A stretch of 64,000 nt of DNA, from the IMG/VR virus record IMGVR_UViG_3300037247_001358, positions 5,344 to 69,343 of that record; one strand, written 5' to 3'. Made by a program: the position numbers and the translations under genes. Shown piece by piece: positions 1 through 64,000 of the stretch. Under the pieces are notes generated by a model. That model ran no database searches and was not told where the DNA came from. It saw only the letters and a program-made list of their open reading frames with translations. How positions within the stretch are numbered: position 1 is the first letter of the stretch; each line of letters opens with the position of its first letter. Source of the DNA: a virus.

Positions 1-49
1 GCGCGCCCGGCTCGCCGAAGTCGGGAAGACGTTCTCCTTCTCCTACCAT
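1..49 (-). CDS. 5' end of a gene running off the window (possibly scaffold/capsid-region gene)
   Basis: ATG at 49 preceded by AAGGAGG SD and a consensus promoter; translation MVGEGERLPDFGEPGA; product is positional inference only. Confidence 0.55.
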   Translation of the reverse strand, partial: MVGEGERLPDFGEPGA

Positions 50-72
50 TCCTGTTCCTCCTTATCCGAACG

Positions 73-101
73 ATTCTACGCTCTGATCTGCTCCCTGTCA
101 A
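73..101 (-). promoter_or_regulatory. sigma70-type promoter TTGACA-17-TAGAAT
   Basis: Plus strand reads attcta (73-78) and tgtcaa (96-101), 17-bp spacer, upstream of strong SD. Confidence 0.8.
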
Positions 102-433
102 GAGAAGGACAAGAAGGCAGGAGCGGGCACTTCTGCTTTCTCGTCCTTGTGCTCCTCGATCCACCGAGCAGCCTCTAGGTACTTGTACCGCTCAACGATG
201 TCCTCGTACGGGTCACCTTCGGCCTCGTAGATGCGCCGCCCCTCACCATCGATCTCCTTGAATAGAAAGGCCCATAGGGTGATCCATTTGGGGGGGTCTT
301 CGGAGAAGGCGGCCCCTACCTTATCGGTGATGTGCTCGCCGAGCGTTATTTCAATACGGTCGTGGTGGGGCTCCTCCCGCTCCATAGGCCACTCGAAACC
401 TTTCCAGCGCAGAACAATCCTCGTCACAGTCAT
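98..433 (-). CDS. hypothetical protein
   Basis: 111-aa ORF with SD, directly downstream of the large virion gene. Confidence 0.7.
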   Translation of the reverse strand: MTVTRIVLRWKGFEWPMEREEPHHDRIEITLGEHITDKVGAAFSEDPPKWITLWAFLFKEIDGEGRRIYEAEGDPYEDIVERYKYLEAARWIEEHKDEKAEVPAPAFLSFS

Positions 434-443
434 AAGCTCTCTC

Positions 444-3400
444 CTACTCCGGCTCAGGGGTGGGTGCGTCCGCGACCGTGTACGGCTGCAAAAACCTAGA
501 GACGTCGGCGTCGGTCAGGGCGGTGTCGGCCTCGGCCAGGCCAACCTCCGCCATAAGCTTCTCCAGTTCCTCGCGCTCTTCATCGGTGAGTTGCTCGTCT
601 TCGTCGATGTCCTCCCGCCGGTTGATAGCGGCCATCATCTGGATATGGCTGAAGAGTGGGTCGCCGCTGGACTCAACGGGGTAGGGTTCGATGTCGATGA
701 TTTCCAGTGGGGGCAGACCAAGGAGGGCGTTGGCCTCGTCCAGTTCCGGCTTCATCATACGGGCGTAGTCGACCTGCGTCCTGTTGTCCCGAAGAGAGAA
801 GTAGGTACTCCAGAAGTCCTTGCGGCGCATGAGGGCGAAGCGCTGCTCCAGCGAGAGGTCGTCCAGATCCAACACCTCGACAGGGAAGTATTTCTGGATG
901 ACCGGCATACTGCGGAAGTAGGCGCTGATCGCCCCCCGCTCACGGCTGGTGAACGGTGAGCCCCGGCTGGTCAGGGAGAACCAGAGATCCTTGAGAGCGT
1001 CGGCGATCTCGAACTCCTGCTGTGCCTCCGTCTTCGGCCAGGCGAAGGTGGCGAGGAAGCGCTCAACGTCCCTGCGAGCGATCACCTCGCGGGCCTGCTT
1101 GTGCAACTGCTCGAGAGCGGTATCGCGCTCATCGGCGATCCGCTGGGCTTCGTCGAAGTCGTCCTTCTGGAAGGCGAGGTCGCGCTGGCGGGCGGCGACG
1201 ATGCGGATCTGCATGAACTGGGTCTCGATCTGCTGCCACATATCCTCGTAGGCGATGGTGTCGGTAACCGTCGGGAACTGGGAGAGGAACTCCTCACGGC
1301 GGAAGAGGAAGGCGTCGAAGTCCTCCCCCTCCCCACGCTCGATGTCGAACCAGGCGTTGCGGATCTCAGCGAGCGCGCGACCACGCGGGTTGCGGTTGAT
1401 CGAAATCTCCTTCGCCCGGAAGGGGAAGGCACGGTCAAGCTCCTCCCGCCGCGTCTCCTGCTCGTCGCGGATCGACCGCAACTCGTCCCGGAGGACGGCG
1501 AGTTGGTCACGTACGGGCTGGCTCTGGGTGAGTTCCTGCAACCGGCTGCGCTCGTTCTCCAGGTCCATGACAGCCTTCTCAAACGGCTTCTCAACGTACT
1601 TGTCGATCGACTGCCAGTAGAGTTCGGTGTCAACGGCCTTCTCGCGCTCCTCCGGGTCGGAGAGGCCGCGCACAGTGGCCGTGCGTAGCTCGAACTCGGG
1701 GTACTTCTTGAAGAACTCGTCGAGCTTGCCCCGACGGGAATACTCGCTATAGATGGCCTTGAGACCGAACCAGATCCTCTCCCCCTCGTTGACACCGACG
1801 ACGTCGCCGAAGGGGAAGCCGATCCAGTAGGTGAGGCGCCGGAGATTGGTCTCAGCCTGCGACGCCTTGACCGCCTTCTTCCACTCCGGCCCTGCCTGGG
1901 TGTCGAGGGCGATCCAGGCTTTCTCTAGCTGCTCCTCCTTAGAAGCACCAGGGATCAGCTCGCCCGTCGCCACCAGGGAGGCCATCGCCCGGTCGGCGCG
2001 CCAAGTGGTCCACTGATCCTCCTCCAGGCCCAAGAGGTCGCGCAGCCAGCCGGGAGAGAAGTGGCCCTTCTCCACATAGAGATTCTGCTCATCGGCAGGG
2101 ATGGCGTCGGTGTCACCAGTGAAGACGAAGCGGGCGGTGGCGCGGGCCAGCGGCGTCAGCGGTATCCCAAAGGGACCGCCGGACAGCACTGTGCTCCGCC
2201 AGGCATCCTTGTCGAGCAGCCCCGCGTGGCGGAAGGCGAACTTCTGGAACGGCCCGACGTTGAGCGGAGTGCTGTTCTGGAAGAAGTCCAGCACGCGCCC
2301 CGGTAGCGTATTGCGGCGGGCCTCATCATCGAACTGGTCACGCATGAAGGTCATCGGCCAAATAAAACGCATCGGGTCGATGAAGTAGATCGGCGCGAAG
2401 TCCCCACCCTCAAGGAGCTGCCCCACTCCCGGCATCTTCTGCAAGAACTCACCCAGACCCGGGAGAGGGATCGGGATGCGGTACTGGAGCCTCTGCGGGT
2501 AGCCGTACTGCTCCGTGAACTTCTGCGACTCGAACATGGCGATCATAATCGCCCCGAAAGCGCCGGGGGCGCGGGCGCCACGGATGGCCCAGTGGGCCAC
2601 GTCCCGCGTCGGCCAGAACTCGAAGGGGAAGACCGACTGAGCAATGCGGTCAATACCCCGCTGGTCGAGGTAGTTGAGCATGACGAAATCGGTCGCGGCT
2701 CGGGAGTTGGCAATCATGATGTCGCGCACCTCCGACCAGCCACGCTGCACGTCGCTGATGGTGGCGCGCATGGCGCGCACGGCCTCGCTCTCGACCTTCA
2801 GGTCGCCCCGCAGGAGCTTAGGGATGTCGTCCCGAAGGCTCTGCATGAAGAAGCCCTTGAACTCGTGGATCTCACTGGCGAGGACGCCGCTGGGATCCAT
2901 GAACTGCTGGGCAGCGGGGACGTCGTTCACGCCCAGACCGGCGATCTTCGCCTTGCGCGGCGCGCTCTGCTCATAGAGCTGGCGCACCTTCTCGCCGGCC
3001 ACACGCCAGGCATCGTCGTCCCCTATCTCCAGGGCCTCGCTGATAATCTTCCGGTGCTCGGCGAAGGTCTTCTTTACGTGCTCGCCGATCTTGGCGACGA
3101 TTTCGGCGTGGGCCTCGGAGGACTTGCGGACGGTATCGTCGACGAAGGAGAACATCTCGTCGAACGAAGCATCACGACGGGTGAGGTAACCATCCCAGAC
3201 GTCGCCGATCCGCACCGCCTGTACCTTCTTGCCCGTCGGCAGCGTGACCTGGGCCTTCGCCGGACGCATGTCTTCAGGAAGACGCTTCACTATCCCCGGT
3301 GGGACGATCGTATCCCTACTGACCCGCTCAACGCCCGCCTTCGCCAGGTCGTCGTAAACGGCCCGGATCGCGTCCAGCCGCTTGATATTCTCCGTAGTGG

Positions 3401-6269
3401 CGCTCTCAGCGACACGCGCCCACTGCCTCGAAGCGTACCAGGCGGTCTGCTCCTTGGGCGACCAGCCGGGCTTGACGATGCCGATGAACCTGTCAAGGAG
3501 CTGGACGTTGTCGGCAAGCTCCCTGCGGATGGCCTGGTCAGTGACGCGGAGTGCCCCAGCGTAGGTCGTCGGACCCCGTATCACCGACGGCTGGCGGGCC
3601 ATCTGACGGACGATGTCGGAGGGGACGTCGTAGTCTAGGGCGTAGGTCTCCAGCATCCGATCGATCTTCTTGAGCGCCCCGGCCATCGCCTCCCCCGTCC
3701 CAACCTTCTGCGCCTCGTCCAGGACAGGCATCACATCGGAGCTAATGAAGTCCATGATCGGCGCTAGGTCGTGGGTGGCGAAAAGCTCGACCTCCTGTCC
3801 CTCGTGCTTGAGTACCTCCCTGGCGAACCGGCGGCCATAGTCGTGCGGCGAGAGGACACCGGACGCCACACCCACCTCCATGCGGTCGAGCCGTCCCTGG
3901 AGAGCCGGGACGATAACCCCTCCAAGATCATCCATCCCCTCCGGCAGTGCCTTGCTACCGAAAAAGTAGAGGCCAATCTCGTCGGCGAAGGCATTCTCGG
4001 CAAGACGGATCTCCTTAGCGGTTCGACCAGCCTTCTCCATCACCCCACTCACAGGGGCGAACAGACCCCGGATCTTGCCGCCGGGGGCGAGGCCCATGTG
4101 GTACTGCCGCTGGAGCTGGCTCATAAAGGTCGCCCGGCGGAACGCCTTGTCCACCCTCCCGGCTATATGGACCGGTGCCATCACAGGATCCCAGAAGCGC
4201 CTGCGCTGCCCGATCTCCTTCGCCGGTTGCAGGCGGGCCTTCTGAATAAGCTGGAGGCTGTCCTCGAAGCCCTCCTGACCCGCCTCAAAGAGCGACCGGC
4301 TGAGAATATCGTGGGAGCCGGTAATGCGGGTGACGGTACGCTCGACATCGAGCGGCGTGATCCCCAAGGGCTTGAGCATCCTCTCCCAGACCTGTGGATA
4401 GCGCCCCCCACCCCTCATCACCGTCCCCGTCTCCAACCAGAGCGAACGGGCGGTGGCAGAGAAGCCCTCACGGGGGTGGAAGGCAGAACTCCACATCAGG
4501 CGGATGAAATTGCTCACTACGTTAAGCCAGATGAAGCCTGGGTTGTTGATAGTAACGGCCGCCGTCACCCCCTTGATCAGGCCAGCCATCGGGAAGTACC
4601 ACCGGGAGAGGAAGCGGCCGAACTTGGTAGCGTTCCAGAGGTCCCGCTGCGTCATCTCGGCAAAGGCGCGGGCCTTAGCGACGACGTACTCGGGGATCGC
4701 CTGCTCCAGGTCGGCGCGGGCGATCAGCGTCTCACCACGCGCCAGCGCCCCCCGGACATCGTCGACGGTAGCCTCGGCACGATAGAAACCCGCCTCCGCC
4801 CAGTCGTCGATCGTCGAACCGATCTCCTTCAGGGCGTCATCGAAGACATCCGATTGCTTCTCAGCAATGCGGGCACCGAAGTCGAGCATGTCGTCGTTGG
4901 TCTCGCGCAGACCAGGCAGATTCTCGCTGACCCAGCGGGTCGGTTTGCCGGTTTTGAAGGTCTCACCGATCTCGGAGATGCGCGCGGGCTCGCGGGCGAG
5001 GGCCGCCTTGATTGGCTTCAGGCGGCGCTCCAGCGTCACCGCCACCGAGTCGGCGAAGAGGTTGGCGGGCTTCTCGAAGAGGAGGCGTGAGATACCCTTC
5101 ACCGGCTCCGTCACCCTCTGCGCCGCATAGGACGCCTCTGGCATCCGCGTCAGCGCCTTGTAGCTCTCCAGCTTGAAGAGTCCTGTGATGCCACTCTTCG
5201 AGAAGGCGGCGCGGCGGCCAGTGGGCGTGAAGAGGCGAAGGAACCGGCTAAGAGGCGCTCCCCCCGTAACCGCCTTCAAGGGCACCGTCACGGGCTTGGC
5301 AACCCAGCCAATGGGGACGAAGTTGAGCGGATCCATAGCGACCCAGCCCAGCATATTAGCCAGGAAACCAGCGCCGCCCAGAGGGTTCTCTTGGAAGTAG
5401 CGCTCCAGCTCGGTAGCGGCCGCCTCGCCAGTAAGGCCGTCCGCCATGATGCGCTCGACCTCCCGCATTGCGTCGCGCTCATGCTGACGCTCCCAGTCCC
5501 AGAAGTTGAAGAGGCTGAAGTCCCACAGCCGCGTAGCGAAGGCTTGACGGAGGTAAGGATCAGGGATGGCGTTCTGGTAGTAGCCCTGGCCGATCACCTC
5601 CTCGATACGCTCGACGGTCTCACCAGTGAAGAGGCCGCTGAACGCATCCCAGGCGGTGCCAAACGGGTTGCCAACGATGTTGCGGAGGGCACTCTCGTCC
5701 TTCCCCATCTTGTTCAGATCACGCTCGACGAGATCCGCCACCAGTGTCTGAGGCTCGGTCAGCCGCATGTACTGCATGAAGACGGCGGGATCCTCGAGTT
5801 GCTCGGCCAGTTGCTGGTCAAGGACGAAGGTCGGGTCGAACGGGAAGTCCCCCACCGCCAGCCGGGCATCACTGTCTATCGAGAAGGGCAACCCCTGGAG
5901 AGGGCGCTGATCGATGGGAACGGCCTCCGGCGTGAGTTCCGCCATAAGCCTAGTAGTATAGGCTCCCTGCTCCTTGTAGTAATCGATCGCCTCCGCCCTC
6001 TTCCGTGCCACGTCGTCAATGCCAATAATCGCGTCGATGGCGTCGCGCGCCTGCGCGTCGGTGCGGATCTGAGACAGATCAACGCCCTCCGGCGCGAACG
6101 GATCACGACCGGTAAGGTTGAAGATATAGGGAAGGTTGGTAATGAGGTTGCGAAGACCTCGGCCGAAACCTCTCGCACGCTCGGGACCAAAGCGCAGCGA
6201 GGAGATCTGCTCGACCGCCTCCCCGCCAAAGTCGGTGGCCTTCTCAAAAGCCTTGCGGAAGAAGGACAT
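444..6269 (-). CDS. large putative internal virion / DNA ejection protein (1941 aa)
   Basis: Very long, helical-looking ORF downstream of portal in the virion operon, as typical for podovirus ejection proteins; no catalytic motif recognised. Confidence 0.6.
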   Translation of the reverse strand: MSFFRKAFEKATDFGGEAVEQISSLRFGPERARGFGRGLRNLITNLPYIFNLTGRDPFAPEGVDLSQIRTDAQARDAIDAIIGIDDVARKRAEAIDYYKEQGAYTTRLMAELTPEAVPIDQRPLQGLPFSIDSDARLAVGDFPFDPTFVLDQQLAEQLEDPAVFMQYMRLTEPQTLVADLVERDLNKMGKDESALRNIVGNPFGTAWDAFSGLFTGETVERIEEVIGQGYYQNAIPDPYLRQAFATRLWDFSLFNFWDWERQHERDAMREVERIMADGLTGEAAATELERYFQENPLGGAGFLANMLGWVAMDPLNFVPIGWVAKPVTVPLKAVTGGAPLSRFLRLFTPTGRRAAFSKSGITGLFKLESYKALTRMPEASYAAQRVTEPVKGISRLLFEKPANLFADSVAVTLERRLKPIKAALAREPARISEIGETFKTGKPTRWVSENLPGLRETNDDMLDFGARIAEKQSDVFDDALKEIGSTIDDWAEAGFYRAEATVDDVRGALARGETLIARADLEQAIPEYVVAKARAFAEMTQRDLWNATKFGRFLSRWYFPMAGLIKGVTAAVTINNPGFIWLNVVSNFIRLMWSSAFHPREGFSATARSLWLETGTVMRGGGRYPQVWERMLKPLGITPLDVERTVTRITGSHDILSRSLFEAGQEGFEDSLQLIQKARLQPAKEIGQRRRFWDPVMAPVHIAGRVDKAFRRATFMSQLQRQYHMGLAPGGKIRGLFAPVSGVMEKAGRTAKEIRLAENAFADEIGLYFFGSKALPEGMDDLGGVIVPALQGRLDRMEVGVASGVLSPHDYGRRFAREVLKHEGQEVELFATHDLAPIMDFISSDVMPVLDEAQKVGTGEAMAGALKKIDRMLETYALDYDVPSDIVRQMARQPSVIRGPTTYAGALRVTDQAIRRELADNVQLLDRFIGIVKPGWSPKEQTAWYASRQWARVAESATTENIKRLDAIRAVYDDLAKAGVERVSRDTIVPPGIVKRLPEDMRPAKAQVTLPTGKKVQAVRIGDVWDGYLTRRDASFDEMFSFVDDTVRKSSEAHAEIVAKIGEHVKKTFAEHRKIISEALEIGDDDAWRVAGEKVRQLYEQSAPRKAKIAGLGVNDVPAAQQFMDPSGVLASEIHEFKGFFMQSLRDDIPKLLRGDLKVESEAVRAMRATISDVQRGWSEVRDIMIANSRAATDFVMLNYLDQRGIDRIAQSVFPFEFWPTRDVAHWAIRGARAPGAFGAIMIAMFESQKFTEQYGYPQRLQYRIPIPLPGLGEFLQKMPGVGQLLEGGDFAPIYFIDPMRFIWPMTFMRDQFDDEARRNTLPGRVLDFFQNSTPLNVGPFQKFAFRHAGLLDKDAWRSTVLSGGPFGIPLTPLARATARFVFTGDTDAIPADEQNLYVEKGHFSPGWLRDLLGLEEDQWTTWRADRAMASLVATGELIPGASKEEQLEKAWIALDTQAGPEWKKAVKASQAETNLRRLTYWIGFPFGDVVGVNEGERIWFGLKAIYSEYSRRGKLDEFFKKYPEFELRTATVRGLSDPEEREKAVDTELYWQSIDKYVEKPFEKAVMDLENERSRLQELTQSQPVRDQLAVLRDELRSIRDEQETRREELDRAFPFRAKEISINRNPRGRALAEIRNAWFDIERGEGEDFDAFLFRREEFLSQFPTVTDTIAYEDMWQQIETQFMQIRIVAARQRDLAFQKDDFDEAQRIADERDTALEQLHKQAREVIARRDVERFLATFAWPKTEAQQEFEIADALKDLWFSLTSRGSPFTSRERGAISAYFRSMPVIQKYFPVEVLDLDDLSLEQRFALMRRKDFWSTYFSLRDNRTQVDYARMMKPELDEANALLGLPPLEIIDIEPYPVESSGDPLFSHIQMMAAINRREDIDEDEQLTDEEREELEKLMAEVGLAEADTALTDADVSRFLQPYTVADAPTPEPE

Positions 6270-6859
6270 TACGCCTCTCCAGGCGTAGTCGGCGCACCTA
6301 GCGCTGTCTCCGGGGCAGGGGGCTCAATCGCGGACTGGACAAGCGTCCCCAGCGAGGCGGTACGCATCATCCACCCCCGCAACTCCCTTTCTGTTGGTGG
6401 CCGGTTAAGTTGCCTCTCCACCTCGAGGCGGGCACGGAAGAGGGAGATCTCGCGTGGGGTGCCCTCACGCCCCGCAAGCCGGAAGAACTGGGTCTCGATT
6501 GGGCGCTCGGCGGCACCCAGCCGCTCGATGCGCTCACCAAGACGGTCAGCGGGGCTGGGACGGGTTGAGACACGCTCCACCGGACGCTCCTGTGGCCGGG
6601 GGGCGGCCCCCTGACCGCGCGCCTGCTGCTGTGTGACGAACTCCTGGATCTGTTGCAGCATCGCAGTGCGGTTCCCCCCACGCTGGGGCTGGGCCGGCTG
6701 CTGGGGAGGGGGAACCGGCTGGGGCTGCGTCCGCGTCGGTGCCTGCGGCGCGCCACGCTCGACGTCCATGCCGAGGTTCTTCCGCGCTGCCAGGAGTTGA
6801 CGCCGCTGCGCGCCCCGGTGGGCCAAGGTCGAGCCCCCACCACCTCCTCTGATCGTCAT
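6269..6859 (-). CDS. Arg/Gln/Pro-rich putative virion protein
   Basis: 196-aa ORF, stop/start overlap with neighbours. Confidence 0.65.
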   Translation of the reverse strand: MTIRGGGGGSTLAHRGAQRRQLLAARKNLGMDVERGAPQAPTRTQPQPVPPPQQPAQPQRGGNRTAMLQQIQEFVTQQQARGQGAAPRPQERPVERVSTRPSPADRLGERIERLGAAERPIETQFFRLAGREGTPREISLFRARLEVERQLNRPPTERELRGWMMRTASLGTLVQSAIEPPAPETALGAPTTPGEA

Positions 6860-7020
6860 CAGATATTCCTCCTAGGTTGATCCAGATCCGCCCGCCGCTT
6901 ACGCAGGGTGTGGAGCAGCTTGGCCGGATCGGTCTGGGGCTCCTGCTCCGGCGGAGGCTGTGGCCGGACGAAGATCCGCCGGACGAGGCGGTCGGCGCGG
7001 TCTGAAAGCAGTGGTGTCAT
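6859..7020 (-). CDS. small hypothetical protein (53 aa)
   Basis: MTPLLSDRADRLVRRIF...; fills the gap with overlaps at both ends; below ORF-track cut-off. Confidence 0.55.
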   Translation of the reverse strand: MTPLLSDRADRLVRRIFVRPQPPPEQEPQTDPAKLLHTLRKRRADLDQPRRNI

Positions 7021-7322
7021 CGCGGCACGTCATGTAGGCTACAGGCCAGGCGGTACGTGGAAGCGTTGTCACCTTCAGGTGTCACCGCCGCTACGATGGA
7101 GGCCCATTCTTCGGCGGGGATGAAGAACTCACTGCAAACCTCCTGTTCGCCGCTTGATGTCTTTTGCCCTATGGCAAGTGGGATATGCTCCTTACGGACA
7201 TAGCGGAGGCGCACACCCCCCAAGAGTTCGTGGTCAAGCTCCGTGACTCGTGCGAAATAGAAACCGTTCGCCCAGTGAAACTCCGGCCCCGTCGCCAACG
7301 GTCGTCCTGTCTGCTCGACCAT
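7017..7322 (-). CDS. hypothetical protein
   Basis: ATG at 7322 with GAGGAGGAG SD. Confidence 0.65.
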   Translation of the reverse strand: MVEQTGRPLATGPEFHWANGFYFARVTELDHELLGGVRLRYVRKEHIPLAIGQKTSSGEQEVCSEFFIPAEEWASIVAAVTPEGDNASTYRLACSLHDVPR

Positions 7323-7344
7323 TACTCCTCCTCTGGCTACTGTG

Positions 7345-7533
7345 TCATCCGGCCGCACTGAGCCTCTCTACATAGTCGCGGGCGACTCGGATCCGGACAT
7401 GTCCACCACACGGGCAGTAGAACCAAAGAGCGGTTGGCCCGTAGCCTGCCAGGTACAGTGGCTCATGCCCGAATAGGCGGTGCCAGAGTTTGCCCTTCTT
7501 CGGTTGCTTTGGCTCCTTTTTCTTGTGGCCCAT
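7345..7533 (-). CDS. small Cys-containing hypothetical protein
   Basis: 62-aa ORF with SD; CPCG motif. Confidence 0.55.
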   Translation of the reverse strand: MGHKKKEPKQPKKGKLWHRLFGHEPLYLAGYGPTALWFYCPCGGHVRIRVARDYVERLSAAG

Positions 7534-7556
7534 ACTCCATTCCTCCAGCTACTATA

Positions 7557-8642
7557 TCATCCTCCAAGCCTTCGTGGTGCGGACGGCAGGACAGCGCGGG
7601 TTCCCCCGGCCTGTTGGGGGGGCGCGCGGCCCTCTCCGGCGACGATGTTGGCCAGCGTCGATGCGGGGAACCTCTCACGCAGGAAATCCAGCGGGGAGGG
7701 GTCACTCACGACGCCAAGCCGGGGACGTCCGAAGATCTCTTCGATGGTGATTGTGGTAGAGAGCGACCGGAACTGCTCGCTCGTCGTCGTCTCCCTATGC
7801 TCTCGGAAGACCCTCTCGATCGTCTCGCGGATGTTCTCCGTGATGTCCTGCGGCTCCCCATCGGCCACGGAGCCCGTCAGGCGCTCGATGGTCGACTCGA
7901 TCAGCTCGTTCAGCTCAATGTCACTGATCCGCTCCTCCGTACCGACCCGCGTCGTCTCCTCCGTCACTATGCCGCCAAAGCGCTCACCGAGCCGCTCAAC
8001 GGCGCCCTCCAGACCAACTACCCTAGACGGAACTTCGCCTTCTCCAGCAATCGCCAGTTCGGCGAGACGGCCGATCTCGGCGAGATAAGGAGTAAGGAAC
8101 CGCTCAGGGTTCGCCAGCACGAAGGTATAAGTACCCACACTGATCTCCCCCTCCCGAAGAGCGGTATCGACCCAGGTCGACACGGCGGTCATAAAGTCGT
8201 CCAGCATCTCCTCCGGCGTCGGGATGTCAACAAACTCCGTCACACGGCGGCCGGTAGTAACGTCCTCCTCACCAGTGACCGTCTCGGTTACGGTGACCTG
8301 TTGCTCCTCAGTAGTGGTGCGGTTCTCCGTGATGTTGTTGAGAATGTTACGGGCACGCCCACTGTCGGCACCGCTCAGAGCGTCGATCAGGCCCTCCGTC
8401 AACCCGACAAGGAAGTCATTGACCGCCGAATCGGTTGTAGATCCAAACTCACGCTGCACCCCCTCGAAGATGGTCAAGAACGCTAGGGGATCTGCAGCCC
8501 GCTCCTCCTCCAGCCGCGCCTCAATCCCTCGAAGACGGTCAGCGGAGACCCCTTCAGGCTCGAACATGAGGCGGAGCAGTTGCAGGACAGTCTGGCGCCA
8601 CGCCTCAGTACCCGGATGCGGACGGCCACCCTCATGTGTCAT
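7557..8642 (-). CDS. acidic Thr/Glu-rich putative virion protein
   Basis: 361-aa ORF immediately after portal. Confidence 0.65.
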   Translation of the reverse strand: MTHEGGRPHPGTEAWRQTVLQLLRLMFEPEGVSADRLRGIEARLEEERAADPLAFLTIFEGVQREFGSTTDSAVNDFLVGLTEGLIDALSGADSGRARNILNNITENRTTTEEQQVTVTETVTGEEDVTTGRRVTEFVDIPTPEEMLDDFMTAVSTWVDTALREGEISVGTYTFVLANPERFLTPYLAEIGRLAELAIAGEGEVPSRVVGLEGAVERLGERFGGIVTEETTRVGTEERISDIELNELIESTIERLTGSVADGEPQDITENIRETIERVFREHRETTTSEQFRSLSTTITIEEIFGRPRLGVVSDPSPLDFLRERFPASTLANIVAGEGRAPPQQAGGTRAVLPSAPRRLGG

Positions 8643-8644
8643 CT

Positions 8645-10657
8645 CTACACGCCTGCTCTCTCGCCCATCGAACCGACCAGCTCCATGCCGCGCTGTCGCT
8701 CACCAGCCTGCTCAGCCTCGCCGCGCCGCTGCGTGCTCTCCGGCACACCCGTCTCCGGCCCCATCCCCGGAGCCGCCCCACCGCCGGGCACAGTACCGGT
8801 GATCTGCCGGAACTTGAGATCCTCGATCATGCGGGCGCGCATCCCGCTCTCGCGCATCCGGGCCGCCATCTCCTTCTCCCCGAAGCGCTCCAGCGCCTGG
8901 GCGATCTGCTCCAGCACCAGGACGGGGTCTTGGTTGGCGAGATCCTCCCAGATGAGGTCCATCTCACCCTGCGGGTCCTCCTTCTGGAGGATCGTCTCCA
9001 GGACAGTCGTGAGGGAGAGGATCGGTCGGCGCGGGTCAAGGGCCAAGCGGGCCATCTGGATACGGATGTGCATATCGTCGGGCAGCGCCGGCCGGAAGAC
9101 AGGACGGGCACGGTACTTACGGCCGCTCTCCATGTCGGCGACGGGGTCGAACTCGATGCTGAAGAAGGTGTTCTGCTTGAACGGCACCGAGACGCTGAAG
9201 GGCCGGAGTTCACGGGCGGCGAGCTGCATCTGGTTGAGCAGCGACGTTCCCATGCGCTGGCCGAACTGCTTGAGGCCGCTCATGTAAGGCTCCAGGGCGT
9301 TCAGGGCGGCGCTCGTCATCTGTGAGAACAAGATGCCTGACGCCAGGTCGCCCCCGCCCATCGGCATAGAGGCGCGCAGGATCGCCGAAAGGGTCCCCTG
9401 CTGCTGTTCTTGCCGAAGGATCTCCATCAGCCGGAAGGCGTCGGCGGTGATCGGTGTCGGCTCCAACCGCTCCACGCTCTCCTCCGGCCGGAGCGCTACG
9501 CGGCCCTCGATGTTCGGCGTGAACTTCGGCAGCTCGCCGGTCGGCGTCTTGAAGACCCAGGTACCGTAGGTACCGAGCGAGAAGTGCTGGAAAATAGTTG
9601 CGACTAGCTCGTTGTACTGGGGGATCTGCTCCTCGACGGCGGACAGGATAGAGCGGCCGCTCTCGGCGACCCAGGTGTTCCTCCCCTGCCAAAATCTGGT
9701 CTGCACACCGAGCAGGTCGGCGCGCTGCTGGAACTGGTAGGAGATGGGGTCGGGGATGGGAGGCTTGTACTTGATCGCCACGCCGTTGACCGGCACGCCG
9801 ATGATCGGCAGGGACTGCGGATCGTAGCCGTGCTTGTGGGCCGGGATCAGCCAGCGCGCGTCGGACAGGTTACCTCCCGTTTCGGGCGGCATGTAGTAGG
9901 TCGAGCCCGCCGGGTCCGGCGAGACCACCGCCAGGACACCGGTGATGCCTGGGCGGTCGCCGCGCTGGTTGGACCAGAACTCGATCTTCTCCGCCGGTTT
10001 GTTCGGGTCGAAGTTCCGCATGTCGCCGGTCATGTCCGCGTAGACCTCGGGGTAGATCGAGGCGAGGTCGCCCAGCGTTGTGAGCTGGCGGATGATGACC
10101 GACTCCAAGCCGAAGTTGTCGAAGTGCGGATAGACCGTGCGGGAGTCGTAGATGTCGGCGATGATCGGCGACTCGCGGTAGTCCAGCGCGGCGGTGGTGA
10201 CGTGGAACTTGCCCCAGATCCAGCCCCTGAGCAGGGCTTGGTAGGAGATCTGCTTCCAGAGGGGCAGCTCGCCGCGCATCGAGCACATCTCGTCGACGTC
10301 GATGACGACGCCCTGAAGGGTGCGCTCGATCTTCCCGATCTTGTCGCGCTCCTCCTTGTTCTCCGCCTCCATCTGGTTGAGATCGATGCGCCAAAAGGCG
10401 TCGTTGCGGGTCATGATCGAGACGGCGGTGTCGACGGCGGTGCGGGGCTCGTTGGAGATGAAGCGCCGGTAGCCCAGCGGCTTCATCTGCTGGATCTGAT
10501 CGAGCAGGAAGTACAGCGACGCCCAGTAGTCCATCCGCATGTGGAGCGGGCGCCAGTAGAGGCTGCCGAAGACGATCAGCGTAGAGATGCGCTCCTTCAT
10601 CGCCGCAGCCTCCAGCGGCGTCAGGAGGGCCTCTTCGCGGATCTGTAGATCAGCCAC
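8645..10657 (-). CDS. portal (head-tail connector) protein
   Basis: 670 aa, position just downstream of terminase, portal-like features (ALLRGWIWGKF, low-complexity C-terminal tail). Confidence 0.7.
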   Translation of the reverse strand: MADLQIREEALLTPLEAAAMKERISTLIVFGSLYWRPLHMRMDYWASLYFLLDQIQQMKPLGYRRFISNEPRTAVDTAVSIMTRNDAFWRIDLNQMEAENKEERDKIGKIERTLQGVVIDVDEMCSMRGELPLWKQISYQALLRGWIWGKFHVTTAALDYRESPIIADIYDSRTVYPHFDNFGLESVIIRQLTTLGDLASIYPEVYADMTGDMRNFDPNKPAEKIEFWSNQRGDRPGITGVLAVVSPDPAGSTYYMPPETGGNLSDARWLIPAHKHGYDPQSLPIIGVPVNGVAIKYKPPIPDPISYQFQQRADLLGVQTRFWQGRNTWVAESGRSILSAVEEQIPQYNELVATIFQHFSLGTYGTWVFKTPTGELPKFTPNIEGRVALRPEESVERLEPTPITADAFRLMEILRQEQQQGTLSAILRASMPMGGGDLASGILFSQMTSAALNALEPYMSGLKQFGQRMGTSLLNQMQLAARELRPFSVSVPFKQNTFFSIEFDPVADMESGRKYRARPVFRPALPDDMHIRIQMARLALDPRRPILSLTTVLETILQKEDPQGEMDLIWEDLANQDPVLVLEQIAQALERFGEKEMAARMRESGMRARMIEDLKFRQITGTVPGGGAAPGMGPETGVPESTQRRGEAEQAGERQRGMELVGSMGERAGV

Positions 10658-10901
10658 GCTTAAGCTCCGTTATCTTGCGGATGGCGGAACGGGGGATGAA
10701 TGTCGCGCAGCCATAGTCCTTTGAGACGCTGCTCCCACTATTGCCACGGGACTCCACCACAACGAGTCCCCGATCATCGTCCTGCGTGACGTAGCCGACA
10801 CTGCGAATCTGCCAAGCCTGAGTGGGCAGATCGTCGGCGCTGCTCCAGGCGTGCCTAGTCAACGTGTCCTCCCACTCCACCTCCACGATGCGCTCAGCCA
10901 C
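10650..10901 (-). CDS. small conserved phage protein (VEWxD...SVGY type)
   Basis: IVEVEWED...IRSVGYV...IPRSAIRKI pattern common in small phage proteins. Confidence 0.7.
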   Translation of the reverse strand: MAERIVEVEWEDTLTRHAWSSADDLPTQAWQIRSVGYVTQDDDRGLVVVESRGNSGSSVSKDYGCATFIPRSAIRKITELKRG

Positions 10902-10904
10902 AGT

Positions 10905-11712
10905 CTACACGTCCCTCACGATCAGATCGAATCCCGCGCTCACGTCCATGTTCGCGGGGGTTCCCCGCCCCATCACCTTGAGGATCGCCGGTCCCGGTAT
11001 CTTCCAGCAGGGGTTGAAGGGGTGGTGAACGTAGCCCTTGCCTAGACTCTTCAGCCCGAACGTATGCTTGGTGAGGAAGTTCGTCAGTTCGGCGTCGGGC
11101 TCGGGATTCTCCAGGAGGTAGAATGTCGGCTGCCCCCTCCGTCCCCTTGTTCAGGCTAGCCCAGTAGGCTGTCATGTAGGCGGCTTGCGTGGAGGGGATG
11201 CCATAGATCGCCATCTGAGTCTGGCCCTGCCCAGCGTAGATTTCAGCGGTTACCGTTCCATCTGTTTGAGCCGTGGCCGTGATGTTACCGACGTTGACGC
11301 TCGTAGCTCCCTTGGTGAGCACCATCATTCGATGGATGATGACGTAGGCGTTGACGGTGGGGACGTTGGTCGTGCCGTTCAGAACGATGTCCTCGGACAC
11401 CTCGGCCGTATCCCAATCCGTCAGGCCAAAGACTCGTAGCGTCCTCGCCCCCACACCAGCAGGGTCGCCATCGTCGCCAGCGTCGGTAGAGACGATGTCG
11501 TGAATCCGCGCCTGTGTAGGAGCGACCCAGAGGGCCTCATCTTGCACCGTGTTCGCCATGTCCCAGATGTCTGTAGGGGCAGCGTCCACGTTGTTCGCCC
11601 GCCCGAACTTGTTCACCGTCCGGTAGCCGGAGATGTGCCCGTCTACTAGGTGGCATTGCATCAACTCTTCCAGCCCCCAGAGACGCGGATCAGGATCAAA
11701 CTCGTGGACCAT
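10905..11712 (-). pseudogene. beta-sandwich virion-type protein interrupted by a +1 frameshift near 11122
   Basis: Frame 0 has family-like motifs (VNKFG, LNGTT.V, NVG.IT, GQTQMAIY); plausible C-terminus (LLENPEP...VSAGFDLIV*) lies in the +1 frame, ending at 10905. Confidence 0.6.
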
Positions 11713-13481
11713 CAGCGCAACCACCCGTGCGGCATGTCTTCAACAGGGCCACGGCTGAGGACGACGCCATGCTCCCCCGTCACGATCACCTCCGGCTGGC
11801 GCTGATCCTGCTCCGTCCGGTGACGGGCGAAGCGCTGTGAGAGGAAGGTGGCGCCGGCGGCGGCGATGACGAGGTCGTCGTACTTCCTCTTCTGGGCCTT
11901 CGCCTTGATCTGACCGCCCCGCACCTTCTCCCACGAGAAGCTCCCCATCTCCTTGACAAGCTCGGCATCACGGGTCAGGAAGGTGCGCTCGAAGACCGCC
12001 TCGCGGAAGACGCGCAGCATCTCGTCACGGCGCGACTGGCTTGGATAGATCCAGGGCTCCGGTGTCTTGCGGGGCTGGTCGTAGTCGACGTGGTAATAGA
12101 TGTTCGGGTAGCGCAGGTCGCGGCAACGCTCCAGCGCCGCCGAACCGTATGTCCCACGCTCCCCACCGAGCAAGGCACCGTTGTAATACTGAGCGACGGC
12201 ACACGCCATCGCGCCACACTCCGAGGGGGTCGCCCTGAGCCTCAGCGTTGCGGCGTGGTGGCGGGTGAAGGCGTTGAGCACAACCAGCGCCGTGTAGTCG
12301 TTCTCCCTCCCAACACCACCCTCGGCGCAGTCCATATAGGCAACATAGAGCTGGGCGGGGTCAGGACGTTCCCAGATGCTCAGGTGGGGGCCGTAGAACG
12401 AGATGTTAGCCTCCTTGTAGGGAAGACCGTCGAGACGGAAGGCAGGGTCGGCGACCTGGCTCTTGAAGTAGGCGAGGTGGTCGACATCCCCTTGCCCCGC
12501 AAAGTAGTTACCCTCTCCGGTGAGAAAACTCGTATCGAAATCCTCAACATACTCCTGGGTGAAGGGCACGCCGGTCTTCAGCAACTCACGCTCGCGCCAG
12601 CGGCGCCAGAGGATCTGATCGGTGGTGAGGCCGTGCTGCTCCATCAGGAACTGCTCGTGGCGGCCGGCCCGGAAGCTCAGGCGGAGGTTCTCCAATTCCC
12701 CCGGCGACAGTTGCAGGTCACAGTCCTTCTCACCGAGCAGCCCAGCACGATAACGGGGCTCGATCCACCACGAGTAGAAATGGAGCCGCCAGCGATTGAG
12801 CGGATCGGTCTCGTCGCGGGCGTCGATGCAGTAGTCGTAGAACTCCCCCGCCGCACCGTTCGGTGTCGACTCCATATCGAACCAGCCGTCCGGCGGACCA
12901 GGGACGGCAGGGATAATCCCACCGAGCAGCGCGCCCGCGTTCTCCGGCTTCCAGTGAGAGGTCTCACTGGCATGGACGATCTGGGCCGAGTATGAGCGCC
13001 CTGTGACGCGCTCCTCGGCACTGGCAAAGATGATGTGGTTCTGCATCTCCCACCCAATCACCATCTCGTCCTTGTTGTCAGCGGCAAGCGGGTAGTCGAG
13101 TCCGTGGTTGCGGAGGTCCTGAAGATGATGGCGGATCCGGTCACGGAAGAGCATAGTCGTCGGATCGTCCTGTGTGATGATCAGCGCCTTGAGACCGAAA
13201 CTGGTCGTCAGGCGGCGGAGGTTACGGGCGATGATGAGGGATGAGGCCCTTGTCTGTCGCCCCTTGATGGTGACGTCGCGGCCGGCGTGCTCGGCGAGCA
13301 TGAGGCGCTGCTGGGGGTAAAGATTGAAGTCGACGACCACCCCACGCTCATTGGGGATCGTCAGCAGAGATTCAATCCACTCACCAGTCTTCGAGGGATC
13401 GAAGAGCAAAGTGTGAAGATCCGAATCGGGATCCAGTTCCCGATCGGCGCGCTCCGCTGGCAGCTTGGTGGGGATCTGCAC
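11712..13481 (-). CDS. terL: terminase large subunit
   Basis: Walker A-like KGRQTRASS, Walker B VHASE, coupling motif ESTPNG, RNase H-like nuclease motifs DCAEG/DYTA/DDLV; GTG start at 13481 with GGAGG SD. Confidence 0.9.
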   Translation of the reverse strand: MQIPTKLPAERADRELDPDSDLHTLLFDPSKTGEWIESLLTIPNERGVVVDFNLYPQQRLMLAEHAGRDVTIKGRQTRASSLIIARNLRRLTTSFGLKALIITQDDPTTMLFRDRIRHHLQDLRNHGLDYPLAADNKDEMVIGWEMQNHIIFASAEERVTGRSYSAQIVHASETSHWKPENAGALLGGIIPAVPGPPDGWFDMESTPNGAAGEFYDYCIDARDETDPLNRWRLHFYSWWIEPRYRAGLLGEKDCDLQLSPGELENLRLSFRAGRHEQFLMEQHGLTTDQILWRRWRERELLKTGVPFTQEYVEDFDTSFLTGEGNYFAGQGDVDHLAYFKSQVADPAFRLDGLPYKEANISFYGPHLSIWERPDPAQLYVAYMDCAEGGVGRENDYTALVVLNAFTRHHAATLRLRATPSECGAMACAVAQYYNGALLGGERGTYGSAALERCRDLRYPNIYYHVDYDQPRKTPEPWIYPSQSRRDEMLRVFREAVFERTFLTRDAELVKEMGSFSWEKVRGGQIKAKAQKRKYDDLVIAAAGATFLSQRFARHRTEQDQRQPEVIVTGEHGVVLSRGPVEDMPHGWLR

Positions 13482-13488
13482 CAGAGGG

Positions 13489-13956
13489 TTACCTCCCAGC
13501 GAAGCCCTTGAAGAACCCACCGGCCCCCTTCAGCAGGCGCTTACGGGCAGCCCGGATAGCCTCACTCGTACGTGTCCCGCGAAGACCTGGCACATCAGGG
13601 TAGAGGGTAGCCAGAGATTCCATGAGCACCTTCCGCGTTACCGCACCCGCTTGACCGGCGGAGCCGCGCCCCTTCGCAGATTCCTGCGCTCGAGCCTCCT
13701 TGGCTATTTCGCGGAGCCGCACCCCCGCCGCTTGGAACGTGATCCCCTCCTTCGCGGCGATCCGACGAGCGGCGCTTGCCGTAGCGCGGATACGCTTGGC
13801 GGCGATCGGGGCCTTCACGCTCGGAGGCAGGGGTACGAACGTCGGTGCGAAGGCCGCGCTGAGTTGGCTCAACGTCGGCCCTGGTGCCGCCTGTTGCCGT
13901 CGTGCCAACTCCTGGCGGACTTTCCGCCTAAAGGCTTGAGCAGTCTTGACAGCCAT
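13489..13956 (-). CDS. highly basic Ala/Arg/Lys-rich protein
   Basis: 155 aa, strong SD, very few acidic residues. Confidence 0.7.
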   Translation of the reverse strand: MAVKTAQAFRRKVRQELARRQQAAPGPTLSQLSAAFAPTFVPLPPSVKAPIAAKRIRATASAARRIAAKEGITFQAAGVRLREIAKEARAQESAKGRGSAGQAGAVTRKVLMESLATLYPDVPGLRGTRTSEAIRAARKRLLKGAGGFFKGFAGR

Positions 13957-13968
13957 ATCGATCTCCTC

Positions 13969-14208
13969 CTAGAGTCCTTGAGTCAACCGCTGGCGCATCT
14001 CAGCCAGCCGTCGGCGCATCTCGTCTGTCGGCATCCCCTTCGGCGGGACGGAGATCGGTGGTAGCGACTGTTGGGGGCGGCGCCGTCTGACCCTACGGAT
14101 GGGCTGCCGCCTAGGCGAGCCGAAGAACCCAGCGGGGACGCTCTCCCGTCTCCCCGACCTACGGATGCGGCGGGCGGGCTGCCCAATGTCGGTAACGAAG
14201 AAGGACAT
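13969..14208 (-). CDS. small Arg-rich protein
   Basis: 79 aa, stop/start overlap with upstream gene. Confidence 0.65.
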   Translation of the reverse strand: MSFFVTDIGQPARRIRRSGRRESVPAGFFGSPRRQPIRRVRRRRPQQSLPPISVPPKGMPTDEMRRRLAEMRQRLTQGL

Positions 14209-14417
14209 TACGCCGCCTTCCTCTGCCGCAACTTGCCCAGCGTGCGGGCCAGGGCGATCTGCTTGAGGGTGCGGGTGTCGCCCCGTTTCTTCGCGGCGCG
14301 CTCCAGGCTGGCGAGTTTCTCCGCAGAGATCTTGCCGTCACCGCTAGGCTTGAGACCCGCCTTCTTCCGCAATGCCCCAGGCCTGCGGATTGCCTCCTGG
14401 ATGAACTTCCTAGCCAT
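14208..14417 (-). CDS. small basic phage protein (IQ.AI..PGAL family)
   Basis: FIQEAIRRPGALR...LARTL pattern recalled from small basic proteins of environmental phages. Confidence 0.7.
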   Translation of the reverse strand: MARKFIQEAIRRPGALRKKAGLKPSGDGKISAEKLASLERAAKKRGDTRTLKQIALARTLGKLRQRKAA

Positions 14418-14604
14418 GAAGCTCTACCTCCGACTCGGGATCCGACGATGGGATGTCCAGCCTCTCATCGAAGCGATAAATGTCCGGCTTGACTTGGACT
14501 CGCCGACGGCCACCCAACTTCAGAGCAGCATTCAAAGCTTCAAAAATAGTTGTGAAGTCGCCACTACCATCGGCGGCCACGATGTAGTCATATTTGGTTA
14601 TCAC
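14410..14604 (-). CDS. 64-aa protein resembling the N-terminal cap of pectinesterase-like beta-helices
   Basis: IVAADGSGDFTTIFEALNA...VQVKPDIY matches the VAxDGSGDFxTIQxAI...IxxGxY cap motif. Confidence 0.6.
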   Translation of the reverse strand: MITKYDYIVAADGSGDFTTIFEALNAALKLGGRRRVQVKPDIYRFDERLDIPSSDPESEVELHG

Positions 14605-14825
14605 GCAGCCCTCCTCTTCACCGGGCGGCCCTCACAGCGGGCGTGCATGAACTTCCGCTGGCGGTCACTATCGAACTCGCCCTCGCTCACGATCTTGCAG
14701 GCTTTGGCCTGGGAGATCACTTTCTTACGGCTCCGGCGGGCTTTCTTCGCTGCACCCTTAGCGGCCACACTTCGCCTTTTGTTCTTCTCCGGCACCTCAC
14801 CGGCGGTGAGGAGGTTGCCAGCCAT
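14601..14825 (-). CDS. small Lys/Arg-rich protein
   Basis: ORF overlapping next gene; start uncertain. Confidence 0.6.
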   Translation of the reverse strand: MAGNLLTAGEVPEKNKRRSVAAKGAAKKARRSRKKVISQAKACKIVSEGEFDSDRQRKFMHARCEGRPVKRRAA

Positions 14826-14991
14826 CAGCATAGGCCCCCGTCCAAAAGCGCCAGCTCTCACACCAACCGTCCCAGGTAAAGATCATCGGCTTCCAGTAGC
14901 GCCACGAGGACTGTCCCCAGTGGGGGGTGAGGAGATACCTGAGCCATCCCCACCAACCCGCCGTCGCGTAATGGGCACTACCAACCATCAT
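14797..14991 (-). CDS. Trp-rich small protein (11 W in 64 aa)
   Basis: ATG overlapping upstream stop; MMVGSAHYATAGWWGWLRY... Confidence 0.5.
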   Translation of the reverse strand: MMVGSAHYATAGWWGWLRYLLTPHWGQSSWRYWKPMIFTWDGWCESWRFWTGAYADGWQPPHRR

Positions 14992-15308
14992 ATCCCGCCA
15001 CGTTGCTCCGAGATGGCCGCCGAGAGCTGGCACTCGCGCTCGTTGAGCTTCCTACGCTCGACCGCCCGGTCCATCTCCTCCACCGAGGTCCGGCGCTCGC
15101 CGATCGGCGTCGGCCGCTGCATCGCCTTGAAGTCCTCGCCCATCATTGCGCTCAGGCGGTCACGCACCTCGTTCAGGTCGCGGATGAGGCCGTCAAGGAC
15201 GTCGGTGTTGTCCTGGTCGTGGACTTGAGGATCGACCACCTGCGGTTCAGGCGGGAGGGCGGTAGTCGGCGTAACGGCGGAACCTCCGCCCCCGTAGTGG
15301 TGCGGCAT
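14988..15308 (-). CDS. hypothetical protein, first gene of the packaging operon
   Basis: AAGGAGG SD, directly after promoter. Confidence 0.7.
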   Translation of the reverse strand: MPHHYGGGGSAVTPTTALPPEPQVVDPQVHDQDNTDVLDGLIRDLNEVRDRLSAMMGEDFKAMQRPTPIGERRTSVEEMDRAVERRKLNERECQLSAAISEQRGGI

Positions 15309-15334
15309 GGCGGCGCCTCCTTCCTAATCCGATC

Positions 15335-15364
15335 ATCTTAGTCCTCGACTACGGCGCCTGTCAA
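15335..15364 (-). promoter_or_regulatory. promoter TTGACA-18-TAAGAT for packaging/virion operon
   Basis: Plus strand atctta 15335-40 and tgtcaa 15359-64. Confidence 0.65.
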
Positions 15365-15485
15365 GTTGTACGATGGGGCCGACGATGGAGGCGTTACGGG
15401 AGTTTTGGGAGTTCATGGGCTACCTGGACACCGCCGCCGGTGTGATCGCCTTGGCCTGGGCAACCTGGCTGTGGAGGAGGGCACC

Positions 15486-15746
15486 GTGACGGAAGATCTC
15501 TACGGCACGCTCGAGGAGTTCCAGGCGCTCACGACCAAGCAGGAGCGGGACCGCTGGCGGCCGCTCTACCGGCTGCTGACACGCAAGGAGAAAGCACTCC
15601 GCACCGCCAAGGAAGAACTAGCAGACAAGAAAGCCCGCCTGGACGCACGGGCGCAGTACGCATTGGTAAAGGAGATGCTGGCGGCGGCTCCTATCCTAGC
15701 GCCCACCCCACTGCGGTTGCCAGCAAAACGAAAGCGGGGATCCTAG
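15486..15746 (+). CDS. hypothetical coiled-coil protein
   Basis: GTG start with GGAGGAGG SD. Confidence 0.6.
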   Translation: MTEDLYGTLEEFQALTTKQERDRWRPLYRLLTRKEKALRTAKEELADKKARLDARAQYALVKEMLAAAPILAPTPLRLPAKRKRGS

Positions 15747-16270
15747 CGCCGGGTCTCCAGCTTGCGCCGAAATCTCTGCAATGCTCGCCGCTTCTCTTTG
15801 GTAGCCTTAGTAACGCGAGCGGGCGCCAAACCTGAAACTTTCTTCTGTTTCGCCGGCTCCTGCGCCGCAATAATCACATGCTCCTGCTTAAACGTGAGCC
15901 CTTTCGGGGCTAGTACCTGGTGGGTAATTTCGTGACGGGCTAGTTGTTCCCCCCGAGTCCCGATAAGCCGAGAATACCCACCCCGCCAATATGATCCAGC
16001 TACAAAACCCGTCCTTGCGTGCCTGTACCCCTCCCTAGCCCGAAACGCCGCGCCAGTCTGGGCTGGGAAGCCCGCAGCCCCAGGCGCCCCGGACACCGGA
16101 CGAACAATCTGCAAACCAGCAGTAAAGCCCGCCTTCTTTAAGATCGCCCGTTCCGACGTTGGGAGGCTCGCAATATGCGCCTTCTGCTTAGCGGCAAACG
16201 CCCGACGACGCTGCTCAGGAGTCCCGATCAGTCGGATCTTCGCTTTTTTGGACAACTGGGGTTTTGCCAT
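15743..16270 (-). CDS. basic protein with HExxH motif (paralog 1)
   Basis: RHEITHQV...G....EHVII inside a Lys/Arg-rich protein. Confidence 0.65.
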   Translation of the reverse strand: MAKPQLSKKAKIRLIGTPEQRRRAFAAKQKAHIASLPTSERAILKKAGFTAGLQIVRPVSGAPGAAGFPAQTGAAFRAREGYRHARTGFVAGSYWRGGYSRLIGTRGEQLARHEITHQVLAPKGLTFKQEHVIIAAQEPAKQKKVSGLAPARVTKATKEKRRALQRFRRKLETRR

Positions 16271-16818
16271 TAGCTCCCTCTTCGGATCCCCCGCTTGGCC
16301 TCTCGGAGCTGAGCCCGGCGGCGCTTCGTCTCCGACGTACCCCCGAAACGAATGGCGGCGCGGGTCGGCTCCAGAAGGCGGAAACTCACGCCTTCTTTCC
16401 GCGAAACTCGGGCTTTAGCGATGATGGGCTCGTGCTCTTTGGAGGGGACGCCCCGGATGTTCATCACCTGATGGGCCAGCTCGTGGCGCACGGTGGCCGG
16501 GACGTTCCTGGCTCTCAACGAGATCTTGGCCGCCCGCTCCGGCTTCGCCCCCAGCGCCCACAGGAGCAGGCGGGCCGGCTTCGGCAGATCCGGTTCTCTG
16601 AAGGTCGAAAGGCCTACCCGTGTCTCTGGTTTCCCCATCTTCCCTATCCCCGTCCCAAGTTGGGAGACCACCCGGACCTGGGGGAGTTTACCGGCGATCT
16701 TCTTCTGGCTGGGAGTAAGTTCACGGGGGACGATCTGCTGCTGGAGGGACGTCACCTCACGCTGGCGCTTTCTCAACGCCTCACGGATCCTCTTCGGCCG
16801 GAGCTGGCCTATTGGCAT
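16270..16818 (-). CDS. basic protein with HExxH motif (paralog 2)
   Basis: RHELAHQV...G....EHEPII; stop/start overlap with paralog 1. Confidence 0.65.
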   Translation of the reverse strand: MPIGQLRPKRIREALRKRQREVTSLQQQIVPRELTPSQKKIAGKLPQVRVVSQLGTGIGKMGKPETRVGLSTFREPDLPKPARLLLWALGAKPERAAKISLRARNVPATVRHELAHQVMNIRGVPSKEHEPIIAKARVSRKEGVSFRLLEPTRAAIRFGGTSETKRRRAQLREAKRGIRRGS

Positions 16819-17059
16819 CGTAATCCTCTACACTATACACCGGCATGAGCAAAATGCACAACGAGCGACGGCGAGGAGGACGACGGCGGTCACAGGCTAC
16901 TGCTTGAACATCCTTGGCAGCGGAAGCACGCGAAGACCCCACGTTCTCCCGACCAAGTACAGTCCGGGGTTTGAAAACCGTGCTGCCCCAGTTGGAGACG
17001 CCCACCATAGCGGCCCCCAAAGGTGTGTCATTGGTGTGCTTGCCATCTCTCCCTCCAGT

Positions 17060-17075
17060 TGCGTCAGACTTGTCT
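17060..17075 (-). promoter_or_regulatory. operator-like box AGACA-N4-TGACGCA
   Basis: tgcgtcagacttgtct, identical to 17859-17874; just downstream of a minus-strand extended -10 (TGT-TATACT, 17084-17092). Confidence 0.6.
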
Positions 17076-17197
17076 CCTGTTGTAGTATAACACAGCGGAG
17101 CGGTCAGAGTCGGTAACGGGGCCGACTGTGTTCCTTACACTGAGGCTATCCGCCAAAAGAGGGGGCTCTGCCCGCTCCGCACTCTGGAGTAACGCCG

Positions 17198-17431
17198 TTG
17201 AGCAAGACGCACAACTGCCAGATCCCCGGCTGCGAGACGGTCATCCGCGTCCGCTTCCTTTTCTGTCACGAGCATTGGGAGAAGCTCTCTCACTCCCTCA
17301 AGGACGCGGTGAACGACGAGTACCGCCTCTGGCAGGAGGTGGGCCAGGAGCAGCCGACGGTCCGTTACAAGGAAGTGGCGCAGGCGGCGATCAACCACGT
17401 CGACAAGAGGGAGGAGGCCGAGAAAGCATGA
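17198..17431 (+). CDS. small Cys/His (zinc-binding-like) phage protein
   Basis: HNCQIPGC...FCHEHW motif; TTG start with GGAG SD. Confidence 0.7.
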   Translation: MSKTHNCQIPGCETVIRVRFLFCHEHWEKLSHSLKDAVNDEYRLWQEVGQEQPTVRYKEVAQAAINHVDKREEAEKA

Positions 17432-17471
17432 GACCGGGGACGAAGAGGCTCCCACCCACCGGCTCCTCCTC

Positions 17472-17651
17472 TCAATTCCGTCCCCGAAACGGCCTCCCGA
17501 GCCCGTCCCCCAGCTTGCGCTGCCAGATCCGCCGCATCTCACGCTGGACTTCCTTCCAGGAGAGCCCCGCCACCTCGGCAAGGCTCCGGTCGCTGATATA
17601 AGGACGGACACGAGGATCCAGGAGACGCCTCAGCAGTTTCTCATCCCTCAA
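17472..17651 (-). CDS. small HTH-like protein
   Basis: SDRSLAEVAGLSWKEV helix-turn-helix-like segment; TTG start overlapping upstream stop. Confidence 0.5.
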   Translation of the reverse strand: MRDEKLLRRLLDPRVRPYISDRSLAEVAGLSWKEVQREMRRIWQRKLGDGLGRPFRGRN

Positions 17652-17842
17652 GCCTGCTCGTCCTTGTCCAGCAGCGCCTTCGCCCGCTTCAACGCCCCAT
17701 CCGCGATCTCCCGCGCCAGAGCCCCCGCCTCGTAGGCCGGGGTCGGCTGGTTCTCCACAGCCAGCTTGTTGATCTGCACCGCCATCGAGGCAATATGTAT
17801 CAACTCCACCGCTTTCTCCGTATCCGTCGGTTCTCCGCTCAT
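17648..17842 (-). CDS. hypothetical protein
   Basis: GAGGAGG SD. Confidence 0.65.
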   Translation of the reverse strand: MSGEPTDTEKAVELIHIASMAVQINKLAVENQPTPAYEAGALAREIADGALKRAKALLDKDEQA

Positions 17843-17858
17843 CGTCTCCTCCTCTCAA

Positions 17859-17874
17859 TGCGTCAGACTTGTCT
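17859..17874 (-). promoter_or_regulatory. operator-like box AGACA-N4-TGACGCA
   Basis: tgcgtcagacttgtct in divergent intergenic region. Confidence 0.6.
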
Positions 17875-17903
17875 CCCAATCAGCTTACCACAACCCCCGC
17901 CAG

Positions 17904-17918
17904 CGTGCTATAATCCCC
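17904..17918 (+). promoter_or_regulatory. extended -10 promoter (TG-C-TATAAT) for tad1
   Basis: cgtgctataatcccc, repeated exactly at 18342-18356. Confidence 0.65.
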
Positions 17919-17954
17919 GCATCCCGCTGAGGCGTCACACGAAAGGAGGACAAA

Positions 17955-18281
17955 ATGTCCGAAATCACCTACGACGCAGACCGAGACCTCGGAACCATCA
18001 AACTCCTGGATCCCATCCCGGGCACCACGGCCGTCCCCATTCTCCAGGAGATCCAGTTCCAGCACGGCCCTGTGGGGGAGAACGGCGTCAACGGGGTCCA
18101 GAACGAGGACGTCCTGAAGCTGCTCGCCATGAGGCTACGGGGCCTGAACTCGTCCTTCCCCTGCCGGGAGAACAGCATCGCCATCACGAAGATCGAGGAA
18201 GCCCTGCTCTGGCTCGAGCACAGGACAGCCATCCGGGTGGAGCAGGGCGTCGAAGGGAAGAACGAGGCCCACACCTCGTAG
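17955..18281 (+). CDS. tad1: Tad1-family anti-defence cyclic-nucleotide sponge (anti-Thoeris/anti-CBASS)
   Basis: IQFQHGP...GVQNEDVL...RL......FPCRENSIAITKIEEALLWLEHRT..R...GVEG matches recalled Tad1 consensus IKFQKG...GV...DLL...RL..FQ...F.SRENA.ALT..EEALMW...R...R...V.G. Confidence 0.85.
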   Translation: MSEITYDADRDLGTIKLLDPIPGTTAVPILQEIQFQHGPVGENGVNGVQNEDVLKLLAMRLRGLNSSFPCRENSIAITKIEEALLWLEHRTAIRVEQGVEGKNEAHTS

Positions 18282-18307
18282 CACGCGAGCAGCCTCAGCG
18301 GGCACCT

Positions 18308-18341
18308 GCCGACGCTTCTCACGGGGCGTCGGCTCTCTTTT
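18308..18341 (+). terminator. intrinsic terminator after tad1
   Basis: gccgacgc...gcgtcggc stem followed by tctctttt. Confidence 0.65.
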
Positions 18342-18401
18342 CGTGCTATAATCCCCCTCGGGCCTGGAGCCACCGAGCCCGGAGCCACGAAAGGAGCCAA
18401 C

Positions 18402-18671
18402 ATGGAACCAAAGCACTTCCTCCTCCGTGTCTGGTCGGTAAAGCAAGACCGCGCAGGGCCAGACGTACACGAACCAGTCCCTCCAACATGGGAAGTTCGA
18501 GCCGATACCGGTCCGGGATTGGAGCAGGCGTCCCTTTTCTACCATGAGAGCGACCCACGCAACCTTCCCAAGCCCGGCTACCTTATCCATATAACCGTCG
18601 ATGAGTGTCTTGTTCGATCAGATGGTCGGCCGACCGTCGAAGATGCCCCTCTAACGGAACCCGAGTCGTAG
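18402..18671 (+). CDS. hypothetical protein with its own promoter
   Basis: Extended -10 at 18344-18352, AAGGAG SD. Confidence 0.65.
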   Translation: MEPKHFLLRVWSVKQDRAGPDVHEPVPPTWEVRADTGPGLEQASLFYHESDPRNLPKPGYLIHITVDECLVRSDGRPTVEDAPLTEPES

Positions 18672-18915
18672 GGCTTCGCCGGCTCCAGGCCCTACTTCTC
18701 CTCCCTACTTGACAATAAGAGACCTGCTTACATCTACGGTTTTAATGAACCCCGGGGATTTTGGCTCTTCCCGACCCGTTTTCTTTACATAACGATACCC
18801 TTTTTCCAATTTTTCCTCTTGCCACGAGAGGGTTCAAAGCAGGGATCCGTGGTGTGTCGTAGGGAACGTCGCCGTTGCGTAAGGATGGTAGCGGGGTAAG
18901 GTACGGGTAAGGTGG

Positions 18916-18965
18916 CGCTCCGCTTCGCTCCGCGCTGCATCGTTCCGCTCCGCTGCGCTCCGCTC
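18916..18965. repeat. degenerate pentanucleotide tandem repeat (CGCTC)x10
   Basis: CGCTC CGCTT CGCTC CGCGC TGCAT CGTTC CGCTC CGCTG CGCTC CGCTC in a non-coding region. Confidence 0.75.
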
Positions 18966-19082
18966 TCGGTTGAAAGGATAGTAACGTATGTATGTGCCCG
19001 CGTGTGCGCGTACTGAGCGGGGGCAAAGAGATGACCCCTACGCAGTAGGGGCCTCTCGGGTTCGCGGCGGTTGTCGTCGATG

Positions 19083-19283
19083 TCAGCGGCGCTGAGGGAC
19101 ACCCACCTCATGCTGCGCCCTCAGCTCGGCGTCGTGTAGGTTGTCCACCGGGTCATGCGAGGGCCGGAACATCGGGCACTCGGGGTTGTGGGCGCCGCAC
19201 CGGATGACGTACCGATCCTCTTCGGGCTGTAGCCGCACCCAACACCGACAACCGACGACCTCCATCCCACCATAACCCTTCAT
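19083..19283 (-). CDS. small Cys-rich protein
   Basis: ATG with GGAGGAGG SD; CxC...C..H...C. Confidence 0.6.
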   Translation of the reverse strand: MKGYGGMEVVGCRCWVRLQPEEDRYVIRCGAHNPECPMFRPSHDPVDNLHDAELRAQHEVGVPQRR

Positions 19284-19468
19284 CGCCCCTCCTCCTCCAG
19301 CTGGGAGTGCTCCCGGCACCCACCGTCCCGGTAGCAGTCGATGCAGACCACCGGCGCCGGTTCACTGACCGCCGGCGCCGGTTCACTGACCGCCGGCGGT
19401 TGCAGCACCTCCAACAACAGCTTCTCGAGGCTCTCCGGGTCCAACGTTCCCCGTTCTAGGATCCTCAT
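19280..19468 (-). CDS. small Cys-containing protein
   Basis: ATG with GAGGAGG SD; internal 21-bp tandem repeat. Confidence 0.55.
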   Translation of the reverse strand: MRILERGTLDPESLEKLLLEVLQPPAVSEPAPAVSEPAPVVCIDCYRDGGCREHSQLEEEGR

Positions 19469-19577
19469 GTGCGTCCCTCCTCTCACTCTTAGTATCGGCC
19501 GGCCGGTCGAAAACTGAACCCCTCTAGACAGAAGAATCTCCCCTCCCCCCGTAGGGGGAGGGCTGCTCCACATCTAC

Positions 19578-19646
19578 ATCATAGCATCATCTGGCCCATA
19601 TGTCAAGTCACAGTGACTTGACATTCAGCCCCAGTTGTGGTACGCT
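19578..19646. promoter_or_regulatory. back-to-back divergent promoters with 25-bp palindrome
   Basis: Right: TTGACA(19618-23)-17-TACGCT(19641-46); left: TTGACA(19606-01)-17-TATGAT(19583-78); ATGTCAAGTCAC-A-GTGACTTGACAT at 19600-19624. Confidence 0.85.
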
Positions 19647-19751
19647 GGTATTGTCGGAAGGTATTCATCCGGCGATCTGAGGTAGGAATTGGGTAGGATT
19701 GCAGAACCCTCAGATTCAGGAGCCGGAGATCCAGATTCGGAGGAGCGAGAC

Positions 19752-19955
19752 ATGGTCAATCCAAACCTCTACATCACGGACGATGGCACAATGGATACCG
19801 TCGTCGCCTGCGCCGCGTGCGACTGGGAAGGGCGATACAACCCCGATCCTGGTTATCCCAATGACGAGCCGGACGAGGGGTGGCGTGTCCGTGCGGCACT
19901 AGAAATGGCAGAAGAGGATCACGATTGCGGCCCTAGCGATGGGCCGCTCAACTGA
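19752..19955 (+). CDS. acidic small early protein
   Basis: GGAGGAG SD; CAAC motif. Confidence 0.65.
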   Translation: MVNPNLYITDDGTMDTVVACAACDWEGRYNPDPGYPNDEPDEGWRVRAALEMAEEDHDCGPSDGPLN

Positions 19956-20087
19956 TAGGAAGGCGGGAGCACATGGACTGCATGGCGTGTAGCGGGCCGC
20001 TGCTACTCCTAGGAGCGTTGGGCCGCATCGTCTGGTACCGCTGCCAGGACTGCGGGCTCGACCAGTGGAGGAAGGCTAGGTGAGCGT

Positions 20088-20420
20088 ATGAGGCGAAGAT
20101 ACCGGCGCTCGCGCACTGACTACCCGGCGGGTGTGCTGGCCGTGTACGACAACGGGGGGCGGACGGCCGACCGCTACACCGTGGTCTACACGCCTGAGCG
20201 CACAGTTACCAGAGGCTACCCTACCCGCGACGTGTTCCCCTACGTACACATGAGCAGCGACCCCTTCTGGCCGCAAGGCGTCTGCCAGCACGGGGAGCTG
20301 GGGTTCCGGCCTACAGCAGAGTGGGGGCGGGAGAAGGTGATCGCGTTTGAGGAGTTGCCGCCCGACTGCCAGCGGGCAGTGCGACAGGACTTAGCGGAAG
20401 AGGAGGCGACCTATGACTAG
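20088..20420 (+). CDS. conserved phage early hypothetical protein
   Basis: YDNGGRTADRYTVV...FEELP motif typical of a widespread phage family. Confidence 0.75.
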   Translation: MRRRYRRSRTDYPAGVLAVYDNGGRTADRYTVVYTPERTVTRGYPTRDVFPYVHMSSDPFWPQGVCQHGELGFRPTAEWGREKVIAFEELPPDCQRAVRQDLAEEEATYD

Positions 20421-20748
20421 GATCATAGTCGAGACGATTGACGACATGCCAGGCTCCCCCGGCAATAGGGGCGGCCTGCCATTGGGCTGCGTGCTGGAGA
20501 CGGACGGGCCTACGGTGCTTGCCCACGGAGAGGGCGCCACGTTCAGCTCGGAGGGATTGGAGAGGATCGCCCAGGACATGCAGACCTTTACCGCCATCTG
20601 GCGGGACATTCCAGATAACGAAGGCCAGACCATAGAGGTGCGAGCCCTAGACCTCCAAGCTGCCTTGCAGTGGCTCGCCCGGCACTACCACGGGCCGTTC
20701 GAGTTGTGGGTTGACGCGGCGCCCGTCTACCTCGGCGAGTTTGAGTAG
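20413..20748 (+). CDS. hypothetical protein
   Basis: AGGAGG SD, overlapping start. Confidence 0.65.
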   Translation: MTRIIVETIDDMPGSPGNRGGLPLGCVLETDGPTVLAHGEGATFSSEGLERIAQDMQTFTAIWRDIPDNEGQTIEVRALDLQAALQWLARHYHGPFELWVDAAPVYLGEFE

Positions 20749-20933
20749 GGCGGTAGACCAGACGGCAATCAAGGCAGTGAGAAGGGCGCTAGCCTAGCGA
20801 GAGGAGACGACTGGAATGCTTCGACGCTGGATACTGAGATGGCTGGGGGCAGCACCCGCAGCGCATGACCACCACTACTGCAACCCGCGCTGCGATTGCC
20901 AATAGCCAGCACCACGAGAGGAGACAACCGAAG

Positions 20934-21311
20934 ATGGCGACGGACACAGAACGGGAGACGCTACAGGGCCGCATTTACCTGGCCCTCGAAGAGCTGGACG
21001 ACCATATCGAGAGGTTGGAAGGCGACGAGCTGGCCTCGTTCCTCGATAGTCCCGACTACAGCGGGACCCTGCATGAGATAGCCGACGGGTGCGTTCCGGT
21101 CTACAACGCGGACATTCTCGACGTGGCGGCGAGCGACCATAACGTCTCGCTACGAGAGCCTGAGTGCGGGCCGGCGTTCGACGGCACGCCTACGCCCGTG
21201 AACATCGCAGCGGCCAACATCTACGAGCTGATCAGCGAGGCGCTGTACGCCGACATTGAGAGACGTAAGGAAGAGTTGGAGGTCGATAGCGAAGAAGGGG
21301 CGGCCGAATGA
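20934..21311 (+). CDS. ocr: Ocr (T7 gp0.3)-like DNA-mimic antirestriction protein
   Basis: Highly acidic; LHEIADGCVPVYNADILDVAASD and ANIYELISEALY align with recalled T7 Ocr [23 protein letters not shown] and ARIYEQLTIDLW. Confidence 0.8.
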   Translation: MATDTERETLQGRIYLALEELDDHIERLEGDELASFLDSPDYSGTLHEIADGCVPVYNADILDVAASDHNVSLREPECGPAFDGTPTPVNIAAANIYELISEALYADIERRKEELEVDSEEGAAE

Positions 21312-21499
21312 AGCTCACGATCGCCTTTGACCTCCGGCAGAAGGAACGGCGGGCGATTACGGATTGGTATCGGCGACATGGGCACTGGGTCTATGTGCCG
21401 GAAGCGGGCGATAGCGATTGCATCAGCTTCATAGCGATGGCAGTCGGGGATGCAATCGCAGGCAAGACGGAGCGGAAGGGAAGGGAGACGACCGAATGA
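21308..21499 (+). CDS. hypothetical protein
   Basis: ATGA-coupled small ORF. Confidence 0.6.
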   Translation: MKLTIAFDLRQKERRAITDWYRRHGHWVYVPEAGDSDCISFIAMAVGDAIAGKTERKGRETTE

Positions 21500-21672
21500 G
21501 CAGGCGCTACGGCGGCGACCTCTTCACCACGGACTGCGCGAACGGGCGGCACGCCTGGCGCCCAACCTTCGGGGCCAACGGCTGCCTCGGACCGCCCGTT
21601 ACGTGCAAGTGGTGCGGGATCAACAGGAGGACCTGGCGCCGGCGGATAGCGAGAGAGGAGACGACCGAATGA
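21496..21672 (+). CDS. small Cys/His zinc-finger-like protein
   Basis: C..GRH.W...CKWCG; ATG in repeated junction motif. Confidence 0.6.
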   Translation: MSRRYGGDLFTTDCANGRHAWRPTFGANGCLGPPVTCKWCGINRRTWRRRIAREETTE

Positions 21673-21902
21673 GCTACAAGATCGTGAGGTTCCGGCGGAA
21701 GAGCGGCAGCCGGCCACGGGTCATCAGGCAGGGGCTCACGCTCGAAGAGGCGCGGACGCACTGCTCGAGGGGGGACACGCGCGGTCCCAGGGTAGAGTGT
21801 GGGGTGTGCGGTCTCCGCCAAAAGGCTGGCCCGTCCGAGCGGTGTTCGGCGTGCGGCGGATTCATGGTGAGCGACTGGTTCGACGGGTACGAGGAAGCGT
21901 AG
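21669..21902 (+). CDS. conserved phage protein with inserted zinc ribbon
   Basis: YKIVRF...GLTLEEAR.HC...WFDGY family pattern with extra CxxC..CxxC. Confidence 0.65.
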   Translation: MSYKIVRFRRKSGSRPRVIRQGLTLEEARTHCSRGDTRGPRVECGVCGLRQKAGPSERCSACGGFMVSDWFDGYEEA

Positions 21903-21919
21903 AGAAAGGGGACGACCGA

Positions 21920-22147
21920 ATGACACACCCAGAGAATATGACGATTGTTACCTGGTTTGGGACAGTGGCGGTGCTCGTCGCCCTCCCCATCGTTATCCTA
22001 CTGGCGATTGGACAGGTCGAGGACAAGCTAGAGGTGGCGGAGATCGCCGGCACGAGGGTGCCGCCGGTGTCCTGCCAGGAGGACGAGGTGATCTGGTGGA
22101 CGGGACCCGACACGCTGGGATGCGTCCACTTCGAGGAGGTGCGCTAG
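21920..22147 (+). CDS. small membrane-anchored protein
   Basis: N-terminal hydrophobic helix, CQEDE...C. Confidence 0.6.
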   Translation: MTHPENMTIVTWFGTVAVLVALPIVILLAIGQVEDKLEVAEIAGTRVPPVSCQEDEVIWWTGPDTLGCVHFEEVR

Positions 22148-22356
22148 TGGCGAACGTCAACTGCCTGGAGGGGATGGCCTGTCCCAAGTGCGGGTCAGAG
22201 GAGCCGTTCTACATCTCAGCAACGGCCACGTTCCTTGTCTATGACGACGGCACGGTGAGCCACGCGGAAGTGGAGTGGGAGCAGGAGGCATCGATCAAGT
22301 GCGACTCCTGTGGACACCTCGGCGTCGTGGCCGACTTTCAGAAGGAGGTGCGGTAG
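22147..22356 (+). CDS. zinc-ribbon protein
   Basis: CPKCG...CDSCG. Confidence 0.7.
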   Translation: MANVNCLEGMACPKCGSEEPFYISATATFLVYDDGTVSHAEVEWEQEASIKCDSCGHLGVVADFQKEVR

Positions 22357-22635
22357 ATGTTCGCAGTGGTGAGAGTCGAGAGCGGTATCCTCGAAGGCGT
22401 GACGCTGTTCGAAGACCGAAAGAAGGCGTTGGAGTGTGGCCGGGATGAGTTCGAGAGAATGACGGGCGGCTTTATCTCGATGGCAATGGTGCAGGACTGT
22501 GGCGCTGGCGAGATGCTAGAGACCGAGCCAGACTACGACGAGGAGTGGGGCGGCGTCGCCCGTGGCCACGTCATGCACTGGTTGACGGACGACGTTGACG
22601 TGTGGGTGATGGAGCCGGGAGAGGAGGTGCGGTAA
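22357..22635 (+). CDS. acidic hypothetical protein
   Basis: AAGGAGG SD. Confidence 0.65.
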   Translation: MFAVVRVESGILEGVTLFEDRKKALECGRDEFERMTGGFISMAMVQDCGAGEMLETEPDYDEEWGGVARGHVMHWLTDDVDVWVMEPGEEVR

Positions 22636-22938
22636 ATGACAGCAAGCGAGCACTACATTCTGAAGGGTCACAAGGCCGTGCCCGCAGACCTGATGACGTG
22701 GGCACGATGGTTAGAGACCACCAGCCGACGGGTAGCCGAGACAAAAGTAGGGGCTGCGCGTGTCTCCACCGTCTTTCTCGGCCTGGATCACAGCTTCGGT
22801 GACGGGCCACCGTTGCTGTTCGAGACGATGGTGTTCGGTGGTCCGCTGGATGACGAGATGGAACGCTACACCACCTGGGATGAGGCCGAGCAGGGCCACG
22901 CCAGGATGGTTGAGCGCGTGAGAGAGGAGGACGAATGA
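22636..22938 (+). CDS. conserved phage hypothetical protein
   Basis: VSTVFLGLDH...PLLFETMVFGG...RY.TW.EA..GH family motif. Confidence 0.75.
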   Translation: MTASEHYILKGHKAVPADLMTWARWLETTSRRVAETKVGAARVSTVFLGLDHSFGDGPPLLFETMVFGGPLDDEMERYTTWDEAEQGHARMVERVREEDE

Positions 22939-23120
22939 CAGCAGCCCAATTCAAGGAAGCCCGTAAGAAATTGGGGGTGTCTCAAGAGGCGCTCGCGCAC
23001 ATGCTGGGGATCTCGGTCCGGTCCGTGGCCCGGTACGAGAGGGGCAGCCACCCGGTTCCGAAGACCGTCGAGCTGGCGCTGCACTATCTGGTGGGCACAA
23101 GGAGGAAGCATCGTGGCTAA
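22935..23120 (+). CDS. XRE/Cro-family HTH transcriptional regulator
   Basis: RKKLGVSQEALAHMLGISVRSVARYERG. Confidence 0.85.
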   Translation: MTAAQFKEARKKLGVSQEALAHMLGISVRSVARYERGSHPVPKTVELALHYLVGTRRKHRG

Positions 23121-23523
23121 AAAGATGGGAGCCTACGGCGAGCCGTGGAGCGCAGAGGAAGGCGATGGCTATGTTCGCAGCCTCACAGCACCACCCTCCG
23201 GCTCGCGCATCTGTCAAGTCGTCCGCAATAGGGAAGCCTACGCCCGCCGGATCGTCGCCTGCGTGAACGCGGCGGCAGGGATACCAACGCCGATTCTGGA
23301 AGTGCTGACACCTGAAGGCTCATGGGCGGACCGCTTCACAAAGGCATGGATAGCAAAGTACGACACGCTGCTAGAGGCGCTGCCAGACATCGAGCTGCTG
23401 GCCCGCGTCGCTGAAGCCCTGGCCTATCGTGGGATAGAGCCAGCGTCCGACGTAGAGAAATTGCGCGTCGCAGCCGGGCGAATCCGTGCCACCATCGCAG
23501 AGGTGGAGCGCAGACAGACTTGA
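23113..23523 (+). CDS. hypothetical phage protein
   Basis: ARRIVACVNA motif common in phage proteins. Confidence 0.7.
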   Translation: MAKKMGAYGEPWSAEEGDGYVRSLTAPPSGSRICQVVRNREAYARRIVACVNAAAGIPTPILEVLTPEGSWADRFTKAWIAKYDTLLEALPDIELLARVAEALAYRGIEPASDVEKLRVAAGRIRATIAEVERRQT

Positions 23524-23548
23524 CGCACACAGCCCGCCCCGCTATAAT
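23511..23548 (+). promoter_or_regulatory. promoter TTGACG-17-TATAAT embedded in CAGACAGACTTGACGCA box
   Basis: Direct reading; variant box AGACAGACCTGACGCA at 23638-23653. Confidence 0.8.
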
Positions 23549-23669
23549 TTCGGTAGACACCCAGGGCACCCCGCCGCACCTAGCGAGAGACGTGAGCGTG
23601 TGCGTTCAGCCGCAACCGACAGAACCTAGACAACCTAAGACAGACCTGACGCACAGAGGAGGCGAGGAC

Positions 23670-23876
23670 ATGGCACTGGTTCTAACGCTAACCGGAGGGG
23701 CCGAGGATTACATCCTGATCAGCCACGGCGGCGAGTCGATCCGCATCCAGGTGCATAAGGCGGACAGGTCGAATCGCCCTGTCGTGGCCTTCCTCGCCGA
23801 CGTTGCCAGCGGTGGCGCACCGCCGGCGAGTTGGCAGTTCGTACGCAAGGCGGTCAGAGAGCGAGAAGGTGGTTGA
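23670..23876 (+). CDS. small beta-rich protein (weak CsrA-like N-terminus)
   Basis: MALVLTL...YILI...IRIQV; GAGGAGG SD; the resemblance is weak. Confidence 0.5.
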   Translation: MALVLTLTGGAEDYILISHGGESIRIQVHKADRSNRPVVAFLADVASGGAPPASWQFVRKAVREREGG

Positions 23877-24163
23877 GTCTGAGCTAAAGCTCGATGCGTG
23901 CAGCGGGTGTGGGGCCTTCCGTGTCGTCTACCGCTACGGTGACAAGTGGTTGTGCAAGGGACCCAACCGCTGCTGGCAGCGCCGTAGAACCGGGCGTGTG
24001 AACAGGAGGAAGTGATGGAACCTAAGAGTGGCTATCAGAAGATGCTTCACCAGAACTACCACATCGCCCAGAAGTTGGGGCCTGCGCCGAAGTGTCCTTA
24101 CTGTCCTCAGAAGAAGGTTCCCTGCGTTCGCCGCCTGCTTGGGGTGCTCCTTAGGAGGAAGCC

Positions 24164-24346
24164 ACGCCAAAGCGCGTCTCAGTAGAGGCAAGCAGGTTGC
24201 TACGGTTCGTCAAGGAGAACGCCAACGGAGCGTGCGGCCTCGAGGAGCTGGCCGGCGACCTGCGGATGAGCCGGGCGGCGGTCGCCCGTGCCATCAAGGA
24301 GCTGGAGGCTGCGGGCATCATCAGCCTGCACGTAGAGGAGGATTGA
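24164..24346 (+). CDS. winged-HTH DNA-binding protein, probable ACG start
   Basis: LEELAGDLRMSRAAVARAIKELEAAGII; AGGAGG 5 nt before ACG; in-frame TAG just upstream; alternative TTG start further in. Confidence 0.7.
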   Translation, partial: TPKRVSVEASRLLRFVKENANGACGLEELAGDLRMSRAAVARAIKELEAAGIISLHVEED

Positions 24347-24347
24347 G

Positions 24348-24701
24348 ATGAAGAAGTGCGCTGATTGGTGCGGGGGCGGCTGTACTCAGGAACAGTATGC
24401 CCAAGCTGTCCAAGCTGCCGACAAACTGGTCCAGCAACTAGGTGAGGGGTGGAGGCCCGAAGTGTATGAGAACCTTGGCTGGCATTTCGGTGCCGCATCG
24501 CCCTGCGACAGAGTACGGGTGTCTGTCCGCAAAGGGGACAACTATCTAGCGTTGATTGGTGAGGCCGGCTCCCATGCGGGGCAGTGGGCAGGAGTCGGAG
24601 ACACCGCGAAGGCAGCGGTGGGTGCCGTCCTGGCACGGACCAAGGCCGAGAGAGACAAGCTGACCGCGTGGCTAGAGGACTTTGATGCTCGTCGTCGATA
24701 A
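24348..24701 (+). CDS. hypothetical phage protein
   Basis: GW.P.V.ENLGWH motif, GAGGAGG SD. Confidence 0.7.
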   Translation: MKKCADWCGGGCTQEQYAQAVQAADKLVQQLGEGWRPEVYENLGWHFGAASPCDRVRVSVRKGDNYLALIGEAGSHAGQWAGVGDTAKAAVGAVLARTKAERDKLTAWLEDFDARRR

Positions 24702-26100
24702 TGTCTTCGCCCGGATCGAGTTGGGCCGTGAGCGCACCCTGATCGGCGGGATGCTCCGCTATAGGAGCAAGGGCTACCGCTTCACGGAGGCATACAAGCG
24801 GGGACGGTGGGATGGATGGAGGAGTATGCTCGACCGCTTCGGCCGCTTCCCTGCGGGGCTCGTGCCGTTCGTCACCCAGAGGCTCTCAGCCGCCGGTCAC
24901 AGCATCGAGATCGAGGACACCCGTGTACGTCCCCCGCCGCACCCGGCCATCGCCCCAGCGTCGCTCTCAGCCACGCTGATGCCACATCAGGAGGCCGCCG
25001 TCACCGCCGGATATGAGGCCGGCCGGGGATTGATCCACCACCCCGTCGGCGCCGGGAAGACGCTGGTCCTGGTCGAGCTGGTACGACGGTGCGCCGTACC
25101 CGCCCTGGTTCTCACGCACCGGAAGGACCTGCTCTACCAACTTCACGGTGAGTTCACCAAGCACCTCAACATCCCCGGCCTGATCGGGGTGATGGGGGAC
25201 GGGCGATGGCAGGACAACTTCATCGTCATCGGCACCTTCCAGACGATCAACGCCGCCCTCAAGAACTACCCCACCCAAGCGAAGGAGTTCCTAGAGAGCA
25301 GGCAGGCTGTACTGGTGGACGAGGTGCATCACCTACGAGCCCCCACCTATGAGGCGGTGATGAAGGCGGCGACCAACGCCTTCTATCGGTTCGGTTGCTC
25401 GGCCACACCCTTCCGTGAGGGCGACCCCGAGACGCGCTTCAAAGTGGAGGGTTGGACGGGGCCGGTTGTCTCGCACGAGGAGTTTGTTGCGGAGAGGCAG
25501 GTGCCAGCGGACGTCTTCGTCGTCCACTACGACGCGCCGAAGACGGACTTCCCCTGGCCCCAGGACTACGAGGTGGGTGTCTGTGGGAGCAACGAGCGCA
25601 ACAAGCTCGTTGCCGAGTTGGTCTCGCTGGCGCCGAAGCCCGTGCTGGTGCTGATCGAGCGCATCGAGCACGGCCGGCAGCTCGCCCGGATGCTGGACAA
25701 CTGGGGCCAAAAGGCGGTCTTCATCTACGGCGGAGACAAGACAGCGGCCAGGAAGCAGGCGCTCCAGGGTTTCAGAGATAACCTCTGCGACGTGCTGGTC
25801 TCGTCGGTAATACTCGATGAAGGTGTGGACCTGCCCAACATCCGCACCCTGGTTCTCGCTGGCGGGGGGAGGGCGCCACACCGCACCATCCAGCGGGTGG
25901 GCCGGGGGCAGCGGAGGACAGAACTGAAGCAGCGGCTTCTGGTTTTCGATTTTTGGGATCGAGGGAAGTACACCGGCCGCCACGCCAAGCAGCGGTTGAA
26001 GACGTACAAGGGGCAGGCGGCCTACGACACGTTCCAGATCGGGAGGGAAGACGTGCTCCACGCCCTGCGAGCGGGCTTGGTTCAGGAGGGGTTGATATGA
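24685..26100 (+). CDS. superfamily 2 DNA helicase (UvsW/ResIII-like)
   Basis: PVGAGKT, DEVH, SAT, EGVDLP, QRVGRGQR. Confidence 0.92.
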   Translation: MLVVDNVFARIELGRERTLIGGMLRYRSKGYRFTEAYKRGRWDGWRSMLDRFGRFPAGLVPFVTQRLSAAGHSIEIEDTRVRPPPHPAIAPASLSATLMPHQEAAVTAGYEAGRGLIHHPVGAGKTLVLVELVRRCAVPALVLTHRKDLLYQLHGEFTKHLNIPGLIGVMGDGRWQDNFIVIGTFQTINAALKNYPTQAKEFLESRQAVLVDEVHHLRAPTYEAVMKAATNAFYRFGCSATPFREGDPETRFKVEGWTGPVVSHEEFVAERQVPADVFVVHYDAPKTDFPWPQDYEVGVCGSNERNKLVAELVSLAPKPVLVLIERIEHGRQLARMLDNWGQKAVFIYGGDKTAARKQALQGFRDNLCDVLVSSVILDEGVDLPNIRTLVLAGGGRAPHRTIQRVGRGQRRTELKQRLLVFDFWDRGKYTGRHAKQRLKTYKGQAAYDTFQIGREDVLHALRAGLVQEGLI

Positions 26101-26351
26101 GGTTTGAGAACAGGAAGAACACCGTTGCCAACGTCATAAGGGAGGTTCGAGATCACATCCAGCAGGGAGGGGAACCAAACCGGCCAAGGGGGACGATGGT
26201 CGACTACAATGACCTCGAATACTACTTCGACATCCTCGACGTGCAGCTTGCCCCCACTCTGAGGGACGGTAGGCCAGTCACAATCACCCCAGACAGCACG
26301 GTCGGGCGGAACATCGTCCACCTCACACGGAGCCAGGAGGAGGCGCGTTGA
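26097..26351 (+). CDS. hypothetical protein
   Basis: ATGA-coupled with AGGAGG SD. Confidence 0.6.
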   Translation: MRFENRKNTVANVIREVRDHIQQGGEPNRPRGTMVDYNDLEYYFDILDVQLAPTLRDGRPVTITPDSTVGRNIVHLTRSQEEAR

Positions 26352-26352
26352 C

Positions 26353-26754
26353 ATGAAGTGCTACAAGGTCGTACGACAGCGAGGCGGCAGGCTGTACTCG
26401 GCAGTCATCGAGCGGAGCCTTTACGAGGTCGAGTACCTACCCGGCAAGTGGGTGAAGGGTCTCCACGGCACACCACTCCTCGTCTTCGAGACCAGGCCGG
26501 AGGCCCAGCACTTCCAACACGTACGTCACGCCTACGACCTGGAGGTTTGGGAGTGCGAGGCGACCAGAACCCGCCCAGTGAACTTGCTGCCCCCATACCG
26601 GGATACTCGGACCTTCTTCCGCTTCTGGGGAAGGTTCTCTTGGTTCCGGCTACCCAAGGCGGAGCGTCCAAAGACGGCTGTCCCGACGGGCGGCGCCCCA
26701 GATGGGACTCTGGCGGCGGCGCGTGTCAAGCTGACTAGGAGGATTGAGACATGA
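26353..26754 (+). CDS. hypothetical protein
   Basis: GGAGG SD; YKVV...LYSA...Y.PG.W...P.GT pattern. Confidence 0.65.
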   Translation: MKCYKVVRQRGGRLYSAVIERSLYEVEYLPGKWVKGLHGTPLLVFETRPEAQHFQHVRHAYDLEVWECEATRTRPVNLLPPYRDTRTFFRFWGRFSWFRLPKAERPKTAVPTGGAPDGTLAAARVKLTRRIET

Positions 26755-27047
26755 TATTAGAAGCGCTCCGCTCAGCACACCAGCGCTACCCGAACTGTCG
26801 GATCGCCAACTGTGAATGCGACAGCAAGGGGGATGAGTGGGTTCGGGGGTGCGGCTGCCTCTGCCACCTGCTCCAGCTACAGGAGAGGACGGGTCTCGAC
26901 ATCAGCCTCGTCGACTTCGGTGAATATCGGGAACTGGACGAGGACGGCCGAGAGGGCTGGTTAGATGACAGGCGCCCCTGTGCGGCCTGTAGCGGCACCG
27001 ACTTCGACGACGCCGGCTTCTGCAAGCGCTGCGGGCAAGAGCGATGA
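26751..27047 (+). CDS. Cys-rich hypothetical protein
   Basis: Multiple CxC/CxxC motifs, coupled. Confidence 0.6.
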   Translation: MILEALRSAHQRYPNCRIANCECDSKGDEWVRGCGCLCHLLQLQERTGLDISLVDFGEYRELDEDGREGWLDDRRPCAACSGTDFDDAGFCKRCGQER

Positions 27048-27286
27048 AGCCGACAGCTTGGGTTCATATCCAGTTCTACTCCGGCGCCAACGTCCGCTGC
27101 GAGCGTTGCGGCGAGTCTACGGAGGGTGTGGGCTACAGCGAGGGCCAGTCGTGGACGGAGAAGGGCGGGAAGAGCCCGAAGCAGAAGCTGTGCATCCCGT
27201 GCCTGTCCAGGCTCATCGCCCCGGTCATGATCATCCTGTCCCAACCACCACCATCCCCCGGCAGGATGCACCCGGAGAGGAACTAG
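27044..27286 (+). CDS. zinc-finger-like protein
   Basis: CERC...CIPC. Confidence 0.6.
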   Translation: MKPTAWVHIQFYSGANVRCERCGESTEGVGYSEGQSWTEKGGKSPKQKLCIPCLSRLIAPVMIILSQPPPSPGRMHPERN

Positions 27287-27289
27287 CGA

Positions 27290-27847
27290 ATGCCCAAAGG
27301 CTCCAGCTACATCCAGGCCGCCCAAAGCACAGACCAGCAGACTCCTAGAGACCTCTTCGACGCCTTGTGGGAGGCGTTCGGTGGCTTCGACCTCGACCCC
27401 TGCTGCACGCCAGATCAGTATACGGCCCGGAAGGTGCTCAAGAACGGTGGACACATCCACGTTCCGCCGGATTTTGGCAACGTCGCCGGATGTGAGCAGT
27501 CCCAGAAGGCAACGGGACGCATCCACCTCGACGGGCTCGACCAGCGGTGGTATGGAAAGGCTTTTATGAACTCACCTTATGGCCCCGCGCTTCGCAAGTG
27601 GGTGCCGAAGGCCGTGCATGAGGTAGAGTGTGACAACGCCGAGCTGGTGGTGGCGCTGGTCCCGGCCAAGACGGACACCCAATGGTGGCAGCGGTATGTG
27701 CTCGCGCAGGTCACTGAGGAGGGCTACGAGTGCGACAACTGCCTAACCAAACCAACGGAGATCCGCTTCATCCGGGGCCGACTGACGTTCGAGGGCTTCC
27801 CCGCTCCGGCGGGCCACGCCTCGGCGATCGTAGTTTGGAGGAGATGA
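27290..27847 (+). CDS. phage DNA N6-adenine methyltransferase (Dam family)
   Basis: TPRDLF, FDLDPC, DGL..W, FMNSPY, PAKTDTQWW, IRFIRGRL.F. Confidence 0.88.
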   Translation: MPKGSSYIQAAQSTDQQTPRDLFDALWEAFGGFDLDPCCTPDQYTARKVLKNGGHIHVPPDFGNVAGCEQSQKATGRIHLDGLDQRWYGKAFMNSPYGPALRKWVPKAVHEVECDNAELVVALVPAKTDTQWWQRYVLAQVTEEGYECDNCLTKPTEIRFIRGRLTFEGFPAPAGHASAIVVWRR

Positions 27848-27865
27848 TGGATAAGGAGGAACAAC

Positions 27866-28375
27866 ATGGGACGTGAAGCGAGACGAGTGCGACTGGGGCT
27901 GGAGGAACCCCAAGACGAGACGTTCTGGGGCTATCTGCTGGACCCCATACCCTGCCGCTCATGTAACGAGACGGGTAAGAACGCGAACGGTGATTGGTGC
28001 TGCATCTGCGAAGGTGAGGGCAACGTCCACCCAAAGGTGAGCCTACCCGCGTATCCGGTGGACGCACTGCCGTCATGGTTTCGTGTCCCCGAACTGGTCA
28101 AGGACTTTGGTTGGCAGATGTGGGAGACGACCAGTGAGGGCTCGCCCATGTCACCTATCTTCAAGACACCAGAAGAGTTGGCCGCTTGGCTAGCGGAAAC
28201 AGGTGCGTCGGCTTTTGCCAGGATGACGGCCACCCGTGAAGAGTGGCTTGGTATGATTCTCCATCACGGCAGCGCCTCGAGTGCTGTTCTCCATGTTGGC
28301 TCTGATGGACGAGGACAGATGGAATCCGGCGTAGCAGCCCTCAGCAAAGAGCCGACACGGGATACTGAGACCTAA
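27866..28375 (+). CDS. conserved phage protein with DnaJ-type zinc finger
   Basis: CxxCxxTG...CxxCxGxG; WQMWETTSEGSPMSPIF.T.EELA.W. Confidence 0.7.
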   Translation: MGREARRVRLGLEEPQDETFWGYLLDPIPCRSCNETGKNANGDWCCICEGEGNVHPKVSLPAYPVDALPSWFRVPELVKDFGWQMWETTSEGSPMSPIFKTPEELAAWLAETGASAFARMTATREEWLGMILHHGSASSAVLHVGSDGRGQMESGVAALSKEPTRDTET

Positions 28376-29265
28376 CCCAGGCTCTCGGACTGCTGGCGCA
28401 GCGCCTCGGCGAACAGGTCGGGGCGCTTCCCTATCCGCTCCAGCACGTCGGAGCCGGACAGCTCGGGCGGGTCCACCCCGTCATGGCCACAGAACTCGTA
28501 GAGGGCGAGCCGGAGGAACTTCGCTGGCAGGCTGTACCGCTGCACGGGCTCCAGGCAGGCCGCTAGGCCGGGCAGGGAGGCCGGCCCGGGGAAGGTGACG
28601 ATCTTGTGGTCCGGGTAGCCGACGTTGACGGCGGCGTGGATCTCTTCGGCGAACTCCCAGCAGGCGTCCAGGTCTGAGACCGGCAGGCTACCGTTCTGAC
28701 GCAGTGTTTGGAAGTAGGGGCCGGGTGCCCGCACTGACGAGACGAAGTGTGGGGAGGCCGGAAGGCGGGAGGAATAGAAGGATGCAACCCGATTCAGGAA
28801 ATCCTCTTCCTCCTCAGCCGAGGAGGAGGATCCTTCTTCAGAAGGATCCTCCGAAGAGTCTGGTTCAGAGACCCTCTGGTTATCTAGGACACCCGTGTCC
28901 TTAGGGGTTAGGACACGGGTGTCACTAGGTAGGGACATACCAGGTATCTGACGGATGACAGTGTAGAGGTTTGTGTCCAGCTCCTTTGTAGCTTCCCCGG
29001 AGTCATCTTCCTTCCAACGGTGCTCCACCCACAGCGCGCCAACCTCTTTAAGTTCTATAAGGGCGCGGGCGATGTGCCGCACGGAACACTGGCAACGCTT
29101 CGCTAGGTAGGCCCGGCTAGAGAAAGAGGTGCGTGTCTTTCTGTCGGCCATCGTTGCCAGCACGCAGTAGAGGCGTATCGCTGTGGGGCTGATCTTCTGG
29201 TCCAGAACCCACTCTGGGAGTATGGCGAAGGGTCCGGTGTCGCTCTGTACGTCTATCTTCGGCAT
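28372..29265 (-). CDS. N-terminal wHTH replication-initiator-like protein (lambda O/DnaD-like)
   Basis: FAILP...ISPTAIRLY..L...A......SR..LA..C..S...I.RAL.EL...G; ATG at 29265 with AGAGGAG SD. Confidence 0.75.
   Translation of the reverse strand: MPKIDVQSDTGPFAILPEWVLDQKISPTAIRLYCVLATMADRKTRTSFSSRAYLAKRCQCSVRHIARALIELKEVGALWVEHRWKEDDSGEATKELDTNLYTVIRQIPGMSLPSDTRVLTPKDTGVLDNQRVSEPDSSEDPSEEGSSSSAEEEEDFLNRVASFYSSRLPASPHFVSSVRAPGPYFQTLRQNGSLPVSDLDACWEFAEEIHAAVNVGYPDHKIVTFPGPASLPGLAACLEPVQRYSLPAKFLRLALYEFCGHDGVDPPELSGSDVLERIGKRPDLFAEALRQQSESLG
28885..28926. repeat. paired palindromes GGACAC-NN(N)-GTGTC inside the initiator gene (iteron-like)
   Basis: AGGACACCCGTGTCCT and AGGACACGGGTGTCACT in the linker-coding region. 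Confidence 0.5.
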
Positions 29266-29390
29266 CGTTTTCTCCTCTTGACTTAGAGGCACCGCCCTGT
29301 TAGAGTGGGGGTACCGACGTATCAGGCCGCGATCATCATCGCACACCTCACCCCTGCCCGCAAGGCGGGGGCTCGGTGTTTCTTGGGGGC

Positions 29391-29419
29391 TTGACATTAG
29401 TGCGACAGACTTGTATGCT
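29391..29419 (+). promoter_or_regulatory. promoter P1 TTGACA-17-TATGCT
   Basis: Spacer contains operator-like TGCGACAGACTTGT. Confidence 0.75.
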
Positions 29420-29424
29420 GAAGA

Positions 29425-29556
29425 CGGACGGCCAGCTTCCTCCGCACGGAGGCGGCGCAGGGAGGCAGCAAGTTGATAAGGACATCTCGTAGGGAAAGGG
29501 AGTGGGAGCAGGGGGATCCCCCGCCACCGGACACCCCCCTGCTCCCAGGCCGCTCC
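29425..29556 (+). ncRNA. putative small structured RNA 1
   Basis: Downstream of P1, non-coding, 12-bp stem GGGAGCAGGGGG/CCCCCTGCTCCC with loop containing CCCCGCCACC. Confidence 0.45.
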
Positions 29557-29558
29557 TC

Positions 29559-29588
29559 TTGACACACAGGTCTGATTCCATGTAGATT
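29559..29588 (+). promoter_or_regulatory. promoter P2 TTGACA-18-TAGATT
   Basis: Direct reading. Confidence 0.6.
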
Positions 29589-29593
29589 GAGGG

Positions 29594-29684
29594 CGGAGGT
29601 GCCACCTCAGCCCTCCATAGGTCGTCGAGAGTTCCCCGCCGGGCAGTCCCACCCCGCCACCAGCAACCGGCGGGGGCTCTCTCC
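29594..29684 (+). ncRNA. putative small structured RNA 2
   Basis: About 15-bp stem GAGAGTTCCCCGCCGG/CCGGCGGGGGCTCTC with loop containing CCCCGCCACCA. Confidence 0.45.
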
Positions 29685-29686
29685 CA

Positions 29687-29725
29687 CAGACAGACTTGAC
29701 GCACACCCCCAAGCCCTGCTACGCT
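29687..29725 (+). promoter_or_regulatory. promoter P3 TTGACG-18-TACGCT within CAGACAGACTTGACGCA box
   Basis: Direct reading; extended -10 TG. Confidence 0.7.
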
Positions 29726-29731
29726 ATTCAT

Positions 29732-29812
29732 GGGGCACCGAGCCCCTCGCGGTAGCCGGTTGGTCCTTCCCCCTGGTATACTGTTCGGAGCCAAGCTCGG
29801 TGCCCCGCTTTC
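29732..29812 (+). ncRNA. putative small structured RNA 3
   Basis: Perfect 12-bp closing stem GGGGCACCGAGC/GCTCGGTGCCCC starting at the expected TSS of P3, followed by a T-rich tail. Confidence 0.5.
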
Positions 29813-29830
29813 TTGGAAGGAGGAAAGCTG

Positions 29831-30016
29831 ATAAAGATGCCTGAAGACTACCCGTTATGGTGCCTATCCTGCCGCCGGGAAGTCCCCGTGTGCCCTGCTG
29901 AGATGGGGCCGCCACCAATCGACATGTACTGCCCCGACTGCGGTCACCTACTATGTGAACTGCGGGAGGATCACGACCGAGCCGCTTTGGCGGGGGCGAG
30001 GAAAGTGAGGGAATAG
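29831..30016 (+). CDS. zinc-ribbon protein
   Basis: CLSC...CPDCG; start either ATA 29831 (7 nt from AGGAGG) or ATG 29837. Confidence 0.65.
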   Translation: MKMPEDYPLWCLSCRREVPVCPAEMGPPPIDMYCPDCGHLLCELREDHDRAALAGARKVRE

Positions 30017-30589
30017 ATAGGTCGATGGGCAGGTGTCCTCTCCGCCCTGGCGGTGACTTGGGCGATGGGGACCGGCCTGCTGCTGGGTCATGCGTATGAT
30101 TCCCCCGATCCCGACCGTCCTGAACCTAGTGTTGCTCGCGTTCGCGTTGCGTCTCCTGTGGAGCGCGGCTTCCAGGCGATGGCGTACGTGGAGGCGGCCG
30201 AGCAGGCTGCTCGCAACGCCTTGGTTCAACAGACGAGACCGGCACCCACCCCAACGCTGGGTGTTGGAGGGGCTGTCGAACTCCCCGTTTCCACAAAACT
30301 TCCCCCGCTCCGACCAGCCTTCGTCGAAGCCTTCGGAGACCGGTGGCAGTACGCCTTCGAGGTAGCTCGCTGTGAAACGGGAGGATTTCGCCCTGACGTT
30401 ATCTACGGCCCAACGAGAGGGAGTGCGGGTGAGCGAGGCTTGTTTCAACTTTTGTCACCTAGCGGGGTTGGGGACGCTTTTCTAGCAGCGGGTTATGCGG
30501 ACTTCTTCGACCCCTACCAGCAGATCGAGTTCGTCGCCGCCTACACGGCGGAGAACGGATGGTTAGCATGGCGCGGCTGCCTGCCGTAG
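30017..30589 (+). CDS. membrane-anchored lytic transglycosylase (SLT/lysozyme-like)
   Basis: Catalytic ARCET, GLFQ, FDP, GW..W motifs; N-terminal hydrophobic anchor; probable ATA start (GTG 30053 alternative). Confidence 0.75.
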   Translation: MGRWAGVLSALAVTWAMGTGLLLGHAYDSPDPDRPEPSVARVRVASPVERGFQAMAYVEAAEQAARNALVQQTRPAPTPTLGVGGAVELPVSTKLPPLRPAFVEAFGDRWQYAFEVARCETGGFRPDVIYGPTRGSAGERGLFQLLSPSGVGDAFLAAGYADFFDPYQQIEFVAAYTAENGWLAWRGCLP

Positions 30590-30825
30590 ACCTGGAGGCG
30601 GCGGCCTGCACCCTATCGCCGACGGGGGCGCACCATTGGGTGCTGCGCTACACAGCATCGCAGGGACATTGCCGTCACTGTGGGGAGGCCCGCAGGTTTC
30701 AGACGACCTACCAGCCGGGGCGGGGACGGGCTGGCCACATCGTCCGCTCTCGAGAGGGTAGCGATCCTGCTCCAGCACGGAAGATGCGCCAGGATCTAGA
30801 AAAGCAATCAGCGGAAGAGGGGTGA
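30568..30825 (+). CDS. zinc-binding hypothetical protein
   Basis: C..SPTGAHHW...CRHCG. Confidence 0.6.
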   Translation: MARLPAVDLEAAACTLSPTGAHHWVLRYTASQGHCRHCGEARRFQTTYQPGRGRAGHIVRSREGSDPAPARKMRQDLEKQSAEEG

Positions 30826-30832
30826 AACACCT

Positions 30833-31045
30833 TTGGCTGTAGACAAGGAGACGGCTACCCTGCTCCGGGATCTGTATGTCATCACCCACATGCAGGCCCA
30901 GCTCGATAAGGAAGGGCGTACGTTGGTCGTAAAGTGGGCTGCTCTACGCCTGCGGCTGGAGGATGCACTGATACGGAATGGTGTGGAGATTCCACACCGG
31001 CCGGAAATAGGATCCGTAGAGGAGGAGTTTGATGCCAAGACCTAG
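30833..31045 (+). CDS. hypothetical protein
   Basis: TTG start with GAGGGG SD. Confidence 0.55.
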   Translation: MAVDKETATLLRDLYVITHMQAQLDKEGRTLVVKWAALRLRLEDALIRNGVEIPHRPEIGSVEEEFDAKT

Positions 31046-31454
31046 CTGGCCCAGTCGGATGCTGCTGCTCGCCGAACTGTGGTCCCAATTCTCTACCTGC
31101 GTCCGGCGGAAGGTGGGCGCCGTCGTCTACGACCCGAAGACGTACGCCATCCTGGGCGTGGGCTATAACGACACGCCCTTCGGTGAGACGGACTGTGGGG
31201 ATGGTGGCTGCCCCGCTTGCGCCGAGGGCTCGGTGCGTGACCGAACGGACTGCCGTGACGTCCACGCCGAGATGAACGCCATCCTCCTCTCCAGGGCGGA
31301 CGTGCGGGGCGCCCACCTCGCCATCTGGAGCGTCAAGGACGGGGAGGTCGTCGTCGATCCGCCCTGCGTGAGCTGCCACAAGAACCGCATCCAGGCGGGC
31401 ATCGACATGGTGCTCATTGGGGACGGTGACCGCCTCGAGTACGTCGAGCCGTAG
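31029..31454 (+). CDS. dCMP deaminase
   Basis: STC.RRKVGAV, GYN, HAEMNAI, PCVSC. Confidence 0.92.
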   Translation: MMPRPSWPSRMLLLAELWSQFSTCVRRKVGAVVYDPKTYAILGVGYNDTPFGETDCGDGGCPACAEGSVRDRTDCRDVHAEMNAILLSRADVRGAHLAIWSVKDGEVVVDPPCVSCHKNRIQAGIDMVLIGDGDRLEYVEP

Positions 31455-31591
31455 TGACAGATGGCCTGCTTAGATTGTCGGCATCAACACCTGTCCTATG
31501 GGCGTTGTCCTCTTTGTGGCTGCCGGGCACATCGTCTTTACCCGACGCTAGGAGAAATCCGCCACACCGAGAAGCTGGGCAAGGGGCGTCC

Positions 31592-31987
31592 ATGAGAATC
31601 TACCTCGCCCCACGGTATTCCCGACGCGAGGAAATGGTGAGGTACAAGGCTGACCTGGAGGCGCTAGGCCACACGGTCTACGGCAACTGGATCGAGGATC
31701 CCTACCCAGCTAGTGAGGAATACATACTTGCCCACTCAGCTATCGCTGCCGACCTAGCACTAGACGATCTTCGTGAGATCGACAAGGTAGATACATTGAT
31801 CGCCTTCACAGAGCTTCCGACTAGTCGTCCATATCGAGGTGGTCGTCACGTCGAAATGGGCTACGCCCTAGGGCGTGACAAGACCATCATCGTCGTGGGG
31901 CCGCGAGAAAACGTCTTTCACTGTCTTGGGATGTCCGTCTATCCGGACTGGCTGGCCGCTCTCAGGGCGATTGAGGCGCTGCGGTGA
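31592..31987 (+). CDS. nucleoside 2-deoxyribosyltransferase-like protein
   Basis: IYLA, DL..I..D.LIAF, GGRHVEMGYA, VVGPRENVFH. Confidence 0.8.
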   Translation: MRIYLAPRYSRREEMVRYKADLEALGHTVYGNWIEDPYPASEEYILAHSAIAADLALDDLREIDKVDTLIAFTELPTSRPYRGGRHVEMGYALGRDKTIIVVGPRENVFHCLGMSVYPDWLAALRAIEALR

Positions 31988-32009
31988 CCGCTACGAGAAC
32001 GCTGCGTCT

Positions 32010-32366
32010 ATGATCATCCACGACAAGGGCACTACTATCGTCGTCACGGTCACCGACCACGGGCCGGTTGAGGTGGCGACGGACGAGAACCAGGGACAGG
32101 TGTTCCTCGACTGGTGGAAGGAGCGGGCGCGGGACTACCGAGCGCCCCGCTACCGGCCAACCGGCGCCGACCGCCGGATAGCCGCCCGGCTCGTCAGCAG
32201 GTACGGACTTGACAGACTAAAACGGGTTGGATTATCATTCTGGCGCCGGTACTCCGACCCGCTCATCTCGGGGGAGTACCGCCATCACATGATCCTGTTT
32301 CAGCGCCACTTCGCTGAGGCAGAACGAGACGACCAGGAAATCGAGACGACCGAGATTTCTGACTAG
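32010..32366 (+). CDS. hypothetical protein (possible helicase loader/replication accessory)
   Basis: ORF immediately upstream of DnaB-like helicase; function is positional inference. Confidence 0.55.
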   Translation: MIIHDKGTTIVVTVTDHGPVEVATDENQGQVFLDWWKERARDYRAPRYRPTGADRRIAARLVSRYGLDRLKRVGLSFWRRYSDPLISGEYRHHMILFQRHFAEAERDDQEIETTEISD

Positions 32367-32392
32367 GGGTCCGTAGCCAGGGAGAACGTGCG

Positions 32393-33694
32393 GTGGAGAG
32401 CGCCTCCAGCGACATCATGTTCTTTGCGGTCAATTTGTTGTTGCACGATCTCAGATTCGTGCAGGCTCATGGCGGCCGCTTTCCCCGCACGCTCTTCCCT
32501 AAAGGCCCCCTCCAGGCTCTTGCCGCTCTCGCGCTCGAGCAGGCCCAGCGCTACCGCAGGACGGTGAGCCCGACCGTCCTCGCCGTCTGCCTCCAAGGTG
32601 GTTGGGGTCCCCCCGACTTCTACGGCACGACGGACGAGGAGATGCGGGCCATCTACCACGACCTCGACCAGTTCGCCGTCGATGACGACGCCCGCCCCCG
32701 TGTCGTCGAACTCGTCCTCGCTTGGTCCCGCCAGCGGCAGATGGGCATGGCCCTCGATGAGTCGGCCCAGGCCCTCGCCAAGGGTGATGAAGAGGCGGCG
32801 GCCGCTGCCCTCTCCTCAGCCAGAAGGCCATTTGCCAGCGAAGAGGAGCCACTACGACTCGACCGAGACTTTCGCCGTGCGTTGACCCCCCTGCCAGAGA
32901 ACGCCATCCCCACTGGGTTCACCAAGGTCGACAGCGCCTGGGTCGGCGGCATCCGACCGAGGGAGTTGGGTGTCGTCCTGGCAGCGACGAATGTGGGAAA
33001 GACTTCTGCGCTGTGCTTCTTCGCTGCCACGGCCTACAAGAAGAACTACCGGGTTCTCTACTACACCTTCGAGTTAGCCCCCCGGCAGGTGCTCCGGCGG
33101 ATCGTCTCCGCCGTGCTCCGCCGGCCAGCGGGCAACGTGCCAGTCGAGGAGGGGCCGGAGCTTCTAGAGCAGATCAGGCGCAACCGGCACCTAAACGGCG
33201 CCGACATCGAGATCAGGGGCGGGACGAAGAGCGTAGGTGACCTCATGCTCGACCTAGAGGAGCTAGACCAGGAGGGGCGGAAGCCACACATTATCCTGCT
33301 GGACTCCGGCGATGACTTGATCCCCCGCCTCACCTACCAGACCCTGTACATGACGCAGGGTGAGCTGTACGCCGACCTCCGCAAGCTGGCGATGGCGGTG
33401 GAGGTGGCCATCTGGTCGTCCACACAGGCCACAAGGGAGGCGATCGACAAGGCCCGTATCAGCCTCAAGCACATGGGAGACAGCTTCTGGAAAGCGCGGC
33501 GGGGGCACTATGTTCTGGGCTTCGCCCAAACAGAGCAGGAGCGCAACGAGCCGTTCGGTCCCTACATGTCGCTGCATATCATCAAAGACTCGGAGCACGG
33601 GTCGGCTGGCCGCAGCTTCCAGCTCCGGCCGCAGTTCGGCCGGGGTGGGGACGGTTGGCCGGGTTTTGAGGAGGTAGACCGACCTGATGATTGA
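32393..33694 (+). CDS. DnaB-like replicative helicase
   Basis: IPTGF, AATNVGKT, YYTFEL, ILLDSGD, WSSTQATR. Confidence 0.9.
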   Translation: MESASSDIMFFAVNLLLHDLRFVQAHGGRFPRTLFPKGPLQALAALALEQAQRYRRTVSPTVLAVCLQGGWGPPDFYGTTDEEMRAIYHDLDQFAVDDDARPRVVELVLAWSRQRQMGMALDESAQALAKGDEEAAAAALSSARRPFASEEEPLRLDRDFRRALTPLPENAIPTGFTKVDSAWVGGIRPRELGVVLAATNVGKTSALCFFAATAYKKNYRVLYYTFELAPRQVLRRIVSAVLRRPAGNVPVEEGPELLEQIRRNRHLNGADIEIRGGTKSVGDLMLDLEELDQEGRKPHIILLDSGDDLIPRLTYQTLYMTQGELYADLRKLAMAVEVAIWSSTQATREAIDKARISLKHMGDSFWKARRGHYVLGFAQTEQERNEPFGPYMSLHIIKDSEHGSAGRSFQLRPQFGRGGDGWPGFEEVDRPDD

Positions 33695-34310
33695 GCCGAC
33701 AGCGGTGACACCCAGCGTGACTGCGCAGATAACCGCCGCTGCTGTGACGTGGCTCTCCAAGCCGTTCTCCGTGATGGTGGTCACCGAGTTGACGGAGCGC
33801 AGCTACTGGAGCGACCGCCTAGATGTCGTGGCCGTGATGCCGAACACGAAGCATATCGTGGTCGTTGAAGTCAAGGCATCTCGCGCCGACTTCCTGCGTG
33901 GGCGCGACAAGGTCGAGAAGCGCGGCAAGACCCAGTTCGAGAAGTACCTGGCCTTCTGCAACCAGCTCTACATCGCTGCGCCCAAAGGCATGGTCGAGAA
34001 GTCGGAGGTGCCTGCGGGCATTGGCCTGATCAACGTCTATGAGTCGGGGAAAGCGCGGCTGTCAAAGCGGGCGGCAAGGCGTGATGTCGAGCCCACCACC
34101 TACCTGATGGTGCTGGAGCGCGTGATGCAGAAGCTCATTGTCGAGGGCCACCGTTGGAGCCAGGAGACCACATGGCGGAAGCAGCGAGAGGAGTGGGAGC
34201 CCCGCCGAGCCTTCCGTGACTGGCTACGTGCTCATGAGAATGGGGGCAGGTGGCCCCCACTGCCGCGATCAGTACGCCTCCCTGCCAGAAGGACTGGCCG
34301 CTGTGACTAA
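33687..34310 (+). CDS. MmcB-like PD-(D/E)XK nuclease-fold protein
   Basis: RLDVV..., VEVKASRADF, Y..FCNQLY..AP, GIGLI. Confidence 0.8.
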   Translation: MIEPTAVTPSVTAQITAAAVTWLSKPFSVMVVTELTERSYWSDRLDVVAVMPNTKHIVVVEVKASRADFLRGRDKVEKRGKTQFEKYLAFCNQLYIAAPKGMVEKSEVPAGIGLINVYESGKARLSKRAARRDVEPTTYLMVLERVMQKLIVEGHRWSQETTWRKQREEWEPRRAFRDWLRAHENGGRWPPLPRSVRLPARRTGRCD

Positions 34311-34692
34311 ACGCTGGGCCGCTGAGCGTGAGATGCTACCCGACGTGCGGCCGTCGATCACCCACAAGTTCCAGATCCACTCGGGTCAGGGCAGCCACTC
34401 CTGCTACATGACGGTCGGCTTCTTCGACCAGGGGCGGAAACGGCCGGGCGAGGTCTTCATCCGCATGGGCAAGCAGGGCTCGACGCTCAACGGCCTGCTC
34501 GACACCGTGGGCATCCTCATCAGCTACGGGCTCCAGTACGGCGTGCCCCTGGCCGACCTCTGCGGGAAGCTCAAGGGGATAACCTTCGAGCCGGGGGGTG
34601 GGACGAGCAACCCCGACCTCCCGAAGTGCAGCTCGATCATCGACTACGTGTTCGCATGGTTGGAGCAGGAGTACGTTGATGCGCCTTCTTGA
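34303..34692 (+). CDS. stand-alone class II ribonucleotide reductase C-terminal (TSCPD) domain
   Basis: YMTVG...PGEVFI..GKQGS...ISYGLQYGVPL...FEP.G...SIIDY. Confidence 0.85.
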   Translation: MTKRWAAEREMLPDVRPSITHKFQIHSGQGSHSCYMTVGFFDQGRKRPGEVFIRMGKQGSTLNGLLDTVGILISYGLQYGVPLADLCGKLKGITFEPGGGTSNPDLPKCSSIIDYVFAWLEQEYVDAPS

Positions 34693-35332
34693 TCTGTTCT
34701 GTGGTGCTGGCGGTGCGGCAAGGGGCTACCACGATGCGGGCTTCGAGGAGATCGTGGGTGTGGATACTAACCCGAAGATGCTGCGGTCATACCCATTTGA
34801 GTGTCACGAGGCGGACGCAATGACGTTCCCGCTGGATGGCTTCGACGTGATTCACGCCAGTCCGCCCTGCCAAGGCTACTCTGCGACTCGCCACTTTACT
34901 AGACGGCACTACCCAAAGCTCATTCCTGCTGTACGAGCGCGGCTGGAGCAGAATGGGGCATTATGGGTCATCGAAAATGTTGTTGGTGCGCCCCTGGTCG
35001 ATCCAATCGTGCTCTGCGGATCGTCGTTCGGCCTTGGCCTGCCGGGGGAGGAATTGCGCCGTCATCGACTGTTTGAGTCCTCTGTGTCATTGGTTGCACC
35101 CCCATGTGGCCACCGTCTGCGCGTGGTTGGCGTTTATGGTCATGGACGCCAGGGTTGTCGGGATCGTGCGAATTGCGAAGATCATTGTAGAGGACATGGC
35201 TTGGGAGCAGACGAGGCCCGCCTTGCAATGGCTATCGACTGGATGAATCGGGATCAGCTTCGGGAGGCTATCCCACCAGCCTACACAGAATGGATCGGGA
35301 GACAACTAATCGCCTACTGGGAGGATCCATGA
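34679..35332 (+). CDS. DNA cytosine-C5 methyltransferase
   Basis: LDLFCGAGG, HASPPCQ, IENV, RRHRLFE, EAIPPAY. Confidence 0.9.
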   Translation: MRLLDLFCGAGGAARGYHDAGFEEIVGVDTNPKMLRSYPFECHEADAMTFPLDGFDVIHASPPCQGYSATRHFTRRHYPKLIPAVRARLEQNGALWVIENVVGAPLVDPIVLCGSSFGLGLPGEELRRHRLFESSVSLVAPPCGHRLRVVGVYGHGRQGCRDRANCEDHCRGHGLGADEARLAMAIDWMNRDQLREAIPPAYTEWIGRQLIAYWEDP

Positions 35333-36291
35333 CCTACCTCGACGTCCTCGCTGAGCACGGCCTTGATCCGCTCGAGACATCGGGCGGGCGGGAGCTGACC
35401 ATCTGCTGCCCCCTCTGCCAGAGCAACAACAGGAAGCTCTACGTCAACGCCAAGACGGGCCAGTGGATCTGCTTCGTCTGTGAAGAGCGGGGCAATCCCT
35501 ACCGCCTCCTCCGTGAGGTGCTGGAGATCGAGCACTTCCAGGCCATGCGCCTGCTCGACAAGATCCAGAAGCAGGAGAGTGGCCCACGCCCGCTGTACGT
35601 CCCAGACCGTAAGGTCGAGGATGTCCGGCAGGAAGTAGAGACGCCGAGAGAGATGCACCTCCTGACCGATCCCTCCCATCCCGGGCAGGGGGTGTTCTGG
35701 CGCTATCTGGCTCAGCGGGAGGTCTCCCCCGGTGACGTGCTCCGGCACCGGATGGGCTTCGCCCTGCATGGCCGCTATGCCTACCGGATCCTGATCCCGG
35801 TCTACAGCGAGGGGACGATGTGGACCTTCGCCGCCCGTACCATCCTCCCCGACGTCGAGCCGAGAGTCCTCTACGCGGAAGGTTCACATCCCAGCCGCGC
35901 GCTCTTCAACATCGACAACGTCACGACACCCGACGTCTTCCTGGTGGAGGGTGTCTTCGACGCACTCCGACTCCGCAGCAATGCCGTCGCCTCACTTGGC
36001 ACCAACCTCTCGGCCCACCAACGAGACCTGCTCAGGCGGAAAGGCGTGAAGACTATCATCATTCTCTGGGACGGCGACCCGCCAGGCCGAGCGGGGGCTG
36101 CCCGTGTCGCCGAGCAACTCCACGCTGCCCGCTTTCACGTCCGCCTGGCCCTCCTCCCCAACGGTAAGGATCCGGCGTCGGCTACCTGGCAGGAACTCCA
36201 CACCGCCATCTTCCAGGCGGACGATGTGTCCTATCCGTATCTATCGACCCGGCTCAGCGCAGACAGACTTGACGCACAGATTCCAAAGTAG
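35329..36291 (+). CDS. DNA primase (Zn finger + TOPRIM)
   Basis: CPLC...CFVC; LVEGVFDA; WDGD..G; KDP. Confidence 0.92.
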   Translation: MTYLDVLAEHGLDPLETSGGRELTICCPLCQSNNRKLYVNAKTGQWICFVCEERGNPYRLLREVLEIEHFQAMRLLDKIQKQESGPRPLYVPDRKVEDVRQEVETPREMHLLTDPSHPGQGVFWRYLAQREVSPGDVLRHRMGFALHGRYAYRILIPVYSEGTMWTFAARTILPDVEPRVLYAEGSHPSRALFNIDNVTTPDVFLVEGVFDALRLRSNAVASLGTNLSAHQRDLLRRKGVKTIIILWDGDPPGRAGAARVAEQLHAARFHVRLALLPNGKDPASATWQELHTAIFQADDVSYPYLSTRLSADRLDAQIPK

Positions 36292-36297
36292 TACCAT
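36260..36297 (+). promoter_or_regulatory. promoter TTGACG-17-TACCAT within CAGACAGACTTGACGCA box
   Basis: Upstream of ssb-recA. Confidence 0.75.
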
Positions 36298-36336
36298 CTG
36301 ATCAGAAGGTAGAAAGGTCGAAAGGAGAAAGGAAGA

Positions 36337-37209
36337 ATGGGCAGCAGCAACATCGGGCAGACAGACATGGCAAAGTCTCGCAAGATGCGGGAGCAGATGG
36401 AGGACACGTTCTGGTTCCGCGCGCCGAGCGGGCAGGGCAAAACATGGGGGAAAAGCTACGTTCGGATCCTACCAGCCCACACCAACATGGATGGTGTCTT
36501 CTACTGGGGCGTGCCGATCCATTTCCGCATAGGCCCCGGCCAGCAGATCCTTCCTTGTCCCCGCAAGGCGTTCAACCAGCCCTGCCCTATCTGTCAGGCG
36601 GGCTTCACTAAGAGGACAGAAGGTAAAGAGGAAGAGTTCCGAAGCCTAATGCCCTCCTGGCAGGCGTACATGAACGTCGTCGTCCTCAACGAGGACGGTA
36701 CGCCCGCCGAGGATCCCCCGCGCGTGCGGGTGTGGACGTTGAGCAGGAAGTGGCTTGACCAGATCCTCGACGAGGCCGACGAGGTTGAAGGCTTTACCGA
36801 CCTCGACACCGGCCGGGACGTGGCGATCCGACGACGTGGCGAGGAGTTTTCGACCGAGTATCGCATCAAGCTGGCCTCCGAGCCGAGCAAGTTCGACAAC
36901 CCTGTAGCCGAAGAACTCCGGGATCTCCAGACCATCTCTCCCTACGTCGACCAGGCCACGCTCGCTCTAGCCCTAGAAGCGCCGGCGGGTGGCGGGGACC
37001 CGTGGGCTGGCGAGCAACTACCTGCGGGCGGTGCGCGTGAGCCGGATCAGATCACGCAGGGTTCCGGCAGCCGCTTCGGCCCCGACGAGCCGGAAGAGCC
37101 TACGGAGGAGCCCCAGGCTACGGGTGAAGCCCCCAGTGAGGACCAGCAAAGCGTGGCCCGTGAGCGCCTTCAGAGGGCGGCGGCTCAGAAGCCCGCCGAC
37201 GACAAGTAG
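36337..37209 (+). CDS. single-stranded DNA-binding protein (gp32-like)
   Basis: VRILP, H...CP.....CPIC zinc site, G.D..I.R.G....TEY, acidic C-terminal tail. Confidence 0.8.
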   Translation: MGSSNIGQTDMAKSRKMREQMEDTFWFRAPSGQGKTWGKSYVRILPAHTNMDGVFYWGVPIHFRIGPGQQILPCPRKAFNQPCPICQAGFTKRTEGKEEEFRSLMPSWQAYMNVVVLNEDGTPAEDPPRVRVWTLSRKWLDQILDEADEVEGFTDLDTGRDVAIRRRGEEFSTEYRIKLASEPSKFDNPVAEELRDLQTISPYVDQATLALALEAPAGGGDPWAGEQLPAGGAREPDQITQGSGSRFGPDEPEEPTEEPQATGEAPSEDQQSVARERLQRAAAQKPADDK

Positions 37210-37216
37210 GTAGACC

Positions 37217-38239
37217 GTGGCGAAGAGCACAAGCCCCGTTGAGGGGAGGCTCCTCGCTGCTGTCCAGGCAAAGCAGGAGGGGAAGATACAGTCCCAGCTT
37301 GCTAACCGGCCGCTCGACTCCGACGTCGTCGACTGGGTGGACACGCAGGCGGCGAGCCTGAACTACGCGATCGGCAGGCCGGGCATCCCACAGGGGCGCC
37401 TGACCGTCCTCGTGGGCAAGGAGAAGGCGGGCAAGAGCACGGTGGCCTATCACCTTCTTCAGGAGACGCAGCGGAGAGGAGGCGTCGCCATCCTAGTCGA
37501 CGCCGAACGCCGGTACAGCAGAGATCGCGCGGAGCGGATCGGCATCGATCACGACCGTCTGATCTACATGCCCGGTGAGACCGTCCAGTCGACCTTCCAG
37601 GAACTCTACACCTATGTCGAGGTCGTTCGAGACGAGCTACCCGACCAGCTCGTCACCATCGCCTGGGACAGCCTGGCCGGCACGCCCACGGAGGCAAACC
37701 TAAAGGGGGAGATCCGCCCGGCTGAGCACGCCAGGCTGGTCGGCCACTGGTTCCGCGTGCTACTCCCGCTCGTCGCCCGCAAGCGGATCACCTTCGTCAT
37801 GGTCAACCAGCTCCGCACCAAGATGGACATGGGGGGCGGTACATACTTCAGTGGTGGGAGTTCGGACGCGATGATCGCCGAGCGGGCGCTGGACTACCAC
37901 TGCTCACTCAAGGTCCACTTCACCCAGGTCGACAAACTAGGGGACAAGAAGAAGCCGACGGGAATCACGACGAGAGCGGACGTGAGATGGAACACCGTCG
38001 CCCCTCCCTTCCGCAAGGCGTTGGTGCACATCAACTTCCTCGACGGCATCGACCGTGATGCCTGCGCCTTCGAGGCGGCGAAGGATGCGGGGCTGGTAAA
38101 GCAAAGTACGAGCTGGTGGGAGTACCCCGGCTACCCGAAGTTTCAGGGTGGCCACACGAAGAAGTGGTCCGAGATCCTCGGCGGAGACGAGGAGTTGCGG
38201 CGTCTGATCGCCGCCGCTCCGTTGGACTGGCTACCATGA
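37217..38239 (+). CDS. recA: RecA-like recombinase
   Basis: GIP.GR...L.GKEKAGKST, VDAE, WDS, VNQLR. Confidence 0.9.
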   Translation: MAKSTSPVEGRLLAAVQAKQEGKIQSQLANRPLDSDVVDWVDTQAASLNYAIGRPGIPQGRLTVLVGKEKAGKSTVAYHLLQETQRRGGVAILVDAERRYSRDRAERIGIDHDRLIYMPGETVQSTFQELYTYVEVVRDELPDQLVTIAWDSLAGTPTEANLKGEIRPAEHARLVGHWFRVLLPLVARKRITFVMVNQLRTKMDMGGGTYFSGGSSDAMIAERALDYHCSLKVHFTQVDKLGDKKKPTGITTRADVRWNTVAPPFRKALVHINFLDGIDRDACAFEAAKDAGLVKQSTSWWEYPGYPKFQGGHTKKWSEILGGDEELRRLIAAAPLDWLP

Positions 38240-38445
38240 GAAAACACACCGTAGATATGAATGGCGTAGAGTTCGCAACGGCCGATCTGCTTGACATGGT
38301 CGTCACCTTCTTACGAACCAACATCGAGGTGATGCGCTTCGTAAACGTCGGCGGGCGTGGTTTCACCATCGAGATCGGGGCAGAGAATGCACTGCTTGCC
38401 CGTCCGGTACCGCCGGACAGCATCGTTCGCCAGGAGGATCAGTAG
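38236..38445 (+). CDS. hypothetical protein
   Basis: ATGA-coupled to recA. Confidence 0.55.
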   Translation: MRKHTVDMNGVEFATADLLDMVVTFLRTNIEVMRFVNVGGRGFTIEIGAENALLARPVPPDSIVRQEDQ

Positions 38446-38447
38446 CC

Positions 38448-38675
38448 ATGAGCGAAGAGAACGACGTCATCAAGGTATCGGTCAGCGTCAGCCAGAAGGT
38501 GAACCTCGGCAACTACGAAAGCGCCGACGTCTTCACTGCTCTCTCCAACATCCCTACGGGGGCGACGGAGGAACAGATCGAGGCGGCGCTGGAAACAGGG
38601 GAGCTGGTCTTCAACTATGTCAAGGCGGTCATCAGCAGCCGGGTCGAGGAAATCCGGCGGAACATCGGACGTTGA
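38448..38675 (+). CDS. conserved phage protein (NLGNYES motif)
   Basis: KVNLGNYES motif. Confidence 0.7.
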   Translation: MSEENDVIKVSVSVSQKVNLGNYESADVFTALSNIPTGATEEQIEAALETGELVFNYVKAVISSRVEEIRRNIGR

Positions 38676-38688
38676 TAGGAGGTTCATC

Positions 38689-39138
38689 GTGAAGCGTATA
38701 CTAGCTGTCATAGTGGTACTTGGCGCGCTGTTAGGGCTGGCCCTGCTGGCCACGCCCGCACAAGCTACTGACCCAGACTACGAATGCGAAGTGGGCATTA
38801 ACTACAAGACGGGCCAGCCCTGCGGTGGCTCGACCGTCCCCCCACCACCACCAGAGCCTTGCAACATAACACCTGACGGCTGCGTGGATGTAGCCCCCTT
38901 CGACCCGGTGACATGTGGAAGCTGCAATACGCCTGTGCTCTGTGCTACATCCGTATGGTGGGGCGGGGCGTTTGGCTCTTGGCTGTTGGTGGTGGGCGTC
39001 ATGGGTGGGATAGGCTTGCCGCTCTGGCGCCACCGTAAGAAGGGCAGGCTGCCTGTAGACCTGCTGCGGCAACGGATGGAGATAGAAGCGAAGGAGCGAG
39101 CGCGGCGGTTCCGTGAGGCCGAGAAGCCCCAGCCATGA
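38689..39138 (+). CDS. secreted/membrane protein with Cys- and Pro-rich ectodomain
   Basis: Signal peptide (AQA), several Cys, C-terminal TM and basic tail; GTG start with AGGAGG. Confidence 0.65.
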   Translation: MKRILAVIVVLGALLGLALLATPAQATDPDYECEVGINYKTGQPCGGSTVPPPPPEPCNITPDGCVDVAPFDPVTCGSCNTPVLCATSVWWGGAFGSWLLVVGVMGGIGLPLWRHRKKGRLPVDLLRQRMEIEAKERARRFREAEKPQP

Positions 39139-39299
39139 CCGCCCGCGAAAAGCTACTGGAGAAGGCGCTGAAACACGTATGGCCCCGCTATCACGACGCC
39201 TTGCACTGGCGTCTACAGAGAGGGCGTTGCGAGGACGGCATGTGTCCGACGATTAAAAAGCTGGTAGGAAAGGCCCCCAGCCATGACCGCCCGCGATGA
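39135..39299 (+). CDS. small hypothetical protein flanked by 22-bp direct repeats
   Basis: MTAREKLLEKALKH...; below ORF-track cut-off. Confidence 0.5.
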   Translation: MTAREKLLEKALKHVWPRYHDALHWRLQRGRCEDGMCPTIKKLVGKAPSHDRPR

Positions 39300-39684
39300 C
39301 CAGGCCCTAGAGGCGCTGAGGGAGCTGGACGCGGCGGCGAGTCCGGGGCCGTGGCGTCCAATGCAGAACCTAGCTGCTGGCCAACACACGACCTTGGTGG
39401 TGGCGGCTGGTGGCCCAAGCATCGGGGAAATGGATACGCCACCTGATGCCCGCCTCGCCGCACTCTCCAAGGGCCACCTGCTGCGGGTGATGGAGGCGCT
39501 GGAGATGCAAGAGGAAGTGGACGCTCATTGGGGGCATTGCGACGGCAGCGGTAAGCAACCAAGCCATTCTGACCATTGGAGGGAGTGGACAGCTATGTTC
39601 CACAGGGCTGTTGAGCTTCGCAAAGAAGCCCTCGCCGCCCTAGCCGACGCCATCCTGGAACCGGAGGAGGAAGCCCATGCCTGA
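39283..39684 (+). CDS. Ead/Ea22-like hypothetical protein
   Basis: LRELDAAASPGPW...DARL pattern. Confidence 0.65.
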   Translation: MTARDDQALEALRELDAAASPGPWRPMQNLAAGQHTTLVVAAGGPSIGEMDTPPDARLAALSKGHLLRVMEALEMQEEVDAHWGHCDGSGKQPSHSDHWREWTAMFHRAVELRKEALAALADAILEPEEEAHA

Positions 39685-39994
39685 GCACAGCCCGCTGCCG
39701 ATGCTCAAGTGTGCCCAAACAGAGTCTGGTGATTGGTGGCTATACGGCAAGGGTGAGGATGGCGTAACTCACGCCTTCGCCACTGCGCCAGATGAGGGAA
39801 CGGCCAGGGCTCTCGTCTCCGCCGTGAACCAGGCCCCGCTGCTGGGGGAGCTGGAGGAGGCGCTGCGCTCCCTGAGCCCTGTATGGCATCGCGTGCGCCA
39901 CAAGGGAGACTACGCCTCGTGTAATCTCCGTCTCTGCCGAGGTCGCCGCGACCTCCTCCTCCGCGTCCGCCAGGCCAGGGAAGGGGCACCGTGA
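39677..39994 (+). CDS. hypothetical protein
   Basis: GGAGGAGG SD, coupled. Confidence 0.6.
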   Translation: MPEHSPLPMLKCAQTESGDWWLYGKGEDGVTHAFATAPDEGTARALVSAVNQAPLLGELEEALRSLSPVWHRVRHKGDYASCNLRLCRGRRDLLLRVRQAREGAP

Positions 39995-40602
39995 TGTTGA
40001 CCTTCGACCCTGCTACCCACTCGTTCACGCTGGATGGTCTGTCTATCCCCAGCGTCACCCATGTCCTGGCTCCGCTCTCGGACAGCGATTTCACCTACCA
40101 GCAATACATGGAGGCGGCCCGGCGCCGTGGCGTAGCTGTCCATGAGGCGACAGAGCGATACGACCGGATGCGGGGGGCGAACAAGGTGTGGAATCCTAGC
40201 GACGACGAGGAGATCGTAGTGCCCTACCTTGCCGCCTGGCAGAAGTTCCTAGACGACACGGGCTTCGAGGTCCACACGATCGAGGAGATAGTGTCCTCGA
40301 AGCGCCATCGGTACGCGGGCATCCTAGACCGTCTTGGTGTGTTGAACGGCCGGCGGGCAGTCATCGACATCAAGACGACCGTGGCCATCAAACCCGTGAT
40401 GGGGGTTCAGCTCGCCGCGTATCAAGCAGCCTACAACGAAGGCAGGCGGAAAGCCGAGCAGTACCCACAGCGGTTCGTCTGCCAGCTCCGTAAAGATGGG
40501 AACTACCGGCTGGAGGAGTTTCGTGACCGGGCCGATCTGACTGTGTTTCTGGCGTTGCTCACGATCTGGAATTGGAAGGAGTTGCATCATGGCAAAGAAT
40601 GA
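39991..40602 (+). CDS. PD-(D/E)XK exonuclease-like protein
   Basis: PSVT, RG..VH, YAG.LD, IDIKT, QLAAY. Confidence 0.85.
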   Translation: MMLTFDPATHSFTLDGLSIPSVTHVLAPLSDSDFTYQQYMEAARRRGVAVHEATERYDRMRGANKVWNPSDDEEIVVPYLAAWQKFLDDTGFEVHTIEEIVSSKRHRYAGILDRLGVLNGRRAVIDIKTTVAIKPVMGVQLAAYQAAYNEGRRKAEQYPQRFVCQLRKDGNYRLEEFRDRADLTVFLALLTIWNWKELHHGKE

Positions 40603-40891
40603 GGAGGGGATGATGGAAGCTCCACTGAGTCATGGTGTCCTTAGAGAGCGCCGTTTCGTTGTTGTGCTCAGCGCAACAGGTGCAAACCTCAAAGTCCGCT
40701 ATGTCGGAGATCTCTGGGAGAACGCCTTTCCACCTGGAATCGAGGGCAGCGACGAGGAGTTCATCGAGAAGCTCATCGCAGGTTTCAAGGCCGATGGTCT
40801 TCCAGAGAAAGGGCGGCTCCGGCTTTACCAAGCTGACTACACCAAAGTCTGGGACTCGGAGGAGGAAGAAGACAATGCCGAAGGACACTAA
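40589..40891 (+). CDS. hypothetical protein
   Basis: AAGGAG SD, coupled. Confidence 0.55.
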   Translation: MAKNEEGMMEAPLSHGVLRERRFVVVLSATGANLKVRYVGDLWENAFPPGIEGSDEEFIEKLIAGFKADGLPEKGRLRLYQADYTKVWDSEEEEDNAEGH

Positions 40892-41588
40892 AGGGCCAAC
40901 AATCCTCGTCGACGAAGCAGCGACGGAGGCTCAGGGGATGGAGGAGGTCACGGCGGCCGTCCTTGCCCAGGCCGAGCAGTTCGAGATCGTGACTCAGGAG
41001 CACTACGTCGGGAGCGCGGATCTCCTGAAGCAGATCAAGTCCAAGCAGAAGGAGTTGGACGACCTACGGCGTAGCATGACCCGGCCATTGGACGACGCCA
41101 AGTCTCGGATCATGAAGCTGTTCGGACCGGCAGCGGAGCGGTTGGATCAGGCCGAAATTGTGCTCAAGCACGCCATGATCGACTTCACGCGGGAGCAAGA
41201 GCATCTTCGCCAGGAGGCCGAACGGGTTGCGCGGGAGGCCGCCGAGAAGGAGGCCGAGAGGCTCCGCCAGCGGGCGGAGAGGGCGCGGGCTAAGGGTAAG
41301 GACGACAAGGCGGAGGACCTGGAGGAGCAGGCCGAGACCATACCGGTTCCCATCGTCCCGTCCTCGGTACCCACCACCTCCGGCGTAGCGTTTCGGACGA
41401 CGTGGCGCGCAGAGGTCTACGACCCGAAGGCGCTAGTGATTGCCTGCGCCAAGGGCCAGGCCCCTCTCGCCCTCTTGCAGCCCAACATGACCGTCCTAAA
41501 CCAGCAGGCCCGCTCCCTGAAGAAGGAACTCCAAATACCGGGAGTTCGGGCCGTTTCCGACGAGGGTGTAGCGGCGAGAGGAGCATGA
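40875..41588 (+). CDS. coiled-coil phage protein
   Basis: Long charged coiled coil, C-terminal IPGVR motif; typical neighbour of recombination genes. Confidence 0.7.
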   Translation: MPKDTKGPTILVDEAATEAQGMEEVTAAVLAQAEQFEIVTQEHYVGSADLLKQIKSKQKELDDLRRSMTRPLDDAKSRIMKLFGPAAERLDQAEIVLKHAMIDFTREQEHLRQEAERVAREAAEKEAERLRQRAERARAKGKDDKAEDLEEQAETIPVPIVPSSVPTTSGVAFRTTWRAEVYDPKALVIACAKGQAPLALLQPNMTVLNQQARSLKKELQIPGVRAVSDEGVAARGA

Positions 41589-41620
41589 TAGCGGCTCCGC
41601 TCAGCCAGGGAGGTTGACAT

Positions 41621-41794
41621 ATGAAACCCCTAACGCCGCAGCAGTGCAAGGAGCAGGGAGGCCACTGTTGGCCCTTTGCGAACTTCACGACCTTCATCGC
41701 TAGCGATGAGGTGAGAGAGGAAAGGTGCAGGCACTGTGCTGCCCTCCGCCGATTCATTCCTAGCCGGGAGGAGTTGATCGAGGACGCGCCATGA
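41621..41794 (+). CDS. small Cys/His protein
   Basis: GGAGG SD; C...GGHCW...CRHC. Confidence 0.5.
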   Translation: MKPLTPQQCKEQGGHCWPFANFTTFIASDEVREERCRHCAALRRFIPSREELIEDAP

Positions 41795-42036
41795 CCGCCC
41801 TGCCTCCAGGAGTTCGCCCAGTAAGGCTTAGGGCTGGGATCGTCGCCTACGTCCTGAGACCCGAGACAGCGATATGCCCGCAGTGGTGGGATGGCGACCG
41901 CTTGGTTGTTCGCCTGCTACATGGCTGGTGGTGCCGGCGCTGCAAACAGAACACCCGCGAACATCGCGCGCATGGTAAGTGGCTGAAAGAAGCCGCGATG
42001 GCGAGCCTTAGAGAAACAGAGGAAGAGAGAGCATGA
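41791..42036 (+). CDS. small zinc-binding-like protein
   Basis: Coupled ORF with CRRC...H..H. Confidence 0.55.
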   Translation: MTALPPGVRPVRLRAGIVAYVLRPETAICPQWWDGDRLVVRLLHGWWCRRCKQNTREHRAHGKWLKEAAMASLRETEEERA

Positions 42037-42671
42037 CCAATGCCGTCATCGCCGTTCCCGCCTGGCGCTCCATCGAAGTCCTCACCTGCCTGAGCCTGCT
42101 GGAGGCCAGCAGGCTCGGATATGGGATCATGCTCCAGTGGAACGACGCCCTTGTCCAGCGCTCCCGCGCGCGGCTCGTCACCCGCTTCCTCCGGGAGTAC
42201 CCAGTGGCAGACACGATGGTCTTCCTCGACAGCGACATCGTCTTCGACATCCGCCACCTCATCGAGCTGATCCGGGAGAGCCTGCAACGGAAAACGGTTG
42301 TCGGCGCCCCCGTGGCGCTCAGGGTGCAGGGCCGGACGAACGTCACGGCGTTGCCCGGACATCCCGTCCGCTTTGGGCCGGAGGAGAAACCCGTCGAGGT
42401 CAAGGCGATCGGCACCGCCTTCATGGCCATCCCCCGTCATGTGCTGGAGGCCCTCGTGAAGCAGCATGGTCTCTGCAACGAGACGACGGATGACATCCCC
42501 TTCTCGCCGATCTTCGACCCGATACGTGAGGGCGGCACCTGGACCGCTGAGGACCACTCCTTCTGCAATCGGGTTCGGGAGGCGGGCTTCGAGATCTGGG
42601 CGCTGCCGGACATCCAGGTGGGGCACATCGGGACGCAGGAGTTCCGCATCAGCAAGGAGGACAAGGCTTAA
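42033..42671 (+). CDS. GT-A fold glycosyltransferase-like protein
   Basis: FLDSD (DxD), GTAFMAI, EDHSFC.R, VGH. Confidence 0.8.
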   Translation: MTNAVIAVPAWRSIEVLTCLSLLEASRLGYGIMLQWNDALVQRSRARLVTRFLREYPVADTMVFLDSDIVFDIRHLIELIRESLQRKTVVGAPVALRVQGRTNVTALPGHPVRFGPEEKPVEVKAIGTAFMAIPRHVLEALVKQHGLCNETTDDIPFSPIFDPIREGGTWTAEDHSFCNRVREAGFEIWALPDIQVGHIGTQEFRISKEDKA

Positions 42672-43078
42672 TGATGGATATAAACCGTCTCAACCGTCTC
42701 CTGGTGGCCATAGAGGCATGGTGGCGTAGGCTCCTCTCTTCAGCCCTCCAACAGGACGAAAAGGTGAGCGATCTCCACAGGCTTCCGCAGTGGCGCGGGT
42801 GGGCCGGCCCTATCATAACGCGAGGGGACAAGGTCGCCCAGCTCTTCACAGACAAGGAGGGGACGGTCTATGAGGTCGTTGAGCCGGGTGCGCGCGGCGA
42901 CCCCTTCACAGTGCTCCTTCGCAGGGAGCATTCCTACGAGGCGATGTTCTACTACTTCAGCCAAGCCCTAGCGGCCCTAAAAGAGGGCGATTACGAACGG
43001 GTCGAGTCCGGCCTAATACAAGCTAGAGGGAAGGCCGTTGACGCGCATCACTTCCAGATAGAGGACAAGGCGCAATGA
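42671..43078 (+). CDS. hypothetical protein
   Basis: Coupled ORF. Confidence 0.6.
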   Translation: MMDINRLNRLLVAIEAWWRRLLSSALQQDEKVSDLHRLPQWRGWAGPIITRGDKVAQLFTDKEGTVYEVVEPGARGDPFTVLLRREHSYEAMFYYFSQALAALKEGDYERVESGLIQARGKAVDAHHFQIEDKAQ

Positions 43079-43596
43079 AGGTGTGGGGAGGCATCGATCC
43101 GGGGAATGCTGGCTGCCTCGCTCTCATCTTCGAGATCGGTCTCGAAATCGAGTTTCACGACGCCCCTACGGCCGTCGTCAAGTCCGGCAAGCGCAACCGC
43201 ACCGTCCTCGTCCCACAGGAGATGGCACACAGGCTCCTCGATATTGATCTCAATGAGGACTACCCCGGCTTCCACGTCTACGTCGAACAGGTCTCGGCCA
43301 TGCCCAAGCAAGGGGTCTCATCGTCGTTCAACTTCGGGATGGGCTACGGCATGTGGATAGGGATACTTGCCGCCCTCCGAATACCCTACACGCTCGTCAC
43401 CCCGAACCGCTGGAAGAAGGAGATGATGGCGGGGATGGGCAAGGAGAAGGAGGCGTCCTGTGTCAGGGCGGCGCAGCTCTTCCCCGGTGCTAGCGAACGG
43501 CTCCAACGCCCAAAGCGTGGTGGAGGTGTCGTCTACTTAGACGGTAGGGGGGACGCCCTCCTCCTCGCTGCCCTTTGCAGGAAGGAACAGCCATGA
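43075..43596 (+). CDS. RuvC-like Holliday junction resolvase
   Basis: GIDPG, VEQV, QGVSSSFNFG, P..WKK, DALLLA. Confidence 0.88.
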   Translation: MKVWGGIDPGNAGCLALIFEIGLEIEFHDAPTAVVKSGKRNRTVLVPQEMAHRLLDIDLNEDYPGFHVYVEQVSAMPKQGVSSSFNFGMGYGMWIGILAALRIPYTLVTPNRWKKEMMAGMGKEKEASCVRAAQLFPGASERLQRPKRGGGVVYLDGRGDALLLAALCRKEQP

Positions 43597-45149
43597 AGTT
43601 TGAGCTAGGTACAGGCATCGAGTGCGACCTCGACATCCTCCTGCGATCGCGGCTGCTGATCCAGGCAATGTCCGGCGCGGGCAAGTCGTGGCTGATCCGA
43701 CGCATCCTCGAGCAGACATTCCCCTCGGTTCAGCACCTCGTCTTTGACTCGGAGGGGGACTTCAAGACGCTACGCGAGGAGTTCCCCTACCTCCTGGTAG
43801 CCAACGATGGTGGCGACATCCCCGCATCCGCCGAGACAGCAGGGCTGCTGGCCGAGAAGCTGCTGGAGCTGAGTGTCCCTGCTATCCTCGACATCTCTGG
43901 GCTGCCGAGCGGGGACGATGGCGGTGAGCGGGCGCTCTTCGTCGCCAACTTCCTCCGTGGCCTGCTCGACGCACCGCAGCGGTTCTGGCACGACGCCCTC
44001 GTCGTCCTCGATGAGGCGCAGCTCTTCGCTCCACAGACGTACAACGTCGTTAGTCGCAAGACCGTCAACGACGCCGCCGGGCTGGTACGCAAGCGTGGTC
44101 TTGGCCTTGTGCTAGCAACGAACCGTCTGTCCGAGCTACACAAGACGGCAAGCGCCCACCTTGCCAACAAGCTGATCGGCTGCTCGATGGGGATCGATGC
44201 CGATAGCGCCGCTCGTCAGCTTGGGATGAGGCGGCAAGAGGCGACAGCTCTTCAGACGTTGGAGGAAGGAGACTTCTTCGCCTTCGGTCCCTCCATCAGC
44301 AAGCAGGTTGTCCGGCTACACGTCGGCCCCGTACGCACCACGCACCCATCGCCCGGCGGTAACCGCAGCGTACCGACCCCATCGACGCCGGAACAGATCA
44401 AGTCGATCGTTGCAGAACTAGCAGCTCTCCAGCCTCCCCCGGAGGACACACCTGATCCGGCGACTCCATCGAAGCAGATCCCTTGTGACCACCAGCAGGA
44501 GATCGACAAGCTCAAGGAGCAGGTTGGGCACAACCACGACCTCATGCGGCAGTCGAATGAGGTGGTAGCAGCGATGCGAGAGCGGGAAGAGGAGGTGAAA
44601 CGCTTCCAAGAAGCCTTCCGCAAGTTCTTCAAGGACTTCGCCCCCATGTACCAGATGACACGAGACGATGACGGAAACGAGAACATCGAACAGATCGCCC
44701 CGGCGGTAGACGAGGAGGCCATCGTCCAGAAGATCCTCGCCCGCCTACCTGCCGACGGCCATACTCCAGTTCAGGTGACGCCGCCCGAAGCCCTCCGCAA
44801 GAAGTACCTCAACGAGGCCGTCGACCGCACCTACGAAAAGATTGCGGCTGTTGGTGACAAGCCACGCCGGGCGATGGAGGTGCTCCTCTCGAACCCTGTC
44901 TTCTGGTCCACGGGATCGATAACGAAGGCCGTAGGCGCGGGATCCGGGGGCACGCAGATGCAGAATTGGCGTGAGGCCCTCAAGGAACTCCTGGCCCTTG
45001 GCCTCGTCAAGAAGGGTGGGAACGGTGGGACCGAATACAAGGCGGACGTCGAGGGGTTCGTCCGTGCCGAACTCTCCGTTCACAGCGTCACCGACCAGGA
45101 GGTCGAGGATGTCGCTAACCACGTCCTGGCGAAGGTGGCCGCCGCATGA
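43593..45149 (+). CDS. HerA/FtsK-like P-loop ATPase (DUF87-type) with C-terminal wHTH-like domain
   Basis: AMSGAGKS, FDSEGDF, LDEAQLFAP, RKRG. Confidence 0.85.
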   Translation: MKFELGTGIECDLDILLRSRLLIQAMSGAGKSWLIRRILEQTFPSVQHLVFDSEGDFKTLREEFPYLLVANDGGDIPASAETAGLLAEKLLELSVPAILDISGLPSGDDGGERALFVANFLRGLLDAPQRFWHDALVVLDEAQLFAPQTYNVVSRKTVNDAAGLVRKRGLGLVLATNRLSELHKTASAHLANKLIGCSMGIDADSAARQLGMRRQEATALQTLEEGDFFAFGPSISKQVVRLHVGPVRTTHPSPGGNRSVPTPSTPEQIKSIVAELAALQPPPEDTPDPATPSKQIPCDHQQEIDKLKEQVGHNHDLMRQSNEVVAAMREREEEVKRFQEAFRKFFKDFAPMYQMTRDDDGNENIEQIAPAVDEEAIVQKILARLPADGHTPVQVTPPEALRKKYLNEAVDRTYEKIAAVGDKPRRAMEVLLSNPVFWSTGSITKAVGAGSGGTQMQNWREALKELLALGLVKKGGNGGTEYKADVEGFVRAELSVHSVTDQEVEDVANHVLAKVAAA

Positions 45150-45373
45150 CCGATCTTGAGCAGGCCGAGCGAGAGCTAAACGAGGCCGTCTACATCCTCG
45201 TAGCGATCGTTGCGAGAGAGGATTCGCTACGCCGGGGTGGTGCTCTTGAGTATTACGCGGAGAAGCGGCGGGCCTACGGCGCAGCCTGCCACACGATCAA
45301 GTGCGACCTCTGCCGTAGCGTCAGGCACGCGGACGAGTGCTGGGAGCGGAAGCTCATCCTGGGAGAGGTGTGA
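45146..45373 (+). CDS. small Cys/His protein
   Basis: ATGA-coupled. Confidence 0.55.
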   Translation: MTDLEQAERELNEAVYILVAIVAREDSLRRGGALEYYAEKRRAYGAACHTIKCDLCRSVRHADECWERKLILGEV

Positions 45374-45714
45374 TGGCTACTCAAGAGCCCTGCTTAGTCC
45401 ACGGGCCACAGCCCATTCCTCCCCATCGAGCAGGGCGGTTCCTCAAGCTAATCTGTTGCGTCCACCTCGATCAGCAGTCGGTCGTCCTCTATCGACAGTT
45501 CCCTCCTTGGGGGGACACTATACACCGATACCCTTGGAGCTTGCGGTGGGAACTACCTTATCCTCCCCCAGACGAGGACAAGTTACGTGAGAGCTACCAC
45601 ATTGAGTTTGCTGACGAGCGAATAGCGCAGGCCATCTTCGAGCACTGTCGACGGGAGATGCTGAGCGACGCCACACCCAACTCCGCTAGGAACTGGACGG
45701 CGTTGCTAATATGA
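45373..45714 (+). CDS. hypothetical protein
   Basis: TGATG-coupled, GAGG SD. Confidence 0.55.
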   Translation: MATQEPCLVHGPQPIPPHRAGRFLKLICCVHLDQQSVVLYRQFPPWGDTIHRYPWSLRWELPYPPPDEDKLRESYHIEFADERIAQAIFEHCRREMLSDATPNSARNWTALLI

Positions 45715-48700
45715 CGGCACCAAAGGACTGCGATCGCTGTCCTGCCCTGGTCAAGTGCCGGAAGACGGTGGTAAATGGTTGGGGCAACCCGGATGCCCGC
45801 TTCGCGTTCGTAGGACAGAACCCCGGAGAATCTGAAGACGCTCAGGGCCGGCCCTTCATCGGACGGGCCGGCCGCGTCCTCGCCACCATGATCCGGTCGG
45901 CTGACATCAACGTCGACGACGTCTTCCTCACCAACGCCGTCCGCTGCCTCACCCCGGCGATTAGGAAGCCTCGCAAGGATGAGTGGTCCGCCTGCCGGGA
46001 GTTCTTGCTGGAGGAGCTAGGGCGGGTCAAGCCGGACGTCATCGTCGCTCTTGGCGAGGTGGCCGCCCACACCCTCTACGGCCGTACGTCGCTCGACTCT
46101 GTGCTCGGGCAGACCCTCGTGCAGGAGGAGCTGGGCATCCAACTCATCGTCACGTATCACCCGGCCTTCGTATTGCGTGGTCAGTGGAACGCCGTCCCGC
46201 TCATCCTCTCCCACTTCGAGAAGGCCAAGCGCATCGTCGCCGGGACACAGACGCTCGGGGAGCTGGGCGACTACGCACCGATCCTCACTATCGAGAACCT
46301 CAAGCTCCTACGGGACTACCTGCTGTCGGCTCCGCTTATCCACCTTGATTCCGAAACAACCGGCAAAGAGTGGAAGGACGATGAGCTGCTTTGCATCTCC
46401 TTTGCTACCGAGCCGGGTGAGGGCTACGTCGTCCCCATCCTCCAGCGGGGAGGGGGTCGCTTCTGGGCCGACACTGAGCAAGCGGAGGCGATGATGATCA
46501 TAGGTGAGATCCTCGCTTCGCCAGTACCCAAGGCTCTCCAGGGTGGGGCCTTCGACATCAGGTTCTTCGAGCGGGAGCGTTCTTACCACATCACCGCACG
46601 GACGGCGTTCGGTTGGAGGTTGTTCAACCTCCAGCAGGACACCATGCTCATGCACCGGCTAACCCACGAGTACCTACCCAAGGAATCGACGCCGAACGAA
46701 CTCCCCCACCTTCTCAGCTCCTATTCGGACATGCCTGTCTACGGGGACGAGGTGCGCAAGCAGTCGAAGAACAAGCTCCACATGGATGAGGTGGAGAACC
46801 GCTACCTCTGGGAATTGGCGGCCGCCGATGCGGACGCCGTCGCCCGCCTCGTCCCTATCCTGGGACAGCAGCTAGACGAGGACGGCGACAGCCGCTGGAT
46901 CTACGAGAACGTCAGCATCCCGATGGTTCGCTGCTGCCAGGAGATGACCCGGCGGGGGATGCTCGTCGACCAGGACTACTTCACCAGCCTGTGCGAGCAC
47001 TACGAGCAGAAGGCCAGAGAGCTAGAGAAGCAGGCGTTTGAGATCGCAGGGCGGGAGTTCAACCCGAACTCGACGAAGCAAGTCCAGGACGTGCTGTTCC
47101 GCGAGCTGGCCCTCCCCAAGTCCGGTCGCAAGACCGGGGCCGCTACCGAGTGTGACGCCTGCGAGAAGGGTGCCTGCGAAAAGCACGATCAGGTCTCGGA
47201 GGACGCGCTGCTCGACATCAAGGGGCAGGTTGACCACCCCATCCTCGATGTCCTAATGGAGATCCGCAGTGTCTCTAAGCTACGGGGCACCTATCTCGCG
47301 GGCACCGGCGGAGACAGCCAGGGCTTCCTGGGCCACATCCGGCGAGACGGCCGCATCCACCCGGAGTTCAAGGGCGGGTTTGCGGAAACTGGAAGAGCCG
47401 CATCCCAGAATCCGAACGCCCAAAACATCCCCAAAGGTGTCGAGATCGAGGAGCTAGGTACGAAGAACGCCTTCCGCCGTACCTTCATTGCTCCCCCCGG
47501 TCACGTCCTCATGGAAGCAGACTGGTCCCAGGCAGAGGTCTGGGTGACGGCCTACGGGCTGGCCGAGCAGTTCGGCGACCGGACCCTACTAGAGATCCTC
47601 GAGTCGGGGCGCGACGTCCACTGCGTCACACCGGAGACCCGGATTTTGACGGCGGATCTCCTTTGGAAGGAGGCCGGACAGATCGTAGTTGGGGAGAAAA
47701 TCCTTGGCTTCGATGAGGATCGGGCCAAAGGCAAGACACGGCACTACCGGGCCGCAACTATCGTAGCCGCAAACAGGCAGAAGGCCCGTGTGTACGAACT
47801 ACGCCTATCGGACGGGACGCGCCTACGCTCTACCGGAGACCATCGATGGCTGGTGAAGACGCGGGGTAAAGTAGACCGGGATACCAGAATGTACGCTTGG
47901 GTTCGCACCGATGAACTGGCCCAGCGTTGCAAGAGCCCTTGGAAGAAGCGCGGGCCTGTCCTGCCACGATACTTCCAACCGTGGGAGAGTGGGCAAGACT
48001 ATGATAGTGGCTTCTTGGCGGGGGCATTTGATGGTGAGGGTTCCTTGTCAGGCTACGCGGGGCGTTACCGAGCACGGCTGGCATTCGTGCAGAACGACAA
48101 CGCTCTCCTACGCGACGTCGAGATCGTCCTAAAGCAGAAGGGACACACCTACGGACGACATGAGCGGAGCACCTCAACATCGCCTCGGACAGGGCTACCT
48201 ACAGGTAATACAGTCGTACAGCTCGAACTGAACAACGGATTTGCTGGAACGCTCCGCTTCCTGGGCGAGATGCGCCCACCACGCCTTCTCGAGAAATGGC
48301 AGGAGATGTTCGAGAAGGATGAGTTTCTGGAGATGCGTGCCATCGATCAGGTCGTCGTTGAGGAGGTCATCGACCTGGGGGAGCAAACCATCATGGCGCT
48401 CCAATCCAATTGCCAAACCTACTTCGCCGAAGGGTTTGGGGCACACAACACCGCTGTCGGCCGCGCCATCTGGCCCGTCGACCTAGAGCTGGATGAGTTC
48501 GAGTGGGCTAAGGAGCACGACGACCTCCGCACCGACGCCAAGGTCTTCACCTTCGGGATCACCTTCGGCCTCACCGTTGAGGGGATCATGGAGCGGCTAC
48601 ACTGCTCGAAAGAAGACGCTCAGCGCTACCTGGTGGCCTACCTGGAGATGGCACCGGGCCTGCGAGACTACAAGGACTACGTCCAGAACACCATACTGGC

Positions 48701-49181
48701 GGGAGAGCCTCTCACCAACAAGTTTGGGAGGCAGTGGCACTTCCCTCAAGTGGAAGTCATGAAGCTGTGCAACGCCAGGTTCGACCTCGAAGAACTGTTC
48801 CGTGAGGGAGTTAACCGGGGTATTCAAGGCGGGGCGTCCGACCTCCACTCACTAGCCCACGTCGACACGGAGTCCAACCCGAAGATGCGTGAGGTCTTCC
48901 GCATCATCGACGCCGTCCATGACTCCTGCCTCGCCGAGGTCCCGGCACCGGATCTCGCCACCGTGCTCGAGACGGCCTGGATGGTGAAGCACCTCTGGCA
49001 GGAGATCGCGCTCAACACCGTGCTGGCCGATGGCTCGAAGCTCGGCTGGCAGATCCCGGTAGAGGTGAGTTGGGGCCGGAACTGGGGGGATATGCCGTAC
49101 GTCCTAACCGCCCGTGGTGGCCTCCTCTACAAAGGCCAGCCGGTGCAGACGGATATGACGGCAGCACTTCCCATAGCTTAG
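45711..49181 (+). CDS. polA: family A DNA polymerase with N-terminal family-4 uracil-DNA glycosylase domain and 3'-5' exonuclease; contains an intein
   Basis: UDG: CxxCxxL, GQNPG..E...G.PFIG.AG, NAVRC, YHPA; exonuclease DSET; polymerase TGR..S.NPN.QNIP, ADWSQAE, AK...FG, IQG, VHDS. Confidence 0.95.
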   Translation: MTAPKDCDRCPALVKCRKTVVNGWGNPDARFAFVGQNPGESEDAQGRPFIGRAGRVLATMIRSADINVDDVFLTNAVRCLTPAIRKPRKDEWSACREFLLEELGRVKPDVIVALGEVAAHTLYGRTSLDSVLGQTLVQEELGIQLIVTYHPAFVLRGQWNAVPLILSHFEKAKRIVAGTQTLGELGDYAPILTIENLKLLRDYLLSAPLIHLDSETTGKEWKDDELLCISFATEPGEGYVVPILQRGGGRFWADTEQAEAMMIIGEILASPVPKALQGGAFDIRFFERERSYHITARTAFGWRLFNLQQDTMLMHRLTHEYLPKESTPNELPHLLSSYSDMPVYGDEVRKQSKNKLHMDEVENRYLWELAAADADAVARLVPILGQQLDEDGDSRWIYENVSIPMVRCCQEMTRRGMLVDQDYFTSLCEHYEQKARELEKQAFEIAGREFNPNSTKQVQDVLFRELALPKSGRKTGAATECDACEKGACEKHDQVSEDALLDIKGQVDHPILDVLMEIRSVSKLRGTYLAGTGGDSQGFLGHIRRDGRIHPEFKGGFAETGRAASQNPNAQNIPKGVEIEELGTKNAFRRTFIAPPGHVLMEADWSQAEVWVTAYGLAEQFGDRTLLEILESGRDVHCVTPETRILTADLLWKEAGQIVVGEKILGFDEDRAKGKTRHYRAATIVAANRQKARVYELRLSDGTRLRSTGDHRWLVKTRGKVDRDTRMYAWVRTDELAQRCKSPWKKRGPVLPRYFQPWESGQDYDSGFLAGAFDGEGSLSGYAGRYRARLAFVQNDNALLRDVEIVLKQKGHTYGRHERSTSTSPRTGLPTGNTVVQLELNNGFAGTLRFLGEMRPPRLLEKWQEMFEKDEFLEMRAIDQVVVEEVIDLGEQTIMALQSNCQTYFAEGFGAHNTAVGRAIWPVDLELDEFEWAKEHDDLRTDAKVFTFGITFGLTVEGIMERLHCSKEDAQRYLVAYLEMAPGLRDYKDYVQNTILAGEPLTNKFGRQWHFPQVEVMKLCNARFDLEELFREGVNRGIQGGASDLHSLAHVDTESNPKMREVFRIIDAVHDSCLAEVPAPDLATVLETAWMVKHLWQEIALNTVLADGSKLGWQIPVEVSWGRNWGDMPYVLTARGGLLYKGQPVQTDMTAALPIA
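47622..48449 (+). mobile_element. intein with LAGLIDADG homing endonuclease motif (276 aa)
   Basis: Begins CVTPETRIL after DVH, block B TGDHRW, FLAGAFDGEGS, ends HN before Thr+1. Confidence 0.92.
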
Positions 49182-49184
49182 TCG

Positions 49185-49223
49185 CAGACAGACTTGACGC
49201 AGGCCCTTCCTGTCGCTTAGACT
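49185..49223 (+). promoter_or_regulatory. promoter TTGACG-18-TAGACT within CAGACAGACTTGACGCA box
   Basis: Upstream of endolysin. Confidence 0.7.
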
Positions 49224-49232
49224 AAGGGGGAG

Positions 49233-49934
49233 ATGGTCTACACACAGACCCCCTTCCCACCTGACTATCCCAGTATCGTCGTGCCCGCGCATCCGGGGAA
49301 CGTCGACGAGCGACAGCCCAACGCCCCCAGAGCGCTCATGTTGCACACGCCGGAGGAACCCGTCGATGACTACGAGTCGACTCCCGTTTACTTCTCCAGC
49401 GATAGGGGAGCAGCTACCCACTATTACTCTGATTCCGATGGGGACTGGTACCAGATGGTTCCTGAAGCCGTCGGTGCGATCGCCAACGGGCGCCGCAACA
49501 AGCCCCGCCCGACCTGGGCTGTGCCTGGGATCTCTCTAAACCTGCAAACGATCAGTGTTGAGATTGAGGGGTATGCCGCCGCTATGCACCGGACGATGCC
49601 TCGTGGCGGACGACAGTGGAACGCCGTCGTCCGCTGGGTAGAGAACCGCAGCAGGCAGCACCTCATCCCCCTCGACCGCGCTCACATCATGGGCCACTAC
49701 GAGGTGGCCGACAATCGCAGCGACCCAGGCACCTTGAACATCGACCTAATCGTTGAAGATGCGCGCAAACTCAGGGAGGCACACATGACCCCCAACAAGG
49801 TAGACGTCATCGAGGCCACCAACGATTTCGCCGGCACGTTCGCGGAGGCCCAGGGCTACATGCTCCGTCAGGAGAAGCTGCCACGCGGGCTGCGTGACCG
49901 GCTCCAGGCGATCCTCAACCTCGCCAACCGATGA
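49233..49934 (+). CDS. N-acetylmuramoyl-L-alanine amidase (endolysin, Amidase_2)
   Basis: LHT, THY, SVEIEG, GH.E.....SDPG. Confidence 0.88.
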   Translation: MVYTQTPFPPDYPSIVVPAHPGNVDERQPNAPRALMLHTPEEPVDDYESTPVYFSSDRGAATHYYSDSDGDWYQMVPEAVGAIANGRRNKPRPTWAVPGISLNLQTISVEIEGYAAAMHRTMPRGGRQWNAVVRWVENRSRQHLIPLDRAHIMGHYEVADNRSDPGTLNIDLIVEDARKLREAHMTPNKVDVIEATNDFAGTFAEAQGYMLRQEKLPRGLRDRLQAILNLANR

Positions 49935-50593
49935 CCAAGAACGCTAGTCGGCAGCTCCAGGCTAGGGACGCGGACGGCCTCACGCTCATGCAGCGCCGCG
50001 CCCTCCAGGCGCTAGCCCTCACGGACGACTGGCGCGACGCCTGTACGGAAGCCCAGGTCTCACCCAATTCGGTCATGCACTGGCTCTCCAACAACGAAGC
50101 CTTCCGCGCCGCCTACAACGATATTCTCCGCCCGAACATCTCCATCATCCGCGACATGATGGAGACGACGGCTCTCAAGGCCACCGGAATGTACGATGAA
50201 GCAGTCACGGCCGTCAAGATGGTTGAGTTGGAGATCGTGTGCCCAAGCTGTGCGCACAAGTTCTCCCTCACCAATCCCCAGCCAGACTGGTCCACCCGCC
50301 TCCGGGCGGGAGACACAGCGATGCGGGTGGCCAAGGTCCTCAAGGACGTGAAGGAGATCGAGGGCACCATCACCCATCTCAACATGGAGGAGAGCTTGGC
50401 CCTTGCCAGCGCGCGATACGCCATTCGCCGTGGGCAGACCCCTACCATCCCGCCCCAGATGATGGCGAAGCTGCGATCCTACTTACCAGAGGAGGCACCG
50501 AATGAGGCTAGTTCCGGTCCAATCGTCGATGCTCGCGTCGATGGGATTCGACCCGTCGACGGAGACCTTGGTGATCCAGTTTCAGAACGGTAA
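49931..50593 (+). CDS. N-terminal HTH protein, possible terminase small subunit
   Basis: LT..QRR.L..L.....ACTEAQVS...V..W.....F; internal CPSC; function is inference. Confidence 0.5.
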   Translation: MTKNASRQLQARDADGLTLMQRRALQALALTDDWRDACTEAQVSPNSVMHWLSNNEAFRAAYNDILRPNISIIRDMMETTALKATGMYDEAVTAVKMVELEIVCPSCAHKFSLTNPQPDWSTRLRAGDTAMRVAKVLKDVKEIEGTITHLNMEESLALASARYAIRRGQTPTIPPQMMAKLRSYLPEEAPNEASSGPIVDARVDGIRPVDGDLGDPVSER

Positions 50594-50741
50594 GCTCTAC
50601 CGCTACTCTGGCGTGCCCTCTGAGACCTTCGTCGCCCTCATTACGGCCAAAGAGAGCCACGGGAAGGCTTTCGCTGAACTGATCAAGAGTCGGGCTTTTC
50701 CCTACACAAAGGTCGAGCCCGACGAAGTTCTTGGGCTATAG
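50502..50741 (+). CDS. KTSC domain protein
   Basis: VQSSML.SMGFD.....L.IQF..G..YRY.GVP......L..A..S.GK.F. Confidence 0.9.
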   Translation: MRLVPVQSSMLASMGFDPSTETLVIQFQNGKLYRYSGVPSETFVALITAKESHGKAFAELIKSRAFPYTKVEPDEVLGL

Positions 50742-50748
50742 ATGACAC

Positions 50749-51009
50749 GTGGCAGAAAACGTACCCGCCACAAGAACAAAGACCGCCGTACAGCGCCGCG
50801 CCGACCAGATGGGAGCGGCGCTACGGTACTTCCGAGGACCCCAGTGGACGGAGCACCCGGACCGGATCGTGATGAAGGCAGGGCGGATAGCCATCCGTCT
50901 CCTAGCGGTGAACCAGGTGCTCAAGGAGACCGAAGGGTCAGTCCTGCTCGCACCATCGACCGAGTCCGCCCTCGAGCAACTCATCCACTCGGACCAGCGC
51001 GTCCAATAG
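50749..51009 (+). CDS. hypothetical protein
   Basis: GTG start; more protein-like than the overlapping frame. Confidence 0.55.
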   Translation: MAENVPATRTKTAVQRRADQMGAALRYFRGPQWTEHPDRIVMKAGRIAIRLLAVNQVLKETEGSVLLAPSTESALEQLIHSDQRVQ

Positions 51010-52190
51010 TCCGCCCATACCGCCTTCGCTCGGCCACCGACGCACCGTCGGCGATAGATTTCGCCCAGTGGTTCCAGCAGCAGCGCCAAGAGGCGCTCGG
51101 TGTCGCCCTACGCTATCAGATGGGCCTCGCCCGCGATCGGACGCTCGGCTTCGCCAATGCTGAGGAGGGCTGGCAGGTGGACATGGGGCGCAACGACATC
51201 GTGGATGACGCCGTCAACAACGCCCTCAAGAGTCTCACTGGCCCCGATGCCCCCTCTCTCATCTTCCAGGACGCTACACGAACCGTCCCCATTCTCGTCG
51301 AGCAACTCGGCGAAAAGGGTATAGGCATCGACCTGAAGGGGTTGCTCAAGCTCATGGTGGGGGATCTCCAGGTGCTCCAGGACTGTGTCGGGCGCCGGAT
51401 AGAGCAAGGATCGTTTCAGAGCCCCGCAGATGAGGCTTACGCGGCCTTCACGGCAGAACAGCACTGGGGGGCGAGTGCTCCTGCTTTCTACCGCTCAGTG
51501 GGCCTCCCGTGGCTCTCACAGCGGATCTACGTGGCCTCCTCTCCCCCGGAAGGGGTGCCCTGGAGGATCTCCTACAGCGACCTCTTCCTCCGCGTCCTCG
51601 CCCACTTCACCCGGGAGCCTCTCCTGGTCGCCGCCTTTGTCGATGGACGTGATCCAGTCGCAGAGCTTGGCCCCCGTCTTGGCATGGATGACGAGAACCA
51701 GATCATCGCCGTCATGTTCTGGGCGGCGACCAGCTTCGACGCCGTCTATCTCTCTGAGCACCACCCCAAGGTCTATGAGTTGCTACCGGACGGGCTGGCC
51801 GATCTCCGCCAGGCCGTCGAGCGGCAGTTCTCCACGCTCTGCCTAGCCGTCATCCACCTACGGGAGGACTACACCCAGAACCGCCAGCTCCAGACACTCT
51901 ACGGTCGCTGGCTCCTTTGGGGCCTGCCGCTGCCGGAGGCGTTGTCCCAGATGTGGCTAGGGAGTGTTCAGGACATCCTGGACGTGGTCTCGGTATCCAT
52001 CGCCTCCTTCTGGGGGGAGGAGCCGCTGCCGGTCTGGCCGGTGGCCGAGGAACTGCTGGAGCGCGTCATCCGCGTCCGGGGCTGCGCCCCCAACGACCGG
52101 GGAGAGTGGCTCCCGATCCTGGAAGGGGTCCCGCAGGCGAGCTGGCCCCTGTCGGTGCCTGGGGCACCCGTGGTGATCTGGGGGGAGTAA
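51006..52190 (+). CDS. degenerate, probably inactive family A DNA polymerase paralog
   Basis: ISYSDLFLRVLAHF...L.AAF.DGRD (motif A region lacking Asp), QTLYGR, EAL....LGSVQDI; start uncertain (ATA 51006 or ATG downstream). Confidence 0.7.
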   Translation: MVRPYRLRSATDAPSAIDFAQWFQQQRQEALGVALRYQMGLARDRTLGFANAEEGWQVDMGRNDIVDDAVNNALKSLTGPDAPSLIFQDATRTVPILVEQLGEKGIGIDLKGLLKLMVGDLQVLQDCVGRRIEQGSFQSPADEAYAAFTAEQHWGASAPAFYRSVGLPWLSQRIYVASSPPEGVPWRISYSDLFLRVLAHFTREPLLVAAFVDGRDPVAELGPRLGMDDENQIIAVMFWAATSFDAVYLSEHHPKVYELLPDGLADLRQAVERQFSTLCLAVIHLREDYTQNRQLQTLYGRWLLWGLPLPEALSQMWLGSVQDILDVVSVSIASFWGEEPLPVWPVAEELLERVIRVRGCAPNDRGEWLPILEGVPQASWPLSVPGAPVVIWGE

Positions 52191-52205
52191 AGCGAAGGAG
52201 GAGCG

Positions 52206-52625
52206 ATGCGAGTAGTGATCAATCCAGGATCAGGCCCCATAGATGGCGGTACGGCAGAGTTGGCTGAGGAGAACATGCGGCACCTCATCGCCGATGTAGA
52301 GGCGGGAGAGGCTGAGGCCGCACTGCGGCACCTCGAAGAGGGAGGCTACCCCCTCGGCCAATGGAAGTTCGTGCCGGTAGAACCGGAGGACTACGGTGAT
52401 GGGCGCTTCGCCTTCTTGATCTGGCGAGGGAACAAGTGCCACCTGATCCAGATGCCTGGTCTATCGCTGGAGAAGGTGCGGTATGTGGGCGAGCACCAAA
52501 ACATCTGGGACTACCCACGCCTGTACGTAGACGACGGCAGTTGGGTGTGGCGCTTCGCAATCAACATCATCGTGAAGGGAACGGGTGAAGAAGAGGCTGA
52601 GCCCTCGACCGAGGCGCGTAGCTAG
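52206..52625 (+). CDS. conserved phage hypothetical protein
   Basis: AAGGAGG SD; PRLYVDDGSW.W motif. Confidence 0.7.
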   Translation: MRVVINPGSGPIDGGTAELAEENMRHLIADVEAGEAEAALRHLEEGGYPLGQWKFVPVEPEDYGDGRFAFLIWRGNKCHLIQMPGLSLEKVRYVGEHQNIWDYPRLYVDDGSWVWRFAINIIVKGTGEEEAEPSTEARS

Positions 52626-53089
52626 GGAAGGATTAGGCTCGTCCGCCGAGGTAGAGCATCCGAGCGCATCTGAACCACATGGCTAGGGAGCCCCGTAGGG
52701 CAGGCCAGGATGCAGATGCCGACGTCGCCCTTGACGACCACCCGCCTCTCCTCATTGCCCTCTAGGTAGTTCAAGATGTCGCCAGGCTGAAACTCCTGGA
52801 TGATGCGGAGCCGGTGTGAGCAGCCCTCGACCAAGCAGTCCATCCCTGAGTCGGGACCGCCGGTGCCGGTGATGGCCGGACCGGCTGGTGGCGGGGCGAC
52901 TACCTCGTAGCCCCTGTTGGCGTAGAGCCAGCCGGAGTCCGGGTGGGCATCGGGGTCGTCGGGACGCTCGTTCGGGGGGAACCTGTGGTGGCGGTCGATC
53001 TCGCGCGGGAGCCTGCCCTGCCGCTCCTTCTCCGCCCGCTCCTCACGGAGTTCCCGGAGCTGCTCCTCTAGGGGCTTCTGTGGAGTCAT
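52622..53089 (-). CDS. hypothetical protein
   Basis: ATG at 53089; C...C.H...C....H. Confidence 0.55.
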   Translation of the reverse strand: MTPQKPLEEQLRELREERAEKERQGRLPREIDRHHRFPPNERPDDPDAHPDSGWLYANRGYEVVAPPPAGPAITGTGGPDSGMDCLVEGCSHRLRIIQEFQPGDILNYLEGNEERRVVVKGDVGICILACPTGLPSHVVQMRSDALPRRTSLILP

Positions 53090-53144
53090 CCCAAGACCAG
53101 ATCCCAGAAGTTGAAGCAAAGCCAGACGAGAGTGAAGAGGAGGA

Positions 53145-53333
53145 TCACCGTCTCGCCGCCAGGACCGCACCGGCGAAGGCTCGGAGGGCGCCTGCCAGGG
53201 CCGCTACGAAGTAGGTGCGCCAGTCTTGGATAACGGCCTCTGGATCCAGCTCGGCTAGTAGCTGCAAGACAAAGACGCCGGCGGCCACCCCACCAACCCA
53301 GATCAGCTCCTGTACGTGTTTGAAATCGTACAT
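53145..53333 (-). CDS. putative holin
   Basis: 62 aa, two hydrophobic helices, basic C-terminus, end of tail operon. Confidence 0.6.
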   Translation of the reverse strand: MYDFKHVQELIWVGGVAAGVFVLQLLAELDPEAVIQDWRTYFVAALAGALRAFAGAVLAARR

Positions 53334-53334
53334 C

Positions 53335-53625
53335 TCAACCTCCTCTGACCAAGTAGCCCAGAACAATCCCGGTGATGATGACACCGATTCCGGCCAGCGG
53401 GACGAGGACGTAGCCGATCATCCACTTCAGCATCCCGAACGCCCCCTCCTGACGGAGCTGGTCCTCCTTGATGTCGGCAACCTGGCCGTTCTGAGTCTTG
53501 ATGTGCTCCTCGATCCGTCCCACGATCTCGGCGGTGACGGCGATCTTCGAGTGCATCTCGACATCCCGCTGGAGATGCTTCTGGAAGTCCTGCCGTAGGG
53601 CACTGATGTCGGCCTCTACACTCAA
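53335..53625 (-). CDS. coiled-coil protein with C-terminal TM (holin/lysis-associated)
   Basis: KTQNGQV motif, C-terminal hydrophobic helix; start uncertain. Confidence 0.6.
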   Translation of the reverse strand: MSVEADISALRQDFQKHLQRDVEMHSKIAVTAEIVGRIEEHIKTQNGQVADIKEDQLRQEGAFGMLKWMIGYVLVPLAGIGVIITGIVLGYLVRGG

Positions 53626-53673
53626 ACCACCATCCTCCAATCCGGCTAGTCTAGCACAAAGGGATCTTGTTGC

Positions 53674-54036
53674 CTACTTCTGGTCCTTCCTGCGTCGGTC
53701 AGCACGGTTGCCCTCCTGGGGCTTGACGATCTCTTGAAGCCTCTCGGCATTCAGGCCGAAGACCTTGGGGGCGTGGGCCTCTACCATCCGCACGAGCCAG
53801 GAATGATCCGCATCCTCCAGTTTGATCTCGGGCTCGTTGCGCTGCTCCTTGACCTTTTCCAGGATGCGGACCCCGTGGTGGACATCCTGCATATTCCCAA
53901 CGGGCATCTGAACCATGAGCAGATAGATCATGTCTGCCGGGTATCCCGGGCGGGGTTCGGCTCCGTCGATAGCGACCGTGAAGTCTCTGTCGGTGCCAAC
54001 TGCTTTGACGATGTCGGTATTGGCGATTGTCTTCAT
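53674..54036 (-). CDS. hypothetical tail-operon protein
   Basis: AAGGAGG SD. Confidence 0.65.
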   Translation of the reverse strand: MKTIANTDIVKAVGTDRDFTVAIDGAEPRPGYPADMIYLLMVQMPVGNMQDVHHGVRILEKVKEQRNEPEIKLEDADHSWLVRMVEAHAPKVFGLNAERLQEIVKPQEGNRADRRRKDQK

Positions 54037-54046
54037 ACTCACCTCC

Positions 54047-54757
54047 TTAGATTGTCTGCGCTCCGACCCGCCGCCGGTGGGCGGCCGACGGTGGCGGTGC
54101 TGTACTAATGTGTGGAGCGGCAGGTAGAAATATCTTTGGCGGGTGCTCGGCAACCACCGTCCCAGTAGCGGTGAAGCCAAGGCCCCCGACCACGTCCTGA
54201 ATGGTTCGCACCAACGGAACATAGACAACAAGATTCTCCGGCTTCACCAGTAGTGGCGAGAAGCCTGCTGCCAAGGAAGCCACTTCCTCATCAGACAGTG
54301 CCGCGTTCCAGATTGCTACCTCCGCCAGCAGCCCGTCCATGTAGGCAGCAGGATTCAGCCGTCCAAGCCGTCCTATGGATATGCGGTCGATTCCTACCGT
54401 TGTGTTCACAGTGCCGTTTGTGCCCTTGCTACCTCCATCAATATAGGCAGCCCGTGAACTGGCGGATACCCACACACCCGCTGCGTGGTGCCATACGCCT
54501 GTCGAATACGTCGTTGTTGTCCGTGCGATCCCTTCGGCGCCATTACGCGACGTGGCTTCGACCTTGTCCCCGCCACCGTTGCAGCGCAGGTCATGGTAGT
54601 TGGTATTGCTCCCACTATTGACGAGCGCAATCATAAACTGGTTAGCCGCCGCGTTCTCACTCTTGAACCAACAGGCCATCGAGAGAGGGGGAGCTGTCAG
54701 GACGGCACTGTCAACCTCGATATATTCGGAGGATGATAGCTCGAAATCGCGGGCCAT
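54047..54757 (-). CDS. LamG/concanavalin A-like virion protein
   Basis: SMACWFK, WHHAAGV, YIDG, IG, GLLAEVAIWNAALS. Confidence 0.85.
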   Translation of the reverse strand: MARDFELSSSEYIEVDSAVLTAPPLSMACWFKSENAAANQFMIALVNSGSNTNYHDLRCNGGGDKVEATSRNGAEGIARTTTTYSTGVWHHAAGVWVSASSRAAYIDGGSKGTNGTVNTTVGIDRISIGRLGRLNPAAYMDGLLAEVAIWNAALSDEEVASLAAGFSPLLVKPENLVVYVPLVRTIQDVVGGLGFTATGTVVAEHPPKIFLPAAPHISTAPPPSAAHRRRVGAQTI

Positions 54758-55249
54758 CTATGTCTCCCTAATCTCTACCTTGAGCAATTCGGCGTCCCCA
54801 GCAGCGGTATCGCTAGCGGCATCCCGTGTCACCTTCAGCCGGAAGGACTCGCCCACAGCGATGCTATCCATATCCGCCCCATCGGCGAAGGCCACGCTTA
54901 CGATATCTACGAGTCCTGATGTTGCAGGAACCGTAATATTGTCCACGCTGTTGCGCGCTGCGAAGCCGTCGCTGTCGATGTCCTGTTGCTGGTCGCCGAT
55001 GCGCTCGAATGCAACATCCCAGTCGATGTCACCACTGGTAGCTGAGGACATCGCATAGTGAAGGTAGACGGTCACACCCCCGCCGGCGTAGTGCTGCGGC
55101 ATGACGCCAGAGAATACAGCACTTTCGTCGGTCGTGGCGTCGAAGTCCAGGCATGGGTGTTGGTTCCTCGTATCTAGTGTGGCCGCAGCGCTGCTCGGCG
55201 GTTCGTTATGCAGCGGCGTGAAAACTACGAGGGTGTCTCCAGATGCCAT
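54758..55249 (-). CDS. beta-sandwich virion/tail accessory protein
   Basis: FDATTDESA...MP..Y...TRDA...DT..GDA.L pattern. Confidence 0.65.
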   Translation of the reverse strand: MASGDTLVVFTPLHNEPPSSAAATLDTRNQHPCLDFDATTDESAVFSGVMPQHYAGGGVTVYLHYAMSSATSGDIDWDVAFERIGDQQQDIDSDGFAARNSVDNITVPATSGLVDIVSVAFADGADMDSIAVGESFRLKVTRDAASDTAAGDAELLKVEIRET

Positions 55250-55359
55250 CTAGTACCATCCTCTCCAGTAGTCTAGCTCCGAGAGGCGCTTTCGGATAAG
55301 CACCACATCGGGGCCACCATCCCTAGCGTCGGGGTCGTAGGCTGCGCGGCGGATGGTCA

Positions 55360-58300
55360 TTAGAATGCCTCCGCCCTTTCCTTGAAGTAGAAGAACACGT
55401 TGACATCCTTGGGTGCTGTCCCCCCGACCGCCGAACAGCGGGCGCGAATGAAGATGTTGTCGCCCACCCAGGAGTTGTCCAGCACCGTGTCGTCTACCTC
55501 GGTACTCGTGTCCAGGGCCAGGGTGTAGAGCACCGACGGGCTGGAGAAGGCGGGGTTGTCGTCGGCCTCGATTAGGATCGTCGTCGTACCAGTACCCGCC
55601 GTTCCTGCGATGGCCTTTGCCCGAATAGCGGTGAAGGCACCGTGCTCACCCGACTCGCCGACGCACTTACCAGGGCGGCCACCCATGACTCCTATTACCA
55701 GGTTTTCGGCCAGGGCTGGGAACTCAGCGATGTGGATGGTGAAGATCTCCTCGAAGACCGGGGCCGCGCTTACTCCGGCTGCCACGAGTACCGTGGCGTC
55801 CGCTCCCAGCGCCAGCTCCTGCTCGTCGCCGGAGCCGTCCGTGTAGAGCACCTTCCAGTTGGCGTGCTCGGTGTGAGCAGCGATGCCGTGGACCGCGTTG
55901 TGGGTGACGCCGTGATTGGTGTGGGCATGGAGGGCATCGGCGTCGGATGTGTCAGTCAGCGTCTCTAATTCAGCGGCGGTCGCGCCCTGGCCAGTGTGGC
56001 TCTCAGGAGCGTGGGCCTCGGCGTGGTCACGGGCCGCAATGTCCACGCCGTCCACGGTACCCGACACGAGGATGTTGCCTGCCACATCCAGCGGCGCGGC
56101 AGGCGAGGAGTCCGCCCCAAGCTTCACGTTCCCCACGAAGCGGGACTCCGACAGGTTGCGGATGCCGATGTTGGTGGCCGCTGCGGTCAGGGCCCCGATG
56201 TCTATGCCATACTGGGTGGTGATAGCCCCCAACGATCCCGTCGGGTCGAAGATGCGGATGTCCGTTAGGGTTGTAATGATAGGGGCAGAAATCCCAACGA
56301 AGTATGGCGACCAGGCCACGACATCTACAAATGTCCCCGTACCCCCACCAGGAGCGGATAGCCCGAACCCAGACTGAAGACCGGTTTGAGTCCCAGAGAG
56401 GGTCTCACCCGAAACAACCTGGATAATAGAACCGAGGAGTGTCCCAACGTGGCTCCTCGTCACCGAGCTAGTGTGAGTGATGACACTCGCCGTTCTTAGG
56501 TCGAATCCCAGAAGGCTACCCGCCGGGTCAGTCCTGTCCTCCCGTAGGCGCAGCACCTCGTCGGCCTGAAGCGCCGCATCGGCACCAATCGCCATGTGGC
56601 CCTCGACGAATAGGCTGTCAGGTGTCCGCCACTCACCGGAACCATCTTGGTAGAGCTGTACGTCCCCGACAAGAATCCCGCCGCCAGAACCTGCTGTCGG
56701 TAGCTTGAGTTGTCCCGTTGTCTCATCCAGCTCGAACTTAGAGGATGACCCCAGGAAGACGGAGCCTTTAGTGGCGTGGGCCGTAGAGACGAGAGTGAGA
56801 TCCTCGCCAGAGGCGATCCCGCCCTGGAGCGTCTGCCCGCCAGATCGCCCGGCGAGCAGCGCGTACTGTGCATGATCGTCACCCCCAAGCCCAGCTAGGT
56901 CTGCTCCATGATCTATCGTTCCATCCGGCTGCGACGTCAGCGCGATGATCCCGCTTGCATCCGGTGCCGTCAGCGTCCGTGTATTGCCCGACGCGATTCC
57001 GGAGAGCTGGAACTCTAGGAGCTTAGTGACGTCGCTCTCGTCGAACAGCTTGAAGGCATTGTCCGCGAACTCCGTCGTGATGGCTGACGTGCCCCCACCC
57101 GCAACAAGGTTCGGGATCAGCCCCCGGAGGTCTGTCTCTTGCTCGGAAGTCCAAGTGCCTCCCGAAGCCGCCTGATGACGCAGGGTGAGCCGTGAGATCA
57201 GGAAGGCCGTGCCCTTGAAGTCGTCCGGGATGGTGAAGTCGGTGAAGCCGGAGACGTCGTCTATCGCATCGCCCAATTTGTTGTAGGAGCCGGACGGAAG
57301 GTTGATGAAGAGATGCGTCTCGTCTGTCTCCTCGCTCACGCTGGCCCAGATGACGAGGTTGAAATACTTCCCCGACATGGAGCCGCCCGCCGAGTCGGTG
57401 AGGAGATCGGCGAGGTCCGTGACCGGCGTGTAGGGGGACACGCTGTCGTTGACGACATGGACGTTCGTCCCCGTCGCTGTGTCGAATGCGGGCACCGTAT
57501 GGAGGTGCATCTGGTAGACCTCACCCGCCGTCGTGGCGAAGTCCACATTATCCGGGGCACCGGCATTCGTCGTGATCGTGAGGGTCTGCGCGACGCCGCT
57601 CTCGTAGGTGGCGGAATGCTGCCGGATCCACCGACCGAGATGCGAGTAGTGCCCCTGCTCATCGCTTCCCTGAACATGGTCATGCCACACATGGACGACA
57701 AGCGCGTTCTCGGTCTGTGTGGTCGCGGCCGATTGCAGGATCACGATGGCAATCGGAGCGTGTTCTTCGCTGGGCCAGCCCGACGTGCTGACGGTTAGGG
57801 TCTTGTTCGACTGGAGGATATAGACGTAGTTGGTCTGCGGAGACGTATCGCTGCCGGCGGTCAGAGAAACGGTGACCGCAGGCGTCGTGTCGAACGTAGA
57901 GAACCCATCGGAGAAGACGAGGGTGAGGTCCCCACCTCCCGCCTGATCCAGGGCCAGCGTGACTGTTGTCCCGTTGGATGAGACGACCATTCGTGTCGTC
58001 TCCAAGATGGAGCCGTTGAAGAAGTCGAGCTGGGAAGTCCCACCTACACGGAAGTGTTCTGTGCTAGAGATCGTTGCGCGTAGAATGTTGTCACTGCCTA
58101 CGCGCCAGTGGGTGTCCCGGTCGGTGTCGATGATCTCGGTAGAGCTGTGGGCACCACCAACGTAGACGTTGGATCCGTCGGGTGAGAAGGCCCACACGAA
58201 ATCGTGAGCGTCGTCCAGGGCGATATCGTCGTTTCCGATGCACTCGATGTTGCCCGTGCCGTGCTTGAAGACCACCGTGCGCGCGTCGTGCGCCGGGTAG

Positions 58301-59751
58301 AAGAAGTAGAGCTGATTCGCAACGAGGCCGTTGATAGTGTCGAGGTCGTCCGTCGCCGCATCGCCCTCGGTGTCGATAGTGTGGTGACTCTGGGTGACGG
58401 TGATGGCGCCGGAGGAGATGGTCAGTTCGGTGTCGGCCCCCCAGCGGAAATCACCAACGGGGGGGCCAGAGGTGGCGTAGCCCGTTGTACAGTTGTCCCA
58501 GTCACGGCAGGCGTTGAGAACCACACAGTCCTCATTCGCAATGTCGAAGTCGACAGCTATGTGAGCTTCCGCGCCACCCGGCCCCTGGAGGGAGTTGCCT
58601 ACAATGGAGATATTCTTAGCGGTGCCCGCACCCCCAGTCACCTTGACTGCGCGGGTGTCGGCGTGGTCGTTGCTGCACCGGATGAAGTTGCCGTCGATGG
58701 TCGCATTCGTAGGGCTGGTAGTACCGGGCGTCCCTATCTGAAGACATGGAGCAGCCGCTTGGAAGTCCAGAATGATGTTGCCCGTGAAGACGAAGGGCCA
58801 GTTGTCAAGGGTATAGGTGCGTGACCAAGCGTAGGTTGTAATGATGCGGAAGAGGTTGTTCGTGATGAGGATACCATCTACCCCCACGTCGACATCGGTG
58901 CTGTCCACACGCCGCTGTAGGTAGTCCAGAGAGGCGAAGTCGCAGTTGCTGACGACAAACTTCCCTATAGAGCCAAGTGCGGTACTGATAGTGACGAGGG
59001 CGCCGATGTTCACATCGCTCATCACCCGCTCAAGGAGAATGTCCTCTACGTTAGCACTGCCCGTTCCCCTGAAGTTGAAGATGGCCGTCCACTTCCCTGA
59101 CGAACCTGAGAAGGTTACGTCGATAAGTTCGATGTCGGGTAAGATGAATCCACCCGTACCTGTGAACCAAGGGCCACCCGTGGCGGCGCTGGGGCGGGTG
59201 AAAGACACGCCTTGGAAGCGCAGTTTCGAGCCATCGGAGCCTCCCGAGCTTGCCGTCCCGTGGTTGATGAGAGCGTCCGCACCAAGACCAGCCGCCACGG
59301 TGAAGGTCGGCCGGTTGATGCCTGCCGACATCACCGTGATCTCCTGTCCGTCGGCTAGGTTCGTCAGAGCGTGCGTAGTGGCAATCGACTCTGAGTGACC
59401 GGAGCAAATCCAGATCACTCGGTCTCCACCCGTGGCGATTGCTGCCTCCAATGCTCCACTGGCGCCAAAGAGAAGAAGATGGGTGCCCCGCCCATTGGAG
59501 TCGACCACGTAGTCGACGTTCACCAGCCCCTCTCGGCCCCCCTGGGTCACCTGATAGAGCGGCGGCACGTTCGATGTACGGGCGTGGAACGTCGCGTCAT
59601 CCGAAAGGGCGGTGAAGGTCGCTACGCCGTGGATGTTGGTGGTCTCGAGAGCGATGATGGTGCCGTCGGACTGCTTGCGGGCCTCGACGGCGACGTTCGA
59701 CTGGGGCTCCGACGTGTAGGGGTCGAGAATGACAACGAATACTTCGAGCAT
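55360..59751 (-). CDS. tail spike/fibre (receptor-binding protein) with beta-helix region
   Basis: 1463 aa Gly/Thr/Ser-rich; beta-helix repeats (ITNN, FTGN, IDGN, IVGN); DDHAQY fibre motif; His-rich linker. Confidence 0.8.
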   Translation of the reverse strand: MLEVFVVILDPYTSEPQSNVAVEARKQSDGTIIALETTNIHGVATFTALSDDATFHARTSNVPPLYQVTQGGREGLVNVDYVVDSNGRGTHLLLFGASGALEAAIATGGDRVIWICSGHSESIATTHALTNLADGQEITVMSAGINRPTFTVAAGLGADALINHGTASSGGSDGSKLRFQGVSFTRPSAATGGPWFTGTGGFILPDIELIDVTFSGSSGKWTAIFNFRGTGSANVEDILLERVMSDVNIGALVTISTALGSIGKFVVSNCDFASLDYLQRRVDSTDVDVGVDGILITNNLFRIITTYAWSRTYTLDNWPFVFTGNIILDFQAAAPCLQIGTPGTTSPTNATIDGNFIRCSNDHADTRAVKVTGGAGTAKNISIVGNSLQGPGGAEAHIAVDFDIANEDCVVLNACRDWDNCTTGYATSGPPVGDFRWGADTELTISSGAITVTQSHHTIDTEGDAATDDLDTINGLVANQLYFFYPAHDARTVVFKHGTGNIECIGNDDIALDDAHDFVWAFSPDGSNVYVGGAHSSTEIIDTDRDTHWRVGSDNILRATISSTEHFRVGGTSQLDFFNGSILETTRMVVSSNGTTVTLALDQAGGGDLTLVFSDGFSTFDTTPAVTVSLTAGSDTSPQTNYVYILQSNKTLTVSTSGWPSEEHAPIAIVILQSAATTQTENALVVHVWHDHVQGSDEQGHYSHLGRWIRQHSATYESGVAQTLTITTNAGAPDNVDFATTAGEVYQMHLHTVPAFDTATGTNVHVVNDSVSPYTPVTDLADLLTDSAGGSMSGKYFNLVIWASVSEETDETHLFINLPSGSYNKLGDAIDDVSGFTDFTIPDDFKGTAFLISRLTLRHQAASGGTWTSEQETDLRGLIPNLVAGGGTSAITTEFADNAFKLFDESDVTKLLEFQLSGIASGNTRTLTAPDASGIIALTSQPDGTIDHGADLAGLGGDDHAQYALLAGRSGGQTLQGGIASGEDLTLVSTAHATKGSVFLGSSSKFELDETTGQLKLPTAGSGGGILVGDVQLYQDGSGEWRTPDSLFVEGHMAIGADAALQADEVLRLREDRTDPAGSLLGFDLRTASVITHTSSVTRSHVGTLLGSIIQVVSGETLSGTQTGLQSGFGLSAPGGGTGTFVDVVAWSPYFVGISAPIITTLTDIRIFDPTGSLGAITTQYGIDIGALTAAATNIGIRNLSESRFVGNVKLGADSSPAAPLDVAGNILVSGTVDGVDIAARDHAEAHAPESHTGQGATAAELETLTDTSDADALHAHTNHGVTHNAVHGIAAHTEHANWKVLYTDGSGDEQELALGADATVLVAAGVSAAPVFEEIFTIHIAEFPALAENLVIGVMGGRPGKCVGESGEHGAFTAIRAKAIAGTAGTGTTTILIEADDNPAFSSPSVLYTLALDTSTEVDDTVLDNSWVGDNIFIRARCSAVGGTAPKDVNVFFYFKERAEAF

Positions 59752-59754
59752 CTC

Positions 59755-60327
59755 TTACCCCGGCCTGCGCTCTACCACTTCCTGACCCCGCCAGGCAAGT
59801 TCGAGGACGTATTCGGCTCGGACAAGGAGGTCGGTCTCCCAAAGATCGATGACCCGGATACCCCGGCTCTCCAGGTTGGCGCGGGCGATCAGATCGCGGG
59901 CACGGTCCTCGGCCTGGAGGAGGTGGTAGCGTTCCCCCATCACCCGCCAGCCTTCGCTACGGAGCGGGAAGAAGAAGTCCAGGACGAAGCCTCCGAACTC
60001 TGTACGCCCCCCAAGCAAAGGGTGCTGGAAGACAAAATCGACCCCTTCGAGTTGCTTCTTCTTGAAGACGAGGAACTCGTAGACAATGAACTCGGGCAGG
60101 CTGCCGTTCGTCCGCGCGTGCCACGCCTCGTAGCGCCGGAGGAGATCCTCATCCTCGTTGGCTGGGATCGGGATGTCGGGGCCGGCGAGCGGCCGGATCT
60201 CCAGCTCGCCAGCGCGGAACCGGCGCTCGGGGAAAGGGGTGCTTGGCACCTCCGGCGCGGAGGGAAACTGCGGCAGCGTCCTGCGGACAACGCGACTCGG
60301 CTCTTCCTGCTGTTCGTTTACCATCAC
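59755..60327 (-). CDS. Vsr/DUF559-like nuclease-fold protein in tail operon
   Basis: S.PE..V...L, FQ, LDF, G..YH, D..RD, G.RV..LWE. Confidence 0.6.
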   Translation of the reverse strand: MMVNEQQEEPSRVVRRTLPQFPSAPEVPSTPFPERRFRAGELEIRPLAGPDIPIPANEDEDLLRRYEAWHARTNGSLPEFIVYEFLVFKKKQLEGVDFVFQHPLLGGRTEFGGFVLDFFFPLRSEGWRVMGERYHLLQAEDRARDLIARANLESRGIRVIDLWETDLLVRAEYVLELAWRGQEVVERRPG

Positions 60328-62726
60328 GCGCGAACCGGTTGGATAAGCGTCAAGTTGATCCGTCCCGTGACGGTCGTCGTCGCTCTGTTATCGTCTTGGG
60401 CGTAGACCATGTCGGCGATCTGCACCCGTACGTTGTCGCCCGTCGGTTCCATCTCCGGCAGGACGAGCTTGACGAGGGTCTGCTTGTCCCAAATGGTTTC
60501 TAGGAGATCCCAGACGTTCTGGTGGCTGGCATTCGCATCAGGGGTCCCATCGTCGTCAGTGTCAACCTGGGTCTTCTGCTCGATCATCTTATCGACGTCG
60601 ACCATCACCACCCAGGTCTTCCGCAGCTTGGACTTCTTGCTGTAGACGAGGGTGATGGCGCGCAACTCCGGCGTCCGGTTGAGGACGTTGACCTTGGTAC
60701 CGTCGGTGTGGGTGGCGGCGTCCGTGCCACGAATGCCCCGGTCGGCGTTGGCGGCCACGGTGAAGCTCGTCGAGGTGATGCTGCTGTACTCCATCGCCTC
60801 ATTGTCGATCTCAACGAGGCCCGTGTCGGGCCAGCCGGTCGTGTCGTCGACGTCGAACGTCCCAGCGGTCGTGACTGAAATGGCCCCATCGAGCTGTGTC
60901 GCCCCGTCCCGCCAGACGCGGATCTTGAACTGCACTGTGCGGAACTCGACACCGGCCTCGTCCGCCGCATCGAACTGGAAGATGTTCGCGTCGGGGGTTC
61001 CCCGCACCGATGCCGTCCCTAGTATCGTGAAGGCACCACTCTCGTCATCATCGAGGCGGTAGGAGACCTCGACCTTGGACCCTGCGAGACACTCCTGAAG
61101 ATCGACCTTGACGTAGTAGAGCGACCCCTGGATGTCACGAAAGCCGCCATCGATCCATCCTACTCGGAATCCCCCCGAGCCCGGATCGTCGAACTCGTCT
61201 ACGCCATCGATCGGGATCGTACCGATCTGGGGCAGGCGGAAGGAGTGGAGCCGGACCTTCTTGGCCGCGCCCGGGTGCATCTGGCAGAGGACGTTGAGCG
61301 CCCGGCTCGTCGACTGCTGCATCTCGGCCGCCGCGATGACACCGATCGGATAACGGTCGATGATAGCGGCGATCGGGTTGACCGCTACGGTGGTCGACGA
61401 CGCTATCGCCTCCTGCTTCTCCATGAACTGGGACCAGCCGGCGCCGTTGTAGGCGAAGATGACGAAGCCGAGCGTGGCTCCCGCCGCGATGATCTTGCCC
61501 AACGCCGTGCGCTCGGCGACAGCGAAGAGCTGGTCGCCGCCATCGACGAAGCCGGTGATGCGGTAGCGCCCGTCCCGCAGGCTGTCGGGGACACCGTCCC
61601 TTCCCCAGAGACCGATCTTCCGCACCGTCTCCGTCCCCCCGCCCCCCGGCGTGTAGAGCCAGATGTCCCAACCGTCCGTGACCACGATGTTGCCCTGCCA
61701 GATGACCCCGTTGACGAGATAGTGGTAATCCCCAATGTTCACCGGCGTCGCCTTGCGGATCGCATAGTTCAGGGCATAGAGGCGGCCGTCCCCATAGTCG
61801 AGGAAGTACACAGCAGCGACCGGCGTCTGGGGATGAGTTGCCACGCCCAGGAAGCGGCAGACACCATGCGGTTGCCAGATCGGCGGATTGATCGCGGCGC
61901 TGGCCTCGTCGACATTCCAATCCGTCCCACCGTTGGTTGGGTCGGCGCTGTACATGAAATACATGTTGATGTCCTGGGCGATCACGAGGTTTGCGCCCTC
62001 GTCCCCAACCGGAGCAACGATGGCGTCCCAAAGCGCCTTTGTCCCCTCCACCCACGTTGGGGAGGCGGCATCGGGATCATTGGTGTAGAAATACTTCGAG
62101 GTGCTCCCCAGCGGATTGTCGTTCACCGTAACGAGGTAGAGCCGCCGAGTGCCTACTGGACTTCCAGGAGCCCGAAATAGGAAGAGCCGTGTCGTCTTAG
62201 CGGGCTCGTTGTCGGCGCTCCCCGACACCAGGCCACCACCACCGTCGTAGTCGAAGAGCTGCGCCCGCACCAGGGAGTCCCTATCCGAGTCCATCCGATA
62301 GACGGTGTCGCCGGCGCCGTAGTAGTACCAGGACGAAAAGCCCGCGCCCCGATCGGCTCGAGTGATACCGATGGCCGCCCCATCCATAACCCCACTAGAC
62401 AGGGATAGCTTGTTGGTGGGCTCGTTGTCGGGACTGACGACGTAGCGTTTCGGTGGCAGTGTGATGTGGCGGGAGCGGCGGAGATCGACTCCACCGGGGT
62501 TGTCCCAATGGGTACCGAGCGCCTCGCGGATGTCGAGCTGGCGGTGGCCGAAGCCACCGGAGAAATCTTCTAGGACGGTATAGAAGGCGTGCTGACGGTC
62601 GTCGTAGGTAGCGCGGCCGATCTTCAGCCCGGAGGTGAACTCCGAGACCGACTTGCCGGCCTGGACCCCATCGCAGAGGAGGGTAGTACCGTTAAGGATG
62701 ATGTGATCAACGGGGTCGACTGCCAC
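60324..62726 (-). CDS. tail nozzle / tail tubular protein B-like
   Basis: 800 aa, N-terminal DFSGG, beta-propeller-like composition, follows adaptors. Confidence 0.6.
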   Translation of the reverse strand: MAVDPVDHIILNGTTLLCDGVQAGKSVSEFTSGLKIGRATYDDRQHAFYTVLEDFSGGFGHRQLDIREALGTHWDNPGGVDLRRSRHITLPPKRYVVSPDNEPTNKLSLSSGVMDGAAIGITRADRGAGFSSWYYYGAGDTVYRMDSDRDSLVRAQLFDYDGGGGLVSGSADNEPAKTTRLFLFRAPGSPVGTRRLYLVTVNDNPLGSTSKYFYTNDPDAASPTWVEGTKALWDAIVAPVGDEGANLVIAQDINMYFMYSADPTNGGTDWNVDEASAAINPPIWQPHGVCRFLGVATHPQTPVAAVYFLDYGDGRLYALNYAIRKATPVNIGDYHYLVNGVIWQGNIVVTDGWDIWLYTPGGGGTETVRKIGLWGRDGVPDSLRDGRYRITGFVDGGDQLFAVAERTALGKIIAAGATLGFVIFAYNGAGWSQFMEKQEAIASSTTVAVNPIAAIIDRYPIGVIAAAEMQQSTSRALNVLCQMHPGAAKKVRLHSFRLPQIGTIPIDGVDEFDDPGSGGFRVGWIDGGFRDIQGSLYYVKVDLQECLAGSKVEVSYRLDDDESGAFTILGTASVRGTPDANIFQFDAADEAGVEFRTVQFKIRVWRDGATQLDGAISVTTAGTFDVDDTTGWPDTGLVEIDNEAMEYSSITSTSFTVAANADRGIRGTDAATHTDGTKVNVLNRTPELRAITLVYSKKSKLRKTWVVMVDVDKMIEQKTQVDTDDDGTPDANASHQNVWDLLETIWDKQTLVKLVLPEMEPTGDNVRVQIADMVYAQDDNRATTTVTGRINLTLIQPVRA

Positions 62727-62740
62727 CTAACCATCCTCCT

Positions 62741-63373
62741 TTACCGACTCGGCACGTACTCCGCATTGGGGTTGACGCGGTTCTCGGCCGGATGACGGGC
62801 GAGCATCGCTTCGCTGCGCCCGAACGCCCGATCACCCAGCGCCAACCGCGTACGGTCGATCTCGAGCGTCGGGTTCCCCGTCGCCTGGAAGTCCAACGCG
62901 AAGGACATCGCCCGATCACGCAGGAAGGATTCCAGACCGAGATCCACAGTCTCCGCCAGCCCCGTTGCGCCCGAACTGTAGATGGTCGGGCGCTTCTGGC
63001 CGACCACCTTCATCAGCTTGCCGGCGGGGATCGGGAAGCCCCGGCTGATGAAGAACTTCGGCACACTGTCATCGAGGCGGATGGACCAGAAGTGATAGGG
63101 TACCTCCTCATCCCAGGTCGAGGTGCCCGTCGCCGTGTTCTCCACCCGCAGCTCGCTCACGTAGGCGAAGGACGCTGGGACATTGTACTCGTAGGTGTTG
63201 GAGGTCCAGGTGAGGGACTCGTCATCCTCCAGGACGATCAGTTGCCCGGAGCGCTGCGCGTCGCGGGCGGCCATGTTGAGGAAAGTCTGAAGCTGGGAGA
63301 TCGTGACCTCGACCGACTCTGAGGGCCGGAGTACGGCGTAGATCTCATCAACTAGGTCCTGTACGATCGCCAT
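62741..63373 (-). CDS. head-tail adaptor-like protein (paralog 2)
   Basis: About 200 aa, adaptor-like N-terminus, position before nozzle. Confidence 0.65.
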   Translation of the reverse strand: MAIVQDLVDEIYAVLRPSESVEVTISQLQTFLNMAARDAQRSGQLIVLEDDESLTWTSNTYEYNVPASFAYVSELRVENTATGTSTWDEEVPYHFWSIRLDDSVPKFFISRGFPIPAGKLMKVVGQKRPTIYSSGATGLAETVDLGLESFLRDRAMSFALDFQATGNPTLEIDRTRLALGDRAFGRSEAMLARHPAENRVNPNAEYVPSR

Positions 63374-63374
63374 C

Positions 63375-63953
63375 TCAACGTCCCGGCACGTGCCGCGCGA
63401 GCGGAAGCACCTTGTACTGCTGGGGCTTGCGTTCCAGCAGCGCCTCGGAGTCCCTCATCTTCAGTTCCCGCAATTGGAGCCGTGTACGGTCCAGCTCAGA
63501 GCCTCCAGCGGCCATGAAGCCCAGCGCGTAGGCGGCCGCACGGTCGCGCAGGAAGGACTCCAGGCTCACGTCGACGGTATCACCTACGGCGGTGTAAATG
63601 GTCGGGCGCTTCCAGCCGTAGACCGTCGCGGCGCCGGTTGGCCGGACAGACGGCTCGAAGACGAAGGAGGGGCTGCTGCTGACCTCCTCCAGGCGCCAAT
63701 AGTGGGGCGCCACCTCAATAGCGGTAGAGGTGATGCGGACGTCCTTGATGAAGACGAAGTCGGCGGGGACGGTGACCGCTCCTGCCGCTACCGTGATGGT
63801 GGCGTCCTCGATCGGGAGCATCCAGCCGGAGTTGCTGGCATCGTGGGCGGCGTCGGCGATCAGGGTTATGAGCTGGGCCTCTGTGACCTCCGCGTTGCCT
63901 GTATCCCGTATGTGAATCTCGATCGAGTCGATAAGATTCTGTACGGTTGTAAT
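63375..63953 (-). CDS. head-tail adaptor-like protein (paralog 1), ATT start
   Basis: Open frame extends to ATT at 63953, GGAGG 6 nt upstream; aligns end to end with 62741-63373. Confidence 0.7.
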   Translation of the reverse strand: MTTVQNLIDSIEIHIRDTGNAEVTEAQLITLIADAAHDASNSGWMLPIEDATITVAAGAVTVPADFVFIKDVRITSTAIEVAPHYWRLEEVSSSPSFVFEPSVRPTGAATVYGWKRPTIYTAVGDTVDVSLESFLRDRAAAYALGFMAAGGSELDRTRLQLRELKMRDSEALLERKPQQYKVLPLARHVPGR

Positions 63954-64000
63954 CGCACGCCTCCGTTAGGCCCCTCTGACCAGCTCCCGCGCCCCCAGCA

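Follow-up and report, generated by a model that had tools for sequence, protein, structure and literature searches.

In the genome of a very divergent phage, predicted promoters and hairpins alternate along a non-coding gap that separates a minus-strand gene for a replication initiator-like protein from a plus-strand replication and nucleotide-metabolism operon. Does this gap act as the control region of the operon, or does it house a series of separately transcribed small RNAs, as a preliminary description of the DNA had proposed? We addressed this question in a window of 64,000 nucleotides, bases 5344–69343 of a 69,343-bp virus record of IMG/VR with a terminal repeat of 127 bp. The sole run containing the window is a marine-sediment metagenome (DNA), which is probably its source, and no RNA run was listed with the window sequence. 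Matches of the window's proteins among phages all stayed below 36% identity, those of the terminase and RecA leading to phages of mutually unrelated hosts, and the lineage has no cultured relatives. A search for tRNA and tmRNA genes found none. The only substantial relative, contig L019, was found by an IMG/VR scan with the helicase; it has nine proteins in common with the window (42–63% identity) and stops short of the gap region. No match to the gap DNA was obtained by blastn against 50,697 phage records, and a scan of genome contigs for homologous intergenic DNA gave nothing. IMG/VR scans with the initiator protein, RecA, the initiator-family alignment and a degenerate P1 pattern returned no usable homologous intergenic DNA, a single metagenome scan returned only a 1,894-nt contig, and no comparable gap was seen in Arthrobacter phage Laroye around a distant homologue of the initiator's HTH. 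Contigs from the marine-sediment DNA run, aligned at 80% likeness, include diverged variants of the gap; what is said of these variants below holds among the matches listed.

The gap is bounded by the ATG of the minus-strand gene at 29265, a start common to the homologues P0002 and P0003 of the initiator, and by the ATG of the first plus-strand gene at 29837 (Table 1). GC content by codon phase is flat over 29260–29800, with no periodicity. The DNA had been described as about 470 bp of non-coding sequence; its non-coding nature is borne out, and its length is instead 571 bp (29266–29836). A 29-codon ORF with a TTG start (29473–29562) and GGGAGG 7 nt upstream was rejected as unsupported, being without codon periodicity. 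Plus-strand genes extend from approximately 19750 to 52625 and minus-strand genes lie outside these limits, the gene at 28372–29265 being the sole exception; beyond the neighbourhood of the gap, gene calls were made by a rough codon-usage script, which overlooks some real genes. The best PHROG match of the minus-strand gene was phrog_270, “replication initiation protein” (8.8e-13), and its family profile gave weak DnaD matches in the PDB (E 0.012–0.017). In an alignment of ten family members the N-terminal winged helix is swapped or variable, while the acidic linker and the C-domain are conserved. Of the homologues, P0002 shows 82% identity and is encoded on a contig of 5,269 nt, and P0004 is encoded on one of 15,497 nt.

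Table 1 Features of the gap and of its neighbouring genes, in window positions
Feature	Position	Strand	Description	Basis or remark
Replication initiator-like gene	28372–29265	−	297 aa, HTH_36/DnaD-like	Pfam PF13730, 4.2e-9; phrog_270
Non-coding gap, proposed control region	29266–29836		571 bp	Flat codon-phase GC, repeat enrichment, promoter density
P0, predicted promoter	29278–29306	+	TTGACT-17-TAGAGT, TG before −10	Promoter scan; overlaps RBS region of initiator gene
H0, hairpin	29343–29384	+	Inner stem CCCCTGCC/GGCGGGGG, loop CGCAA, outer 5-bp stem, then TTTCTT	
P1, predicted promoter	29391–29419	+	TTGACA-17-TATGCT	Promoter scan
H1, hairpin	29503–29547	+	13-bp perfect stem, 19-nt loop (29516–29534), no U tract	
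P2, predicted promoter	29559–29588	+	TTGACA-18-TAGATT	Promoter scan
Inverted repeat at predicted +1 of P2	29586–29618	+	16-nt arms, 88% complementary	
H2, hairpin	29627–29681	+	15-pair stem, one bulge, 24-nt loop (29643–29666), no U tract	
P3, predicted promoter	29686–29725	+	Class element ACAGACAGACTTGACGCACA, −35 TTGACG at 29696, 18-nt spacer, −10 TACGCT	
H3, hairpin	29732–29814	+	75-nt branched hairpin, 12-bp perfect basal stem, then GCTTTCTT	
P4, candidate promoter	29774–29782	+	Extended −10 TGGTATACT inside H3 loop	Consensus match only
Small hairpin	29807–29828	+	GCTTTCTT/AGGAAAGC	Half-sequesters Shine-Dalgarno GGAGG (29819–29823)
Zinc-ribbon-like protein, first operon gene	29837–30016	+	59 aa, four cysteines	Family matches all sub-threshold
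Protein	30053–30589	+		Distant relatives in four viral contigs
dCMP deaminase	Downstream of gap	+		
DnaB-like helicase	32393	+		
Primase	35290	+		
gp32-like protein (SSB)	36337	+		
RecA/UvsX-like protein	37217	+		
PolA	45711	+		

The series of predicted promoters and hairpins in the gap is real and non-random. Exact 10-mers recur there as six direct pairs (mean 0.36 in dinucleotide shuffles) and nine inverted pairs (mean 0.31), counts that none of 500 shuffles reached, and inverted 11-mers likewise lie above all 500 shuffles. The heptamer CCCCGCC occurs five times against 0.32 expected. When the four successive units, 0 to 3, were aligned together, mean column identity was 45%, with no overall homology.

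A promoter scan of 28000–31000 returned three sites (29278, 29391 and 29559) against 0.5 ± 0.6 in 50 shuffles. The preliminary description had placed three promoters at 29391, 29559 and 29696, and all three are present: the first two pass the scan, and the third fits the pattern TTGACN-N18-TANNNT, falling below the scan threshold because its −10 box matches at only 3 of 6 positions. The possible fourth, an extended −10 element near 29773, was also located, by consensus match, as TGGTATACT at 29774–29782. P0 and hairpin H0 constitute an upstream unit that the description had not included. Over both strands of the window the pattern TTGACN-N16-19-TANNNT has 14 distinct sites, four of which fall in the gap, all on the plus strand (Poisson P for at least four, approximately 9e-6). 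As judged from sequence, the gap holds four or five predicted promoters of the same direction, and at least three predicted promoters of sigma-70 type stand in the same sense within a few hundred bp before the operon. In L019 the pattern occurs twice, and both sites are orthologous to window promoters, at 32209 (helicase) and 36269 (gp32), the gp32 promoter retaining AGACTTGACGTACA; these pattern matches thus behave like real, conserved promoters. Among the variant contigs listed, the loose end of one retains TAGAGTGGGGG at P0, the −10 box of P0 is kept, and so are TTGACA and CAGACTTG at P1, where the spacer differs.

P3 belongs to a promoter class that is repeated in this phage. The class 20-mer GCAGACAGACTTGACGCACA is found on the plus strand at 23510 and 36259 without mismatch, at 29686 with one mismatch and at 49184 with two; these are the four copies with at most two mismatches, all on the plus strand. 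A further copy at 23636 has three mismatches, and five others with 5–6 mismatches look like chance occurrences. Each of the three copies other than P3 lies at most 120 nt upstream of the next plus-strand ORF, the gp32-like and amidase genes included. Since these three copies precede protein genes, the simplest view of unit 3 is that it is the leader of the operon itself, with P3 as the operon's proximal promoter and not as one devoted to a small RNA. A ten-base part-copy of the class element of P3, GACAGACTTG (29404–29413), occupies the spacer and −10 edge of P1, which hints at a regulator common to both promoters. An exact 17-mer of the class was also looked for in IMG/VR; it occurred in 11 stretches, none of which (0/11) shares any protein with the window, and these were set aside as chance matches.

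A long stem follows each of the promoters at 29391, 29559 and 29696, as had been described, and the three differ in how they fare against shuffled sequence. H1 is the second-longest perfect inverted repeat of the 69-kb genome (loop of at most 30 nt), with a fold z-score of −3.51 and 0 of 200 shuffles folding as well. For H2 the corresponding values are −1.95 and 7/200, and for H0 (29343–29379; −23.3 kcal/mol) they are −0.96 and 30/200, so that H2 is marginal and H0 not significant. H3 begins at the predicted +1 of P3, 7 nt past its −10 box, and together with the hairpin at the ribosome binding site (29733–29836) reaches z −3.70 (0/200); its role could be that of a 5′ stem-loop, of a partial terminator or of a site where the RNA is processed. 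The inverted repeat at the start of P2 (z −3.83 and 0/200 over 29589–29615) has no second copy in the window, and could be either a 5′-terminal RNA hairpin or a DNA operator. The full 421-nt leader folds with z −2.23 (2/100), and the predicted P1 transcript adopts a three-way structure that is closed by pairing of its 5′ end to the bases immediately following H1 (z −2.58, 1/200). From the end of each hairpin to the next −35 box (H0–P1, H1–P2 and H2–P3) there are 11–14 nt. A conformational switch in unit 2, in which two CCCCGCC copies would compete for one GGCGGGG, had also been suggested; the segments are there, and the alternative pairing is far weaker than the main one (−15.6 vs −30.4 kcal/mol), so that the switch would cost approximately 15 kcal/mol. 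A general role for a 5′ stabiliser hairpin after every promoter was unsupported, as the 5′-proximal structure fell below the 5% background quantile for only 2 of 14 predicted promoters, P1, P2 and P3 not among them.

Whether the hairpins could end transcripts bears directly on the choice between a leader and small RNAs. The clear gene-end terminators of the phage, which stand at the ends of short units, have U-rich tails; one at 18308–18333 (+) closes a 4-nt loop with 11 bp and continues into the tail TCTCTTTT, and another at 19053–19033 (−) closes a 3-nt loop with 9 bp. H1 and H2 are followed by GGCCGCTCCTCT and GCTCTCTCCCAC, which contain no U tract, and their loops measure 19 and 24 nt. A terminator scan flagged none of H0–H3, and the short-loop GC hairpin with a U tract that would mark the 3′ end of a small RNA was not found. 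A TTTCTT tail follows both H0 and H3, which makes partial termination at these two hairpins plausible. On the plus strand further into the operon no strong terminator-like sites were seen. Recombinant mycobacterial RNA polymerase is described as failing to terminate at hairpins that lack a U tract (PMC3993855); for H1 and H2 this is an analogy only. From the absent U tracts only, we infer that transcripts from P1 and P2 would read through H1 and H2.

On this evidence we tentatively favour, at a probability of roughly 0.45, a gap in which tandem promoters feed one structured leader of the replication operon and some transcripts possibly terminate at H0 and H3. The sequences, their departure from chance and the class membership of P3 are observed; promoter activity, read-through and all functions given to the hairpins are what we infer in the scheme that follows. 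The gap would control transcription of the replication and nucleotide-metabolism operon from 29837 onward, with the host's sigma-70-type RNA polymerase starting at several same-sense promoters. P1 and P2, with their consensus −35 boxes, would serve as starts, and P0 and P4 may provide extra ones. Transcripts from P1 and P2 would mostly pass H1 and H2 and so carry a long, highly structured leader, and H3 would form at the 5′ end of transcripts from P3. Together with its U-rich tail and the Shine-Dalgarno hairpin, H3 may stabilise the message, be a point of processing or halt some of the transcripts just before the first gene, and both H0 and H3 may yield some short RNAs as by-products or regulators. 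A factor reading the class element may, via GACAGACTTG at the −10 region of P1, shut off P1 as P3 turns on. Several observations tell against such a leader. The spacing of 11–14 nt between hairpin and −35 box resembles that of terminator–promoter modules of independent small genes, the P1 transcript is predicted to fold closed on itself, and a plain leader has no need of a loop decamer common to two hairpins; the regularity of the spacing and the shared motif are unexplained by the leader model. In addition, if H3 and its tail terminated well, the upstream promoters would not serve the operon.

The spacing, the closed fold and the shared decamer count in favour of the small-RNA proposal, in which P1–H1 and P2–H2, and perhaps P0–H0 and P3–H3, would be independent genes. 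The large loops of their RNAs would expose the single-stranded, C-rich CCGCCACC to a protein or a G-rich RNA target, with a decoy, anti-defence or base-pairing role. A consensus promoter lies ahead of each structure, the unit of P1 folds closed, and stems that are unrelated to each other share their loop decamer. Virulent Pseudomonas phages also make short RNAs by termination near promoters in 5′UTRs (PMC10914365). The anatomy put forward for separately transcribed small RNAs is sound as far as same-sense promoters, stable structures and a common motif are concerned, but the membership of P3 in a class of gene promoters and the missing U tracts speak against it. H1 and H2, with their very large loops, are unlike the phage's own gene-end terminators. 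Pairing of the loops to the phage's translation starts was at background (means of −13.95 vs −14.25 and −16.04 vs −15.97 kcal/mol). Of the hairpins only H3 favours the plus strand (−43.4 vs −38.4 kcal/mol), and the minus-strand folds of H0, H1 and H2 are at least as good as those on the plus strand; an origin at the RNA level on the plus strand is thus not indicated for H1 or H2. We hold independent small-RNA genes to be unlikely, if by no means far-fetched.

Comparison with known RNA families agrees with the earlier impression that no described family is recognisable here. Rfam 15 gave no match in the whole window at gathering thresholds, which also counts against the small RNAs just discussed. 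At E ≤10 the interval 29200–29900 returned 22 rows, all far below threshold and mostly microRNA-precursor models on H1, the best scoring 22.2 bits against a threshold of 70. RNA anti-CRISPRs, which consist of a solitary repeat unit, are near-identical to the CRISPR repeat of the host; no CRISPR-DR family was among the 22 rows. The actinobacterial 6C sRNA has two C-rich loops, and the hairpins of the gap resemble it in their C-rich single-stranded loops, though the 6C family had no row among the 22 sub-threshold matches for the gap.

The motif itself deserves closer attention. The decamer CCCCGCCACC does lie in the loops of two different stems, as had been noticed, at 29519 in H1 and at 29652 in H2. 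The shorter GCCACC occurs at 29523, 29601 and 29656, the second of these at the tip of the inverted repeat 29589–29615, where it had been reported. When the loops were shuffled, a stretch of at least 10 nt common to both arose in 53 of 20,000 trials, which makes the coincidence moderately unlikely given that both loops are C-rich. Four other copies of CCCCGCCACC in the window are in coding DNA, outside hairpin loops, which weakens the case for a dedicated small-RNA motif. Among the matches listed, a variant contig of low depth (4) differs within H2 only at 29651–29653, a change that alters the first bases of the decamer and leaves CCGCCACC intact; this is weak evidence in favour of a functional loop in small RNAs. 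In IMG/VR, CCCGCCACC is followed by a second CCCGCCACC at a distance of 108–138 nt in at least 120 stretches. Among those listed, none has both motifs inside a stem of at least 7 bp, the best enclosing stems being 6 and 6 bp against 13 and 9 in the window. One could see in H1 and H2 a new phage RNA module that is present twice, with unrelated stems, the same CCGCCACC loop and a promoter for each copy, and that would act in trans, as a decoy or by base-pairing, or in cis on the polymerase, to gate the replication operon or to counter the host; we regard this as unlikely.

The motif might also act within the leader, on the polymerase or on the nascent RNA. H1 and H2 could be antitermination sites of the nut or put type, by which transcripts begun at P1 and P2 would get past H3; alternatively, they could belong to a processed leader RNA like c4 of P1 or CI of P4, whose loops would base-pair to the arms of H0 and H2 that carry the G-rich GGCGGGGGCTC. 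In favour of such a role, the same loop motif is present once downstream of each of two promoters, with the terminator-like H3 downstream of both. The H1 loop is complementary to the 3′ arms of H0 and H2 at 10 of 11 nt, and the 3′ arm of H0 to the 5′ arm of H3 at 11 of 11 nt, in keeping with the excess of inverted 11-mers over all shuffles. The c4 RNA of P1/P7, CI of P4, nut of lambda and put of HK022 are structured RNAs that lie within leaders of early or replication operons. The gap resembles these systems in its structured leader, its repeated short complementary segments and the placing of one element after each early promoter. It differs from them in that no Rfam match to such families appeared at E ≤10 and no N-like or other partner protein was identified. 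Moreover, H3 is the only candidate terminator nearby, no strong terminator-like sites follow on the plus strand deeper in the operon, and transcripts from P3 would be without the element. A cis-acting RNA of this kind is in our estimation quite improbable.

A last possibility is that the repeats act as double-stranded or extruded DNA, the gap being a replication origin or a set of operators for the neighbouring initiator-like protein. Its position beside the initiator-like gene and the helicase/primase module would suit such a role, as would the enrichment of CCCCGCC and the good folding of H0, H1 and H2 on the minus strand. Ranked by length, the top three perfect inverted repeats of the genome (loop of at most 30 nt), at 28888–28923, 29503–29547 and 28825–28852, all fall within 28825–29547. 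However, the gap contains no tandem iterons and no set of three or more initiator-binding repeats. Its GC content of 0.48–0.76 per 50 nt keeps it out of the 15 lowest-GC windows of the genome and gives no AT-rich unwinding region, the AT-richest stretch being at 18700–18850. Repeated palindromic sites exist only inside the initiator gene, with no copy of up to three mismatches in the gap; they travel with the N-terminal DNA-binding module in homologues, and all the promoters point away from them. A match to a known origin structure, which the preliminary description had named as evidence that would overturn its proposal, was not found in the gap among the repeats, AT content and palindromes examined. 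An origin in the gap itself thus appears unlikely on sequence features, and a DNA-level element of either kind very improbable.

The palindromes of the initiator gene are of interest for that gene rather than for the gap. The site AGGACACCCGTGTCCT at 28886 and a copy with two mismatches at 28910 lie in the linker-coding part of the gene and encode the peptides DTRVL and KDTGVL, which recur only in two homologues with the same N-terminal domain. Lambda O is an initiator that has the origin inside its own gene. The initiator-like gene is similar to that of lambda O in its swappable N-terminal DNA-binding domain, its conserved C-domain and the palindromes in its linker-coding part, but it has two putative sites only and no AT-rich unwinding stretch has been demonstrated. 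A lambda-O-like origin inside the gene is a lead that follows from this comparison.

The structured leader that we favour for the gap has counterparts in better-known phages. In the early region of T7, the tandem promoters A1–A3 are followed by the RNase III site R0.3 before the first early gene. E. coli promoters serve the early region of T7, and RNase III processes the polycistronic transcripts of the phage at defined positions (PMC6938266). Similarly, the gap has several strong predicted host-type promoters of the same direction within a few hundred bases, then a long hairpin before the first gene of a polycistronic unit. The two share no sequence similarity, and the cluster of the gap, unlike that of T7, is located mid-genome ahead of a replication operon and not at the genome end, has hairpins between its promoters, and includes one promoter of a phage-specific class.

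A further parallel comes from virulent Pseudomonas phages, for which 42 terminators just downstream of promoters in 5′UTRs and 29 ncRNA candidates have been reported (Putzeys et al. 2024, PMC10914365). These terminators lie at most 250 nt from the promoter, so that a short RNA arises beside a read-through mRNA that shares its 5′ end (PMC10914365). The order of P3, H3 and a U-rich tail in the gap fits this pattern. With short RNAs documented beside full mRNAs in these phages, the leader and small-RNA readings of the gap may both be partly true. The Pseudomonas ncRNAs, as that source presents them, were mapped experimentally and are single units, whereas the gap is a tandem series known from its sequence alone; a common loop motif is not reported for them in the parts of that source used here.

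Beside a leader, the gap might also yield separate small RNAs. If the ordinary reading, a multi-promoter control region with a structured leader, holds, the locus would show clearly, at the level of sequence, the way in which an uncultured and very divergent phage of marine sediment controls its replication genes with host-type promoters, among them a 20-nt class of its own to which a distant relative has partly conserved counterparts. Should the loops be functional, a new structured RNA would join the short list of phage regulatory or anti-defence RNAs, and if H1 and H2 are indeed copies of an RNA module, the array would be no passive leader but a locus devoted to non-coding RNA.

The 20-nt sequence GCAGACAGACTTGACGCACA, which spans the -35 box and 10 nt upstream of it, is the conserved element of a phage-specific promoter class, and its copies are listed in the table together with the other features described here. 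The element is kept in part, as AGACTTGACGTACA, at 4942-4990 of L019, before the gp32 homologue of this only substantial relative of the phage, whose shared proteins are 42-63% identical to those of the phage. At 19600-19624, the TTGACA boxes of two divergent consensus promoters stand back to back and are enclosed by a perfect palindrome with 11-bp arms, ATGTCAAGTCAcagTGACTTGACAT. Within a small ORF on the - strand, next to these promoters, lies a 21-nt tandem repeat that contains the palindrome ACCGGCGCCGGT. In the non-coding gap beside the initiator gene, a 23-nt stretch of the P1 unit, GGGAGGCAGCAAGTTGATAAGGA (29460-29482), matches 29815-29837, where the replication operon's first gene has its true RBS, at 17 of 23 positions (74%); it may be a degenerate duplicate of that region, or the likeness may be due to chance.

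Repeats, promoter elements and large ORFs in the window
Feature	Position (strand)	Remarks
Two very large late-strand ORFs	444-6269 (-); 55360-59751 (-)	1,941 aa; 1,463 aa
Convergent canonical terminators	18308-18333 (+); 19053-19033 (-)	
(CGCTC)n / 15-nt tandem repeat	18916-18966	within 18334-19032
21-nt tandem repeat	19346-19398	2.5 copies, 96% matches
Divergent promoter pair	19606 (-); 19618 (+)	consensus match
Copies of 20-nt element GCAGACAGACTTGACGCACA	23510; 29686; 36259; 49184 (+)	
Degenerate copy of the 20-nt element	23636	immediately before RBS
11-bp inverted repeat with T-rich tail	28805-28830	inside initiator gene
12-bp inverted repeat	28825-28852	inside initiator gene
Palindromic site AGGACACCCGTGTCCT	28886	inside initiator gene
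14-bp perfect inverted repeat	28888-28923	built from two palindromic sites
Second palindromic site	28910	inside initiator gene; 2 mismatches vs AGGACACCCGTGTCCT

Most of the structural genes of the phage are unannotatable. Neither of the two very large late-strand ORFs matched a Pfam or PHROG family at the thresholds applied. The early-region protein encoded at 20934-21311 has a PHROG hit (5.5e-10) to the "ocr-like anti-restriction" family. DNA polymerase A (45711-49181) carries an N-terminal domain of the uracil-DNA-glycosylase superfamily; it likely also contains an intein, since its polymerase domain was matched in two stretches (the best being 422-640) and residues 661-821 gave a LAGLIDADG match together with weak intein-splicing matches.

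The approximately 700-bp stretch flanked by the convergent terminators (18334-19032) is a candidate origin or packaging site and includes the AT-richest part of the genome (18700-18850, GC down to 0.40). The ten proteins P0001-P0010, the family of the initiator gene (28372-29265), form a modular initiator family: the serine/glutamate-rich linker and the C-terminal domain are highly conserved, and the N-terminal winged helix attached to them is of three or more unrelated types. Among the matches listed, variant contigs from the source sample are ~86% identical to the C-domain DNA of the initiator gene, and they diverge from the window left of ~28858. The linker-coding part of the gene (28805-28925) holds three strong inverted repeats. 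The coding content of the two palindromic sites is the peptides DTRVL and KDTGVL, which are conserved only among homologues having the same N-terminal domain. These repeats may represent a lambda-O-like origin, or an operator, inside the initiator gene.

What the first reader, a model, noticed from the sequence alone, without database searches (positions are those of the whole stretch)
51006..52190. Second, catalytically dead PolA-like protein near the active polymerase
Seen: RISYSDLFLRVLAHFTREPLLVAAFVDGRDPVAEL parallels PolA motif A (ADYSQIELRVLAHLS.D..L..AF..G.DIH) with the catalytic Asp replaced by Ser and Glu by Phe. QTLYGR and EAL..MWLGSVQDIL parallel TLFGR and AAIN.PIQG.AADI. Motif B Lys and motif C HD are not recognisable. 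The N-terminal part loosely parallels the phage's own exonuclease domain (LGFANAEEGWQV vs ISFATEPGEGYVV), and the thumb region appears deleted. The roughly 390-codon frame is intact, suggesting selection. Inference: an exapted pseudo-enzyme, such as a processivity or replisome adaptor, nucleic-acid binder, or decoy for defence systems that sense phage polymerases.
Basis: partly seen in the sequence, partly recalled or inferred. Interest (0 to 1): 0.75.

Follow-up and report, generated by a model that had tools for sequence, protein, structure and literature searches.

The report
Dead, thumbless second phage DNA polymerase
An uncultured phage keeps, a few genes after its working DNA polymerase, a second polymerase-shaped protein that has lost its thumb and every catalytic residue yet is strictly conserved, and whose front end is written in a second reading frame over another small gene.

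Summary
The protein encoded from 51006 to 52187 is a true relative of family A DNA polymerases. A profile of 45 family members matches Taq Pol I at E 3e-13. The AlphaFold2 model (pLDDT 94.6) aligns 354 of 394 residues to Pol I large fragments at Z 23-25. The thumb is missing, and the motif A and motif C carboxylates, the motif B lysine and the exonuclease DxE are lost across the family. It is not a pseudogene: dN/dS is 0.13-0.16, against 0.14 for the active polymerase in related phages.

The family has 74 representatives, all metagenomic, and no match in 50,697 GenBank phage records. In 7 of 7 related viral loci it lies downstream of a UDG-fused active PolA.

New here: 51006 is not a start codon. 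The frame runs from ATG 50742 (482 aa), and its first 88 codons, a polybasic arm, overlap a conserved 86-aa ORF in another frame. Both frames stay open more often than chance allows.

The function is untested; I favour a non-catalytic replication helper. The closest published cases, divPolA1 and divPolA2, are predicted to be active.

The parts
50742..52190 (+). Full open frame of the polymerase-like gene (482 codons plus stop), from the ATG that directly follows the TAG of the KTSC gene
   Evidence: Relatives called as 475-491 aa share this layout.
50742..51005 (+). N-terminal arm of 88 codons: polybasic start (MTRGRKRTRHKNKDRR...), then a Pro/Gly/Asp/Glu-rich stretch, pI 11.8. It is read in the -1 frame relative to the small ORF (overprinted)
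   Evidence: GC by codon position is 0.75/0.705/0.455, unlike normal genes here. The frame is open in 7 of 8 overlapping loci despite 1.3-6.7 stops expected. pI.
50749..51009 (+). Conserved 86-aa small ORF (GTG start; an ATG at 50809 is also possible), basic (pI 10), predicted three helices. It lies entirely within the arm's DNA, in another frame
   Evidence: Normal GC3 pattern. 51% identical to the ORF at the same place in L001. Relatives of 86 and 66 aa exist. Fold pLDDT 72.7. The small frame is kept open in the related group, P 0.04-0.19 per locus.
51006..51410 (+). Degenerate 3'-5' exonuclease-like domain (body residues 1 to about 135). The strand where Exo I DxE should lie reads ALGVALRY
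   Evidence: Model secondary structure. VIA-align covers model residues 1-394 against Pol I large fragments that include the exo domain. Family alignment. The assignment of the Exo I strand is inferred.
51423..52187 (+). Palm and fingers remnant without a thumb (body residues 140-394)
   Evidence: Profile match to KlenTaq chain 315-529 at E 3.2e-13. Z 23-25.
51561..51605 (+). Motif A-like WRISYSDLFLRVLAH: catalytic Asp replaced by Ser189, Glu by Phe194
51894..51908 (+). TLYGR, counterpart of PolA TLFGR(RR). Y299 and R301 are nearly invariant in the family
52062..52085 (+). Strand RVIRVRGC at the place of motif C (..QVHDE). Gly359 is invariant where the second catalytic Asp should be
   Evidence: Residue-by-residue assignment is inferred.
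50502..50741 (+). KTSC-domain gene, the conserved upstream neighbour. Its TAG stop abuts ATG 50742
   Evidence: Pfam PF13619 at E 1e-17. Found in all 8 related loci.
49931..50593 (+). 220-aa gene weakly like a terminase small subunit or HTH protein, a conserved member of the module
   Evidence: Pfam Sf6_terminase at E 0.011 and PHROG 4044 at E 5.6e-4, both weak. tblastn finds it in 6 of 8 related loci.
45711..49181 (+). [quoted passage not shown]
   Evidence: Pfam hits. 41-43% identical homologues lie upstream of the dead paralogue in 7 of 7 IMG/VR loci.
52622..53170 (-). 182-aa gene of unknown function, conserved next to the dead polymerase in relatives (same strand as it in the IMG/VR loci, opposite strand here and in L001)
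   Evidence: tblastn finds it in 7 of 8 loci. No Pfam or PHROG family.

Best explanation
This is a pseudo-polymerase: a family A DNA polymerase (exonuclease, palm and fingers) that lost its thumb, both metal-binding carboxylates, the dNTP-binding lysine and the exonuclease DxE. It is kept under purifying selection as strong as that on the phage's working polymerase. It cannot make or degrade DNA by the PolA mechanism (shown at the level of sequence and fold).

It is most likely translated from ATG 50742, about 0.6. This adds an 88-residue polybasic, probably disordered arm whose codons are overprinted on an older 86-aa gene. The two start codons lie 7 nt apart, so one ribosome landing site could give both proteins (inferred).

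I propose, at about 0.35, that the acidic polymerase-shaped body acts as a non-catalytic helper or scaffold in DNA replication or processing beside the UDG-PolA, and that the basic arm holds it on nucleic acid. The analogy is the dead polymerase module of Pol epsilon. This part is inference from context only.
For: Homology:
- The 45-member profile matches Taq Pol I at E 3.2e-13.
- The model has pLDDT 94.6 and pTM 0.92.
- Foldseek top hits are all family A polymerases.
- VIA-align gives Z 24.8 with 354 of 394 residues aligned.
- The Atlas features and structure searches agree.

Loss of catalysis across the family: column counts.

Selection:
- dN/dS is 0.149, 0.126 and 0.164 in three pairs, against 0.144 for the active PolA.
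- 74 representatives at E <= 1e-3.
- Inteins sit in 3 members, one inside the motif A-like site.

Context:
- The gene lies at the end of the + strand block that holds a UvsW-like helicase, DnaB-like helicase, primase, gp32-like SSB, RecA and PolA.
- The order UDG-PolA ... KTSC, small ORF/dead PolA is kept in 7 of 7 IMG/VR loci at 27-29% identity.

Start and overlap:
- No canonical start lies between 50844 and 51120, yet residues from 51009 on are conserved, and distant relatives begin there with Met.
- P(long frame open) under synonymous shuffles of the small ORF is 0.26, 0.15, 0.04, 0.02, 0.011, <0.00025 and 0.006 in seven loci.
- Both halves of the arm contribute to this signal.
- The reciprocal test for the small frame gives 0.04-0.19 in five loci.
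- In L004 an HNH gene sits in frame between the small ORF and the body, with no start near the body, and the body is still under selection.

Charge: arm pI 11.8, body pI 4.7.
Against: - No experiment or expression data; the function rests on gene order and analogy.
- The gene shares a promoter-like site at 49194 with an amidase (endolysin-like) and a terminase-small-like gene. That would fit a late or packaging role as well as replication.
- The body is not closer to the phage's own PolA than to Taq: hhalign E 2e-5 over 110 columns. It is therefore not a recent duplicate, and co-evolution with that polymerase is not shown.
- For the window and L001 alone the open long frame is not unusual (P 0.26 and 0.15); the signal comes from the lower-GC relatives.
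- In L008 the long frame has two stops after codon 21 and restarts at a new ATG, so the polybasic tip is dispensable there.
- A conserved GTG at 50844 with GAGGA 5 nt upstream could be the real or a second start.
- The loci are related, so multiplying the per-locus P values overstates the case.
- The small ORFs of the two groups are not demonstrably homologous (hhalign probability 4%).
Confidence: 0.5

Rival explanations
1. Gene-structure rival. The polymerase-like protein starts at or near the end of the small ORF, by termination-reinitiation at a near-cognate codon such as ATA 51006 or at an internal GTG such as 50844. The polybasic tip is then not part of the protein.
For: - ATA 51006 overlaps the TAG of the small ORF (ATAG), as ATGA does in coupled genes.
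- Distant relatives of about 390 aa start with Met at this very position.
- Another first-reader note claims several near-cognate starts in this genome (e1-6181101; not checked here).
- GTG 50844 is conserved in L001 and is preceded by GAGGA.
- L008 lacks the tip.
Against: - L001 has no ATA, ATG, GTG or TTG at the equivalent place, and there is no SD-like motif before 51006.
- The frame is open up to an ATG beside the small ORF's start in 7 of 8 loci, against 1.3-6.7 expected stops. The first 35 codons alone give P from 0.68 down to 0.006.
- Polybasic N-termini recur in 14 or so called relatives.
Confidence: 0.25
2. The protein works in genome packaging or end processing with the neighbouring terminase-small-like protein, for example in handling the direct terminal repeats, and not in replication.
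For: - The conserved module is TerS-like, KTSC, small ORF/dead PolA.
- In the window it follows an amidase gene behind a promoter-like site.
- The genome has direct terminal repeats.
Against: - The terminase-small assignment is weak: Pfam E 0.011, PHROG E 5.6e-4, and no hit for the L006 homologue.
- No large terminase gene is adjacent.
Confidence: 0.12
3. It is a decoy or shield: a polymerase-shaped protein that soaks up a host defence sensor or inhibitor aimed at phage family A polymerases.
For: - It keeps the overall PolA shape without activity.
- It evolves faster than the active PolA: 27-29% against 41-43% identity between the same genomes.
- It is restricted to one phage lineage.
Against: - dN/dS is as low as for the active PolA, with no sign of an arms race.
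- The thumb and much of the DNA-facing surface that a sensor might read are missing.
- It is not similar to the phage's own PolA.
- No defence context is known.
Confidence: 0.1
4. A programmed -1 ribosomal frameshift fuses the small ORF to the polymerase-like body.
For: - The small ORF is in the +1 frame relative to the body in all loci.
- It ends within 15 nt of the body's first conserved residues.
- The body has no start codon of its own.
Against: - No X XXY YYZ slippery heptamer and no conserved site at the junction in 7 loci.
- A frameshift would not require the body's frame to stay open back to the ATG.
- In L004 the small ORF is separated from the body by an HNH gene.
Confidence: 0.04

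Closest known systems
divPolA1 and divPolA2, divergent extra family A polymerases of phages (Virol J 2024, 21:200, PMC11348598; passages read)
   Same: A second PolA-like gene beside a regular polymerase in tailed phages. The thumb is truncated (divPolA1) or absent (divPolA2). In divPolA1 the exonuclease aspartates are replaced.
   Different: The paper predicts both to be active polymerases with conserved palm catalytic residues; here those residues are lost across the family. Their hosts are 155-190 kb and 80-85 kb phages, against 50-75 kb contigs here. tblastn of four members of this family against 50,697 phage records found nothing. Sequence kinship to divPolA1/2 was not tested directly.
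Bacterial Pol I large fragment (KlenTaq, Bst, M. smegmatis Pol1) and phage UDG-PolA (N4-like cluster 17 of Czernecki et al. 2023, PMC10201439; passages read)
   Same: The same exo, palm and fingers fold (Z 23-25). The motifs RVLAH, TLYGR and G(S/T)VxDI and the C-terminal PLxVPL are retained.
   Different: No thumb, no catalytic carboxylates, no motif B Lys, no Exo I DxE. It scores below Pfam's cut-off: 12.8 against 34.3 bits. That survey states that catalytic residues are strictly conserved in all 19 clusters.
Inactivated polymerase-exonuclease module in the C-terminal half of eukaryotic Pol epsilon (Biol Direct 2009, 4:11, PMC2669801; search listing and start of the abstract only)
   Same: A polymerase-plus-exonuclease module that lost catalysis and is kept beside an active paralogue, with a structural role (the role is recalled, not read here).
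   Different: It belongs to family B, not A. It is fused to the active half rather than being a separate gene, and it is eukaryotic.
Overprinted (overlapping) viral genes (review in Genes 2021, 12:809, PMC8227390; search listing and start of the abstract only)
   Same: A second frame laid over an existing gene gives a compositionally odd, probably disordered peptide.
   Different: Here the overprinted part is the N-terminal arm of a large old protein rather than a separate new protein, and the overlap covers the whole small gene.

Membership tests
Family A DNA polymerase (Pfam PF00476), as a homologue | Significant sequence and fold similarity to the PolA palm and fingers | tested here: met
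   Profile against PDB sequences, E 3.2e-13. Foldseek E 9e-11. VIA-align Z 24.8.
Family A DNA polymerase (Pfam PF00476), as a homologue | Reaches Pfam's gathering score | tested here: not met
   12.8 bits against 34.3. 10 of 45 members match at E <= 0.1, best 0.0044, and none reaches the cut-off.
Family A DNA polymerase, as an enzyme | Motif A Asp and motif C Asp that hold the two metals | tested here: not met
   Position 189 is acidic in 4 of 45. Position 359 is Gly in 45 of 45, and position 360 is acidic in 2 of 45.
Family A DNA polymerase, as an enzyme | Motif B Lys (and Tyr) of the O helix | tested here: not met
   Position 242 is L, C, T, H, F, Y, S, I or E, never K or R. The column assignment comes from the HMM alignment.
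Family A DNA polymerase, as an enzyme | Thumb subdomain | tested here: not met
   KlenTaq chain residues of about 164-314 have no counterpart. The model goes from helix 160-178 straight to the motif A strand 184-191. That this gap is the thumb is recalled knowledge of Taq Pol I.
DEDD 3'-5' exonuclease domain of PolA | Exo I DxE and the other acidic residues | tested here: not met
   The strand at the Exo I place reads A-L-G-V-A-L-R-Y here and (V/I)A(V/L/F)(K/R) in relatives. The alignment to Exo I is inferred from strand order, not from a residue-level superposition.
divPolA1 (PMC11348598) | Truncated thumb and inactivated exonuclease | tested here: met
   definition from passages read.
divPolA1 (PMC11348598) | Main palm catalytic residues conserved (predicted active) | tested here: not met
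divPolA1 (PMC11348598) | Sequence kinship with the type proteins | not tested
   No divPolA1 sequence was fetched. tblastn of four family members against GenBank phages found nothing, which is only indirect.
Overlapping (dual-coding) gene pair | Both frames kept open beyond what the other frame's protein allows | tested here: met
   exception L008.
Overlapping (dual-coding) gene pair | Both products made | not testable with these tools
   Needs proteomics or ribosome profiling.
Programmed -1 frameshift gene | Slippery heptamer at a conserved site before the upstream stop | tested here: not met
   Junctions of 7 loci read by eye in both frames.

The most novel reading that the evidence does not exclude
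This would be the first family A pseudo-polymerase that is a fixed, non-catalytic subunit of a phage replisome, a bacterial-virus counterpart of the dead module of Pol epsilon. Its DNA-tethering polybasic arm would have arisen by overprinting a pre-existing small gene. One ribosome landing site with two start codons 4-7 nt apart would then yield two proteins in two frames across a whole lineage of uncultured 50-75 kb phages.
Probability: 0.22. Interest if true: 0.8.

Novelty: new variant of a known kind. Interest (0 to 1): 0.62.

Why it matters
Dead copies of enzymes often turn out to be regulators or scaffolds of their active relatives. For DNA polymerases this is established in family B (Pol epsilon). 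I found no report for family A in three full-text searches or in the two surveys of phage and cellular PolAs that I read in part. A 2023 survey states that all 19 PolA clusters keep their catalytic residues.

A strictly conserved, thumbless, doubly dead PolA beside a UDG-fused polymerase offers a handle on how these little-known phages build their replisome. The fully nested two-frame arrangement is a clean natural case for studying how a new protein segment is born over an old gene.

Practically, the family is invisible to Pfam (at its own cut-off), PHROGs and NCBIfam. It is called with wrong starts in public gene sets: 356 aa for this very genome.

Tried and rejected
- Complex prediction of the small ORF product with the polymerase-like body: score 0.00, no verdict. 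It is not used as evidence either way.
- The small ORF as a displaced thumb: its model is a three-helix protein of middling confidence (pLDDT 72.7). I did not search folds with it, so the idea is neither supported nor excluded.
- Homology between the small ORFs of the window group and of the IMG/VR group: hhalign probability 4%; not shown. phmmer of the small ORF against all 80 fetched family proteins found nothing below E 0.09, so no relative carries it fused in frame.
- Recent duplication of the phage's own PolA: rejected. hhalign to the L006 PolA gives only E 2e-5 over 110 columns.
- Pseudogene: rejected by dN/dS.
- -1 frameshift: no slippery site.
- Scans for more loci found nothing with alignment A1 in viral contigs and genome contigs, nor with A3, A4 and A9 in viral contigs. 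The context of most subfamilies is therefore unknown. All context evidence comes from two subgroups: the window plus L001, and L003-L009.
- Pfam and PHROGs on the conserved neighbours (182-aa gene, 215-aa gene) gave nothing.
- I had no model coordinates in the script box. Residue-level superposition, surface charge and conservation mapping were therefore not done.
- No RNA or read data were consulted.
- Supplementary files of the two PolA surveys were not seen. They may list sequences of this family under other labels.
Full report
WHAT IS THERE. The window is most of a 69,343-bp virus record with direct terminal repeats, rated complete. On the + strand lies a block of replication genes: a UvsW-like helicase, a DnaB-like helicase, a primase, a gp32-like SSB and RecA. 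A HerA-like ATPase and a 1156-aa family A polymerase follow; the polymerase is made of a UDG-like domain, a 3'-5' exonuclease, the polymerase domain and a LAGLIDADG intein. Next come an amidase, a 220-aa protein weakly like a terminase small subunit, a KTSC-domain protein and then the finding. A promoter-like site at 49194-49223 precedes the amidase.

THE OBSERVATION. On the single sequence Pfam sees only a weak DNA_pol_A match at the motif A region: E 0.056, 12.8 bits against a cut-off of 34.3. An exhaustive HMMER search of 1.84 billion representatives found 74 relatives at E <= 1e-3 (54 at <= 1e-10, 11 at <= 1e-30). Most are 350-410 aa.

A profile of 45 of them (I left out fragments, intein carriers and forms with long N-terminal extensions) matches Taq Pol I large fragment at E 3.2e-13, from motif A to the C-terminus. 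AlphaFold2 on this alignment gives pLDDT 94.6 and pTM 0.92. Foldseek returns only family A polymerases at the top, both in the PDB (E 9e-11) and among viral models. VIA-align gives Z 24.8 to M. smegmatis Pol1 and Z about 23 to Bst, with about 354 of 394 residues aligned to chains of about 570-580 residues that include the exonuclease domain. The homology is therefore established and covers the whole protein.

DEAD ON ALL COUNTS. Counts are from the 45-member alignment.
- The motif A Asp position (S189 here) is T, S, A, V, K, Q or R, and acidic in only 4 of 45.
- The motif A Glu position (F194) is L, W or F in 43 of 45.
- The strand at the place of motif C ends in a Gly that is invariant (45 of 45) where I place the second Asp. 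The next residue is acidic in 2 of 45.
- The motif B Lys position is never basic.
- The strand where Exo I (DxE) belongs reads ALGVALRY, and A-x-(K/R) in relatives. This assignment rests on strand order.
- About 150 KlenTaq residues between the N-terminal palm helix and motif A have no counterpart. From recalled knowledge of Taq Pol I, that is where the thumb lies.

What is retained are structural PolA signatures: RVLAH, TLYGR, G(S/T)VxDI and the C-terminal PLxVPL.

NOT A PSEUDOGENE. Nei-Gojobori dN/dS for the body is 0.149 (L003/L005), 0.126 (L004/L007) and 0.164 (L003/L006). The active PolA gives 0.144 in L005/L006. Two further body pairs and two further PolA pairs were saturated at synonymous sites and gave no ratio.

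Three family members carry inteins (P0040, P0043 and the fragment P0049). The intein of P0040 sits inside the motif A-like site. It is 36% identical (E 2e-48) to the intein of the window's active PolA.

WHERE IT OCCURS. tblastn of four members against 50,697 GenBank phage records found nothing. No PHROG and no NCBIfam model matches. 10 of 45 members touch PF00476 at E <= 0.1 and none reaches the cut-off.

I could fetch DNA for only two subgroups. L001 is a 4.5-kb metagenome contig, 51% identical. Seven IMG/VR loci, L003-L009, come from contigs of 8-76 kb and are 27-29% identical. In 7 of 7 IMG/VR loci a UDG-PolA (41-43% identical to the window's) lies 1-3 kb upstream. The KTSC gene is found in all 8 loci, the TerS-like gene in 6 of 8 and the 182-aa neighbour in 7 of 8. 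The active PolA of this lineage is only 22-24% identical to any cultured phage's. This is therefore a deep, uncultured group.

THE START, AND A SECOND FRAME. Position 51006 is ATA. In the body's frame the only canonical starts before ATG 51120 are ATG 50742 and GTG 50844. ATG 51120, used by the public gene call for this genome (356 aa), is not conserved in relatives. Residues from 51009 on (VRPYR...) are conserved, and distant relatives begin there with Met.

Upstream, the DNA carries an 86-aa ORF (50749..51009) in the +1 frame. It has the genome's normal GC pattern by codon position (0.705/0.455/0.75), whereas the body's frame there reads 0.75/0.705/0.455. The small ORF is 51% identical to its L001 counterpart, against 35% for the other frame. 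Relatives of it have been called elsewhere.

The same layout recurs in the IMG/VR group. A 95-100-aa ORF, not demonstrably homologous, ends within 15 nt of the body's first conserved residues and lies fully inside the body's upstream frame.

I resampled synonymous codons of the small ORF and asked how often the body's frame stays open. The answers were 0.26 (window), 0.15 (L001), 0.04, 0.02, 0.011, <0.00025 and 0.006, with 1.3-6.7 stops expected. An earlier run with other codon weights gave 0.17 and 0.18 for the first two. Both the first 35 codons and the rest contribute. The reciprocal test for the small frame gives 0.19, 0.17, 0.11, 0.044 and 0.04 in L003, L005, L006, L007 and L009. For the window and L001 the test was spoilt by the fixed TGA inside ATGA at the start. 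The loci are related, so these values must not simply be multiplied, but the trend is clear: both frames are kept.

There are two exceptions, and they are informative. L008 has two stops after codon 21 of the long frame and a fresh ATG about 62 codons before the body. L004 has an HNH endonuclease gene (PF13392, E 6e-14) inserted in frame between the small ORF and the body, with no start near the body. In both, translation must still enter the body from upstream.

The junctions show no slippery heptamer. I therefore read the gene as 50742..52190, 482 aa. It has an 88-residue arm of pI 11.8, polybasic at its tip, over an acidic body of pI 4.7. Polybasic N-termini recur in about 14 of the called relatives.

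HOW IT MIGHT WORK. Shown: it cannot catalyse by the PolA mechanism; it is under strong constraint; and it travels with a UDG-PolA and the KTSC, small-ORF and 182-aa genes. Inferred: it is a non-catalytic helper in replication or DNA processing, with the basic arm providing nucleic-acid contact and the polymerase-shaped body providing protein contacts.

Against a simple partnership with the phage's own PolA, the body is no closer to that PolA than to Taq. Its transcription unit also holds an amidase and a terminase-small-like gene, so a late or packaging role is a live rival. A decoy role is possible, but nothing here supports it.

COMPARISON WITH WHAT IS KNOWN. Czernecki et al. 2023 (PMC10201439; passages read) sort PolAs into 19 clusters. 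They state that catalytic residues are strictly conserved in all of them, and their N4-like cluster 17 has the UDG fusion seen in the active enzyme here.

The 2024 study of polymerase swapping (PMC11348598; passages read) describes divPolA1 (truncated thumb, dead exonuclease, catalytic palm kept) and divPolA2 (no thumb, active palm). Both are extra polymerases predicted to be active. The present family shares the missing thumb and dead exonuclease but has also lost the palm residues, so it is not a member of either.

Three full-text searches found no report of a family A pseudo-polymerase; the term 'pseudo-polymerase' occurred in none of the 15 papers listed. The scan itself has seen this before. 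Note e1-5909218 describes a thumbless, residue-less second PolA downstream of the working polymerase in a 75-kb phage. Note e1-6188858 describes an HNH-fused inactive PolA, like L004. The look-up by sequence found no look-alike, so I cannot say that those are the same family.

VERDICT. The gene boundaries are corrected and a nested two-frame arrangement is added. The function remains open.

Noticed in passing
window 47622-48449 (inside the PolA gene 45711..49181); protein P0040: The active PolA carries a LAGLIDADG intein just after motif A (..RDVH|C...HN|T..). A 36% identical intein (E 2e-48) sits inside the motif A-like site of a dead-PolA family member (P0040). P0043 and the fragment P0049 carry inteins at another site. 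Inteins thus move between, or persist in, both the live and the dead polymerase genes.
   Followed up: partly
L004 9536-11260: An HNH endonuclease gene (PF13392) is inserted in frame between the small ORF and the dead-PolA body, duplicating the ...EER(F/L)..WP.. junction. There is no start codon near the body, yet the body is under purifying selection against L007 (dN/dS 0.126). This predicts an HNH-pseudo-polymerase fusion protein.
   Followed up: partly
L008 9975-10250: In this relative the long frame over the small ORF has two stops after 21 codons, followed at once by a new ATG. The polybasic tip is lost but about 62 overprinted codons remain.
   Followed up: yes
window 50739-50751: TAG of the KTSC gene, ATG of the long frame and GTG of the small ORF lie within 13 nt (TAGATGACACGTG). 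L001 has TAGATGAGTG. The three genes look translationally coupled.
   Followed up: no
window 50830-50846: GTG 50844, in the body's frame, is conserved in L001 (GTG 1084) and preceded by GAGGA at 5 nt. It is a possible second start giving a form without the polybasic tip.
   Followed up: partly
window 52206-52625: The 139-aa ORF just downstream has no counterpart in any of the 8 related loci (tblastn) and no Pfam or PHROG family.
   Followed up: partly
window 51120-52190: The public gene call for this genome starts at ATG 51120 (356 aa, P0001). It cuts off 38 conserved residues, and that ATG is absent from relatives.
   Followed up: yes
window 45711-49181 and L003-L009: The UDG-fused PolA of this lineage is at most 24% identical to that of any of 50,697 GenBank phages. 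The whole group appears to be uncultured and deep-branching.
   Followed up: partly
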